36,113 nt of DNA, from the NCBI GenBank assembly GCA_045595105.1, contig JAZNZV010000114.1, positions 1 through 36,113 on the forward strand. Direction: 5' to 3'. The position numbers were made by a program, and so were the translations under genes. The notes beneath the pieces were generated by a model. That model was not told the origin of the DNA. It ran no database searches and was given only the letters and a program-made list of their open reading frames with translations. Origin of the DNA: Eubacteriales bacterium (GTDB lineage Bacteria; Bacillota; Clostridia; Oscillospirales; SIG627). This document shows positions 1-36,113 of this stretch, in pieces (positions within the stretch are counted from its first letter, which is position 1; every line of letters begins with the position of its first letter).

Positions 1-273
1 GGGCTTGTTTGTATAAATTCTCGGAACAATGAATATTTTGTCCTTTACCTTTTCCTGAACCTCACGAAGTCTTAAAATATAGTCGATAACGCTGTCCTCG
101 TTGTCTGCAGAGCAGGGACCGATAACGAGAACGAGCTTGTCTGTCTTTCCTGCGAAAATGCTCTTCAGCTCACAAGCCCTTTTTGCCACAACCTCTTCAA
201 GGTCGTGAGAAAGGGGATAAAGCTCTTTTACCTCCTGAGGGATAGGGAGTTTTCTTTCAAAAATCATACTCAT
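1..273 (-). CDS. 3-deoxy-7-phosphoheptulonate (DAHP) synthase, class I-alpha type, N-terminal part only (gene runs off the left edge)
   Basis: Reverse translation from the ATG at 273-271 gives MSMIFERKLPIPQEVKELYPLSHDLEEVVAKRACELKSIFAGKTDKLVLVIGPCSADNEDSVIDYILRLREVQEKVKDKIFIVPRIYTNKP. The VIGPCS and PRIYxxKP blocks match the AroF/AroG/AroH family. SD GAAAGAAGGA lies at 281-290. Absent from the ORF track because it is truncated. Confidence 0.85.
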   Translation of the reverse strand, partial: MSMIFERKLPIPQEVKELYPLSHDLEEVVAKRACELKSIFAGKTDKLVLVIGPCSADNEDSVIDYILRLREVQEKVKDKIFIVPRIYTNKP

Positions 274-290
274 TGTTTTGTCCTTCTTTC

Positions 291-326
291 ATAAAAATAA
301 GCCTCACCCGAAGCTACGAGTGAGGC
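291..326 (-). terminator. Intrinsic terminator/attenuator hairpin immediately upstream of the DAHP synthase SD
   Basis: Minus-strand RNA reads GCCUCACUCG-UAGCUU-CGGGUGAGGC: a 10-bp stem including one G-U pair, with a 6-nt loop (301-326). It is followed by UUAUUUUUAU (291-300). Confidence 0.7.
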
Positions 327-350
327 TGAAAAATTTTAAAAGTCAAAAAC

Positions 351-449
351 TTAATGTCTCACAGGTAACCTTTGCACGCCGAAATAAGCACAGTAAAAAA
401 ACACTGCGCTAAAATAAAAAAAGAAGCCTGCAAAAAGTGTTGAGAACAT
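351..449 (-). CDS. Candidate 32-codon Phe/Tyr-rich leader peptide (MFSTLFAGFFFYFSAVFFYCAYFGVQRLPVRH)
   Basis: ATG at 449-447 and TAA at 353-351. SD AAAGGA (464-459) sits 9 nt upstream. The peptide has 9 Phe and 3 Tyr codons out of 32. It lies between a consensus promoter and the terminator hairpin. Too short for the ORF track. Confidence 0.45.
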   Translation of the reverse strand: MFSTLFAGFFFYFSAVFFYCAYFGVQRLPVRH

Positions 450-483
450 CTGTCTTTTTCCTTTCATTCATTTGATGTGCATA

Positions 484-512
484 ATTATACTCCCGAGAGT
501 AGTCTTTGTCAA
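484..512 (-). promoter_or_regulatory. Sigma-A type promoter for the DAHP synthase leader
   Basis: Minus strand reads TTGACA (512-507), a 17-nt spacer, then TATAAT (489-484). Both hexamers are perfect consensus. Confidence 0.75.
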
Positions 513-528
513 TAGGTTTTTTGAAAAA

Positions 529-1281
529 TTAAAAAGTTTTTTTAGGTCGGTAGGCGATATACTCCACGTCGGAGAGCTTGGCACGTTCAGTCATGGCGCC
601 TTTCACCTGACTGTGAAGCTTTTCACGGCGTTCTCTTTTGCTGAGAGAGGGGTCGGGATAGAACGGACCGTCTATAAAGACCGTCATTTTCGGTCTTTTC
701 ATAAAACGCCTTTTCTGATATGTTGACGTAAAGGCAAAAACGGGGGCATTCTCTTTTATGGGAAACTGAAAAGAAGCATCCGAAAAGGGGCGTATATCCT
801 TCATATATTCCCACACGTGGGCTTCGGGGTAAACGGCGATGGGATAGCCCTCATTATATCTTCCCGAAACAGCCGACGAAAATGCAGGCATTTGCTTGAA
901 GGCTTCGGGGAGGGGAATAGCCCCAATAAAGGGAAGTAGCTTCCCTATTATGGGGATACCTAAATTTGCAGGGGAAACGATAGCGAAAAACCTTTTCGGG
1001 AAAGAGATAAGTGCAGGTAAAAATACGTCGCCTATGGGCTGAGTATGATTGCCGAAAAGAAAATATCGCTCACACTCCCTCACCTTTTCTTTACCTACTA
1101 TTTTTGCGTGTAAAACAAGCTTTAAATATATTGCTCCAAGCACAAATATAAGGTAGTAAAGAAAGTTTGTAAAAAAAACCGTGCCTCTTATATACTTGTA
1201 ATCTTCGGGTATTTTATAGTCTTGACACGAGCTTGTAGTGAAGTCATCCTCAAAGGAGGAGTAAAAGCGTGTCTCTTTCAT
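529..1281 (-). CDS. Lysophospholipid (PlsC-type) acyltransferase family protein
   Basis: 250-aa ORF with an N-terminal hydrophobic segment. FGNHTQPIGD (histidine acyltransferase block) and AVYPEAHVW (PEG-like block) are present. Its ATG overlaps the upstream stop as ATGA. Confidence 0.6.
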   Translation of the reverse strand: MKETRFYSSFEDDFTTSSCQDYKIPEDYKYIRGTVFFTNFLYYLIFVLGAIYLKLVLHAKIVGKEKVRECERYFLFGNHTQPIGDVFLPALISFPKRFFAIVSPANLGIPIIGKLLPFIGAIPLPEAFKQMPAFSSAVSGRYNEGYPIAVYPEAHVWEYMKDIRPFSDASFQFPIKENAPVFAFTSTYQKRRFMKRPKMTVFIDGPFYPDPSLSKRERREKLHSQVKGAMTERAKLSDVEYIAYRPKKTF

Positions 1282-2093
1282 ATCACAACGTCGTCCTCTT
1301 CAAAGGTATAGTCAAGCTTTTTGTGATATATTTCCTCATAAGCCTTCACCTTCATTTCATAGTCCTTGAAGGCAAGCTCCCGACAGTTTTCGCTCACACT
1401 CTTTTCGGGGTGGGGGAAAAGTACACCGAGCACGTGTAGCGTGTGACATATTTTCCCATTTTCTTTTCTTATCTCCACAAAGCAGGAGATAATAGGGGAA
1501 AAGAGCTTTGAGGCGAAGTAGTAAGCTCCCTCCATAACGGGTCTCGGCTTGCGGTAGCCACTCCACATTTCACGCTCGGGGTAGATGAGAACGCACTCAC
1601 CGTTATCTAAAAGCTTTTTCAAAGTGGGAGTAAAGCTTTTTTGCATATAGTGAAGATTGTCGGTAATGGGAAGGGTGTCGGCATAGTTCATGAGAAAACC
1701 GATAATACCCGTCATGGCAAAATTAGTCTCCTCGCATACTATATTAAGCCTCTTTTTACCTATCCGACGTGACAGTAGCCTTGGAGCGGTGTTCTCGGTG
1801 GGGCTGAAGTGGTTAGAGGTGATAATGGCACCGCCCTTGAAGCTTTCAAGCTTTTCAAGTCCCTTTATTTCGGTGCTCTTCGTAATTACAGAGGTAAGAA
1901 CGCTTGCAAGCCTCCGAGCGGTCACGTTCTTTATTTTATAGGACAGTGTTCCTCTTTTTTGTAAGTAACCGAACACGATTTTGTCCTTTTCTTCTCTTGT
2001 AAGAATTGGGTCGTGAAGCTCCACCTTTCGGTGAAAGTCACCCTCGGCTACTGCTTTTTTTATGTTCTCAATGACCTTTTCTCTGTCCGTCAT
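1278..2093 (-). CDS. Lysophospholipid (PlsC-type) acyltransferase family protein, second paralogue
   Basis: 271-aa ORF with ITSNHFSPTEN (HX4E/D-type block) and LIYPEREMW (PEG-like block). ATGA overlaps occur at both ends. Confidence 0.55.
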   Translation of the reverse strand: MTDREKVIENIKKAVAEGDFHRKVELHDPILTREEKDKIVFGYLQKRGTLSYKIKNVTARRLASVLTSVITKSTEIKGLEKLESFKGGAIITSNHFSPTENTAPRLLSRRIGKKRLNIVCEETNFAMTGIIGFLMNYADTLPITDNLHYMQKSFTPTLKKLLDNGECVLIYPEREMWSGYRKPRPVMEGAYYFASKLFSPIISCFVEIRKENGKICHTLHVLGVLFPHPEKSVSENCRELAFKDYEMKVKAYEEIYHKKLDYTFEEDDVVI

Positions 2094-3040
2094 AGAATAA
2101 CTCTCGCTCCGCTTTCAATAATTTTTTTGAAGGTGATATCTTCTTTTGGAATTTCACTGCCACGCTTTAAAAGTAGCTCAAGACACTTTCTGTCAGCCTC
2201 TTTCTTTTCGTCGGTGTAGCCTGCCTTGTGTTCTCTTATCTCCTCGATAAATCCGCTGTCCTCGGCATAATGCCAGAACGGGGCGTCATATTGCACGTTG
2301 TCATAGCACCAAGGCTTTGAAAAAAGATTGTAGTGAATGATGCCCGTGTCCTCTCTCTCGGGGGTGTTTTCCTCGGGCATCACGTCCCAGCGTGAGTCGA
2401 GATACTTTATTTTGCCACGGCATATGGCATTGAGGTAATCTTGGTCGGGTGCGATGCAGTCAAAGTGATAGGTAGACAGCAGGGATAGAAAATGGCTTGT
2501 AAAGCCCTTCTCACGAAGAAGCGCAAGGTTCATAAGAAGGACTCCCGAGTTTATATACTCGCTCTTCTTTATGCCAAAGCTCTCTTCCATGTAATAGATA
2601 AGCTCGGGCACCTTCGCCACCGATAAATCCGAGCAGGCACCGATAAGGCAGTCTCCAAGGTCGGTATCGAAAAGCTTTGCAATATCGTCTGTCACTATAA
2701 CGTCGCTGTCGATGTAGATAGCACGGTCAAGCTCAGGGAACATCTCGGGAATGAACAGTCTGAAATAGATAGTCAGCGTAAAGTAGTCGCAACGAAGTCT
2801 GTTGGACATTCTGTCGGTTATCAGGTCATATCCTCTCGTCATAGGGATAAACTCTATTTTGAAATTCTCTTTTTCGAGAGCCTTTATTTTTTTCTGATTT
2901 TCCTCTGATACCTTCTCGTGAAGAACGTATGCCTTGTAGGAGCGAGTGGGATTGGAATTTTTTATAGCGGAATTCAGCGCCACCGCAAGGTAGGGGGCGT
3001 AGCTGTTGTCTATGGTGAAAAAAACGGGTATTGTGTTCAT
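2090..3040 (-). CDS. Glycosyltransferase family 8 protein
   Basis: 316 aa. The N-terminus is IPVFFTIDNSYAPYLAVALNSAIKNS. IYIDSDVIV (DxD), NSGVLLMNL and APDQDYLN are typical GT8 blocks (LPS galactosyl/glucosyltransferase, GspA-like). Confidence 0.85.
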   Translation of the reverse strand: MNTIPVFFTIDNSYAPYLAVALNSAIKNSNPTRSYKAYVLHEKVSEENQKKIKALEKENFKIEFIPMTRGYDLITDRMSNRLRCDYFTLTIYFRLFIPEMFPELDRAIYIDSDVIVTDDIAKLFDTDLGDCLIGACSDLSVAKVPELIYYMEESFGIKKSEYINSGVLLMNLALLREKGFTSHFLSLLSTYHFDCIAPDQDYLNAICRGKIKYLDSRWDVMPEENTPEREDTGIIHYNLFSKPWCYDNVQYDAPFWHYAEDSGFIEEIREHKAGYTDEKKEADRKCLELLLKRGSEIPKEDITFKKIIESGARVIL

Positions 3041-3831
3041 TTCAGTATCTCCTTTTCACTTTCTTTCAGTTCGTCATATAGGTCGTCAAATCGGTATTCC
3101 TTTAAAACCGAGTGCATCTTCTCTATCTGCCAGGGCTTGACCGATATTTTTCCCTTCAAGGAAAAGCAGGTGGTGAAGTGTCGGAAAACGGTGTCCTCCC
3201 TCAGCGCTTTTTGCTCGTTGTAGCACCGTGGGAGAAGTATTTTGCGCTTTACCTCACGGTTTAGCGCCGACTGGTCTGGCATGAACATTTTTTTCGTTTT
3301 GCAACGCTCACGGCACCTTTCAAAAAGTCCCGACTTCCTTATTTCGTCAAGATTTAGGAAAAGCACTCCCGAGTTCATATAGCTCATAGTAAAGGGTGCT
3401 CTTCTGAAAAAGTACTTGCCATATCGGTCAAGGACTCCCGCAACCTCTATTCCCGACATATCAAGGTTGAGGTTCAGAGGGGCAGTGCAGATAACGTCGG
3501 CATCAAGGTAGAGTATTTCATCGGGAAGAGACGTTACCCTGTCGGCAAAAAGCCTGAGCATGCAAGCGGGTGTAAAACGTGTACGGCTGTTCTTAATGGG
3601 AAAATCTTTTTTAAACTCTTCGGTTATATCTATGAGGGTAACCTTGTTTTGCGGGTTCTTTTCCTTCAGCTTCTCTTCAAGCCTTGTGGCGAAGTCCCTG
3701 TCAATTCCCTTCATTTCATAAAAAGAGGTGAGTATGTAGATGCTAAGCTCATCGTTGTAGCGTGAAAGAGAGAGGGCGGACATAATTATCCCCTCTTTTA
3801 TTCCACTGTCACCCGAATAAAGGATATTCAT
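3037..3831 (-). CDS. Glycosyltransferase family 8 protein
   Basis: 264 aa with LYLDADVIC (DxD), NSGVLFLNL and MPDQSALN. SD GGGAGGTG lies upstream. First gene of a four-gene ATGA-coupled operon. Confidence 0.8.
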   Translation of the reverse strand: MNILYSGDSGIKEGIIMSALSLSRYNDELSIYILTSFYEMKGIDRDFATRLEEKLKEKNPQNKVTLIDITEEFKKDFPIKNSRTRFTPACMLRLFADRVTSLPDEILYLDADVICTAPLNLNLDMSGIEVAGVLDRYGKYFFRRAPFTMSYMNSGVLFLNLDEIRKSGLFERCRERCKTKKMFMPDQSALNREVKRKILLPRCYNEQKALREDTVFRHFTTCFSLKGKISVKPWQIEKMHSVLKEYRFDDLYDELKESEKEILK

Positions 3832-3860
3832 TTTACACCTCCCAAGTTTACTATATGAGA

Positions 3861-3889
3861 ATTCTACATAAACTTACCAAAAATGACAA
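3861..3889 (-). promoter_or_regulatory. Sigma-A type promoter of the GT8-GT8-acyltransferase-acyltransferase operon
   Basis: Minus strand reads TTGTCA (3889-3884), 17 nt, then TAGAAT (3866-3861). It lies about 30 nt upstream of the ATG at 3831. Confidence 0.6.
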
Positions 3890-4008
3890 CCTACTTCTTT
3901 GGTATACCGCTAAACTGTTGGTAAAGTGGGGTCGGTAGAGGAGTAGAGTCACCCTTCTACTGTGAGTAGAGCGAGAAAAGCGACTATATATAGCGATAAA
4001 AATAATTC

Positions 4009-4037
4009 TTGATTAAATTTTCATTTTATGGTAGAAT
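4009..4037 (+). promoter_or_regulatory. Sigma-A type promoter of the XRE-family gene
   Basis: TTGATT (4009-4014), 17 nt, then TAGAAT (4032-4037), with TG two bases upstream of the -10 (extended -10). TAGAATAA recurs directly downstream (GTAGAATAAGTTAGTAGAATAA). Confidence 0.6.
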
Positions 4038-4070
4038 AAGTTAGTAGAATAAAATTCGAGAGGATTTTTT

Positions 4071-4712
4071 ATGGAAGATATAAAGCAAAACGTGTCTGCC
4101 AATATAGCAGAGCTGAGAATTCTTCGTGGCATGACGCAAACCGAGCTTGCCGAAAAGCTCAGTTATTCCGATAAAGCGGTTTCCAAATGGGAGAGAGGGG
4201 AGTCTATCCCCGATATAACCGTGCTTTGTAAAATTGCAGAGATTTTTGAGGTCAGTCTCGACTATCTTGTAGAGAAGGAGCACCCCGTAAAGCCTCTGCC
4301 CGAGGAAAAGGAGATGACCCGAATGGAGAAGCTCTCCCTTCGTCCTCAGTACAATCCTACTCTCAACCATTATCTTATTATGGGGATAAGTATTTTCTCG
4401 GTGTTGCTCCTTGCGACTATCGTGTTCGTGGCAGTAAATATCGTGATGGATAACCCGAGACTGGACTGGCTTTCTTTTATATATGCAGTTCCCGCATCTA
4501 TTATTATATGGCTGGTCTTTAATTCGGTATGGTTCAATCCGAGACTGAATTTTATTATAGTCTCCCTTCTCATATGGTCGGTGCTCGCTGTTATATACTT
4601 TACACTTCTCGCCTTTAACTACAACGTGCTCATTATATTCTCCCTTGGAATTCCCGCACAGATAATCGTCTATATGTGGTCAAGGATAAGCTTCAATCCA
4701 AATAAGAAATAG
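4071..4712 (+). CDS. XRE-family helix-turn-helix regulator fused to a C-terminal multi-pass membrane domain
   Basis: The N-terminus NIAELRILRGMTQTELAEKLSYSDKAVSKWERGESIPDITVLCKIAEIFEVSLDYLV is a classic HTH_3 domain. The C-terminal ~110 aa form about 4 hydrophobic helices. Confidence 0.85.
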   Translation: MEDIKQNVSANIAELRILRGMTQTELAEKLSYSDKAVSKWERGESIPDITVLCKIAEIFEVSLDYLVEKEHPVKPLPEEKEMTRMEKLSLRPQYNPTLNHYLIMGISIFSVLLLATIVFVAVNIVMDNPRLDWLSFIYAVPASIIIWLVFNSVWFNPRLNFIIVSLLIWSVLAVIYFTLLAFNYNVLIIFSLGIPAQIIVYMWSRISFNPNKK

Positions 4713-4715
4713 ATA

Positions 4716-4752
4716 AAAAGAAGATTTCGTGTAAAAACCGAAATCTTCTTTT
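4716..4752. terminator. Bidirectional intrinsic terminator between the XRE gene and ptsI
   Basis: AAAAGAAGATTTCG, a 9-nt loop, then CGAAATCTTCTTTT. This is a 14-bp stem with A/T runs on both sides. Confidence 0.8.
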
Positions 4753-4758
4753 ATACTT

Positions 4759-6390
4759 TTAATTCCCAACTCTCGTTTTTCTCACCTTATCACGAAGCTT
4801 CAGTATCTCCGAGGGGGAGACCGACAGCTCGTCAATTCCCATTTCAAGGAAGCTTTCAGTCATATTCAGGTCCCCTGCCAGCTCTCCGCATATACCTATC
4901 CAGCCACCTTTTTTGTGGATACTGTCTGCTGACATTTTTATAAGCCTCATTATACCCTCGTGATAGGGGTCGAAGAATTCCTCAATATTGGGATTTTGTC
5001 TGTCGCAGGCGAGAGTGTACTGGGACAGGTCGTTTGTGCCGATGCTGAAAAAGTCGAAAAGGGTGGCGAGCTTATCGCTGATAAGAGCGGCGGCAGGTGT
5101 TTCTATCATTATGCCAAGCTCTACGTCACGGCTGTACGGAACGCCACTTTTGTCAAGCTCCGCCTTGACTTCATTCACTATATCTATTATCCTTTCGCCT
5201 TCCCAGTAGTTTGTCACCATGGGGAACATTATACCAAGACTTCCGAATTTTGATGCCGAAAGGAGAGCTCTTAGCTGAGCCTTCAGAATTTCGGGCCTTT
5301 TCAGACAAAGCCTTAACCCCCTCAGCCCGAGAGCGGGGTTCTCCTCTTCGTCAAGGGAGAAATACCCCACCTTTTTGTCGGCACCTATATCGAGGGTGCG
5401 TATGATGACTTTTTTACCCGACATTGCCACAAGCACCTTTTTGTATGCCTCGAATTGCTCCTCCTCCCTCGGGAAGGTGTCCTTGTCAAGATAGAGAAAC
5501 TCACTTCTGAAAAGTCCGATGCCCCCTGCATCGCTTGCAAGCACTGCCCCTATATCCTCTGTGCCCTGAATGTTGGCATAGAGGTTTATTTTTTTGCCGT
5601 CAAGAGTAACGTTGTCCTTGCCACGAAGCTTTTTTAGAAGCTCTGTTTTTTCTTTGTTTTCGTTTTCCTTCTCACGTATCTTTATTACGGTTTCGCTGTC
5701 GGGCTCAACGAAAATCTCACCTGCTCTGCCGTCTACCGCAAGGAGGTCTCCCTCCTTTACGTTGAGAAGGAAGGAGTCTCCCACCCCGATAACGGCGGGA
5801 ATGTTCATGTTTCGGGCAAGGATTGCCGTGTGAGAGTTTGCCGAGCCGTGAGTTGTTATAAAGCCGAGAATTTTGTCTTTGTCAAAGAGCACCGTCTCGG
5901 AGGGGGTCAAGTCTCGGGCACAGATAATGGAAGGTCGCTCAAGGGCGTCACTGCCTCTTGTCTCGCTAAGGGAGAGAATAAGCCTTTCGGAAATATCCTT
6001 CACGTCAATGGCACGGGCTTTCATATAGTGGTCGTCCATAGATGAAAACATATGAGAAAAGTTCTCTGCCGTCACCGATATGGCGTATTCAGCATTTACG
6101 GTCTGGTGCACTATTATCCGCCTTACCGATGCGTTAAAGTCCTCGTCGTCAAGCATCATAAGGTGTATCTGAAAGATTTCAGCACCCGTCTCTCCCACCT
6201 CTACAAGTGCCTTTTCATATATTTTCTGTAATTCCACGGCACTTTTTTCCTTAGCCCTCTCAAAGCGCAAAAGCTCCTTTTCAGGGTCCTTTACTGCAAT
6301 GCGCTTTATCTTTAGCTCCTCTTTTTTATATATGACGGCAGGACCGATGGCAGTGCCTCCGCATACACCTTTTCCAATAAATTTAAGCAT
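4759..6390 (-). CDS. ptsI: Phosphoenolpyruvate-protein phosphotransferase (PTS enzyme I)
   Basis: 543 aa. GSANSHTAILARNMNIPAV carries the phospho-histidine region. GTNDLSQYTLA and WIGICGELAG carry the catalytic Cys region. Adjacent to HPr. Confidence 0.97.
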   Translation of the reverse strand: MLKFIGKGVCGGTAIGPAVIYKKEELKIKRIAVKDPEKELLRFERAKEKSAVELQKIYEKALVEVGETGAEIFQIHLMMLDDEDFNASVRRIIVHQTVNAEYAISVTAENFSHMFSSMDDHYMKARAIDVKDISERLILSLSETRGSDALERPSIICARDLTPSETVLFDKDKILGFITTHGSANSHTAILARNMNIPAVIGVGDSFLLNVKEGDLLAVDGRAGEIFVEPDSETVIKIREKENENKEKTELLKKLRGKDNVTLDGKKINLYANIQGTEDIGAVLASDAGGIGLFRSEFLYLDKDTFPREEEQFEAYKKVLVAMSGKKVIIRTLDIGADKKVGYFSLDEEENPALGLRGLRLCLKRPEILKAQLRALLSASKFGSLGIMFPMVTNYWEGERIIDIVNEVKAELDKSGVPYSRDVELGIMIETPAAALISDKLATLFDFFSIGTNDLSQYTLACDRQNPNIEEFFDPYHEGIMRLIKMSADSIHKKGGWIGICGELAGDLNMTESFLEMGIDELSVSPSEILKLRDKVRKTRVGN

Positions 6391-6399
6391 AATTTCCCC

Positions 6400-6657
6400 T
6401 TAAAGCGTCTCTTCAAAAAAACGTTTTATAGAAGCTGTTGCCTCTTTTTCGTCCTCTCCCGTCACCTTGACTTTTACCTCGTCTCCCTTCTTTATTCCAA
6501 GGGACATGAGCATCATAAGTCTTGACGCATTTACCTCTTTTCCGCCCTTTTCGATAATTACCTCGCTCTTCCATTCCTTTGCAAGGGAGGAGAGCTTTCC
6601 TGCAGGACGGGCGTGTAGTCCTATCTCATCCTTTATGATATAGCTGAACTCTTTCAT
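6400..6657 (-). CDS. ptsH: Phosphocarrier protein HPr
   Basis: 85 aa. GLHARPAGKL contains His15. KEVNASRLMMLMSLG contains the Ser46 region. Confidence 0.95.
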   Translation of the reverse strand: MKEFSYIIKDEIGLHARPAGKLSSLAKEWKSEVIIEKGGKEVNASRLMMLMSLGIKKGDEVKVKVTGEDEKEATASIKRFFEETL

Positions 6658-8681
6658 TTCTTAGTCACCTCTGCAATTTCGTCGCCGGGGTTTACTTCTC
6701 CGTCCTTCAATACCTTTATTTCAAATTCGTCTGAGTTTACTATGACCATGGGGGTTGTGAGCTTGTAACCGCTTTTCCTTATACCGTCCATATCGAAGGT
6801 AATGAGAAGGTCGCCCTTCTTCACACTGTCACCGCTCTTTACGTGAGGCTTGAAGTGAAGACCTTTAAGCTTTACGGTGTCAAGACCGATGTGGAGCAGT
6901 ATTTCTTCCCCTTGCTGAGAAATTATATTAACTGCGTGACAGGTGTCAAAGACGCTTTCCACTCTGCCGTCACAGGGGGAGAACAGCTTACCCTCATCAG
7001 GTAAAAACGCTACGCCTCGCCCAAGTACACCGCTACTGAACGCCTCGTCCTCTACCTTGTCAAGGGGTACCACCTTACCCTTTATGGGGGAGAACAGTCG
7101 GGGAGGGTGACTTTTGTCAAGGTAGTCCTCAAGATTTGATTTTACTACCGACACCTGAGGTCCGTAGATTATCTGAACGCCCTGACCCTTCTTGATAACG
7201 CCCGACGCACCGCTTTCACGAAGAGAGGCTTCGTCAACCTTGCTCGGGTCCTTGACGGTTACACGCAGTCTTGTGGCACAGCTGTCAAGGTCGGAAATGT
7301 TTTCCTTTCCTCCAAGCCCCTTCAGAATGAGAGGGCTCTTGTTGTCGGCTTCGTGCTTTTTCGTGAGATAGTCAGCCTTGGTGTAAAGCTTTGACTCCTC
7401 TCCGTCCTCTTCTCTTCCGGGAGTCTTGAAGTCAAATTTCTTTATAAGGAAATAGAAAACGAAATAGTAGATAACTGCATATACGAGACCAACTATAACC
7501 ACCCATATCCAATTTGTCTTGGAGTTTCCTTGAAGTATGCCGAAAAGGGTTAAGTCGATAACGCCTCCCGAGAAGGTCATACCAACGCCCACGTTAAATA
7601 TATGCATGAGCATATAGGAAAGTCCTGCCAGAACGCAGTGCACCACGTACATGAGGGGGGCAACAAAGAGGAAGGTGAATTCAAGGGGCTCGGTGATACC
7701 CGTCAGCACCGATGTGAGAGCCGCCGAGAGAAGAAGACCTCCCACAAGCTTTTTCTTTTCGGGCTTTGCCAGTCGGTACATGGCGAATGCCGCCGCAGGA
7801 AGACCGAATATCATAAAGGGGAACTTGCCCGACATAAAGCGTGTAGCCGATACCGAAAAGACCTCGGTGGACTTTGAAGCAAGCTCTGCAAAGAAGATGT
7901 TCTGTGCACCTTGAATAAGCTCTCCGTCAATAAGAAGAGCACCGCCAAGCTCGGTTTGCCAGAAGGGCATATAGAAAACGTGGTGAAGCCCGAAGGGAAT
8001 GAGTGCTCGCTCAATAATACCATATATCCAGGTGCCGATATACCCCGAGTTCAATACAAGACTGCCCAGCGCCGCTATTCCCGACTGAACGGGCTGCCAT
8101 ATATAGAACATAATAACGCCTACTAAAAGGTAGACAAGAGAGGATATAATGGGAACGAATCTGGTTCCTCCAAAGAAGGAGAGAACGGTGGGAAGCTTTA
8201 TCTTATAAAATCTGTTGTGAAGTGCCGCCACACCAAGACCTACGATAATACCTCCGAAAACTCCCATTTGCAGGGTAGTTATACCGAGAGTTGTCGTAGT
8301 GGTGTTCTCGCCCATAGCCTCAACGCCACCCGAAAAACGAATAAGTGTGGAAATGGCGGTGTTCATTATGAGATAGGAGATGGCACCCGACAGGGCTGCA
8401 ACCTCCTTTTCCTTTTTTGCCATACCGATGGCAACACCCATAGCAAATAGCAGTGGAAGATTGTCGAAAACAACGCTTCCTGTTCTTGCCATGATGTCAA
8501 GGATCGTGTAGAGAATGCCTCCCTCGGAGATGAGACCTGTGAGATTGTACTCTTCAAGGGTGGTGGGGTTGGTAAAGGATGAGCCGATACCAAGAAGCAG
8601 ACCCGCAACGGGAAGAAGAGCAATAGGTAGCATAAACGACCTGCCTACTCTTTGCAGGACAGAAAAAATCTTATCTTTCAA
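6654..8681 (-). CDS. ptsG: PTS glucose/N-acetylglucosamine-family transporter, fused EIICBA
   Basis: 675 aa with an N-terminal multi-TM EIIC. EIIB is marked by DSCATRLRV. EIIA-Glc is marked by DTCHAV and LLHIGLDTV. It uses a TTG start 8 nt after GGAGGT and has an ATGA overlap with ptsH. Sugar specificity (Glc versus GlcNAc) cannot be told from sequence. The symbol is given for the B. subtilis-like ptsGHI order. Confidence 0.9.
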   Translation of the reverse strand: MKDKIFSVLQRVGRSFMLPIALLPVAGLLLGIGSSFTNPTTLEEYNLTGLISEGGILYTILDIMARTGSVVFDNLPLLFAMGVAIGMAKKEKEVAALSGAISYLIMNTAISTLIRFSGGVEAMGENTTTTTLGITTLQMGVFGGIIVGLGVAALHNRFYKIKLPTVLSFFGGTRFVPIISSLVYLLVGVIMFYIWQPVQSGIAALGSLVLNSGYIGTWIYGIIERALIPFGLHHVFYMPFWQTELGGALLIDGELIQGAQNIFFAELASKSTEVFSVSATRFMSGKFPFMIFGLPAAAFAMYRLAKPEKKKLVGGLLLSAALTSVLTGITEPLEFTFLFVAPLMYVVHCVLAGLSYMLMHIFNVGVGMTFSGGVIDLTLFGILQGNSKTNWIWVVIVGLVYAVIYYFVFYFLIKKFDFKTPGREEDGEESKLYTKADYLTKKHEADNKSPLILKGLGGKENISDLDSCATRLRVTVKDPSKVDEASLRESGASGVIKKGQGVQIIYGPQVSVVKSNLEDYLDKSHPPRLFSPIKGKVVPLDKVEDEAFSSGVLGRGVAFLPDEGKLFSPCDGRVESVFDTCHAVNIISQQGEEILLHIGLDTVKLKGLHFKPHVKSGDSVKKGDLLITFDMDGIRKSGYKLTTPMVIVNSDEFEIKVLKDGEVNPGDEIAEVTKK

Positions 8682-8789
8682 AACTTTTTACCTCCATAAA
8701 TTCGGATATTGTTATTATTGTAAATTTATGGTTCGTTTATACAGAGCATCGATACTTCTCTTGAAAAGTTATAAACTTTTGTGAAAGTG

Positions 8790-8818
8790 TTGCAAATGTT
8801 TTGACAATATGTTATAAT
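8790..8818 (+). promoter_or_regulatory. Sigma-A type promoter of the LamG-metallophosphoesterase gene
   Basis: TTGCAA (8790-8795), 17 nt, then TATAAT (8813-8818). It lies 34 nt upstream of the ATG at 8852, and SD AAGAGGT follows. Confidence 0.7.
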
Positions 8819-8851
8819 GCCTTATAAAAATCAAATAAAAGAGGTATCATC

Positions 8852-10543
8852 ATGAAAAAAGTATTCGTCTTTATTATGACCCTTTTACTCTTTGCCCTTC
8901 CTGCTCTGGCAGAAGAGGGGTTGACCTTTGAGCTTGAGAGCAAGTACGTAGTGGATGGAGAGCTTGCCCTTCCGTCTACCGTAGAGGCAACACTTTTGTT
9001 CCCCAAGTCCTTTCAGGGCAGAGGAGGCGTTGTTATCGGTAACTACAAGAATACCACCGACAACGGCTTTAACTTTGAAATTCATAACAACGGAAACCCC
9101 AGAATTTACATAGTAGCCGACGGAGAGTCCTACGACGTCATCTTCGATAAGGCTGACGTGAGAACAGGTGAAAAGGTAGACGTAGCAGTTACCATAAACT
9201 ATGATACAAGAGAGCTTTTCTTATACGTTGACGGCGAGAAAATTCAGCGAAAGAAGATGAAAACACTCCCCGAAAGCATTCCCCTTAAAAATTCTTTCAT
9301 ACTTGGGGGAGACAACCGCTCGGGCAATGCGCAGTACTTTAAGGGTGAGATATTCGACCTCTCTCTTTACTCTGCCGTGAAAACTCCCGAGGAGATAGCG
9401 GGTGAAGGTGCTTCAAGCGACTCTCTCATTGCAGGATGGGACAGCTTATCGGGTGAGCATATTAAAGACCTTGGCACAGGCGGACACGATATCAAGCTTT
9501 TTATCAACGAAAACTGGACAACCGAGGGTGGCTACAAGGGTGAATACGCTTATTCCTTCGCACTTGTGGGAGATACGCAGAGCCTTAACTATAACTATCC
9601 TCAGAAGTTCCATCTGCTCTACGATTGGATAGTAGATAATGCCGAGAGCAAAAAGATGAAGTTTGTTTTCGGACTTGGTGACATTACCGATAACAATCTT
9701 CTTTGGGAATGGGCACTTGCAAAACAGCTTATAAATAAGCTGAACGGCGTTCTGCCTTATTCTATCGTTCGGGGAAATCACGACGGAATTCAGAACTATT
9801 GTGAAATATTCCCTCTTTCCGAGTATTCCCACATGATAGCGGGAAGCTATGACGACAGTATGCTGAATACCTATCAGACCTTCGAGGTGGGAAATATCAA
9901 GTATCTTGTCCTCAACCTTGACCTTGCCATGAACGACGAAACCCTTCTTTGGGCTGACGAGGTGGTTTCCTCTCACCCCGATAGAAACGTTATCGTTTCA
10001 ACTCACATCTATCTTCATTCAGACGGAACTACCGTTGACAGAACAGACCCCACCCCCGCAACTAACTACGGAAGCGATTATACCTCCGACGTAATCTGCG
10101 AAAAGTTTATTAAAAAGCATGAAAACATTAAAATGGTCTTTTCGGGTCATCGCCCCTGTGACAATATAGTTGTCACCTACGAGACAGGAGATAAAGGCAA
10201 CAAGATAGCGCAGGTTCTCGTTGACCCTCAGTCAATAGACGTGACCCAAGGACCCTCCGGACTTGTTGCTATGCTCTATTTCTCAGACGACGGAAAGACG
10301 GTAAACACCGACTTTTATTCTACTGTAAAGAATAAATACTATTATAATGACGAAAACACTCTCACCTTTGAAGTGGAGGTTATAGGAGAAAATCCCTCGG
10401 CAACTGACATCGAAAAGCTCCCCGAAGCACCTGAGGAAGAACAGGATGTGAGCATGTGGCTCCTTGTTGTAGTGTCCGTTGCGGTAGTGGTAATCGTTGG
10501 CTTTATTCTGGGATTTATCATAGGTAAAAAGAAAAAAGCATAA
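8852..10543 (+). CDS. Secreted, C-terminally membrane-anchored LamG (concanavalin-like) + calcineurin-like metallophosphoesterase
   Basis: Signal peptide MKKVFVFIMTLLLFALPALA. The LamG-like block reads FNFEIHNNGNPRIY...LFLYVDGE...YFKGEIFDLSLYS. Metallophosphatase motifs are VGDTQ, GLGDITDN, RGNHD, STHIY and SGHRP. C-terminal TM helix LLVVVSVAVVVIVGFILGFIIGKKKK. Confidence 0.7.
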   Translation: MKKVFVFIMTLLLFALPALAEEGLTFELESKYVVDGELALPSTVEATLLFPKSFQGRGGVVIGNYKNTTDNGFNFEIHNNGNPRIYIVADGESYDVIFDKADVRTGEKVDVAVTINYDTRELFLYVDGEKIQRKKMKTLPESIPLKNSFILGGDNRSGNAQYFKGEIFDLSLYSAVKTPEEIAGEGASSDSLIAGWDSLSGEHIKDLGTGGHDIKLFINENWTTEGGYKGEYAYSFALVGDTQSLNYNYPQKFHLLYDWIVDNAESKKMKFVFGLGDITDNNLLWEWALAKQLINKLNGVLPYSIVRGNHDGIQNYCEIFPLSEYSHMIAGSYDDSMLNTYQTFEVGNIKYLVLNLDLAMNDETLLWADEVVSSHPDRNVIVSTHIYLHSDGTTVDRTDPTPATNYGSDYTSDVICEKFIKKHENIKMVFSGHRPCDNIVVTYETGDKGNKIAQVLVDPQSIDVTQGPSGLVAMLYFSDDGKTVNTDFYSTVKNKYYYNDENTLTFEVEVIGENPSATDIEKLPEAPEEEQDVSMWLLVVVSVAVVVIVGFILGFIIGKKKKA

Positions 10544-10553
10544 AAATATAAAA

Positions 10554-10585
10554 GGACTGTAAAAGCAAAACGGCTTTTACAGTCC
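10554..10585 (+). terminator. Intrinsic terminator
   Basis: GGACTGTAAAAGC, a 6-nt loop, then GCTTTTACAGTCC (13-bp stem), followed by TTAATTTTA. Confidence 0.8.
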
Positions 10586-10593
10586 TTAATTTT

Positions 10594-10634
10594 AATAATA
10601 GAAAAGTGTAAAAATATGCAAAAATCTATTCCAA
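10594..10634. repeat. Copy 1 of a 41-bp direct repeat upstream of the DUF4143 ATPase gene
   Basis: AATAATAGAAAAGTGTAAAAATATGCAAAAATCTATTCCAA. It differs from copy 2 at about 4 positions. Confidence 0.85.
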
Positions 10635-10637
10635 CCC

Positions 10638-10666
10638 TTGACTTGAATAAAAAAATATGCTAATAT
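10638..10666 (+). promoter_or_regulatory. Sigma-A type promoter of the DUF4143 ATPase gene
   Basis: TTGACT (10638-10643), 17 nt, then TAATAT (10661-10666). It lies exactly between the two 41-bp repeat copies. A second TATAAT sits at 10668-10673. Confidence 0.6.
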
Positions 10667-10667
10667 C

Positions 10668-10708
10668 TATAATAGAAAAGTGCAAAAGTATGCAAAAATC
10701 TATTCCAA
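10668..10708. repeat. Copy 2 of the 41-bp direct repeat
   Basis: TATAATAGAAAAGTGCAAAAGTATGCAAAAATCTATTCCAA. It covers the transcription start region and ends at the SD. Confidence 0.85.
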
Positions 10709-10720
10709 AAGGTGAATTTG

Positions 10721-12016
10721 ATGGAAATAAAACGTGATTTATATTTAAACAAAATGATAAGCTTAAAGCACAATGGACTAATTAAAATCATTACAGGAAT
10801 AAGAAGGTGTGGAAAATCTTATCTGCTAAATGAACTTTTCTACAATCATTTAATAGAAACGGGGGTTGACGAGAGTCATATCATCCGCTTTGCATTTGAT
10901 TCTGCAGACGACCTTAGCATGATTGGTGAAAGCATTATTGATATGGAAAAGAATAAGCGGAAGGCTGACCCCGAGAAGTTTATGGAATACGTACGTTCAC
11001 AGATTAAAGATCATGAAATGTACTACCTTCTTCTTGACGAGGTACAACTGCTTGATTGCTTTGAGGCTGTGCTGAACGGTTATTTACGTAAAAAAAATAT
11101 GGACGTATACGTAACCGGAAGTAATGCGAAGTTTTTGTCTAAGGATATTATTACTGAATTTGCAGGTCGTGGGGATGAAATTCATATGTACCCTCTTAGC
11201 TTTTCCGAATTTATGACCGTTTATAAAGGTGATAAGTATGAAGGGCTGTCCGAATATATGCTTTACGGGGGAATTCCGCTTGTCGTTATTCGTGAAGGAC
11301 ATTCAAATAAAGCTTCTGCACTTGAAAACCTATTCAGCGAAATATATATCAGGGATATTCAGAAAAGAAACAAAGTGAAGAACGTCTCTGAATTTGAAGA
11401 TCTATTGAATATTGTGTCATCTTCAATAGGCTCACTAACAAATCCCGAAAAGCTAAAAAACACCTTCAGGTCTGTTAAAAACTCTAAAATCACTTCAGCG
11501 ACAGTAAAAAAGTATCTTGATTATTTTGAAGATTCTTTTTTGCTTGAATCAGCAAACAGATACGATATAAAGGGTAAGAGTTATATTGAAACTCCTAAAA
11601 AATATTATTTTTCAGACATGGGACTTAGAAATGCAAGAATAAGCTTTCGTCAGCTTGAACAGACACACGCTATGGAAAACGTCATTTACAACGAGCTGCG
11701 TATGAGAGGATATAAGGTTGACGTTGGAGTAGTTACTGTAAGTCAGAAGGATGAAAACGGCAAATCAGTCAGAAAACAGTTGGAGGTGGATTTCGTTTGT
11801 AATCTCGGCTCCAAGAAGTATTATATACAGTCCGCATTTTCCATTCCCGATGAAAAGAAAAGAGAACAGGAAACGAGACCTTTTACACATATCAATGATT
11901 CTTTTAAGAAAATTGTTATTACTAAGGATATAGTACCTTCTTATTATGATGAAAACGGAATACTCACAATGAACGTATACGATTTTTTAATTGACAGCAA
12001 AAGCTTGGACAGATAA
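10721..12016 (+). CDS. AAA+ ATPase of the AAA_14/DUF4143 (COG1373-like) family
   Basis: Walker A GIRRCGKSYLL and Walker B YYLLLDEVQ. The C-terminal block LEVDFVCNLGSKKYYIQSAF resembles the nuclease-fold DUF4143 tail. The ATG at 10721 is preferred (SD AAAGGTG 7 nt upstream) over the track's GTG at 10712. Lines sampled by eye are clearly more AT-rich than the neighbouring genes. Confidence 0.8.
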   Translation: MEIKRDLYLNKMISLKHNGLIKIITGIRRCGKSYLLNELFYNHLIETGVDESHIIRFAFDSADDLSMIGESIIDMEKNKRKADPEKFMEYVRSQIKDHEMYYLLLDEVQLLDCFEAVLNGYLRKKNMDVYVTGSNAKFLSKDIITEFAGRGDEIHMYPLSFSEFMTVYKGDKYEGLSEYMLYGGIPLVVIREGHSNKASALENLFSEIYIRDIQKRNKVKNVSEFEDLLNIVSSSIGSLTNPEKLKNTFRSVKNSKITSATVKKYLDYFEDSFLLESANRYDIKGKSYIETPKKYYFSDMGLRNARISFRQLEQTHAMENVIYNELRMRGYKVDVGVVTVSQKDENGKSVRKQLEVDFVCNLGSKKYYIQSAFSIPDEKKREQETRPFTHINDSFKKIVITKDIVPSYYDENGILTMNVYDFLIDSKSLDR

Positions 12017-13672
12017 AGAAATATCGACCGACAAAAGTCGGTCGATATTTCTTTTCTTTATTATTTCCTCGTGTGTCCACTCTCCCGTTTCGGGGTCGTT
12101 TTGTCCGATGGAGTAGGAATACATTTCACTCAAAGAGTTGAGTATTGCCATAAGCTCATCAAAGCCTTCTTCTCCTTTTGACAGATATATATGCTCGTAG
12201 TAGGAGGAGAAGTCGCCATTACATCTGAAATTCAGCGATATGGACAGCGTTTCGTTGTATATTTCCCTTCCGTTGTATTGCTCAACGGAAGCGCTGTTCT
12301 TTTCTCTTTTCTCTTCAATTTCCTTGATGAGGTTGAAGGCATCGATTATAAGCTTTTTCGCTTCCCCATCAAGCTTGTTCACCACGTCGGAATAGTAATC
12401 CTCCATTTCGCTTTCAAAGGAGAAGTCGTAGTTGGTGTATCCCTTGTCGGCGGTATTGTGATTGAAGTAGATATAAGAGCTTTCCATATTCTTGACGTCG
12501 GGCTTCACGTCACGGTAGATACCGAAGATATCTGCCACAAAGACTGCACCGAGTATGAGGGTGGCAATAAGGATAAACGCCATGTGACGGCTCTTCTTGA
12601 ATACTCCCGTAAAGGTCTTGTCAAAGAAAGCGTTGGTGATAATGAAGGTAAAGAGAAGAGCAATGAGCCCGCCTACAATACACCATATGAAAGAGTCGGT
12701 TATAACTTCAAAGAAGGTTGCGCCCAGAAGTATCACGTCAAAGGCGAGCAGATACTGCAAGGGTCTCTTGAGGATAGAAAACGCCACGGGTCGCTGTGAG
12801 TTTTCGTTTTTCTTCTTTGAATAAAGGAATATGCCAAGCACAATGAGAGCCACCGTACCAAGTGCTACAAGAATATAGCTCCTTGCAGTAAAGGGAATGT
12901 AGGTATCATCTATTCCGAAAATGTATCTGATGAGAGGGGAGGAGTAGGGGTAGATATAGGGCTTGTGGTCAAGGTAGTCGAGGAGCTTTGAATTGAAAAG
13001 CTGAGAGCCCGCTACCGCTGTGGCAAGTACTGTGGCAGGTACGAAAAAGTTAATAGCTGCATAGGAAATAAGGGTTGAAAAGATAGTGCCCGAAATAATT
13101 GCCGCTATCATTGCAATTGCAAGGAAAAGGGCAAGGTAGAGTAGCGCCGTTCCTATGGCAGGCAGCTGCATAACTATCATTTCTCCAAAGGAATAGGCAG
13201 GATGTTTTGCAATAAGGTCCATGAAGAAGAGTCCTAAAGTCTGAGAGAGAATTACTGTCACAGCACTGTTTATAAAGGCTGTAATATAGTGAGCGAGGTA
13301 TATTTCTCCACGGTTTACCGACAGTGAATGATAGAAGTCAACACCGCTTCTGTCCCTCATGTAGCCCATGAGAGCAATACAGGAGAAGAACGCAAGGGCA
13401 AATACAACTATCATAAACATTATGGAGAAGGCACCGTCAATGCCAAGCATTTCGTCAAAGAGATATCTTACGTCTCTGTGATACTCTTCATAGGTAGTAA
13501 AGCCCGCTTCAAGGCGCATGGCGTATCTTGACTCAAGGTCGGATATTGGCATGGCACCAACGATTGCACCGAGAATGCACAGCCCCAGTGCTAAAATCAT
13601 GGGCAGTGAGCGGTTTATAGAGTAGTTGTTTCTGACAAGCAGAAGAACCTTTTTAAAGCTTATCTTTTTCAT
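11987..13672 (-). CDS. ABC-transporter permease-like multi-pass membrane protein with a large C-terminal soluble domain
   Basis: 561 aa. About 10 hydrophobic helices span aa 20-390, followed by an acidic soluble domain. It overlaps the upstream ABC ATPase gene by 4 nt. The last ~22 codons run through the terminator hairpin and overlap the ATPase gene on the other strand. Confidence 0.6.
   Translation of the reverse strand: MKKISFKKVLLLVRNNYSINRSLPMILALGLCILGAIVGAMPISDLESRYAMRLEAGFTTYEEYHRDVRYLFDEMLGIDGAFSIMFMIVVFALAFFSCIALMGYMRDRSGVDFYHSLSVNRGEIYLAHYITAFINSAVTVILSQTLGLFFMDLIAKHPAYSFGEMIVMQLPAIGTALLYLALFLAIAMIAAIISGTIFSTLISYAAINFFVPATVLATAVAGSQLFNSKLLDYLDHKPYIYPYSSPLIRYIFGIDDTYIPFTARSYILVALGTVALIVLGIFLYSKKKNENSQRPVAFSILKRPLQYLLAFDVILLGATFFEVITDSFIWCIVGGLIALLFTFIITNAFFDKTFTGVFKKSRHMAFILIATLILGAVFVADIFGIYRDVKPDVKNMESSYIYFNHNTADKGYTNYDFSFESEMEDYYSDVVNKLDGEAKKLIIDAFNLIKEIEEKREKNSASVEQYNGREIYNETLSISLNFRCNGDFSSYYEHIYLSKGEEGFDELMAILNSLSEMYSYSIGQNDPETGEWTHEEIIKKRNIDRLLSVDISLSVQAFAVN
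12016..12053 (+). terminator. Strong hairpin terminator of the ATPase gene
   Basis: AAGAAATATCGACCGAC-AAAA-GTCGGTCGATATTTCTT is a perfect 17-bp stem with a 4-nt loop, followed by TTCTTTATTATTT. It lies inside the 3' end of the convergent permease ORF. Confidence 0.8.
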
Positions 13673-14577
13673 TTTGCTTCCCCTCCTTTAACTCGGCTGA
13701 CTTCAAGAGTGAATATTTCGTCAAGGGTCAGGTCTACCGTTTCAAAGTAAACGATAGAGTTGTCCTCTCCCATAATGGTGGAAAGTCTTTTTGTCACGTC
13801 ATCCTCGCCAAGAGAAGAAATAAATGTTAAAAGCTTTCCGCTTATCTGAGGCAGAGTTGCGAAGCCGTTTATAGGTGTAATATCCGAAAGGGGAGTCTTA
13901 AATATCACCTGATATTTGCTCCAGCCCTGAACTATATCGTCGATAGTCTTGTGGAGTATGAGGCGACCGCCGTCAATGAGAGCTACACTGTCGCAGATGG
14001 TCTCTATATCCGAAAGATTGTGGGAGGAAAGTATAACCGTTCTGCCCTCTTCCGCTACCGTCTCTGCTATCATCTTTTTTGCATAGTCACGGGCAATAGG
14101 GTCGAGTCCGTCAAAGGTCTCGTCGAAGAACAGGTACTCCGAGCAGGTAGAAATGGAGAGTATCACCTCGCCCTGTCTCTTCATACCCTTTGAAAATGTG
14201 GAGATTTTACGGTTTCTGTCAAGGTTTATATCAGCGCACATTTTTTCAAAGCGTTCGTGAGAGAAGGAAGGATAAAACCTTTTGTAAAGTCCAGCCATGT
14301 CGTTTAGCGTAAAGTGAGGTATCAGGTACTGCTCATCTGATACGAAGGACACCTTAGCCTTTATTCTGTCATTTTCAAACACGTCCTCGCCGTCGATGAA
14401 AACCTTACCATTTTCTGCCTTATATATACCCGCCATAATTCTCAGCAGCGTACTTTTTCCGGCTCCGTTGGTGCCGATGAGTCCAAGCACCGAGCCTTTT
14501 TTTACGTTCATTGATACGTCGGCAAGCGATATGACGTCGTTGTCGTATCTTTTCGTTATACCGTCAATTTTTATCAT
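13669..14577 (-). CDS. ABC transporter ATP-binding protein
   Basis: Walker A GTNGAGKSTLL, signature-like FSKGMKRQ, Walker B LFFDETFDGLD, and the H-loop SSHNL. Confidence 0.92.
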   Translation of the reverse strand: MIKIDGITKRYDNDVISLADVSMNVKKGSVLGLIGTNGAGKSTLLRIMAGIYKAENGKVFIDGEDVFENDRIKAKVSFVSDEQYLIPHFTLNDMAGLYKRFYPSFSHERFEKMCADINLDRNRKISTFSKGMKRQGEVILSISTCSEYLFFDETFDGLDPIARDYAKKMIAETVAEEGRTVILSSHNLSDIETICDSVALIDGGRLILHKTIDDIVQGWSKYQVIFKTPLSDITPINGFATLPQISGKLLTFISSLGEDDVTKRLSTIMGEDNSIVYFETVDLTLDEIFTLEVSRVKGGEAK

Positions 14578-14951
14578 CAGTTCTCATCCTCCTTGTAAAG
14601 TTCTTCAATTCTCTTTATCACCGTCTCTTGGGGAACGTCGGCGTTCTTCAGCTCTCGGAGTATTTCGTCAAGCCTTTCAAGAGCTTCGCTTTTCCTTTTT
14701 GTCTTTATCACCTCAAGGTTATCTTCAACGAAGCACCCTCTTCCTGCCACCGAGTAGCAAAGCCCCTCACGCTCCAGCTCACTGAAGGCTCGTGCTATGG
14801 TGTTAGGATTAATGCCAAGGTCTGTTGCAAGGCTCCTTACCGAGGGTAGCTGTTCCCCGGGTGCCCACACACCAAGCATTATCTGATTTTTAAGTCCGTC
14901 TCTTATCTGTTCCCATAACGGCACACCGCTTTTAGGATTGATAGGTATCAT
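14577..14951 (-). CDS. GntR-family (YtrA-subfamily, short) transcriptional regulator
   Basis: PLWEQIRDGLKNQIMLGVWAPGEQLPSVRSLATDLGINPNTIARAFSELEREG is a GntR winged HTH, followed by a short C-terminal tail. The ATG at 14951 is preferred (AGGAGGTGG 3 nt upstream) over the track start at 15002. Stop and start overlap as TGATG with the ABC ATPase gene. Confidence 0.9.
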   Translation of the reverse strand: MIPINPKSGVPLWEQIRDGLKNQIMLGVWAPGEQLPSVRSLATDLGINPNTIARAFSELEREGLCYSVAGRGCFVEDNLEVIKTKRKSEALERLDEILRELKNADVPQETVIKRIEELYKEDEN

Positions 14952-14962
14952 ATTCCACCTCC

Positions 14963-14991
14963 TAAGTGTATTAATTGACTTAGTACACTTA
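14963..14991 (-). promoter_or_regulatory. Candidate GntR autoregulatory operator (inverted repeat)
   Basis: TAAGTGTA (14963-14970), 13 nt, then TACACTTA (14984-14991). These are perfect 8-bp arms lying between the -10 and the SD of the GntR gene. Confidence 0.5.
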
Positions 14992-14992
14992 T

Positions 14993-15021
14993 ACAATATC
15001 ACGAAAGGAAATGTTTGTCAA
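14993..15021 (-). promoter_or_regulatory. Sigma-A type promoter of the GntR-ABC operon
   Basis: Minus strand reads TTGACA (15021-15016), 17 nt, then TATTGT (14998-14993), preceded by TGA (extended -10). Confidence 0.6.
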
Positions 15022-15041
15022 TAGTTTTTTCAAAAAAAATT

Positions 15042-15071
15042 ACCACCCGAAAAAATTTTTTCTCGGGTGGT
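15042..15071. terminator. Bidirectional intrinsic terminator ending the phage-like operon
   Basis: ACCACCCGA-AAAAATTTTTTC-TCGGGTGGT. Both strands carry A/T runs (AAAAAAAATT upstream, GATTTGTTTGTTTTTT downstream). Confidence 0.8.
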
Positions 15072-15109
15072 GATTTGTTTGTTTTTTGGTCTAACCTTTT
15101 TTAAGCCCC

Positions 15110-16048
15110 TTAATAATAGCCTAAAGATTTTGCATAGAGCTTGACCTGATATCTGTAAGAGTAGTCAAGGAATGAGTCCTGAACTATCGCCTTTATAGCA
15201 TCATATATGGTGTTTTTCGTCTTTTCACCCATGCCATATTTATTCTGATAGGTAAGAACTATTTTATCCACCAGCGTTCTGGCGTTGTAATCGGGTGTAA
15301 TACGATCCGACGATGAGCTGCCACTGCCCGACGAGCTCTTCGACGAGCCGTCAGAAGAGGCGCTTTTACCCTCGCTTTCTTTTTCGAGGCTGTTTACGTA
15401 GCGTTCATGCTTTTCATCGTCACGCTCCGCTTCATAGTCACGGTTGTCGGCAAAGCGGTCGTAGATCTCGTCGTCACGCTCTGCCTCGTAATCACGGTTA
15501 TCGGCGAAACGGTCGTACTTTTCATCGTCACGCTTCGCTTCATAGTCACGGTTATCTGCAAAGCGGTCGTATTTTTCATCATCACGCTCTGCCTCGTAAT
15601 CTCGGTCACGGTTAAGCTGACTCATATAAGCGTTGTTCTTCTCTTTTTCAAGCGAGCTTACCTCCCCAAGATAGTTTATAAAAGCCGAATTCTTAGCCTT
15701 TGCTCTGTTCTCTTCGTTTTGTCTTATAGAAGCCTCAGAGTCACTTTCTATCTGAGAGATTGCACTCATTCTTTGCAGGTTGTTGTCAAGCTCTGCCTGT
15801 ACCGAGTCTCCCGACCTCGACAGCCCCTTTTCAAGGAGTCCTGCCTTAGTGTTATGAAGTGCGATTTTAGCCGAAGCGTCGGCAGAATTTTTCTTTTTGT
15901 GAGCGTTCTTTTCTATCTCCTTGTTCTTGGAGTTTATCTCACGGTCTATCCCCGAAAGAGTTGCCATGTACTTTTCGGTGAGCTTAGACAGGGAAGAGGA
16001 GTAGCCGTCAAGAACGCTTTTTGCAAGTCCTTTGGTTGAAATTGCCAT
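15110..16048 (-). CDS. Coiled-coil/acidic-repeat protein of unknown function (last gene of the phage-like operon)
   Basis: 312 aa with SD GGGGAGGTGA. It has a helical, charged N-terminal half and about 3.7 copies of the 18-aa unit DYEAERDDEKYDRFADNR. A Ser-rich linker SASSDGSSKSSSGSGSSSSD precedes a ~70-aa C-terminal domain. No TM segment. Confidence 0.6.
   Translation of the reverse strand: MAISTKGLAKSVLDGYSSSLSKLTEKYMATLSGIDREINSKNKEIEKNAHKKKNSADASAKIALHNTKAGLLEKGLSRSGDSVQAELDNNLQRMSAISQIESDSEASIRQNEENRAKAKNSAFINYLGEVSSLEKEKNNAYMSQLNRDRDYEAERDDEKYDRFADNRDYEAKRDDEKYDRFADNRDYEAERDDEIYDRFADNRDYEAERDDEKHERYVNSLEKESEGKSASSDGSSKSSSGSGSSSSDRITPDYNARTLVDKIVLTYQNKYGMGEKTKNTIYDAIKAIVQDSFLDYSYRYQVKLYAKSLGYY
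15414..15611. repeat. 54-bp tandem repeat, ~3.7 copies (in-frame, encodes the 18-aa acidic repeat)
   Basis: Units are at 15414-15467, 15468-15521 and 15522-15575, with a partial unit to ~15611. Copies differ at a few mostly synonymous or conservative positions. Confidence 0.9.
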
Positions 16049-16063
16049 AATATCACCTCCCCT

Positions 16064-16639
16064 TTAAGCATATACGGTGCCCTGCACCAGCTTTTCAAAC
16101 AAAAGGTCGAACCATTTCCATTTTTTCATGTATTCAATAGTGTTGTCACCCAGCCCGAAAAGCTTTTTGGTGAGTGCTACAAAGGTCTCGGTACACAGAA
16201 AGGTCTTCACGCTGTATGTGTCTGTGACAGAGGCACTTTTTTCAATGAAAAAGCTCTTATATCCTCTCACGTCAAGATGTACCGCTCTGTTATTTATAAC
16301 CCCTATTCCGTCAAAGCCCAGCATCTCGGCAATTGCCGCAAGCTCATAGGAGGTATAGCCCTCCACTCTTATATCGGCGGCAAGCCCCTTAGTGTGCTGA
16401 CCTGCCTTTCCCGTGAGAAGCTTGTCGTATTCCTCGGTCCTATAACCGTCGGTTACGATTATGGGCTTGTATTTTACTGCCCTCGAGAGCTTTTCAAGCA
16501 TGATGATAAGCTCCTCCGAAATGAGAATTTTATCTCCGTCAAGAGAATTTCCACGTCTTGCACGGAACTCCTTTACTCTGAAATGGTCACTTAACTTGTC
16601 GTTTCCGTTTGTTTTATACGAATATTCTTTAACTGCCAA
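16064..16639 (-). CDS. Peptidase M15 (zinc D-Ala-D-Ala carboxypeptidase-type) cell-wall hydrolase, endolysin-like
   Basis: 191 aa. The blocks HFRVKEFRARRGN, VTDGYRTEEY, HTKGLAADIRVEG and AVHLDVR fit the Peptidase_M15_3/YcbK-like H-D-H zinc site. A ~60-aa C-terminal extension follows. No signal peptide. TTG start. Confidence 0.75.
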   Translation of the reverse strand: MAVKEYSYKTNGNDKLSDHFRVKEFRARRGNSLDGDKILISEELIIMLEKLSRAVKYKPIIVTDGYRTEEYDKLLTGKAGQHTKGLAADIRVEGYTSYELAAIAEMLGFDGIGVINNRAVHLDVRGYKSFFIEKSASVTDTYSVKTFLCTETFVALTKKLFGLGDNTIEYMKKWKWFDLLFEKLVQGTVYA

Positions 16640-16651
16640 ATTTTCACCTTC

Positions 16652-17614
16652 TTACTTAATGTATTCAATAATAACGGCACCGTCACCGCCGTCATATCCC
16701 GTCTTGAATTTGTCGCCGTTAAGCCTTGATGCCCCATATCCGCCACCGCCGGGACCTGCCTCGTCTCCTTCAAAGGCTCCGCCGTTTCCGAGAATTGAGT
16801 TTCCTCCCGCAAGGAAGAGTATGGCAGGGGAGGTAGATGAATTATAGAACCTTGTCACCTCGGGATATCCTCCGCTGTAATTCAGGTCACCGCCCTCGCT
16901 TCTTGCCCTTGCTCCAAATCCAATGACACCACCCGATGCCGTCAGCACTGTTTTTGCGTTGAGGGAAAGCGTGGTGTCACCGCCTTCGGTAGCACTTGAC
17001 ACAAGCACGCTGTCCTCGTCTATTTTAAGACCCTTGCCCTTCTCTCCCACAGTGACGGTACAAACGTCGCCTGCCGTCAGGTCAAGCCACTTTACCACTC
17101 CTGCACCTGCACCGCCTCCAATTCCTACCATGGCATTGGAGGGGTTTATACCTCCTCCTGCGCCTGCTCCTACCATGGTTATCTTGTAGGTGCCCGAACG
17201 CTCCACGTTAAAGGTGTGCTCACCCGGTGTCATAAATCGGGTACACCTTATAGACGCTGAGGTGAGGAAGTCGGAGATTTCATCGGAAAACTTGTCGGGA
17301 CTCACCGAGCCGTCGGGAATAACTCCGTTTACCAGCTCCTTTATCTGTTCGGAAATGGATATGAGCTTGTCCTGAACAGTGTCTCCCGAAATTATGTCTA
17401 TCTCCGACGAGCCTATCATGTCCGCACCCGACCGTCCGTTGGTGTAGGAGGCGAGCTCTTCTATGAGAGTGTTGTTGATATAATCCTTTATATCAATTCC
17501 CGCCTTATCGAAAAGTGCCTTCATGTCGTTGGCGGTGTAGCCCTGTTCGAGATTTGGGCGGTCGGGAAGCTTAGAAATATTATCAAGGTCTTTTGTTAGT
17601 TTTGTAAGCTTCAT
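16652..17614 (-). CDS. Tail fibre/receptor-binding-like protein with a glycine-rich C-terminal domain
   Basis: 320 aa. The N-terminus LPDRPNLEQGYTANDMKALFDKAGIDIKDYINNTLIEEL resembles the conserved N-termini of Firmicute phage fibre proteins. The C-terminus is Gly-rich beta-type (MVGAGAGGGINPSN, GIGGGAGAGV, GPGGGGYGASR, YDGGDGAVIIEY). Confidence 0.55.
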   Translation of the reverse strand: MKLTKLTKDLDNISKLPDRPNLEQGYTANDMKALFDKAGIDIKDYINNTLIEELASYTNGRSGADMIGSSEIDIISGDTVQDKLISISEQIKELVNGVIPDGSVSPDKFSDEISDFLTSASIRCTRFMTPGEHTFNVERSGTYKITMVGAGAGGGINPSNAMVGIGGGAGAGVVKWLDLTAGDVCTVTVGEKGKGLKIDEDSVLVSSATEGGDTTLSLNAKTVLTASGGVIGFGARARSEGGDLNYSGGYPEVTRFYNSSTSPAILFLAGGNSILGNGGAFEGDEAGPGGGGYGASRLNGDKFKTGYDGGDGAVIIEYIK

Positions 17615-17707
17615 AATTGTCTCTCCTTTATTTTTTATTTACTAAAAACAATCTCGCCGTTTTGTTTTATTTAGATTTATAAAACACAAGGATAGGCGAG
17701 AATTGCC

Positions 17708-17762
17708 AGCGGCGGCTCGCCGCTTTGTTATCAGCCTCCCCCCAAAAGGAGAGGGAGGCTGA
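17708..17762 (-). other. Two GC-rich stem-loops without U-tracts just downstream of the capsid gene
   Basis: The first is TCAGCCTCCC, a 12-nt loop, then GGGAGGCTGA (17731-17762). The second is AGCGGCG-GCT-CGCCGCT (17708-17724). The capsid stop codon is at 17773. Confidence 0.6.
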
Positions 17763-17772
17763 TAAAGAATTG

Positions 17773-18597
17773 TTATTCCGCAAGGGAAACGTCGATAAAT
17801 ACCATTTCCTTGGGGTAAACGATTTTTGCACCGTAAAGGTGAAGACCCTTTACAGCAGTACCGTTTCTGAGCTCAGGCTCATAAGGCTTGATAGAGTTTA
17901 TCTGCTCTGCAAAAGCGATAGCACGCTCTGTACGGGCAATACATCTGTAAAAGCCGTCGGGAGCCTTCTGAATGTTGTTGGTCACGTAAATGTCAAAGCC
18001 GAACATCTTACCGATGTAGCCCTTAGAAAGAGCGTTTGAGTTGTTGGTATCGGTGAGAAGATTTGCCATAACGAGTAACTGCTCAACTGCAGGGGGTACC
18101 TCAAGGGAAATAGTTGCGGAATTGGGAACGTTATTTTCCATGAGAATTCTTCTTGCATTGCTTATTACCGATACGATATTGTCGGCAGTAAGCCCTTCCT
18201 TGATAATGGCGGTAACGTTGTCGTCCTCAAGGGAATAGATGTACTGGTCTGCTACGTCACTGAGGGCGTCAGCCGCCTTCTTCATAGCCGCCTGAACAAG
18301 CTTGGGAGAGGACTGCACGTCGTCGATTGCATCGATGCAGAAGTTAAAGCCCTTCGCCTGGTCGATAACGAGAGTTCTTGTGTTGTCCGAGAGCACCTCG
18401 GGAGCAGGCATGTTGGTGTTCTTGGTGTAGTTGAACACAGTTACAGGACCAAGACCGTTTATCTTTACTCTGTCACCCTGTGTCTTTATCTCGCCCTCAT
18501 ACTCTCTTGATGAAAGCTTAACGCCTACGTAATTCTTCTGAAGCTCATCGTAAAGTGCTTCGCTCCATACTGTGGGAATAAAATTATTAATAGCCAT
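17773..18597 (-). CDS. Major capsid protein (HK97-fold, P22-coat/gp5-like family)
   Basis: 274 aa. The N-terminus MAINNFIPTVWSEALYDEL and the C-terminus AVKGLHLYGAKIVYPKEMVFIDVS resemble conserved ends of small HK97-fold coat proteins. It follows a scaffold-like gene. Confidence 0.7.
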   Translation of the reverse strand: MAINNFIPTVWSEALYDELQKNYVGVKLSSREYEGEIKTQGDRVKINGLGPVTVFNYTKNTNMPAPEVLSDNTRTLVIDQAKGFNFCIDAIDDVQSSPKLVQAAMKKAADALSDVADQYIYSLEDDNVTAIIKEGLTADNIVSVISNARRILMENNVPNSATISLEVPPAVEQLLVMANLLTDTNNSNALSKGYIGKMFGFDIYVTNNIQKAPDGFYRCIARTERAIAFAEQINSIKPYEPELRNGTAVKGLHLYGAKIVYPKEMVFIDVSLAE

Positions 18598-18636
18598 ATT
18601 ATTTTACCTTTCTACGGTTTTTCCGTAATCCTTTCT

Positions 18637-19047
18637 TTAGTTCCATTTCTCCATGGATTTCATTATTGTGTGATAGTTCTTTCTTATTTCTGCCTCGGTC
18701 ATGCCCTTCACGTCCTCGGGAGTGAAGAAGGCATCCTCTGTGGCATTTTTTACGTCAGGGGGAGCAGCTTTGAGGTTTTCTTCCTCTTTTTCCTTCTGCT
18801 CACCCTTCTTTTTCTCTTCCTTTAGGTAGAAGAGAGCGTACTCTGCGGCAAGTCCCTTGCCATTGTTACTTTTCTCAAAAACCTCATCGGGAATATCGTC
18901 CACGTTTACGTCGGGGAAAATCTCAAAGAGGGTCTTAAGCTCTTCTTCAAGATTTTTCTTCACGATTTTTTCGAGACGGTATTCTTCAATATCGGATTCA
19001 GAAAAAGCATCGATTTCTTTTAAAATCTTTTCTGTTTCTTTATTCAT
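18637..19047 (-). CDS. Scaffolding-like protein (acidic, helical)
   Basis: It sits directly upstream of the capsid gene and is rich in E/K (EEKKKGEQKEKEEENLK). The ATG at 19047 is preferred (AAAGGA 6 nt upstream). The track start at 19077 would add 10 aa. Confidence 0.5.
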   Translation of the reverse strand: MNKETEKILKEIDAFSESDIEEYRLEKIVKKNLEEELKTLFEIFPDVNVDDIPDEVFEKSNNGKGLAAEYALFYLKEEKKKGEQKEKEEENLKAAPPDVKNATEDAFFTPEDVKGMTEAEIRKNYHTIMKSMEKWN

Positions 19048-19066
19048 GTTTTTTCCTTTCGTAAAG

Positions 19067-20812
19067 TTATTTGGCATCAGTAAGTCTGCCCTTGATTTTC
19101 AGTGACAACAGGTGGAAGTCACCGTTGTTTTCGTCACTTTTTAAGATGATTTTAAAGCCACGACAGCGCTTGAGCTTTATTCTCTTTGAAAGCCTGACGG
19201 GGGTAATGGCAGTCTTAAAGCTGAATAAATCAAAATAAATGCTGTCAAAGTCAAACACTTTATAATCAAGCCCAACGCTATGGGCAATAGAAGTAGCATT
19301 GTCGGATACCCAAAGTATATCGAAGGAGGTTGCGCTGACGGGAAGAAGCTCAAATTCTACCGAATGTATGTTTTTGGTGTCAAGTCCCGATATATCCTCG
19401 TAGCCTGTTTCCCAATGAAAATCAATTTTCTTGTCACCGTCAAGGCTCTCGGAAATGAAACGGCAAAGACTTCCGTCATTTCTTTGAAAATAAACGTCGG
19501 AGGACGGTGCTTCGGTAAAGTATGCGGCATTCAGCCCCTCATAGTAATAATAAAGGTCAAGGGCGTAGTTATAAACGTAAAGCTTATCACCGCTCCATAA
19601 ATAGAGCTCACTCATGCTCTCTCTGTCGAAGAGAGAAATACCCCTTTCGCTTATTTCGTGAAGTCCCGCTTTGATGCGTTCTCCTATGTTTTCAGCGTTC
19701 CTTTCATCACGAATACTTGTAGATACCCAGCGGTACAAGCTACCGCTATGAACGGTCAGGGGAGTGTTCAGCGCAAGGACAGCGCACCCCTCCTCACTGC
19801 AACCGACAGTTGACGACAGAGTTCTGACGGGGAAGGAGAGATATTCCTTTCCGTTGGCATCGCTCTTCGTCTCAATGTAAGAATAATAGGCATCGGCTTC
19901 AGTGAATATGAGAAGCCTGTCATAATGCCTCAAAATAGAGGTCACCGCATTGCCCGACAGCGTCTTGTTAAAGGAAAGCTCGGGAAAATACTCCATTCCC
20001 GACACGCCGTCGTGAACTCCCGAATATCTGTAAATTGCAGGATTTTCCTTATCTCCCCACAAAAAGATACGGGTATCGTTGTCTCCTCCCCAAAGAGTGG
20101 CATATCTCATTTTGTGTATGAGCTCCTCCCCCTCCGACGGCTTTTTTGAGTACCTTACCTCAAAAGCATTCGGGTCGGTAGAGCTTGGTTCGTTTTTCAA
20201 AGAGACAATACCGCTTTCAAGGTCAACGGTATAGGTGTTTGTCGCAAGTGCTTCTCCGAGAACACTGACACTTATGACCTCGTCAATATCCTTTTCGGCA
20301 AGGATAAGGTCTCGGTGGTCCGAGTCCATGGTAAAGGACTGACGCCTTTCGGAAGTGAGAAGATTTATTTCTTCAAAGGCGATGCCACCGCCGTTAACGT
20401 CTGTGGATATGGCGACGAGAGGAACGTAAGGCTGAAGGTCTTTCACCTCTTCTCCCTGCCATACCTTTATTTTCGTTCCGTCGAGGAAATAAAGACTGTC
20501 TCCCAAGGGAAGGAAGGTGACCCTTCCACTGTCACTTTCAAGCGCTCCCACAGGGGTACTCTCCCCGTTATACCGACGGTAAACGGTGCTTCCTGCTACG
20601 AAGAAGATGCTGTCCTTGAAGGCGAAGACCCCTCGTGGCACACCCTCAAACCTTCCCAAAACCTCAAAGCCTTCTCTCAGGGCAAGGGTGTAGCTTTCGG
20701 TAACTCTCAGATTTTTCATACGAGGACTTTCTCCCACTCTCAGAACGGTGTCCGAGAAGGGCTCGTGGAGACCGAGAAACTTGTGTATTTCAGTTCTGAA
20801 GTTTTTTGCCAT
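19067..20812 (-). CDS. Beta-rich repeat protein, possible tail hub/nozzle (function inferred only)
   Basis: 581 aa with SD GAGGTGA. It has recurrent blade-like motifs: TVYRRYNG, LYFLDGTKIKVW, AIYRYSG, GSLYRWVS, KLYVYNY, VYFQRNDGS. No Walker A and no TM segment. Confidence 0.35.
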   Translation of the reverse strand: MAKNFRTEIHKFLGLHEPFSDTVLRVGESPRMKNLRVTESYTLALREGFEVLGRFEGVPRGVFAFKDSIFFVAGSTVYRRYNGESTPVGALESDSGRVTFLPLGDSLYFLDGTKIKVWQGEEVKDLQPYVPLVAISTDVNGGGIAFEEINLLTSERRQSFTMDSDHRDLILAEKDIDEVISVSVLGEALATNTYTVDLESGIVSLKNEPSSTDPNAFEVRYSKKPSEGEELIHKMRYATLWGGDNDTRIFLWGDKENPAIYRYSGVHDGVSGMEYFPELSFNKTLSGNAVTSILRHYDRLLIFTEADAYYSYIETKSDANGKEYLSFPVRTLSSTVGCSEEGCAVLALNTPLTVHSGSLYRWVSTSIRDERNAENIGERIKAGLHEISERGISLFDRESMSELYLWSGDKLYVYNYALDLYYYYEGLNAAYFTEAPSSDVYFQRNDGSLCRFISESLDGDKKIDFHWETGYEDISGLDTKNIHSVEFELLPVSATSFDILWVSDNATSIAHSVGLDYKVFDFDSIYFDLFSFKTAITPVRLSKRIKLKRCRGFKIILKSDENNGDFHLLSLKIKGRLTDAK

Positions 20813-20822
20813 CTATATCACC

Positions 20823-21221
20823 TCAATACACGTTCTTGACCGAGGAGTGAGAGGCTACCGAGTAACCCTTCACTACTCTCTCTTCACTTTCTCTGAAAAG
20901 GCTCATGAAGTAGTCGGCACGCACGCTGTCCTCCTCAAGTATCATAACCGACGCCAGATAAAACGGCATCACTCCCGAGGTGAGGGCATCGTGGAGAGGA
21001 ATAGTGTCGTCGAGGGCTTTTATCCCCTCAAAGGGAGTATCAAGGTCCCTTATTTTCTTTCCTCTTATAATGCACTCCGAGGGCAGGAGAAGAGTTATGA
21101 TAGTGTTGATTATTTCAGGGGCATTTTTTTCAAAGTCGGTGACGTCGGTATGGTATGCACCCACTCCGTCACGCTCATTTATAAGGGATAGCGCTCGGGT
21201 GTAAACCTGTCGTGCTGTCAT
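20823..21221 (-). CDS. Small structural protein, possible head-tail adaptor (inferred from position)
   Basis: 132 aa from the ATG at 21221 (SD GGGAGGAG 5 nt upstream). This start lies 47 nt inside the 3' end of the portal-like ORF. The track start at 21299 is unsupported. Confidence 0.35.
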   Translation of the reverse strand: MTARQVYTRALSLINERDGVGAYHTDVTDFEKNAPEIINTIITLLLPSECIIRGKKIRDLDTPFEGIKALDDTIPLHDALTSGVMPFYLASVMILEEDSVRADYFMSLFRESEERVVKGYSVASHSSVKNVY

Positions 21222-22761
21222 AAGACTCCTCCCTTCGCATTTTACAGTCTTCGATAAGGGCTTCCTTTGACGCAATGTACCCCTCGGGCAATCTTTCAAG
21301 ATACTGCTCTAAGGTGATGAGTCCTGCAGTCAAGAGCTTTTCAAGAGTGGCAAGACTTGCCGCCTCACTCCAATATCCCGTCATACCTGCCGAAACGTTG
21401 CAGGAGAAGATGACGTCACGGTATACTTCAACGTCTGCCATCTCTCCTCTCAGCTCTCCCTTGTCACGCCACATCATCATGCGGTGTCGGTCGTAGTAAT
21501 TCAGAATATAGTCCACCCAGATAAGACCCAGCTCCTCAATCGCCATATAAAGCGCTCTCTTCTGAATTTCAAGAGGCACCGACGATGACTCCTGAAGAGC
21601 AATTATCGCCGAGGTGTTGTTGGCATCAACGTTACCAAGAGCCGCATCGGTTGCTCCCATAAGCTCTCGTGTCATGTTCATGGTAAGACTTATTACGTCG
21701 AGAAATCCCGACTGCATGACACCGGGGGAGAGCACCTCGGCAACGCTGTCAACGGGACCGTTGACACCAATTGCCTCACCTACCTCGTTGGTCCATTCGT
21801 CAATGACGTTCTGGTTGTATACCACCTTTGAGAAGGACACGTTTATCATGTGCTTCATTACCATGGCGAACGCCTTATTGATATATATCTGATTTTCAAT
21901 AAGACCTGTTCCCGCTGCAGTTCCGTGATAGGAATTCTTGGTAGAGTCCCAGTTCATAAGAACAATGGGGTAAAGGGAGAGCTTGGTATCAACCTCATCG
22001 CAAATAACGGTGTTTTTTGTGCTCTTGCGATAGTGTATTCTTCCGTCCTTTCGGTAAAGCTTTATAACGTAGGTACACTTGGTGTCGGAAAGCTCCTTTT
22101 TCCCGTTGTCTCCCGCTTCGTCGGTGGTGTCGCTGTCAGCGGTTATTCTTTCAACGTCCTTTACGCCATTAATCCTTGCCTCTTCTCTCAGCTCTTCCAC
22201 AAGTCCTCTTCCCGAAATGAGAATGTAGGGCTGTGACTGAACCTCAGAGGTATTGACGTCTCCGAAGAAAACGTTGGTGGAGTCAAGAAGCTTTGTGGCA
22301 AAATCCCCTCTGTACTTCTGAGACGTTCGCTTGTTTCTGTCCCAGTAAACGTAAAGGAACATATCACCGCTGAGAGCCGCATCCTTAACACCCTCGTAGA
22401 GAAGGGCAGTCAGGTTGTCCTTTTCAAATCGGTAGTTAAGGTAAGAGGATATGAGGTTACATACTCTTGTAAGCTCATCTCTCGTCTCCTTCTTGTAGAT
22501 GACCCCTGCACTCTCAGCATCAATCTTCAAGGCAACCTTCGCCGACATAATATTCGATACGAAATAGCCGATTACTCTCTTGAAGATATTGAAGACGGGT
22601 GTGGGAAGTCCTCCGCTGACTACTCCGTTCCATTGGTCGCCACGCCAGAAACGTTCGTTTTTACTCACGCTTTCGTAAAAGCCAATGCTCCTGTTGTAGT
22701 CTCTGCCCTTTTCAAGAAGCTTCCAGTCTTCAGAGAGGACTTCTTTTGTTTTCATTTTCAA
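21175..22761 (-). CDS. Portal-like protein
   Basis: 528 aa and the first large gene of the structural operon. The NERFWRGDQWNG...LPTPVFNIFKRVI region and the central GATDAALGNVDANNTSAIIALQESS region resemble portal families. No Walker A, so it is not a terminase. The start is TTG at 22761 or ATG at 22755. Confidence 0.55.
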   Translation of the reverse strand: MKMKTKEVLSEDWKLLEKGRDYNRSIGFYESVSKNERFWRGDQWNGVVSGGLPTPVFNIFKRVIGYFVSNIMSAKVALKIDAESAGVIYKKETRDELTRVCNLISSYLNYRFEKDNLTALLYEGVKDAALSGDMFLYVYWDRNKRTSQKYRGDFATKLLDSTNVFFGDVNTSEVQSQPYILISGRGLVEELREEARINGVKDVERITADSDTTDEAGDNGKKELSDTKCTYVIKLYRKDGRIHYRKSTKNTVICDEVDTKLSLYPIVLMNWDSTKNSYHGTAAGTGLIENQIYINKAFAMVMKHMINVSFSKVVYNQNVIDEWTNEVGEAIGVNGPVDSVAEVLSPGVMQSGFLDVISLTMNMTRELMGATDAALGNVDANNTSAIIALQESSSVPLEIQKRALYMAIEELGLIWVDYILNYYDRHRMMMWRDKGELRGEMADVEVYRDVIFSCNVSAGMTGYWSEAASLATLEKLLTAGLITLEQYLERLPEGYIASKEALIEDCKMRREESYDSTTGLHPSAIPYK

Positions 22762-22764
22762 TCC

Positions 22765-22941
22765 TTATCGCCTCCTTTCTTTTTTATGGTCATAGGATAT
22801 GATGTTTTGCCAGAAGTCGGTGCCCCGTGGTTTTTCCACTGACGGTTCGGTCTTCTCTTCCTGAAGAAGTCTTATTATCTTAACTACCCCCAAAAAGCAC
22901 AATCCCTCAAGAAGCAAAAGAATAAGTATCAATGCCGTCAT
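22765..22941 (-). CDS. 58-aa single-pass membrane protein (holin-like features), first gene of the phage-like operon
   Basis: Sequence MTALILILLLLEGLCFLGVVKIIRLLQEEKTEPSVEKPRGTDFWQNIISYDHKKERRR. A strong SD GGGAGGTGA lies 4 nt before the ATG at 22941. One TM helix is followed by a highly charged tail. Below the ORF-track cutoff. Confidence 0.5.
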   Translation of the reverse strand: MTALILILLLLEGLCFLGVVKIIRLLQEEKTEPSVEKPRGTDFWQNIISYDHKKERRR

Positions 22942-22970
22942 AAATTCACCTCCCTTCTCCTGACGTTTTT

Positions 22971-22999
22971 AATATATCACAAAGTCCACTGCCATTCAA
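22971..22999 (-). promoter_or_regulatory. Sigma-A type promoter of the phage-like operon
   Basis: Minus strand reads TTGAAT (22999-22994), 17 nt, then TATATT (22976-22971), preceded by TGA (extended -10). It lies about 30 nt upstream of the ATG at 22941. Confidence 0.6.
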
Positions 23000-23025
23000 T
23001 GACATGGCACTGCCAAAGACTGCCA
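22988..23025. promoter_or_regulatory. Cluster of ACTGCCA/TGGCA motifs (candidate operator)
   Basis: ACTGCCA occurs at 22988-22994, 23009-23015 and 23019-23025. The 11-bp palindrome TGGCACTGCCA is at 23005-23015. The first copy overlaps the -35/spacer of the phage-like operon promoter. Confidence 0.5.
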
Positions 23026-23165
23026 TCTTTTTGGAAGGTGGTAAAAAGTGCTATTTTATAGGGGCTTTGAGGATTTTTAACTTTCATTTTTTTGTAAGTC
23101 TTTACCTCTTTTGCATAAATTTTCACCTATTTGAGAATACTGTCGCCGAGAAAGGTGTTGACTTT

Positions 23166-26100
23166 ATGGAAAAAAGCAAGATAAAAGAATTACTTATAAA
23201 AATGAGAGAGGATAAGTCTTACCTCTCCCACAAAACGCTCTCTTATAAAAAAGCCTATGGCACTCTTTCGTCCTACGTAAAAAAGGAAGAAGGAAGGAAG
23301 AGCGAGAGCGGAAAGTGGATATACGAAAACTTCTATCTCATAGACGAGTCCTTCAACGACGCACGTGGAAAGAGCACGACCAAAAGAATGAGATGCTACG
23401 CCGAGACTATGGTGAGGGTCATGGCAGACTCGGACGTTTACGACTCTGTTTCGGCTTTTTTTGAAACCGTTTCGGAGACGGTGGAGGACGAAGAGCTTGA
23501 CAGCATAAGAGAAGCACTCTTTGCCGAAGGTATAATTTTTATTGCAAATGCTCTCGAGAGGGGGGAGGAGGTCAGCGTTGGAATTAACCTTATAAGAAAG
23601 CTGAGAGCCTTTGATTTCAGCCCATTCTTTCTCGGCTACTTTTCCTACGAGCAGTATCTCAGACGTGACCCTGCAGGCATCTACCCAAGGCTTGACAGGG
23701 AAAGCAAAGCCTTATATAAAAGGAAAATCAAGGAATATGCCAAAAGGAGAAGGGTCAGCTTTACCTCAGCGGTAAAAAGTCTTGTCCTTGAAGCCGAGGA
23801 AAAAAAGTGCCACATCGGTGAGCTTTTGCCCTTCAGAAAAAACAAAAAAGGCTGGCTTGCCGTGTACTTTGTCATTCTCGCTCTTCTTCTCTTTATATCC
23901 TTCAAGGTAATTTTTTCGGTCATCTCGGGAGTGCTCGGCACACTTCTTTTCATACTGTCGGTGCTCCCCTTGAAGGAATGCGCCTTCTCTCTTTTTCTGC
24001 CCATTGTAGCGTCCTTCGAGCGAAGCGAAATATTACCGAGACTTGAAATGACCAGCGTTCCAAGGCAGTACGCCACCCTCACCGTCATCACCTCTCTTCT
24101 CACCTCTGCCGAGGAGGTGAAAGAGACCTTCAACCGCCTTGAAAATATAAGCCTTAAAACCCTCAGCCGAGGTAAAGCCGACGAAAACCTATACTATGGC
24201 GTACTCTTCGACCTGCCCGAATCAAAGGATAAGAAAACACGCTTTGACGAAAAGATTATAAGACGTGCAAAAAACGAGGTGGACAGACTCAACAAAGCTT
24301 ACGGCTCCCGCTTTGTCCTTTTTACAAGAGAGAGGGTAAAGGACGAAAAAAGCGGAAAATTCATTGCCCACGAACGGAAAAGAGGGGCTATAAACGAGCT
24401 TGTGAAGAGCCTGTCGTCGATGGAGTCAGCCCTTGACTCTTACGGCGTGACTCTGCCCCACATAAAGTACGTGCTCACCCTTGACAGCGACACAGATATA
24501 GAGCTTGGCGCTTTAAATAAAATGATAGGCACTATGGCACACCCCTTGAACGCTCCCCTTATTGGACAGCGAAGGGGGGTCAGGGTGGTGACAAAGGGGT
24601 ACGGTGTCCTTGCACCAACCGTCGCCACCTCCCTTGAATCGGCTCACGCTACGGGATTTTCTTCCATTACGTCGGGTGCGGGAGGTGTTGACGCCTACCA
24701 CGGAGCAGTGTTCAACCTTGGTCATATACTGTCGGGAAAGGGTATCTTTTGCGGTAAGGGAATGTTCGACGTTGAAGCGTACAGAGAAACACTCCTTGAC
24801 GCCTTCCCCGACGGCATTATTCTCAGCCACGATATTCTTGAGGGCACAAGGCTGAGAGCAGGACACCTGTCGGACATTACCTTCTTCGACTCGGTTCCCG
24901 CAACCACCCGCTCCTACTATAACCGTGCTCACCGCTGGGCAAGAGGTGATATACAAAGTCTGAGATTTGTCACCCCCCTTGTACCCACCCCTCACGGCAA
25001 GGTGAAAAACCCCATGACGTGGGGAGAACGTAGCGTCTTTATAAATAACGCCTTGAATTTGCTGTTACCCCTTTTTCAGGTGCTGGGGCTTTTCTTTGTC
25101 ATGTGGTTTGAGCTTGAAAGGGTAACTCTCATATCTTTTATTCTTCTGTCACCTAATATAATCTCACTTGCCATAGAGCTTACAAGAGCGTTGTTCAGAG
25201 GAACGCTGAAAACCATTTTCAGAAGATTTTTCGGGGATAGCATAACGGCACTTACAAGAGAGGTAATAATGGCGGGATACAGACTGTCCTCTCTTGCATT
25301 TCTCGCCTATAAAAACTCGGACGCAGTCCTTCGTTCCTTGTGGCGAATGCTCATCTCACGTCAAAAGCTTTTGGAATGGACCACGGCAGGGGTAGATGCA
25401 AGAAGGAAAAACTCATTTCTTTCGGTCTTTCTATATACCCTTCCCTCCTTTCTCACAGGTGCCTTCATGCTCACCTTTGCAAGGCTTTCCCTCTGCCGTC
25501 TCATGGGCATTCTCTGGTGTCTCTTTCCCGTCATGTCCTATTTTCTTTCCCTTGAAAACAAAGCTCACGTCACCTCTCACCGTTACCGCCGTCTTTTTGA
25601 GAAATACGCTTCGGATATATGGCGCTACTTTGATAAGTACGTGGATGCCTCTACCAATTATCTGCCCCCCGATAACGTGTCGGTCTTTCCCTCGGGAGAG
25701 GTAGCCACACGCACCTCACCTACAAATATAGGACTTTATCTTGTCAGCGTGCTCTCTGCCCTCGACTTCTCGCTCATCAGCCTTTCCTCTGCCGTAGAAA
25801 GGCTCGAAAGGGCTGTAAGCACAATCGAAAAGCTCCCCAAATTCAAGGGTCAGCTTTATAATTGGTATAGCATTGTAACTCTCGAGGTCATTGGAAACGA
25901 GTATATTTCCACCGTTGACTGCGGAAACTTCATTGCTTGCCTTGTTGCCCTCTATGAAGGACTTTCCGACTACGAGGGAGAGGACAAAAGAATAACCCCT
26001 CTTCGTCAGCGCATCAAAAAAATAGAAGAGGAGTCGGATTTTAGATTTCTATATAACTCAAAGCGTGACCTGTTTGCCTTGGGCTTCTTCGGAGACAAAA

Positions 26101-29100
26101 ACGATCAGGACGGCGTGGTTTACGATATGTATATGAGCGAGGCGAGAACCACCGACTACTATGCCATCGCAAGGGGAATTGTAAAGAGCAGTCATTGGTC
26201 GGCTCTCTCCCGTCCTCTCACTTCAACCAAATACGCTGTGGGCGCACTGTCCTGGAGCGGTACAGCCTTTGAGTTTTTCATGCCACACCTGTTTTTACCC
26301 GTCTATAAGAACAGCTTTTCTCACGAGGCTCTTTCCTACGCCTTTTCCGAGCAGTACAAATTCGGGGTAAGCGTGGGAAGAGAGAGGATATTCGGCATTT
26401 CGGAAAGCGGTTATTTTGCCTTTGACGAAGCACTTAACTATCAGTACCGAGCCTTTGGCGTGCCCACTCTTTCAAGGAGCCGTGACAGCGAGGGGGAAAG
26501 GGTCATATCCCCCTATTCCACCTTCCTCATGCTAAGGGAGAACGTTCCCCTCTGCCTTAAAAACCTGAGAGCTCTTGAAAGACTTGGAATGTATGGGGAA
26601 TGTGGCTTCTACGAAGCCATTGACCTGAGTGAAAAGAGGGTGGGTAAGACTCCATCCACAGTAAAAAGCTTCATGTGTCATCACCTTGGCATGAGCATGG
26701 TCGCCCTTGCCAACGCTTCCTTCGGTGACATATTCGTCAAGCGTTTCATGTCCGACCGTGAAATGAGGGCAGTAAGAGAGCTGCTCAAGGAAGCGGTGCC
26801 TACCGACGCCATAAGCTTCAGAAAACGCAAAAAAGCGGTAAAGCTTATCCGTGAGCCTGCACTTTTAAGAGAAAGAAGAGGGGAGGAGGGCGTTTTCCGC
26901 ACAGCTCCCTCGGTTGGAATTCTGTCTGGCAGAGAGCACACCGTGACCCTCTTTGAAAGGGGAATAGTCTCTGAGGAGATAAAGCTTTCTTCAAGAGAAC
27001 ACGTTTCGGTAGTGAAGCCTGTTTCGGCTTTCAATCCGTCGGGCATTTTCGCCTTTGCAACAGAGGGAGATAACCTTTATTCACCCTCGGTTTCTGAGGA
27101 CGTAAGCTTTTCGTTTGACCCCGTTATTGCCGAATATAAGACGGGCATGCTGAGGGTCAGCATAAGCCTTTCGGCAAAAACCTGCGCTACAAGAATAAGA
27201 CTTCAGATGACGGGAAGAGAGGGGGAGGTAGGCATTTACCTTGAGCCCGTCCTCAACACTATGAACGCCTACCTTTCCCACCCTTCTTATAACGATTTGT
27301 TTTTTAAAGCCTCTTACGAGAATGACGTTATTGTTTTGTCAAGAGGGGAGGAGGCTCACCTTGCCCTTGCCTGCACCTCTCCCTTCTTTTTTGAGGTGTC
27401 AAGACTCAGGCTCTTTAAGGGAGAGGAGTTTAACGTCTCATCCCTTGCCGAAGCCGTAAAAAAGCCCCTTTCGGGAAGCCTTTCCACCTCCACGCCTGTC
27501 AGCCCTTGCCTTTTGGCAAAGGTGCCCTATACCTCAAAGACAGATACCACTTTCGTCATCGGTTACGGCAAGAGCCGTGCCGAGGCAATATGGTCTGCAA
27601 AGGATGAGAGGGCGAGCACTCTTTATAAAAGCCTTGAGAAAAGCCGAGAGCTTTACAGAGGTGCAATCAGCGCAGGGGGTATAAACGAAAAAATAAACCG
27701 TGAGCTATATGAAAACATGCTCTCGGTATTCCGACCCGAATATCGATGGGAAGGTGAGAAGAGGGGAAGAGAGCTTTTCGGAAAAGAGTCGCTCTACTCC
27801 TTTGGCATATCGGGAGACCTGCCCGTTTTTCTTGTAAAGGCAGGAGTCAAAGGCGAGGTACTAAAAAGAATTTTAAGCTATAAAAAGCTACACTTCGTCT
27901 TAGGTGCAAGGTACGATTTAGTCCTTGAGGTGGCGGACCTGGGCTATTCACGAGGCGGTCGTCACGAGGTAGAGCGTGTGATAGACTCGGTGGGGTGCAG
28001 ATTTCTATTGAGCAAAAAGGGGGGAATTTTCTTTGCCGATATAAGCCGTAGCGGTGTGAGTGAGATATTCGATGCCCTTGCTGTGGCGACCTATCCTCCA
28101 AGAGAAAAAAGGCTGTCCTTTTATAAGCCTTGTCGCTACGTCAAGCGCTGTGGACTTGTGGAGAGCTTACCGCACTTTGAGGATGAGGGCTACACCGTAA
28201 AGCCCTGTGAATTGCCCCCGAGCGTGCTTTATTCCCACGTTATTGCAGCCCCCACCTTCGGAACCATGCCAAATCACCGAAGCCTTGGCTTTACGTGGGT
28301 GTATAACTCGAGGCTTTCAAGACTCACCTACTTTGAAAACGATCCTGTCGGAGGGGGAAGCGCAGAGAAGATTATCCTTTCCGACTCGGCTCTTCACCGT
28401 GACCTTTGCCTTTCATCCTCTGCCGTTCATTTCTCTGCAGGACGTGCAGAGTACGTGGGAGATAACTTTGATATTAAGCTTGCCATTCACCCGAGACTCC
28501 TTTTCAAGGCAGTATCCGTGCGTGTGGAGAAAGATGTTTTCTCACTTTTGTATAAGATAATCCCCCTCCTTGACGACTTTCCTAAGGCATCTACGGTAAT
28601 CGAGTATTCCCTGGACGGTAAGAACGTTTGTCTGTTCAGAAATTTGTTTTCGGACAGCCTGAAGGGTAGCGGATATATTTATACCCCCTTTGAAAACGAA
28701 ATGGAAATATCCGACAGCGGTGTCAGAGTGAACTGCACAAAGCCGGGAGAGGTGGTCTTCGTTTTGGGCTATTCAGGAAGCAGGAGACATCTTGATGAAG
28801 TAAAGAATTACTTTTCAACCCATACCTTTTCACACCTTTGGGAGGAGTCCCACGCCTTTTTTGAGGAGAAAATAAAAAAAGCCTCCTTCAAGAACAGCCT
28901 CGGTGTGAAGCTGTCTGAATTCTGGCTTCCTTATCAGGTACTCACCTCTCGCTTTTACGCTCGCTCGGGTCCCTATCAGTCGGGTGGCGCATGGGGGTAC
29001 AGAGATCAGGCGCAGGACTGCCTCACCGTCATCGATATGGATACCACCGCCGTGAGAAACCATATATTCCGCATGGCATTTCATCAGTTTTTAGAGGGCG

Positions 29101-30140
29101 ACGTGGAGCATTGGTGGCACTACGGCAGAGGAATAAGAACAAGGTGCTCCGACGACTATTTGTGGTTGGTGTGGCTTACCTGCCTTTATATAAAAAGGAC
29201 GAAGGACAAAAGTATACTCGGTGTTAAGATAAGCTATCTTGACGATAAGCCTCTGTCACCAAAAGAAAAGGACAGATATAAAGCTCATAACAGAAGTGAA
29301 ATAAAAGAGAGCCTTAAAGACCATTTGACAAGAGCACTCGACCTGCTTTTGTCACGAGGACTTGGAGAACACTCCTTGCCCTTTATAGGTGATGGAGATT
29401 GGAACGACGGGCTGAGCTCACTTCCCGAGGGAAGCGAAAGCGTTTGGCTTGGCTTTTTCGTGAGAATTGTAATTGGCGAGTACCTTGAAGTTATCGGTGA
29501 CTCTGAGAGGCTGCGGGCATATTCCGAAAGAGTGAGGACAGGAATAGAGGATAACGCCTTTTTCTCCGATAGATATGCCCGAGCATTTCTTCCCGACGGC
29601 AGAGTCCTTGGGGTGGAGGAATGCACCTCCATGAAAATAGATGCCCTTTCTCAAGCCTTTGCTTCTATTTCCCACAGCATTTTAGGTGACGGAAACGAAA
29701 AAAGGATAGCCCTTGCCCTTGACAGCGCATGGCGTGAGCTTTACGACGGAAATAATGGAATATTTAAGCTCTTTACCCCTCCCTTTAAGGCATATGACCC
29801 TCACATCGGCTATCTGACCTCCTACCCCGAGGGTATGCGAGAAAACGGGGGACAGTATACCCACGGCGCCGTCTGGTCTGCCATAGGCTTTCTCGTTGCC
29901 CCCGAGAAAAAGGAAGAGAATAAAAAAAGAGCCGTAACGCTGGCAAAGCTTCTTGACCCAATGAAAAAAGGAGAAGAATATAACACAGAGCCCTACGTTA
30001 TGTCGGGAGACGTTTATTCAAACCCCGATAACGTGGGACGTGGCGGTTGGAGCTGGTATACGGGGTCTGCAAGCTGGTACAGAAAACTTCTTACACTTAT
30101 TGACAACGAAAAAAGGAATAATTGTGACCCATTTTCATAA
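23166..30140 (+). CDS. cgs: Cyclic beta-1,2-glucan synthase-like multidomain protein (GT84-like glycosyltransferase + central alpha/alpha-barrel domain + C-terminal GH94 phosphorylase-like domain)
   Basis: 2324 aa from the ATG at 23166 (SD AAAGGTG). Several TM helices are present. GT motifs are LTLDSDTD, SHDILEGTR and NRAHRWARGDIQ. The central motif is YLPPDNVSVFPSGEVATRTSPTNIGLYL. GH94-type motifs are GGAWGYRDQAQD, IGDGDWNDG, ENGGQYTHGAVW and GGWSWYTGSASW. The track's 54-codon N-terminal extension (from 23004) covers the operator region and is rejected. Confidence 0.88.
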   Translation: MEKSKIKELLIKMREDKSYLSHKTLSYKKAYGTLSSYVKKEEGRKSESGKWIYENFYLIDESFNDARGKSTTKRMRCYAETMVRVMADSDVYDSVSAFFETVSETVEDEELDSIREALFAEGIIFIANALERGEEVSVGINLIRKLRAFDFSPFFLGYFSYEQYLRRDPAGIYPRLDRESKALYKRKIKEYAKRRRVSFTSAVKSLVLEAEEKKCHIGELLPFRKNKKGWLAVYFVILALLLFISFKVIFSVISGVLGTLLFILSVLPLKECAFSLFLPIVASFERSEILPRLEMTSVPRQYATLTVITSLLTSAEEVKETFNRLENISLKTLSRGKADENLYYGVLFDLPESKDKKTRFDEKIIRRAKNEVDRLNKAYGSRFVLFTRERVKDEKSGKFIAHERKRGAINELVKSLSSMESALDSYGVTLPHIKYVLTLDSDTDIELGALNKMIGTMAHPLNAPLIGQRRGVRVVTKGYGVLAPTVATSLESAHATGFSSITSGAGGVDAYHGAVFNLGHILSGKGIFCGKGMFDVEAYRETLLDAFPDGIILSHDILEGTRLRAGHLSDITFFDSVPATTRSYYNRAHRWARGDIQSLRFVTPLVPTPHGKVKNPMTWGERSVFINNALNLLLPLFQVLGLFFVMWFELERVTLISFILLSPNIISLAIELTRALFRGTLKTIFRRFFGDSITALTREVIMAGYRLSSLAFLAYKNSDAVLRSLWRMLISRQKLLEWTTAGVDARRKNSFLSVFLYTLPSFLTGAFMLTFARLSLCRLMGILWCLFPVMSYFLSLENKAHVTSHRYRRLFEKYASDIWRYFDKYVDASTNYLPPDNVSVFPSGEVATRTSPTNIGLYLVSVLSALDFSLISLSSAVERLERAVSTIEKLPKFKGQLYNWYSIVTLEVIGNEYISTVDCGNFIACLVALYEGLSDYEGEDKRITPLRQRIKKIEEESDFRFLYNSKRDLFALGFFGDKNDQDGVVYDMYMSEARTTDYYAIARGIVKSSHWSALSRPLTSTKYAVGALSWSGTAFEFFMPHLFLPVYKNSFSHEALSYAFSEQYKFGVSVGRERIFGISESGYFAFDEALNYQYRAFGVPTLSRSRDSEGERVISPYSTFLMLRENVPLCLKNLRALERLGMYGECGFYEAIDLSEKRVGKTPSTVKSFMCHHLGMSMVALANASFGDIFVKRFMSDREMRAVRELLKEAVPTDAISFRKRKKAVKLIREPALLRERRGEEGVFRTAPSVGILSGREHTVTLFERGIVSEEIKLSSREHVSVVKPVSAFNPSGIFAFATEGDNLYSPSVSEDVSFSFDPVIAEYKTGMLRVSISLSAKTCATRIRLQMTGREGEVGIYLEPVLNTMNAYLSHPSYNDLFFKASYENDVIVLSRGEEAHLALACTSPFFFEVSRLRLFKGEEFNVSSLAEAVKKPLSGSLSTSTPVSPCLLAKVPYTSKTDTTFVIGYGKSRAEAIWSAKDERASTLYKSLEKSRELYRGAISAGGINEKINRELYENMLSVFRPEYRWEGEKRGRELFGKESLYSFGISGDLPVFLVKAGVKGEVLKRILSYKKLHFVLGARYDLVLEVADLGYSRGGRHEVERVIDSVGCRFLLSKKGGIFFADISRSGVSEIFDALAVATYPPREKRLSFYKPCRYVKRCGLVESLPHFEDEGYTVKPCELPPSVLYSHVIAAPTFGTMPNHRSLGFTWVYNSRLSRLTYFENDPVGGGSAEKIILSDSALHRDLCLSSSAVHFSAGRAEYVGDNFDIKLAIHPRLLFKAVSVRVEKDVFSLLYKIIPLLDDFPKASTVIEYSLDGKNVCLFRNLFSDSLKGSGYIYTPFENEMEISDSGVRVNCTKPGEVVFVLGYSGSRRHLDEVKNYFSTHTFSHLWEESHAFFEEKIKKASFKNSLGVKLSEFWLPYQVLTSRFYARSGPYQSGGAWGYRDQAQDCLTVIDMDTTAVRNHIFRMAFHQFLEGDVEHWWHYGRGIRTRCSDDYLWLVWLTCLYIKRTKDKSILGVKISYLDDKPLSPKEKDRYKAHNRSEIKESLKDHLTRALDLLLSRGLGEHSLPFIGDGDWNDGLSSLPEGSESVWLGFFVRIVIGEYLEVIGDSERLRAYSERVRTGIEDNAFFSDRYARAFLPDGRVLGVEECTSMKIDALSQAFASISHSILGDGNEKRIALALDSAWRELYDGNNGIFKLFTPPFKAYDPHIGYLTSYPEGMRENGGQYTHGAVWSAIGFLVAPEKKEENKKRAVTLAKLLDPMKKGEEYNTEPYVMSGDVYSNPDNVGRGGWSWYTGSASWYRKLLTLIDNEKRNNCDPFS

Positions 30141-30172
30141 AATGTAGCAAAAAGATATAAAGGAGCTACAAT

Positions 30173-31720
30173 ATGAACAATTTGCGGATAAACAAAAACC
30201 TTTCGGATATCAGTCACAGCGTGAGGAAAATAAGGGTAGAGGAAGAGGGGCTTTTCCCCGATTACTGCTCGGATATAGTCAGAATTATAACGGTCAACGC
30301 AACCCCCACCCTCAATGACAGAAAGCTTCGTGCCGAGGAAGACAGCATGAGTATCGAAGCCTCGGGCAAGGTGGATTTTACAGTTATTTATTCGGGTGAG
30401 GACGGAAGGTGCGAGTCTCACAGCTTTTCTTGTAATTTCGCCGAAAATATGAAAAATTCCCTACCTAAGGATACCGACCCTGATAGTATATCTCTCCACG
30501 TGATACCGTCGGTGGAAAACCTTTCCTGCAAGGTGCAAAGCCCGAGAAAGGTAAGCGTGAGATGTGATATCGTGCTTGACGTTGTAACCCGTGGAAACAC
30601 TTTTTTTGAATGTGTGGATACCGACAGCACCGACCAGAGCAAAACCGAGATTCTGAAAAAAGAAGTAACCTTGTGCACCCTTACCTCGTCGGCGTCAGAC
30701 ACCTTTGATTTTTCGGAGGAAATAAAGCTTCCCTCGTCCCTTCCCCCTATGGAGCGCATCTTGTCCTGCGTTCCCGATATAAGTCTTGAAAATACCTCTG
30801 TGGGAACTAACTCAGTAAACTTTTGGGGAACGCTGGGAATTTACTGCGTGTATCTTCCCGAAAGCGAGGGGGAGAGGGACCTTCCTCTTCAAAGCTTTTA
30901 TCAGCCCGTGGAAATATCCGAAAGAATGGAGTGTGAAGACGCCGACGGCAATTCTGTGGCAATGGGAGAGCTTATCCCCTCGGCTCTTACCTTTGAGATA
31001 ATACCCGATAATTTAGGTGACAACCGCATATTGAAGGTAAACGGAAGCTACACCGCAACCTTTGACGTTATGGAAAACGTTGATACAGTGTTAGCAGAGG
31101 ACATTTACGGAGTGGGATACGTAGCAGAGCTGACAGATGACAAACGATGCCTTTTGAAGTATGAGGGCACCTTGAAGGAAAATACCGCCCTTCGTGAAAG
31201 CATATCTCTTAAAGACGATATAACGAAACTGGAGGGCTGTCGAGGAGAGGTAAAGCTTGAAAGGTGGGGCTGTGACAACGGCAAGATGTACGCCGATTAT
31301 AAAATGGATATAACCGCTATTGGTTGTACTCCCGATGGTGAGAGGGGAGTGAGAGAGAGTATCAGCCTCCATATTCCCTTCAATATTCCCACCGACCTTT
31401 CAACCTCCGATAAAGCCCTTCTGCCCGTAATCTCCACTTCCTTAGGATACATCGACAGCAAGACTCAGGGCGGTAAGGCTGAGCTATCCTTTAACGTTGT
31501 GACCACAGCACATATCTTCAGCGAAGGTGAAGAGAGCTTTATCTCGTCTGTATCCCTTAGCGAAAAGGAAAAGAGCGATGACTTTGAGGTCTTCTACTAT
31601 CCGTCCACCGAGGATAGTCTATGGAGCGTGGGAAAACGCTACGGAGTCGCCCTGTCAGCCCTTGCCGAGGCAAATTCTATTACCGACGATAACCTGAAGA
31701 GAGTAGTGAAAATTCCTTAA
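30173..31720 (+). CDS. DUF3794 (SPOCS/SpoVID-N-like) repeat protein with a C-terminal LysM domain
   Basis: 515 aa. The N-terminus VEEEGLFPDYCSDIVRIITVNATPTLNDRKLRAEEDSMSIEASGKVDFTVIY fits the DUF3794 pattern. The C-terminus FYYPSTEDSLWSVGKRYGVALSALAEANSI is LysM. SD AAAGGAG. It starts 33 nt after the cgs stop, with no terminator between. Confidence 0.75.
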   Translation: MNNLRINKNLSDISHSVRKIRVEEEGLFPDYCSDIVRIITVNATPTLNDRKLRAEEDSMSIEASGKVDFTVIYSGEDGRCESHSFSCNFAENMKNSLPKDTDPDSISLHVIPSVENLSCKVQSPRKVSVRCDIVLDVVTRGNTFFECVDTDSTDQSKTEILKKEVTLCTLTSSASDTFDFSEEIKLPSSLPPMERILSCVPDISLENTSVGTNSVNFWGTLGIYCVYLPESEGERDLPLQSFYQPVEISERMECEDADGNSVAMGELIPSALTFEIIPDNLGDNRILKVNGSYTATFDVMENVDTVLAEDIYGVGYVAELTDDKRCLLKYEGTLKENTALRESISLKDDITKLEGCRGEVKLERWGCDNGKMYADYKMDITAIGCTPDGERGVRESISLHIPFNIPTDLSTSDKALLPVISTSLGYIDSKTQGGKAELSFNVVTTAHIFSEGEESFISSVSLSEKEKSDDFEVFYYPSTEDSLWSVGKRYGVALSALAEANSITDDNLKRVVKIP

Positions 31721-31730
31721 TTCAGCATAA

Positions 31731-31758
31731 AAAGAAGCACCCAGAAGGGTGCTTCTTT
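31731..31758. terminator. Bidirectional intrinsic terminator
   Basis: AAAGAAGCACCC-AGAA-GGGTGCTTCTTT (12-bp stem) is flanked by A- and T-runs. It abuts the stop codon of the aminotransferase gene. Confidence 0.85.
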
Positions 31759-33033
31759 TTATATATTCAATAATTTTTCAAGTGTTGCAAGCTTTACAGC
31801 AAGGCAGAATACCTCAACTGCTTCGCTGAGCTCTGCTACTGTGGGGAAGGTGGGTGCAATTCTTATGTTCCTGTCACGAGGGTCCTTTCCGTAGGGGAAG
31901 GTAGCGCCTGCTCCCGTGAGAACAACGCCTGCCTCGGCACACAGCTCAACAGTACGCTTTGCACAGCCGTCAAGAAGGTTTACACTGACGAAGTAGCCAC
32001 CCTTGGGATTTGTCCATTCTGCTATCTTGTTTTCGCCAAACTCCCTTTCAAGAGCCGAAATAACGGTCTCGAACTTGGGTCTTATGAGCTCTGCATGCTT
32101 TTTCATATGCGCCTTGATGCCATCGGCATTCTTGAAGAACTTAACGTGGCGAAGCTGATTGAGCTTGTCATAGCCGATAGTCTGAGCTCCCGAGCGGTCA
32201 ACTATTCTTCTGATGTTATTCTTACTTGCAATGATAAATGCAACGCCTGCACCGGGATAAGTAATCTTTGAGGTTGAACCGAAAATGTATGGAAGTGAGG
32301 GATTTCCCGCCTTCTTACACTCCTCGAAGAGGTTCAAAAGCTTGTCACCGTCATCGTAAAGGTCGTGAATGCAGTATGCGTTGTCCCAGAAAATTCTGAA
32401 GTCGCCGGCCTTAGGCTTGAGGTTTGCGAAGCGTCTTACAGTCTCGTCGGAATAGGTAACTCCGCCGGGATTGGAGTATTTGGGAACGCACCATATACCC
32501 TTAATTGTCTCATCCTCTGACACAAGCCTCTCAACTGTATCCATGTCGGGACCGTCGGGTGTCATATCGATGTTTATCATTTCAATGCCCATTCTCTCAC
32601 AGATTCTGAAATGTCTGTCATAGCCGGGAACAGGGCAAAGGAACTTAACCTTTTCAAGCTTAGACCAAGGAGGACATGAGGAGTTAACACCAAGCACGAA
32701 TGAACGGATAATAGCATCGTACATGATGTTCAGCGAGCTGTTTCCGAGAATCATTATTTCGTCCTTCTCGGCACCGAGAAGATCACAGAATATCTCCTTA
32801 GCTTCGGGAATACCGTCGAAAATACCGTAGTTACGGTAGTCGATAGTGTGATTTACGCAGTCCTCGTGAGTGAGAATGTTCAGCATTCCGTCGGAAAGGT
32901 TCAGCTGGTCGGCGGCAGGCTTACCTCTTGACATGTCAAGCTTTAAGTCCTTTTCTCTTATTCTCTCATATTCTTTTCTCTTTTCTCTTAGCTCTTCTCT
33001 CAGAGCATCTTTATCAAGCTGTAAATATTCCAT
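31759..33033 (-). CDS. PLP-dependent aminotransferase (class I/II fold, aspartate-aminotransferase-like PF12897-type)
   Basis: The N-terminus LDMSRGKPAADQLNLSDGMLN is typical of this family. STSKITYPGAGVAF carries the candidate Lys region. The ATG at 33033 is preferred (SD GTGAGGT) over the track's GTG at 33045. Confidence 0.8.
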   Translation of the reverse strand: MEYLQLDKDALREELREKRKEYERIREKDLKLDMSRGKPAADQLNLSDGMLNILTHEDCVNHTIDYRNYGIFDGIPEAKEIFCDLLGAEKDEIMILGNSSLNIMYDAIIRSFVLGVNSSCPPWSKLEKVKFLCPVPGYDRHFRICERMGIEMINIDMTPDGPDMDTVERLVSEDETIKGIWCVPKYSNPGGVTYSDETVRRFANLKPKAGDFRIFWDNAYCIHDLYDDGDKLLNLFEECKKAGNPSLPYIFGSTSKITYPGAGVAFIIASKNNIRRIVDRSGAQTIGYDKLNQLRHVKFFKNADGIKAHMKKHAELIRPKFETVISALEREFGENKIAEWTNPKGGYFVSVNLLDGCAKRTVELCAEAGVVLTGAGATFPYGKDPRDRNIRIAPTFPTVAELSEAVEVFCLAVKLATLEKLLNI

Positions 33034-33034
33034 C

Positions 33035-34465
33035 TTAAACCTCACTTATTTCGTTGTGCAGTACCTTGTCTGCCTTTATTATCATATGCGAGAGAATTTC
33101 AATTCCCTGCAAAAATCCTTCAATGTCAAGCATCTCGTCGGGCTGATGAACGTTGCCATGCCCGGGAAGAAGGGGCGGATGCTTTGATTTACCTGTATAC
33201 GAGCCTGTGCTCACCGCATTTTTCAAAAATCTCGCATAGGTACCACCCACACTCAGGTAAGGAGCACTCTCAATATCTCCGGTGTTTTCTCTGTAAGCGT
33301 CAAGCATTGCCTGAACCAGAGTGTCTGACTCCTTGATAACGTAGCCCTTGAGCCCATATTTTAGCTTGTAATCGAAGCCGATACCGTCTAAATACTTTTT
33401 AATTCCTTCAATGAGCTCATCCTCGTCAAGCTCAAGTCCGAAACGGAAGTCGAAGCTTACCGAAAGCTTCATGTCTTCAAGCTTTACAATTCCGTTGGCA
33501 CAGGTAGTATCTCCAAACTCAGAGTCGGTGGTGAACAACCCCGCATCTCTCAGATGTGGCTCTGAAAGAAGAGGCCTTATTCTTTTAAGAATACTCTTGT
33601 CATTCTCGGATATAGAAGAAAGAGTGAGCACGTCTATTGCTATTAAAAATGCATTAAGGGAATTTGCGGGAGCCGCCGCATGAGTACTCATTCCGCTTGT
33701 TGTGAGAACTATGACGTCATCTTTCTTTGTAACCGTGGCATTCTCCATGCCTTTTACTATATCTTCAAGCTCATCAAAAAGCCCGTCTTTGTCTTTTATT
33801 TTCACTTCGGCTTTGTCAAGAACTACGTTGAACGCCTGACCGCCCGATACCCCAACGATATCGTGGAAGGGCTGTCTTGACTCTGCCCAGAAGTTCATAA
33901 CGGTCTTTTCTCCTCTGCATACAGGGTAAGAGTTGTCGGGTACGATAGAGAAGTCGGGCATTTCCTCGGTGTTGGCATAAAGGGAAACGTCGGTCATACC
34001 GCTTTCTTCGTCGGAGCCTGAGAAGAGAAGTATTCTGCTTTTTGGAGTATAACCCGCATTTTTCAAGGCACGCATTGCCCATATAGCGCCAACCACACCC
34101 GAGGAGTTGTCCTCAGAGCCTCTTCCTATAATGAAGCCGTCCTTTTCTATGGGCTCAAAGGGCTTCGTGTAAACCCAGTCGCCCTCGGTTACGGGAACAA
34201 CGTCGGCATGGGAAAAGATACCGATAAGCTTATCGTCTCCCTCACTCACTGCCGTAACGTAGTGCTTACCCTCTTCTATTTTTGTGTTATAACCGTCGGA
34301 AGTATATTTTTTCTCGATATGCAAAAGGGCATCAAGACACGCCTTCCCAAAAGGAGCGCCCTCTTTGGGTACACCCTTTACGGAGGGTATTGCAACAAGG
34401 TCAAAAACGTCCTTTACAATGTCATTTCTGTGTTCTTTTAAAAAATCTTGTATTTTTGTTTTCAT
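33035..34465 (-). CDS. M20-family dipeptidase (PepV/Sapep-like)
   Basis: Motifs are GIFSHADVVP, GRGSEDNSSG, LFSGSDEESG and VHQPDE. The ATG at 34465 is preferred because the track's GTG at 34480 lies too close to the predicted promoter. Confidence 0.85.
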   Translation of the reverse strand: MKTKIQDFLKEHRNDIVKDVFDLVAIPSVKGVPKEGAPFGKACLDALLHIEKKYTSDGYNTKIEEGKHYVTAVSEGDDKLIGIFSHADVVPVTEGDWVYTKPFEPIEKDGFIIGRGSEDNSSGVVGAIWAMRALKNAGYTPKSRILLFSGSDEESGMTDVSLYANTEEMPDFSIVPDNSYPVCRGEKTVMNFWAESRQPFHDIVGVSGGQAFNVVLDKAEVKIKDKDGLFDELEDIVKGMENATVTKKDDVIVLTTSGMSTHAAAPANSLNAFLIAIDVLTLSSISENDKSILKRIRPLLSEPHLRDAGLFTTDSEFGDTTCANGIVKLEDMKLSVSFDFRFGLELDEDELIEGIKKYLDGIGFDYKLKYGLKGYVIKESDTLVQAMLDAYRENTGDIESAPYLSVGGTYARFLKNAVSTGSYTGKSKHPPLLPGHGNVHQPDEMLDIEGFLQGIEILSHMIIKADKVLHNEISEV

Positions 34466-34496
34466 AACGTCACCATTCACGTATAGATTAAGTTAA

Positions 34497-34525
34497 ATGA
34501 TACCATAAATAAGGCATAATGTCAA
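34497..34525 (-). promoter_or_regulatory. Sigma-A type promoter of the dipeptidase-aminotransferase operon
   Basis: Minus strand reads TTGACA (34525-34520), 17 nt, then TATCAT (34502-34497), preceded by TGG (extended -10). Confidence 0.6.
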
Positions 34526-34637
34526 TATTTGACATAAAAAAGACAATATTAAGTCGCTTAGTATTTTAACCCAAAACTTGAATAAAACACAAGATGTATG
34601 AAAAAAATAAGAGTGAAGAAAAGAAAGGAGAAAAAAT

Positions 34638-34985
34638 ATGACAGTTAAAAGAGGAGATATATTTTACGCAGACCTCAGTCCCGTCATCGGCTCAGAGCAA
34701 GGGGGAGTGAGACCTGTTGTTATAGTACAAAACGACGTTGGAAACCGTCATAGCCCCACCGTTATCGCCGCCGCAATAACAAGTAAGACCGATAAAGCCA
34801 AGCTCCCCACACATATAGAGGTAGAGGCATTTCAGTTCGGGCTGGCAAAGGACTCAGTGATTTTGCTGGAGCAAGTACGTACGATAGATAAAAAAAGACT
34901 GAAGGAAAAAATGGGACATTTAGAGGATGAAACCATGGAGAGGGTAAATTCTGCTATATCTGTCAGCTTCGGACTTGAGGGGTAA
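34638..34985 (+). CDS. mazF: MazF/EndoA-type mRNA interferase toxin (PemK family)
   Basis: 115 aa. [46 protein letters not shown]...KLPTHIEV...[17 protein letters not shown] is close to B. subtilis EndoA (NdoA) along its whole length. SD AAAGGAG. Confidence 0.95.
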
Positions 34986-35001
34986 ATAAAGACCGTAATC
35001 A

Positions 35002-35025
35002 AAAAAGCCGTCATAAGACGGCTTT
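35002..35025. terminator. Bidirectional intrinsic terminator
   Basis: AAAAGCCGTC-ATAA-GACGGCTTTT lies between the convergent mazF and 35032-35547 genes. Confidence 0.85.
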
Positions 35026-35031
35026 TGGTTA

Positions 35032-35547
35032 TTACTGTGCAATTTTAAAGGTTTTTGTAATCACTTTGTCATTGAAGCTGATGAACTCCTCAAGCTCCAC
35101 TTGTATGTCTGTGGTTGTGTCATTTAAGGTATATGCCACCTCTACTTCAATAGAAGTATCAGACTTAATTTTCTTTGATTGGTTGTCGGCAGAATAGTTT
35201 GCACTTTCATCTGCAAAGTAACAATGCTCCATCTCTACTCCGTCCTGATACGCACTATCCGTAAAAGCTACGCTGAAAGATGATGCCTCATCGGAATTAT
35301 TAGTGAATGTGTATTTGACAATAGCAATAGGATTTCCTTCCCAATCCTCAGCAAGACGGCAACTGTCAATAGTGACAGTGTAGTTACCGAGAGTTTCATT
35401 GTCATTATTAACTGTGTTTTCTGTTTCTCCTGCCTCTTGCTCTTCCGTTGTGCCTTCCGAAGAGCTGCTCATTGCCATAAGAGCAAAAGCAAAAAGTACC
35501 GTTACAGTTAAAAGTGCAGGGATAATTTTTTTAATTACCTTTTTCAT
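35032..35547 (-). CDS. Exported DUF5067/DUF4352-like protein
   Basis: 171 aa from the ATG at 35547 (SD AAAGGAGA). Signal/anchor MKKVIKKIIPALLTVTVLFAFALMAM. The core NYTVTIDSCRLAEDWEGNPIAIVKYTFTNNSDEASSFSVAFTDSAYQDGVEME fits the family pattern. Confidence 0.6.
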   Translation of the reverse strand: MKKVIKKIIPALLTVTVLFAFALMAMSSSSEGTTEEQEAGETENTVNNDNETLGNYTVTIDSCRLAEDWEGNPIAIVKYTFTNNSDEASSFSVAFTDSAYQDGVEMEHCYFADESANYSADNQSKKIKSDTSIEVEVAYTLNDTTTDIQVELEEFISFNDKVITKTFKIAQ

Positions 35548-35945
35548 AATATTCTCCTTTTTATTGATTTGATAGTATGAACAGAAATTATTACGGCGAT
35601 GAAACATACCAAAATATCAACTATATCGAATGTGCCCTTAACAATTTTCATTTTTTGCATTATTTCCCATATTACTCCGAAGGAAAAAGAAATAATGGCA
35701 GAAGTCTTTAAACTGTGTATCAGCGATAAAGCAACGTTTAAAGAGAAAGCCCAAGCAAAGTCTGAAAAATAGTATTTGAAAATGTAGGTAATCAAACTAT
35801 CAGCAATATTTTCTGGCAGTTTGACTATCTTTTTTACACTGTCGTGAAAATATGTATCAGGTCTAAAAAATACATATGCCAGAAATCCGCAAGTCAGCGA
35901 AATAAGACATAACAAGATACAGATAAATTTATGGTGTTTTTTCAT
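35544..35945 (-). CDS. Small multi-pass membrane protein, unknown function
   Basis: It has about 4 hydrophobic segments and an ATGA overlap with the downstream gene. The start is placed at the ATG at 35945 (or a leaderless ATG at 35960), because the consensus promoter at 35968-35996 lies inside the track's longer ORF. Confidence 0.5.
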   Translation of the reverse strand: MKKHHKFICILLCLISLTCGFLAYVFFRPDTYFHDSVKKIVKLPENIADSLITYIFKYYFSDFAWAFSLNVALSLIHSLKTSAIISFSFGVIWEIMQKMKIVKGTFDIVDILVCFIAVIISVHTIKSIKRRIL

Positions 35946-35967
35946 AGCTTTTTCTTCCATCGGCAAA

Positions 35968-35996
35968 ATTATAACACAAATGTGTTCTTTTGTCAA
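35968..35996 (-). promoter_or_regulatory. Sigma-A type promoter
   Basis: Minus strand reads TTGACA (35996-35991), 17 nt, then TATAAT (35973-35968). Both hexamers are perfect consensus. Confidence 0.7.
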
Positions 35997-36052
35997 CATA
36001 TGTGTTCATAAAACTCATAAAAAAACTCTACAATTATTGCAGAGGTGATAAT

Positions 36053-36113
36053 ATGTCAGAAATATATCTTGATTCTAAAATAGTAGGAGAAGCAATAGCG
36101 AACTGCAGAAAAC
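36053..36113 (+). CDS. 5' end of an ORF running off the right edge (possibly an HTH regulator)
   Basis: SD GAGGTGA lies 4 nt before the ATG. The visible sequence is MSEIYLDSKIVGEAIANCRK, and the IGxxIxxxRK pattern resembles XRE N-termini. Too short to be sure. Confidence 0.3.
   Translation, partial: MSEIYLDSKIVGEAIANCRK

What the first reader, a model, noticed from the sequence alone, without database searches (positions are those of the whole stretch)
274..512. Phe/Tyr-rich 32-codon leader ORF plus terminator upstream of DAHP synthase: possible ribosome-mediated attenuator in a Firmicute
A perfect TTGACA-17-TATAAT promoter (484-512, minus strand) drives a leader of about 200 nt ahead of the DAHP synthase gene. 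The leader contains SD AAAGGA and, 9 nt later, an ORF (449-351) that encodes MFSTLFAGFFFYFSAVFFYCAYFGVQRLPVRH. That peptide has 9 Phe and 3 Tyr codons out of 32, including the run FFFYF. A hairpin lies within the ORF (AGCGCAGU, 8-nt U-rich loop, ACUGUGCU). A 10-bp GC-rich terminator stem with a U-tract starts 24 nt after the ORF stop and ends just before the DAHP synthase SD. This is the architecture of enterobacterial leader-peptide attenuators such as pheL-pheA. Here it precedes the first committed enzyme of aromatic amino-acid synthesis, in a lineage where T-box leaders are the usual solution. I see no T-box or specifier features.
Caveats: T-runs produce Phe codons trivially in AT-rich spacers. 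By eye I found only a weak 5-bp candidate antiterminator pairing (GUGAG/CUCAC).
Basis: partly seen in the sequence, partly recalled or inferred. Interest (0 to 1): 0.65.

Follow-up and report, generated by a model that had tools for sequence, protein, structure and literature searches.

The report
Phe/Tyr leader-peptide attenuator of DAHP synthase
A 32-codon upstream reading frame packed with phenylalanine and tyrosine codons, followed by a terminator, most likely lets an uncultured gut Clostridia bacterium turn on the first enzyme of aromatic amino-acid synthesis only when those amino acids run short; this is a well-known kind of switch, here in a new, clade-restricted version.

Summary
A perfect TTGACA-17-TATAAT promoter (512-484, minus strand) is followed by an SD, a 32-codon ORF (449-351; 9 Phe and 3 Tyr codons), an 11-bp terminator (327-300) with a U-tract, and the DAHP synthase start (273).

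No Rfam family matches, T-box included. The same leader occurs in only three other sequences (L001, L002, L083) and in several gut-metagenome variants.

All of these copies keep:
- the AUG;
- the reading frame through codon 31;
- a nearby stop codon.

Indels lie only outside the ORF. Every change in codons 9-21 is a synonymous third-position transition.

It has 12 bp (371-358 with 324-311) and uses the terminator's 5' arm and loop. It shows one compensatory G-C to A-U change. The leader ORF's own SD and AUG pair with the stop-codon region and act as an anti-antiterminator.

In folding models, a ribosome at codons 27 to stop abolishes the antiterminator in all four sequences. Stalls at aromatic codons give a mixed result unless the start region is also occupied.

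Verdict: a ribosome-mediated Phe/Tyr attenuator, confidence about 0.65, with no transcript data. Close precedents are C. glutamicum aroR-aroF and the Acholeplasma uORFC-13-1 motif. It is a new member of a known kind.

The parts
484..512 (-). Sigma-70-type promoter: -35 TTGACA (512-507), 17-nt spacer, -10 TATAAT (489-484). The start site is inferred to lie near 478.
   Evidence: 12 of 12 matches. The same perfect promoter with the CTATTGACAA context occurs in L001, L002 and L083.
460..465 (-). Shine-Dalgarno GAAAGG of the leader ORF, 10 nt before the AUG.
   Evidence: It is invariant in WIN, L001 and L002, and in the loose ends of the metagenome variants. L083 has AGAGG instead. The DAHP gene uses a similar SD (GAAGGA).
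351..449 (-). Leader ORF of 32 codons plus stop: MFSTLFAGFFFYFSAVFFYCAYFGVQRLPVRH. Aromatic codon clusters lie at 425-411 (FFFYF), 401-393 (FFY) and 386-381 (YF).
   Evidence: The frame, the AUG and a nearby stop are kept in L001, L002, L083 and the reconstructed variants.
441..466 (-). Region 1: SD, AUG and codons 1-3. This is the 5' strand of the outer helix and acts as the anti-antiterminator.
   Evidence: MFE and RNAalifold structures. Three pairs show changes on both sides.
369..436 (-). Internal helices inside the ORF: a middle helix (436-425 with 380-369) and a 9-bp hairpin (410-387).
   Evidence: One compensatory U-A to C-G change occurs in the middle helix (L083). Hairpin changes keep the pairing (C-G to U-G, G-U to A-U).
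337..371 (-). Region 2: the last ORF codons, the stop and the spacer. Positions 371-358 (AGGUUACCUGUGAG) form the 5' strand of the antiterminator. Positions 361-337 form the 3' strand of the outer helix with region 1.
   Evidence: UUACCUGUGAGA is invariant in every sequence and variant seen.
311..324 (-). Region 3: CUCAC UC GUAGCUU, comprising the terminator 5' arm and its loop. It pairs either with region 2 (antiterminator, 7+5 bp) or with region 4.
   Evidence: In L002 the 3' arm diverged while this half stayed invariant. In L083 the loop change C to U is matched by G to A in region 2.
291..327 (-). Intrinsic terminator: an 11-bp stem (327-300), a 6-nt loop and the U-tract UAUUUUUAU (299-291).
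   Evidence: -19.3 kcal/mol. It is present in L001 and in L002 (-13.2 kcal/mol).
1..290 (-). Regulated gene: SD GAAAGAAGGA (290-281) and the DAHP synthase CDS from ATG 273. The CDS runs off the window start. It is 342 aa in L001 and L002 and appears monocistronic there.
   Evidence: PF00793.

Best explanation
This is a ribosome-mediated (leader-peptide) transcription attenuator. It sets expression of a type-I DAHP synthase according to the supply of charged tRNA-Phe and tRNA-Tyr.

How it is proposed to work:
1. Transcription starts near 478.
2. Untranslated leader: the SD/AUG region (region 1) pairs with the stop-codon region (region 2). This closes a long three-helix rod. Region 3 is then free to form the terminator with region 4, and the transcript ends at 299-291.
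3. Translated, with plentiful Phe and Tyr: the ribosome reaches codons 27 to stop and sits on region 2. The terminator again forms.
4. Translated, with scarce Phe or Tyr: the ribosome stalls within codons 9-23. It melts the internal helices but leaves region 2 uncovered. The footprint at the last aromatic codon, F23, ends just before region 2. Region 2 pairs with the terminator's 5' arm and loop (12 bp), and RNA polymerase reads into the DAHP synthase gene.

Shown in silico: the parts, the mutually exclusive pairings and their conservation.
Inferred: translation of the ORF, stalling, premature termination and the amino-acid response.
For: Anatomy:
- Consensus promoter, SD, ORF, terminator and gene are in the right order with no room for a second promoter.

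Comparative evidence for translation:
- In L001, L002, L083 and the reconstructed metagenome variants the AUG stays at the same position, although codons 2-5 vary.
- The frame is open through codon 31.
- The stop varies in identity (UAA, UGA, UAG) and slightly in position (codons 32, 33 or 38).
- All indels lie outside 354-449.
- In codons 9-21 the five variable sites (codons 9, 10, 12, 14, 16) are all synonymous third-position transitions.
- For the genome sequences alone, 4 of 4 changes in codons 6-23 are synonymous, p = 0.012 under a transitions-only null.

Structure:
- Leader fold z = -4.2, with an RNAalifold consensus.
- The antiterminator segment has -15 kcal/mol against -19.3 for the terminator. 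Its 12 pairs are kept in 93% of cells, with one G-C to A-U double change whose 3' partner lies in the terminator loop.
- In L002 the terminator's 3' arm mutated but the 5' arm and loop did not.

Modelling:
- With the A site at codons 27 to stop, the antiterminator probability is 0.00 in all four sequences.
- With the start region occupied, the antiterminator forms in WIN, L001 and L002, and likewise in L083.
- With the A site at F11/Y12 or Y22/F23, it is 0.86-1.0 in WIN and L001.

Biological fit:
- The gene is the first committed step towards Phe and Tyr.
- The same logic is reported for aroR-aroF in C. glutamicum (PMC11802643) and proposed for aroF in Acholeplasma (PMC8632094).
Against: - There is no RNA evidence. 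Only DNA-type runs held the sequence.
- Only four real sequences plus approximate reconstructions are available, all closely related. Covariation is not statistically significant.
- Third codon positions of the ORF are 91% identical between WIN and L002, against 56% in the adjacent CDS. RNA-level constraint is therefore strong and could by itself keep the frame intact.
- A lone 28-nt footprint at codons 14-19 does not favour the antiterminator at equilibrium. The same holds almost anywhere in L002. The model needs a queued or initiating ribosome on region 1, or steric exclusion.
- Some aromatic codons are not conserved: F2, F6S, and Y22H or Y22P.
- A U-rich leader makes Phe codons cheap. The shuffle p-value is only 0.006.
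Confidence: 0.65

Rival explanations
1. A translation-independent structured leader, such as a riboswitch, a protein-binding RNA or a tRNA-binding RNA, controls the same terminator. The ORF is then a by-product of a U-rich, structure-constrained sequence.
For: - The leader is unusually well folded.
- Its nucleotides are far more conserved than the synonymous sites of the neighbouring gene.
- The SD and AUG are themselves base-paired in the ground state.
- Helices show a few compensatory changes.
Against: - There is no Rfam match, even at E up to 10.
- The unpaired loop carrying FFFYF changes only at synonymous sites.
- The AUG and a nearby stop are kept while the flanking bases vary.
- The stop is kept at or near the same position with three different stop codons.
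- No conserved aptamer-like junction or internal loop is apparent beyond the codon run.
Confidence: 0.15
2. The ORF encodes a genuine small hydrophobic membrane peptide with its own terminator. DAHP synthase is then expressed by constitutive read-through, and the aromatic richness reflects a transmembrane segment rather than sensing.
For: - The core FFFYFSAVFFYCA.F..Q(K/R)LPVR is invariant at the amino-acid level in all sequences.
- The peptide looks like a single transmembrane helix with a basic tail.
Against: - The peptide has no Pfam family and no homologue among 1.84 billion representative proteins, other than one more copy of this same leader.
- It is always glued to the same terminator, and where the sequence continues, to the DAHP synthase start.
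- The conserved non-aromatic codons lie in RNA helices, which explains their conservation without any peptide function.
- No separate promoter for the DAHP gene is present.
Confidence: 0.1
3. The arrangement is a chance one: an ordinary 5' UTR with an incidental ORF and a hairpin, with no regulatory role.
For: U-rich spacers yield Phe codons easily. An ORF of at least 32 codons appears in 9% of shuffles.
Against: - The leader is more conserved than the coding sequence next to it.
- It occurs in different genomic contexts: the upstream gene differs in WIN and L001 (acyltransferase) and in L002 (YitT-family); in L083 the upstream sequence differs too, but that gene was not identified.
- A strong terminator inside a 5' UTR is not neutral.
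- An ORF with at least 12 aromatic codons arises in only 0.6% of shuffles.
Confidence: 0.05

Closest known systems
aroR-aroF leader-peptide attenuator of Corynebacterium glutamicum (Neshat et al. 2014, as summarised in PMC11802643)
   Same: A short leader ORF with Phe and Tyr codons (motif F-Y-F) lies upstream of a DAHP synthase gene. Read-through is enhanced by ribosome stalling under Phe limitation. The regulated enzyme and the logic are the same.
   Different: The phylum differs (Actinobacteria). No sequence relationship was tested or is expected. The leader here is longer (32 codons, 12 aromatic in three clusters). Here the anti-antiterminator strand is the leader's own SD and AUG.
uORFC-13-1 motif upstream of aroF in Acholeplasma and environmental sequences (Brewer et al. 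2021, PMC8632094)
   Same: It has a promoter, RBS, start codon and a U-run coding for Phe, plus an extra base-paired element and an intrinsic terminator. It lies exclusively upstream of the DAHP synthase gene, in a Firmicute-related lineage and in unknown environmental organisms.
   Different: It is a candidate only, with no experiments. Its alignment is not available here. I therefore cannot say whether the present leader is a member, a relative or an independent invention. Rfam 15 gave no match of any kind.
pheL-pheA attenuator of E. coli and other gamma-proteobacteria
   Same: A Phe-codon-rich leader peptide is followed by terminator and antiterminator alternatives. Translation to the stop codon favours termination (PMC3082878 abstract; PMC11802643).
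   Different: pheL has about 15 codons and regulates chorismate mutase/prephenate dehydratase, not DAHP synthase. No Rfam leader family matches here. The present leader also senses Tyr codons and has two extra helices inside the ORF.
Leader-peptide attenuators already reported in Firmicutes: the His leader upstream of hisS/hisZ paralogues in Bacilli (PMC2965389), and the Leu-rich attenuator peptide of the S. aureus ilv operon (PMC5794164, title and abstract)
   Same: They are amino-acid-specific leader peptides in a phylum where T-boxes dominate.
   Different: The amino acids, genes and sequences differ. None concerns aromatic synthesis in Clostridia.
T-box riboswitch
   Same: It is a terminator/antiterminator leader that reports tRNA charging, and is common in Firmicute amino-acid genes.
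   Different: It senses uncharged tRNA directly and needs no translation. It has a specifier loop and a conserved T-box sequence. None is detected in the window or upstream of DAHP synthase in 40 related loci.

Membership tests
Ribosome-mediated (leader-peptide) transcription attenuator | A short ORF with its own SD and start codon lies in the 5' leader, downstream of the promoter. | tested here: met
   SD at 465-460 and AUG at 449, 32 codons. The AUG is conserved at the same position in all relatives and variants.
Ribosome-mediated (leader-peptide) transcription attenuator | The ORF is enriched in codons for the end-product amino acids of the regulated pathway, and these codons are conserved. 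| tested here: met
   12 of 32 codons are Phe or Tyr. Only 0.6% of shuffles reach this count. The core FFFYF..FFY is invariant and changes only synonymously. F6 and Y22 are not strictly kept.
Ribosome-mediated (leader-peptide) transcription attenuator | An intrinsic terminator lies between the leader ORF and the structural gene. | tested here: met
   An 11-bp stem at 327-300 plus a U-tract. It is present in L001 and L002.
Ribosome-mediated (leader-peptide) transcription attenuator | An antiterminator is mutually exclusive with the terminator. A ribosome at the end of the ORF covers its upstream strand, but a ribosome stalled at the regulatory codons does not. | tested here: inconclusive
   The 12-bp pairing of 371-358 with 324-311 is conserved, with one compensatory change. 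It is abolished in models with the A site at codons 27 to stop. Stalls at aromatic codons favour it only at some positions, unless region 1 is also blocked.
Ribosome-mediated (leader-peptide) transcription attenuator | Premature termination occurs in vivo and is relieved by starvation for the cognate amino acid, dependent on leader translation. | not testable with these tools
   No RNA runs hold the sequence. The organism is uncultured and known only from metagenome-assembled genomes.
Rfam amino-acid leader families (Phe, Leu, His, Thr, Trp leaders; leu/phe leader) and T-box | A match to the family covariance model. | tested here: not met
   cmscan found nothing at gathering score in the whole window. 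At E up to 10 in 1-900 it gave only spurious terminator-like hits such as Spot_42 and snoR15.
uORFC-13-1 motif (Brewer et al. 2021) | Sequence and structure consensus of the motif upstream of aroF. | not testable with these tools
   The verbal description fits: promoter, RBS, start, U-run for Phe, an extra helix, a terminator and aroF. However, no alignment or sequence is held.

The most novel reading that the evidence does not exclude
The element may be a recently born, genus-level attenuator with a 'two-key' design.

Two-key design:
- The anti-antiterminator strand is the leader ORF's own ribosome-binding site and start codon.
- Read-through would then need both ongoing initiation on the leader, which keeps region 1 occupied, and a downstream stall at Phe or Tyr codons.

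Possible recent origin:
- The closest leaderless relatives (76-84% identical DAHP synthase) have a homologous-looking promoter about 55 nt from the ATG.
- In those relatives, TTCAGC and AAAGAAG are adjacent. In the window they flank the terminator hairpin.
- The module may therefore have been inserted into a simple 5' UTR. If so, this would be a datable example of how an attenuator arises.
Probability: 0.3. Interest if true: 0.55.

Novelty: new member of a known kind. Interest (0 to 1): 0.4.

Why it matters
If confirmed, this would add an aromatic-amino-acid leader-peptide attenuator in Clostridia to a short list of such elements outside Proteobacteria and Actinobacteria. It would also supply a motif that is absent from Rfam, which helps annotate gut metagenome-assembled genomes.

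The element is compact. Its regulatory codons sit in an unpaired loop, so they can be recoded without touching the structure. That makes it a clean test bed for how stalled and queued ribosomes choose between three competing helices.

Its narrow distribution next to leaderless sister lineages offers a rare view of the gain or loss of an attenuator.

It does not change the general picture. The mechanism, and even its use on DAHP synthase, are already described elsewhere.

Tried and rejected
1. Rfam scans found no family, so T-box, riboswitch and known-leader readings were rejected. I ran gathering threshold on the whole window and E up to 10 on 1-900.
2. Two scans of JGI metagenome contigs with back-translated patterns of the peptide core found nothing useful. 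One gave 0 hits. The other gave two hits (L081, L082) that lie inside unrelated sequence next to a tRNA-like stretch and are chance matches.
With the DAHP N-terminus it returned only fragments at most 81% identical, none from the leader-bearing clade. With P0122 it returned only itself.
4. Exact look-ups of the upstream acyltransferase and of the 38-aa ORF found no record.
5. A screen of the 350 nt upstream of DAHP synthase in all 80 loci for short ORFs with at least 4 aromatic residues in 6 found the leader only in L001 and L002. The other hits are upstream-gene tails or terminator overlaps.
6. A search for RNA-seq runs found none usable. The L002-lineage runs added almost no variation.
7. 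My first antiterminator bracket string was misregistered by 2 columns. It was corrected.
8. P0121 from the representative search is a low-complexity repeat protein and was discarded.
9. I considered TRAP-like (G/U)AG repeats and a second promoter for the DAHP gene. No repeat pattern is seen by eye, and only 9-of-12 promoter-like sites are found.

Full report
**What is there**

- -35 TTGACA lies at 512-507, followed by a 17-nt spacer and -10 TATAAT at 489-484.
- SD GAAAGG lies at 465-460.
- The ORF runs from AUG 449 to UAA 353-351 and encodes MFSTLFAGFFFYFSAVFFYCAYFGVQRLPVRH, with 9 Phe and 3 Tyr.
- A hairpin lies inside the ORF. It has 9 bp (410-387) and a 6-nt loop, slightly different from the description.
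- A terminator follows, with an 11-bp stem at 327-300 (-19.3 kcal/mol) and UAUUUUUAU.
- Next come the SD GAAAGAAGGA (290-281) and ATG 273 of a gene whose 91 visible residues match Pfam PF00793, DAHP synthase family I.
- The full gene is 342 aa in L001 and L002. It is followed there by unrelated genes, so it looks monocistronic.
- Upstream lie two acyltransferase and two GT8 glycosyltransferase genes.

**Is it more than chance?**

For the single sequence the evidence is only moderate.
- Among 5000 dinucleotide-preserving shuffles of the leader, 9% have an ATG ORF of at least 32 codons.
- Only 0.6% have an ATG ORF with at least 12 aromatic codons.
- The leader folds better than all 200 shuffles (z = -4.2).

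**Known RNA families**

Rfam 15 gives nothing at gathering score anywhere in the 36-kb window. In 1-900 at E up to 10 it gives only terminator-shaped noise such as Spot_42 and snoR15. There is no T-box, no riboswitch and none of the curated amino-acid leaders.

**Relatives**

A scan of one genome per GTDB species with the DAHP N-terminus returned 80 loci, mostly uncultured Clostridia, Acutalibacteraceae and Oscillospiraceae from animal guts.
- Only the two closest loci carry the leader: L001 (92% identity) and L002 (86%).
- The next relatives (L003-L011 and L014, 75-84%) have a promoter about 55 nt from the ATG and a short 5' UTR.
- More distant relatives place the gene inside operons.
- None of the first 40 loci has any Rfam element upstream of the gene.
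- A phmmer search of 1.84 billion representative proteins with the 38-aa ORF found one real relative. P0122 is an over-extended 87-aa gene call whose last 32 residues are MMTVISAIFFFYFSAVFFYCAPFAMQKLPVRR.
- The contig holding P0122, L083, shows the same perfect promoter, an SD, the ORF and the start of the terminator before it ends.
- Logan contigs from bovine, sheep and other gut metagenomes hold further variants. I rebuilt these approximately from the listed differences. Differences within about 10 nt of alignment ends are not listed, so these reconstructions are imperfect.

**Evidence that the ORF is read**

- In every sequence and variant the AUG is at the same position, although codons 2-5 vary (FSTL, LTNI, MTVI, LKKL, LNRI).
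- The frame is open through codon 31.
- A stop follows at codon 33 as UAA, UGA or UAG, or at codon 32 or 38 in single variants.
- All indels fall just before the AUG or after the stop. None falls in 354-449.
- In codons 9-21 (FFFYFSAVFFYCA) the five variable sites are all synonymous third-position transitions, at codons 9, 10, 12, 14 and 16. By my own arithmetic, five of five falling on third positions has probability (1/3)^5, about 0.004.
- For the three genomes alone, 4 of 4 changes in codons 6-23 are synonymous. That gives p = 0.012 under a transitions-only null.
- Three of these sites lie in the unpaired loop that carries FFFYF, so RNA pairing does not explain them.
- As a caveat, third positions of the ORF are 91% identical between the window and L002, against 56% in the DAHP gene. 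The RNA itself is strongly constrained.
- As a second caveat, F6 and Y22 are replaced in some copies (F6S; Y22H or Y22P).

**Alternative structures**

- Without a ribosome, the leader forms a long rod.
- The rod has an outer helix between the SD/AUG/codons 1-3 (466-441) and the stop-codon region plus spacer (361-337).
- It also has a middle helix (436-425 with 380-369) and the 9-bp hairpin. The terminator stands separately.
- The outer helix has three pairs changed on both sides.
- The middle helix has one U-A to C-G change, made in L083 by F6S together with a synonymous change in Q26.
- The antiterminator is much better than the 5 bp seen by eye. AGGUUAC..GUGAG (371-358) pairs with CUCAC..GUAGCUU (324-311), which is the terminator's 5' arm and its loop.
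- This gives 12 bp, and the segment folds at -15 kcal/mol.
- The antiterminator is kept in 93% of cells across five sequences.
- In L083 a G-to-A change in region 2 is matched by a C-to-U change in the terminator loop. That loop position has no role in the terminator itself.
- In L002 the 3' arm of the terminator diverged, weakening it to -13.2 kcal/mol. The 5' arm and loop stayed invariant, as expected if that half serves two partners.
- With so few sequences, none of the covariation measures is statistically significant.

**Ribosome modelling (28-nt footprint, transcript ending at the terminator loop, equilibrium)**

- With the A site at codons 27 to stop, the antiterminator core has probability 0.00 in all four sequences.
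- With no ribosome it is 0.00-0.09 in WIN, L001 and L002, but 0.98 in L083.
- With the A site at codons 2-8 it is near 1.
- At F11/Y12 and Y22/F23 it is 0.86-1.0 in WIN and L001.
- At codons 14-19, and almost throughout in L002, it is low, because the freed start region re-pairs with region 2.
- If the start region is also occupied by an initiating or queued ribosome, the antiterminator forms in WIN, L001 and L002.
- The design therefore fits the classical four-region logic, with the peculiarity that region 1 is the leader's own ribosome-binding site.
- Whether a single stalled ribosome suffices cannot be decided by folding.

**Mechanism proposed**

Confidence is about 0.65.
- Default: termination.
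- Full translation to the stop: termination.
- Stalling at Phe or Tyr codons 9-23: antitermination and expression of DAHP synthase.

Rivals:
- A translation-independent structured leader (0.15).
- A genuine small membrane peptide gene with its own terminator (0.10).
- Chance (0.05).

**Comparison with what is known**

- The kind is classical, as in pheL-pheA.
- The same enzyme is controlled this way in C. glutamicum, where the aroR leader with an F-Y-F motif lies upstream of aroF (PMC11802643).
- Brewer et al. 2021 described a candidate motif, uORFC-13-1. It comprises a promoter, RBS, start, a U-run for Phe, an extra helix and a terminator. It is found only upstream of aroF, in Acholeplasma and unidentified environmental sequences (PMC8632094).
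- That description fits this leader well, but no alignment is held, so membership is untested.
- Leader peptides in Firmicutes are also on record: His leaders in Bacilli (PMC2965389) and a Leu-rich peptide in S. aureus (PMC5794164).

I therefore rate this a new member of a known kind. It is absent from Rfam and confined to a small clade of gut Clostridia, and its interest is moderate.

Noticed in passing
L003-L011 and L014, about 130 nt before the DAHP ATG; window 262-545: Leaderless relatives share a promoter, CTATTGAAATTT-17-(G)GTGTAAAAT with a TG-extended -10, and a 5' UTR ..TTCAGCAAAGAAGTG... In the window, TTCAGC starts the terminator's 5' arm and AAAGAAGG follows the U-tract, as if the hairpin or the whole module had been inserted into such a UTR.
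   Followed up: partly
window 465-467 and L002/L083 equivalents: An in-frame ATG 18 nt upstream of the conserved AUG would give a 38-aa ORF in the window and L001. In L002 this extension is closed by a UAA overlapping the AUG, and it is absent in L083. The 32-codon ORF is therefore the conserved unit.
   Followed up: yes
window 529-3831 (-): Four tightly packed genes with 4-nt overlaps: two PlsC-type acyltransferases (PF01553) and two family-8 glycosyltransferases (PF01501). No terminator is visible before the DAHP promoter.
   Followed up: partly
window 19067-22761 (-): An ORF at 21175-22761 matches the P22-like portal protein (PF16510). It sits next to a 581-aa ORF with no Pfam match, possibly a prophage remnant.
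   Followed up: no
window 23004-30140 (+): A 2378-aa protein carries a GH94 catalytic domain and a glucoamylase-like domain, resembling cyclic beta-1,2-glucan synthases or large glucan phosphorylases.
   Followed up: no
window 4759-8681 (-): PTS enzyme I lies beside a fused EIIC-EIIB-EIIA sugar permease, with a divergent HTH_3 regulator at 4071-4712.
   Followed up: no
L018-L028, upstream of the DAHP match: In many more distant relatives the DAHP synthase gene directly follows another gene whose product ends in ..RRA.FDKK, with only about 20-30 nt between them. The gene is therefore in an operon rather than behind its own leader. The upstream gene was not identified.
   Followed up: no
L019 4480-4716: A cobalamin riboswitch (RF00174) lies downstream of the DAHP synthase locus in one relative. 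It is unrelated to the finding.
   Followed up: no

Follow-up and report, generated by a model that had tools for sequence, protein, structure and literature searches.

The question raised by this locus is whether a compact set of podovirus-like head, tail and lysis genes, lying without packaging, integration or replication genes in a bacterial chromosome, is a domesticated phage-derived particle, as an earlier note had proposed, or a decaying prophage. In the window, by which we mean the whole 36,113-nt stretch of DNA that was analysed, nine intact ORFs lie on the minus strand between positions 15110 and 22941 (7,832 bp), as the earlier note had placed them, and are separated by intergenic gaps of -47 to +39 nt, with a sole larger gap of 158 nt 3' of the capsid gene. 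In the direction of transcription, the features are as follows.

22971..23024, minus strand: promoter/operator; four direct repeats of 10-nt period overlapping the -35, then an extended -10
22765..22941, minus strand: g1, 58-aa small membrane protein with a single TM segment and a conserved FWQNIISYDHKK motif at the C-terminus; no family match
21175..22761, minus strand: g2, portal of podovirus type, 528 aa, TTG start; phrog_156 (E 4.9e-28), PF16510 P22_portal (E 1.5e-12), PF23899
20823..21221, minus strand: g3, 132 aa, probable head-to-tail adaptor (P22 gp4 position); no family match
19067..20812, minus strand: g4, 581-aa tail hub/nozzle with the P22 gp10 / T7 gp12 fold; phrog_3287 (E 2.8e-10)
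18637..19077, minus strand: g5, 146-aa acidic scaffold-like protein (35 D+E against 25 K+R); no family match
17773..18597, minus strand: HK97-type major capsid protein, 274 aa; phrog_267 (E 6.2e-43), PF25209
17708..17724, no strand assigned: GC-rich palindromic hairpin with a 7-bp stem (6 GC pairs), within the 158-nt gap
16652..17614, minus strand: g7, 320-aa glycine-rich tail fibre / receptor-binding protein; PF21722 (E 1.7e-8), phrog_863 (E 1.2e-17), phrog_14469 (N-terminus)
16064..16639, minus strand: g8, 191-aa M15 peptidoglycan peptidase (endolysin or virion lysin); PF08291 (E 4.3e-11), phrog_894 endolysin (E 4.2e-26)
15110..16048, minus strand: g9, 312-aa needle-like repeat protein; conserved N-terminal domain, variable count of DNRDYEAERDDEKYDRFA repeats, conserved C-terminal ~70 aa
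15033..15071, minus strand: intrinsic terminator; 13-bp stem (6 GC pairs), then AATTTTTTTT; also scored as inverted repeat I1

The folds suspected for the portal, capsid and tail hub were confirmed. All of the top 50 Foldseek matches to the AF2 model of the portal (pLDDT 67) are phage portals or portal-tail complexes, mostly of podoviruses, the best being the SU10, Pan3, N4, T7 and P22 portals (E 3e-14 to 1e-9), and the best identity to a phage protein is 32%, to the portal of the Bacillus podophage Page. The model of g4 (pLDDT 88.8, pTM 0.86) matched the Pa223 tail (E 4.8e-18), P22 gp10 (8eap_D, E 2.8e-15, TMt 0.70), SU10, VP1 and T7 in the PDB, with E values of 5e-18 to 1e-14, and its BFVD matches carry the name 'P22 Gp10, DNA-stabilising'. 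The capsid protein gave a full-length profile match to the solved capsid 8e16_I (E 5.6e-49) and shares 38-43% identity with the capsids of phages D6E, AP45 and phiCP34O, 43% being its best identity to a phage protein.

The remaining structural assignments are weaker. That g3 is the head-to-tail adaptor is probable and inferred solely from position; the gene is conserved in all three groups of related clusters described below, and lies immediately 5' of the hub gene in each. It has two possible starts, a TTG at 21299 giving 158 aa and an ATG at 21221 giving 132 aa, and the shorter form, which the earlier note had also given, is favoured because most orthologous ORFs, counted from the first possible start codon, are 132 aa long. 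The scaffold role of g5 is likewise inferred; its gene lies directly 5' of the capsid gene in all groups, and the protein is homologous (phmmer E 6e-20) to the 179/180-aa protein that group 3 encodes between its portal and its capsid. For g9, a core gene of groups 1-3, no match was found in protein families or the PDB, and its repeat count differs among the aligned species, down to zero in group 2; from its position, that of P22 gp26, and its architecture it is a candidate tail needle or plug, or another virion protein. A holin-like role for g1, whose stop codon lies 3 nt ahead of the portal start, is only a guess. It is possible that the hairpin after the capsid gene acts as a partial terminator which lifts the capsid:tail mRNA ratio, a function we infer, and phage Page has a comparable annotated terminator 3' of its head gene. 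All parts of a short-tailed particle are encoded, namely portal, scaffold, capsid, probable adaptor, gp10-like hub, needle-like protein and fibre, together with a lysin.

The surroundings of the cluster are chromosomal on both sides, as had been claimed, with GntR and an ABC transporter on one and a GH94 giant glucan synthase (cgs) and SipL on the other, according to Pfam searches of the window's large ORFs. The GC content of the cluster is 0.467 against 0.464 and its GC3 0.526 against 0.522, and the RSCU correlation between cluster and flanks is 0.951 compared with a flank-to-flank baseline of 0.941. Its codon usage is indistinguishable from that of the host, in keeping with the host-like base composition previously judged by eye, whereas the AT-rich islands deviate (GC 0.375, r 0.48). 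A Walker A motif is absent from all nine proteins, and neither Pfam searches of all large ORFs nor tblastn with six TerL and two TerS queries revealed a terminase, integrase or replication gene in the window, in agreement with the earlier note. Att-like repeats, a repressor and a primase were not found there either, nor were tRNA genes anywhere across it.

The cluster is present in 23 species-level genomes. Among species-level MAGs in which both flanks are visible, at least 12 have its nine-gene form (group 1) between GntR-ABC and the glucan synthase, and in two further species this form lies beside one of the two flanks. The hosts of the cluster are uncultured MAGs of gut Clostridia, and the host clade is one of uncultured spore-forming Oscillospiraceae/Eubacteriales. 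The eight larger genes are intact at one locus in at least 14 species, without frameshifts in their orthologues, and their dN/dS of about 0.03-0.2 lies in the same range as that of the flanking housekeeping genes, at similar dS. Values are 0.03-0.075 for the portal, 0.02-0.11 for the capsid, 0.03-0.06 for g8 and 0.12-0.27 for g7, which apart from g9 is the most divergent large gene (36-82% identity); g7 and g8 are restricted to group 1. The small g1 has a dN/dS of 0.36-0.41 and is degenerate in a few species (L005, L006, L007 and L011). Conservation of the portal and of the capsid exceeds that of the adjoining housekeeping genes. When the distance matrices of five cluster genes were compared with that of the flanking ABC ATPase, four gave correlations of r 0.84-0.93 (Mantel 0/2000), and the capsid gave r 0.51 (Mantel 62/2000). 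The cluster co-diverges with its flanks and host and is under strong purifying selection. Searches of phage and plasmid collections gave no match to the cluster at the DNA level. The earlier note had named in advance what would refute domestication, namely a strain-specific cluster matching part of a known phage genome, dN/dS close to 1 or frameshifted orthologues, or failure of the predicted folds; its view that the element is domesticated, and not a prophage in decay, withstood all of these tests.

That note had also called the cluster self-contained, with a promoter of its own. A promoter scan did recover the site at 22999-22971, with a -35 of TTGAAT (22999-22994), a 17-nt spacer and an extended -10, TGaTATATT (22979-22971), and the intrinsic terminator at the operon end (15071-15042) is likewise present. 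However, this is a retained phage late promoter with repeats of the Ltr-activator type (GGCAGT 23024-23019, GGCAGT 23014-23009, TGTCAT 23004-22999 and TGGCAG 22994-22989), and because the activator is not encoded nearby, the cluster is less self-contained than the note's title had it. The direct-repeat promoter (TGTCA/GGCAG, 10-nt period) is common to groups 1 and 2 despite their different loci, and the repeat core ATGTCATTG(A/T)ATG(G/T)CAG is conserved 5' of the cluster in both; 22 of its 23 matches in 593 kb (both strands) lie exactly 5' of a cluster, and the window holds one site where 0.01 would be expected by chance. Letter for letter, the group-1 core recurs in 45 IMG/VR contigs, many of them phage contigs of 20-88 kb, lying 3' of a DUF1492/sigma70_r4 late-activator (Ltr) gene in at least 22 of the 45 and 5' of terS or terL in at least 13. 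According to published work, Ltr binds to repeats of this kind that lie immediately distal to its own gene (PMC3753634). The group-2 variant has no true phage counterpart in IMG/VR, where two exact matches look like chance, and a Holin_LLH operon in a chromosomal setting (L088) is driven by it as well; together these two observations suggest a chromosomal multi-locus regulon.

Group 2, a sister group of about nine species, has only the six core genes, at other chromosomal sites, and their order, portal-scaffold-capsid-g3-g4-g9, mirrors P22 genes 1-8-5-4-10-26. Group 3 comes from other MAGs of Clostridia, where it occupies two syntenic loci on the chromosome; it has core genes homologous to those of the window's cluster in the order TerS-TerL-portal-scaffold-capsid-x-adaptor-hub-g9-like, and looks like a classical GTA cluster. 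Among described systems, the closest is FpGTA, a podovirus-like two-locus GTA of Faecalibacterium published in 2026 (PMC12946183), which is an analogue and not an orthologue. Because this podovirus-type GTA-like element has now been described, the statement that no known system matched such a version no longer holds. The same work observed GTA-like packaging in Oscillospiraceae for which the gene cluster is yet unidentified (PMC12946183).

We propose, with a probability of roughly 0.45 and hence tentatively, that the cluster derives from a P22/Page-like podovirus, whose operon for morphogenesis and lysis has become a fixed, vertically inherited chromosomal locus (a GTA-like viriform), with activator and packaging enzyme supplied in trans. 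By inference, the single operon would not be expressed unless an Ltr-type activator, a small sigma70-region-4/DUF1492 protein whose gene lies elsewhere, bound the 10-nt-spaced repeats over the -35 and turned it on. Procapsids would assemble on the portal and be filled by a terminase encoded elsewhere, preferably on the same chromosome as in multi-locus GTAs; whole genomes were not scanned, and this source remains an assumption, as does that of the activator. The tail would then be added, the M15 lysin, possibly with g1, would release the particles, and the fast-evolving fibre may then serve to attach these to related cells. Against this, neither a terminase nor an Ltr-type activator turned up in the window or, for the 23 genomes, at a distance of up to 10 kb from the cluster, and to our knowledge every GTA described so far has its terminase inside the main cluster. 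All seven TerL homologues looked up were of the group-3 kind and adjoin a portal, with no orphan terS-terL locus among them, although this sampling was biased toward group 3. Furthermore, no ejection-protein homologues were recognised, leaving DNA delivery unproven, and particle production, DNA content and transfer all lack experimental support.

It cannot be ruled out, although we consider it doubtful, that the missing functions come from a helper phage, so that the silent cluster would be switched on by the late activator of a temperate or infecting phage using the same Ltr/repeat pair, whose TerS-TerL would fill the host-encoded procapsids. Such induction might interfere with the phage (decoy capsids, defence), allow host DNA to be transduced in piggy-back fashion, or do both, and the locus would then correspond to a capsid-forming satellite that is fixed in the chromosome and not mobile. 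What the cluster is missing is precisely the pair of functions bordering the motif in phages, ltr immediately upstream and terS-terL immediately downstream, and the 45 contigs carry an identical core. Several of the motif-bearing phages encode a TerL like that of Page, together with portals that share 29-33% identity with g2, and some motif-bearing phage contigs share an IMG sample series with cluster-bearing contigs (3300018475/18494 and 3300018493/18495). An Ltr protein acts specifically on its cognate repeats and alone suffices to switch on the late operon (PMC3753634), and phage pressure would account for the strong purifying selection. Yet no known defence family was matched by PADLOC, and a decoy has no obvious need of adaptor, hub, needle, fibre and lysin, all of which are under purifying selection. 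Compatible helpers would be needed throughout a divergence in which flanking proteins are only 40-50% identical, the group-2 motif occurs at non-phage loci without a true phage match, and it is unproven that a foreign terminase fits a 30%-identical portal.

Empty or protein-loaded particles that need no terminase, serving as a bacteriocin-like killer, a receptor-blocking phage decoy or a protein carrier, would agree with the absence of a terminase near any of the 23 loci, with the retention of fibre and lysin in group 1 and with the rapid evolution expected of a receptor-binding part. We nevertheless judge this unlikely, as the portal is the most conserved cluster protein (73% mean column identity over 11 species), which is hard to explain without DNA translocation, a cargo-loading or toxin gene is absent, and the sister group 3 retains TerS-TerL with the same core; moreover, we know of no podovirus-type killing particle. 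A functionless deletion remnant of a prophage could account for the missing terminase, integrase and replication genes and for the degenerate g1, but is highly improbable, being contradicted by the intact orthologues at one locus, the low dN/dS with dS like that of the flanks, the co-divergence, the host-like codons and a conserved promoter common to two groups at different loci. Least credible of all is a satellite (PICI or cf-PICI-like) that is still actively mobile, or else a small podophage in integrated form: like the cluster, capsid-forming PICIs do lack a large terminase while encoding capsid, portal and scaffold, but the cluster also encodes its own tail, shows no integrase, primase or replication gene, repressor, att-like repeats or tRNA target, and has a fixed chromosomal position and a divergence that follows the host.

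Within a larger family, other members of which keep TerS-TerL ahead of the same six-gene core, the window's element represents the branch without a terminase. On the GTA-like reading that we prefer, it would be an unusual relative of gene transfer agents, in which the genes for switching on the operon and for filling the heads with DNA are not nearby, and if the terminase comes from the same chromosome, the DNA packaged would be that of the host.

The nine-gene cluster in the window is a real, domesticated and vertically inherited P22-like particle module. All of the nine same-strand ORFs proposed in the earlier note were recovered in the dense packing that had been described, with the 158-nt gap after the capsid gene, within which a GC-rich hairpin was found, and the promoter-like site and strong terminator both proved to lie where they had been proposed. 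The cluster and its genes, in the order in which they are read, are as follows.

15110-22941, minus strand: the nine-gene cluster
g1: 58-aa transmembrane (TM) protein
g2: portal protein (phrog_156, E 4.9e-28; PF16510 P22_portal, E 1.5e-12)
g3: 132-aa protein
g4: 581-aa virion structural protein (phrog_3287)
g5: acidic, scaffold-like protein of 146 aa
capsid gene, between g5 and g7: 274-aa major capsid protein (phrog_267, E 6e-43; PF25209)
g7: glycine-rich tail fibre (PF21722; phrog_863)
g8: M15 peptidase/endolysin (PF08291; phrog_894)
g9: 312-aa repeat protein

No family matches were obtained for the 58-aa TM, 132-aa, acidic 146-aa and 312-aa repeat proteins, and NCBIfam gave no name to any cluster protein apart from a weak MepK match for the lysin. 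As had been claimed, a Walker A motif is absent from all nine proteins, and none of the nine matched a PADLOC model of known anti-phage defence. Families of ejection proteins or of a tailspike were not found among the nine either; a glycine-rich fibre is present instead.

Searches of the PDB by sequence with profiles of g4, g9 and the portal returned nothing significant, as did the search with g3, and hence a comparison of folds was needed. The AlphaFold2 model of g4 (52 homologues, pLDDT 88.8, pTM 0.86) was matched by Foldseek to podovirus tail hub or nozzle proteins, namely those of Pa223 (E 4.8e-18), Pan3, SU10 and VP1 and T7 gp12, and to P22 gp10 (8eap_D; E 2.8e-15, TMt 0.70), while in BFVD it matched viral models named 'P22 Gp10, DNA-stabilising'. 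The portal model was of moderate quality (pLDDT 67), and all of its best 50 PDB matches were phage portals or portal-tail complexes, mostly from podoviruses, with P22 gp1 included among the Foldseek matches. The capsid profile aligned over its full length to the solved phage capsid 8e16_I (E 5.6e-49). The podovirus-like reading that had been made from the sequence alone holds on these three lines of evidence, and the fold check proposed for the portal, capsid and nozzle has been met by Foldseek for the portal and the gp10-type hub and by profile for the capsid. In g9, conserved N- and C-terminal domains enclose a stretch of charged 18-residue repeats, the number of which varies. Encapsulin and tailocin readings were also considered and were ruled out, since a portal and a capsid are present together with a tail.

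Both flanks had been described as chromosomal, and the rest of the window is indeed ordinary chromosome, encoding acyl- and glycosyltransferases, PTS genes, a GntR-ABC operon, a 2,378-aa GH94 glucan synthase (gene cgs), the spore coat protein SipL and aminotransferase/peptidase genes. In agreement with the earlier note, no terminase, integrase or replication gene was found in the window using Pfam and PHROG on its ORFs and a TerL/TerS search; nor did Pfam and PHROG on all window ORFs and a repeat search reveal lysogeny genes or att-like flanking repeats. A repressor or lysis-lysogeny switch is not present, and the window contains no tRNA. The host-like base composition, which had been judged by eye, was borne out: in GC content, GC3 and codon usage the cluster cannot be told apart from its flanks (RSCU r = 0.951 for cluster versus flanks and 0.941 for flank versus flank), and both AT-rich islands are clearly distinct from cluster and flanks.

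The first of these islands (10712-12016, plus strand, GC 0.34-0.38) encodes an AAA_14 and DUF4143 ATPase, which matches the PADLOC candidate defence system PDC-S01 (E 8.7e-115). This island seems to be a strain-specific insertion, because in the closest relative (locus L003) the island is absent and the ABC permease gene directly precedes the LamG-metallophosphatase gene. The second AT-rich stretch (34638-36113) carries a MazF/PemK toxin gene (34638-34985) and a gene for a DUF5067 protein (35032-35607), and a MazF homologue with 90% identity is also found close to the cluster in another locus, L012.

Further evidence for domestication comes from the relatives of the cluster. Using one genome per species, portal relatives with 57-93% identity were found in 23 species-level MAGs labelled as Clostridia, Eubacteriales or Oscillospiraceae, several of which are named from sheep, goat and roe-deer gut. 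The window and 14 of these MAGs form group 1, in which gene content and order are identical; group-1 assemblies include JAFUKG01, JAZNYT01, JAZOLO01, CAZYTA01, SVQQ01 and JAFXEX01. The same cluster at the same locus in relatives, which had been suggested as a check, was found between GntR-ABC and the GH94 synthase gene in at least 12 species, a number that includes the window and counts only species in which both flanks are visible; in one of these MAGs the flank on the synthase side is SipL instead. The eight larger genes are intact in every group-1 species, and the small first ORF, g1, is degenerate in a few. Pairwise dN/dS values, which had been suggested as part of the same check, were 0.03-0.2 for the eight larger genes, indicating purifying selection, and 0.36-0.41 for g1. 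The range for the cluster is that of the flanking ABC, GntR, cgs, SipL and PTS genes, and dS is similar. Co-divergence was assessed from protein distance matrices of five cluster genes with 2000 Mantel permutations: the hub, fibre, lysin and g9 matrices correlated with that of the neighbouring ABC ATPase with r of 0.84-0.93 (0/2000 permutations as high as the observed value), and the capsid matrix with r of 0.51 (62/2000). The portal (73% mean column identity) and the capsid are conserved to a degree that exceeds that of the housekeeping neighbours, and comparison with 50,697 phage and 72,556 plasmid records revealed no similarity at the DNA level. The cluster is thus vertically inherited under purifying selection, and we therefore reject the reading that it is a defective prophage remnant, for which neither relaxed selection nor a pseudogene or patchy strain-level pattern was seen. 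With intact genes, low dN/dS, a fixed locus, co-divergence and host codon usage, the preference expressed in the earlier note for a domesticated element over a decaying prophage is supported.

The orientation of the cluster is not constant. In the window (15003-23165) and in the closest relative L003, the cluster is inverted, promoter included, with respect to its GntR-ABC and cgs flanks, while in eight other group-1 loci (L004, L006, L007, L009, L010, L013, L015 and L023) g1 and GntR are transcribed divergently and g9 reads into cgs. The breakpoints have no long inverted repeats by which the inversion in the window and L003 could be explained. Loci L004-L012 and L023 share a conserved palindrome, GTGTAyTAAtcGtATTAGTACAC, which is located ~60-150 nt upstream of the repeat promoter, in the interval that separates this promoter from the divergent GntR gene, and is probably the GntR operator; as a result of the inversion, it is missing beside the promoter of the cluster in the window and in L003.

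The promoter itself links the cluster to phage late operons. Upstream of g1 are four direct repeats with a 10-nt period (GGCAGT, GGCAGT, TGTCAT and TGGCAG), which overlap a TTGAAT -35 element and are followed by an extended -10 element. The core ATGTCATTG(A/T)ATG(G/T)CAG is conserved in group 1, and a variant, TTGTCATTG(C/T)GTGTCAGT, is conserved in group 2, the six-core-gene form described below, although the two groups sit at different loci. A search pattern for the repeat motif gave 23 matches on both strands of 593 kb, and 22 of the 23 lie exactly upstream of a cluster. Among IMG/VR contigs, 45 carry the group-1 core, and a large number of these contigs are 20-88 kb in length; in at least 13 the core is located just upstream of terS or terL, and in 22 it directly follows an ORF of ~140 aa, whose stop codon is often inside the first repeat. 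Five of these ORFs were scanned and all contain DUF1492 and/or sigma-70 region 4, and 12 of the ORFs were used to build an HMM with which the remainder were recovered; on the basis of sequence they are assigned to the LtrB/LtrA families of late activators. It has been reported that the gene for an Ltr activator is located immediately upstream of terS, that its binding site consists of direct repeats just past the ltr stop codon, and that Ltr is the sole phage factor required to activate the entire morphogenesis-lysis operon (PMC3753634). Operons of Gram-positive phages under such control (by RinA, ArpU, LtrA with sigma70_r4, LtrB with DUF1492 or LtrC; PMC3753634) have, like the cluster, a single promoter with direct repeats in front of the morphogenesis and lysis genes. 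However, in the phages the repeats come just after the activator gene, whereas the cluster lacks the activator as well as terS-terL, and its promoter precedes a small ORF and the portal gene. No Ltr-family gene was found in the window and 37 genomic loci (647 kb) by tblastn or with the 12-protein HMM, even at E <= 10. Because phage contigs have the same motif between the activator and terminase genes, we conclude that the cluster retains the cis element of a phage late promoter, and that the genes flanking this element in phages have been lost or were never nearby.

Control by sporulation factors, which was raised by the SipL/SpoVF-like neighbours, was set aside, since the neighbours vary by group and the promoter matches the phage Ltr type and not the consensus sequences for sigma E, F, G and K. 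The reading of TGTCA as a Spo0A box also gave only a partial fit.

For the group-2 variant, no true phage match was found in IMG/VR, and two matches, inside unrelated sequence, look like chance. When metagenome sequence was searched for the group-2 motif, 17 loci were obtained, of which only L089, a cluster, and L088, a holin operon, could be interpreted. In L088 (894-1697, minus strand, of metagenome contig JAEIGA010189726.1), the promoter variant leads into genes for a Holin_LLH holin and a 134-aa membrane/coiled-coil ORF. The neighbours, as judged by eye and without a family-library scan, are a HAD phosphatase gene and a phosphodiesterase-like gene, that is, ordinary metabolic flanks. It is possible that L088 is an unlinked lysis locus of the group-2 system, and this operon hints at a chromosomal regulon that extends over several loci. 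Three further loci from the same metagenome (JAEIGA01; L093, L094 and L102) have the group-2 motif with a good -10 element and no recognisable downstream gene, and in L094 the motif is directed into the 3' end of a gene that is convergent with it and encodes an XRE-type regulator. In locus L011, a second TGTCA-repeat promoter (17986-18040), 18 nt of which are identical to the one before that cluster, is present just after g9; the ORF that it drives is ~216 aa long, has a winged helix and a weak TrmB-like match, and could be a regulator of the system.

Two further arrangements of the same core genes were found. Group 2 comprises nine loci in distinct MAGs at another chromosomal site, with portals that are ~58% identical, although one of the nine is too short to show anything beyond the portal; JAZODR01, SVQO01 and JAFWBD01 are among the assemblies of this group. 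It has only six genes, coding for the portal, scaffold, capsid, g3, g4 and a g9-like protein, and this order is that of P22 genes 1-8-5-4-10-26. From this correspondence we infer that g3 is the adaptor (P22 gp4 position) and g9 a needle or plug (P22 gp26 position). An IMG/VR contig, L028 (1-3050), carries a group-2-like cluster with a beta-roll fibre and an Amidase_2 lysin upstream of the repeat promoter, and between this promoter and the portal a g1-like small ORF with a WQSIIGYDHRK motif. Fibre and lysis modules are exchangeable among the groups.

More distant relatives, with portals 35-51% identical, have TerS (PF16677, the P22 gp3 family) and TerL directly before the portal. The TerL homologues that were looked up were, in seven of seven cases, found in chromosomal clusters of the order TerS-TerL-portal-scaffold-capsid-x-adaptor-hub-g9-like, which we refer to as group 3 (for example L105, L106, L108-L110 and L113-L115; Clostridia MAGs). 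These clusters are found at two loci, each syntenic over several MAGs or metagenome contigs.

First group-3 locus: adjoins GtrA/SBP_bac_5, a few kb from a GH94 synthase gene
Second group-3 locus: adjoins secDF-lepA and a radical-SAM gene

The clusters span ~7.6-9.6 kb per locus in L105, L106 and L110 and ~7.6-9.0 kb in L108, L109 and L114, and one group-3 locus is only ~7-9 kb downstream of the GH94 synthase gene that also flanks group 1. The six core genes are homologous to those in the window, with phmmer E-values from 1e-172 (portal) down to 2e-9 (g9), even though the capsid is only ~30% identical. Like the window cluster, group 3 is chromosomal, syntenic across species and without mobility genes; unlike it, group 3 has TerS (PF16677 GP3_package) and TerL, and one subgroup has an additional holin. 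Its promoter regions, read in L105 and L106, contain two to three direct repeats of GGGACAAAA with ~11-nt spacing, and because these differ from the repeats of groups 1 and 2, the activator specificity of group 3 is different. Group 3 looks like a classical GTA cluster, and the window element is a terminase-less branch of the family that it shares with group 3. A search for TerL and TerS genes found none, either in the window or up to 10 kb from the cluster in the 23 genomes. No orphan terminase was seen, as all seven TerL homologues adjoined a portal in a group-3 cluster, and none of the seven is from a genome in which group 1 or 2 is known to be present. The family is widespread, as public data contain over 2,500 portal clusters and over 7,500 related terminases, and it has at least three gene arrangements, each syntenic across species. 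In the literature searched, no other paper describing the group-3 clusters or the family was found.

The earlier note could not match the cluster to any described podovirus-type system. This needs to be qualified by FpGTA of Faecalibacterium prausnitzii (PMC12946183, Nat Commun 2026; preprint 2024), a GTA-like element that is podovirus-like, is spread over two loci and produces ~40 nm particles containing 8.4-8.9 kb of host DNA; among described systems it is the closest to the cluster. Both are chromosomal, non-mobile sets of podovirus-type head and tail genes from gut hosts of the same broad clostridial group; both are conserved across species (those of one genus for FpGTA), include fibre and lysis genes and have podovirus-like short-tail genes, which in the cluster are evident from its gp10-like hub and podovirus portal. 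The FpGTA order is portal, small protein, capsid, several small proteins and a charged repeat protein; the latter is annotated as 'TolA', is abundant in particles and parallels g9 in the window. On the other hand, FpGTA operon I begins with TerS and TerL, both missing from the cluster, and the FpGTA capsid (RCH50849.1) is named 'N4-gp56 family', whereas that of the window belongs to PF25209/phrog_267, and neither it nor its relatives had any match in NCBIfam (E <= 0.01), hence none to N4-gp56. In addition, the fibre and lysis genes of FpGTA are located in a second locus 125 kb away and those of the window are within the same operon, and particle production and DNA content have been shown experimentally for FpGTA only. 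Without the TerS-TerL operon head and without an N4-gp56-family capsid, the cluster is outside the FpGTA family; it is an analogue or distant relative, although homology of portal and hub to those of FpGTA was not compared.

P22 itself (genes 3-2-1-8-5-4-10-26) shares with the cluster the portal family PF16510 and the gp10-fold hub, and its TerS gp3 family is present in the relatives of the cluster. It differs in that no terminase, tailspike gp9 or ejection proteins are recognised in the cluster, whose host is Gram-positive, and in gene order, which in the window is rearranged to portal-adaptor-hub-scaffold-capsid-fibre-lysin-g9. Identities in structural alignments are 9-12%, which is too low for sequence methods. 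RcGTA of the Alphaproteobacteria is likewise a set of domesticated head-tail genes that is vertically inherited under purifying selection, with accessory genes for lysis, fibres and regulators at other loci, and its dedicated activator GafA has a sigma-region-4-like DNA-binding domain. Unlike the cluster, it is siphovirus-like and has TerS and TerL in the main cluster, and there is no sequence relationship between the two. New among GTAs and viriforms are the absence of a linked terminase and a phage-type late promoter with an unlinked activator.

We have shown that every recognisable component of a short-tailed particle, and a lysin as well, is encoded in the operon and maintained by selection. 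As to how these parts may be used, an Ltr-type activator supplied in trans would turn the operon on, procapsids would assemble, a terminase also supplied in trans would fill them with DNA, the lysin would release the particles and the fast-evolving fibre would direct them to related cells. The source of the trans factors is what separates the two leading explanations. We rank first, with a probability of roughly 45% and thus only tentatively, a split GTA whose missing functions are encoded elsewhere in the chromosome, bearing in mind that the genomes were not scanned whole. This ranking is based on the existence of multi-locus GTAs, the occurrence of the group-2 motif at a chromosomal holin operon and the absence of the group-2 variant from phages. 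However, it is possible, if doubtful, that a helper phage, either incoming or induced, provides these factors, with its Ltr protein activating the operon and its terminase filling the procapsids; we rank this second. The functions missing from the cluster are exactly those that flank the motif in phages, and extant phages carry identical repeats. The cluster might then be a phage-responsive, chromosomally fixed particle factory that has kept only the ancestral cis late promoter and that diverts packaging as a defence, exports host DNA, or does both, a proposal that we also consider rather unlikely. If the helper-phage explanation is true, the cluster is the equivalent of a capsid-forming satellite, only non-mobile and inherited vertically, and elements of this kind have not yet been described.

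An active satellite is a different matter. Capsid-forming PICIs and P4 have their own capsid and portal and need a helper for other functions, and the late genes of P4 are activated by the late activator of the helper, but these elements are mobile, with integrase and replication genes and att sites, and borrow their tails. The cluster is chromosomally fixed, has no mobility genes and brings its own tail, and none of the PICI hallmarks (integrase, replication module, master repressor, att sites and variable insertion) was found, the locus being fixed across species; the data contradict this explanation and leave it with hardly any credibility. A decaying remnant is contradicted by the selection data and is only marginally easier to entertain. 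That no DNA is packaged at all is improbable and is ranked third, after a split GTA and a helper phage.

Long-read sequencing of virus-like particles from human faeces has detected host DNA packaged in a GTA-like manner in Oscillospiraceae, Ruminococcaceae and Christensenellaceae, while a gene cluster for such packaging has been identified only in Faecalibacterium (PMC12946183). The clusters of the three groups are concrete candidates for the missing packaging machinery in uncultured gut and rumen Clostridia, and the repeat motif, TGTCATTGNNTGKCAGT, provides a practical handle for locating the remaining regulon. The terminase-less branch means that either GTAs can be split more radically than in the known examples, or a host has fixed a helper-dependent capsid module.
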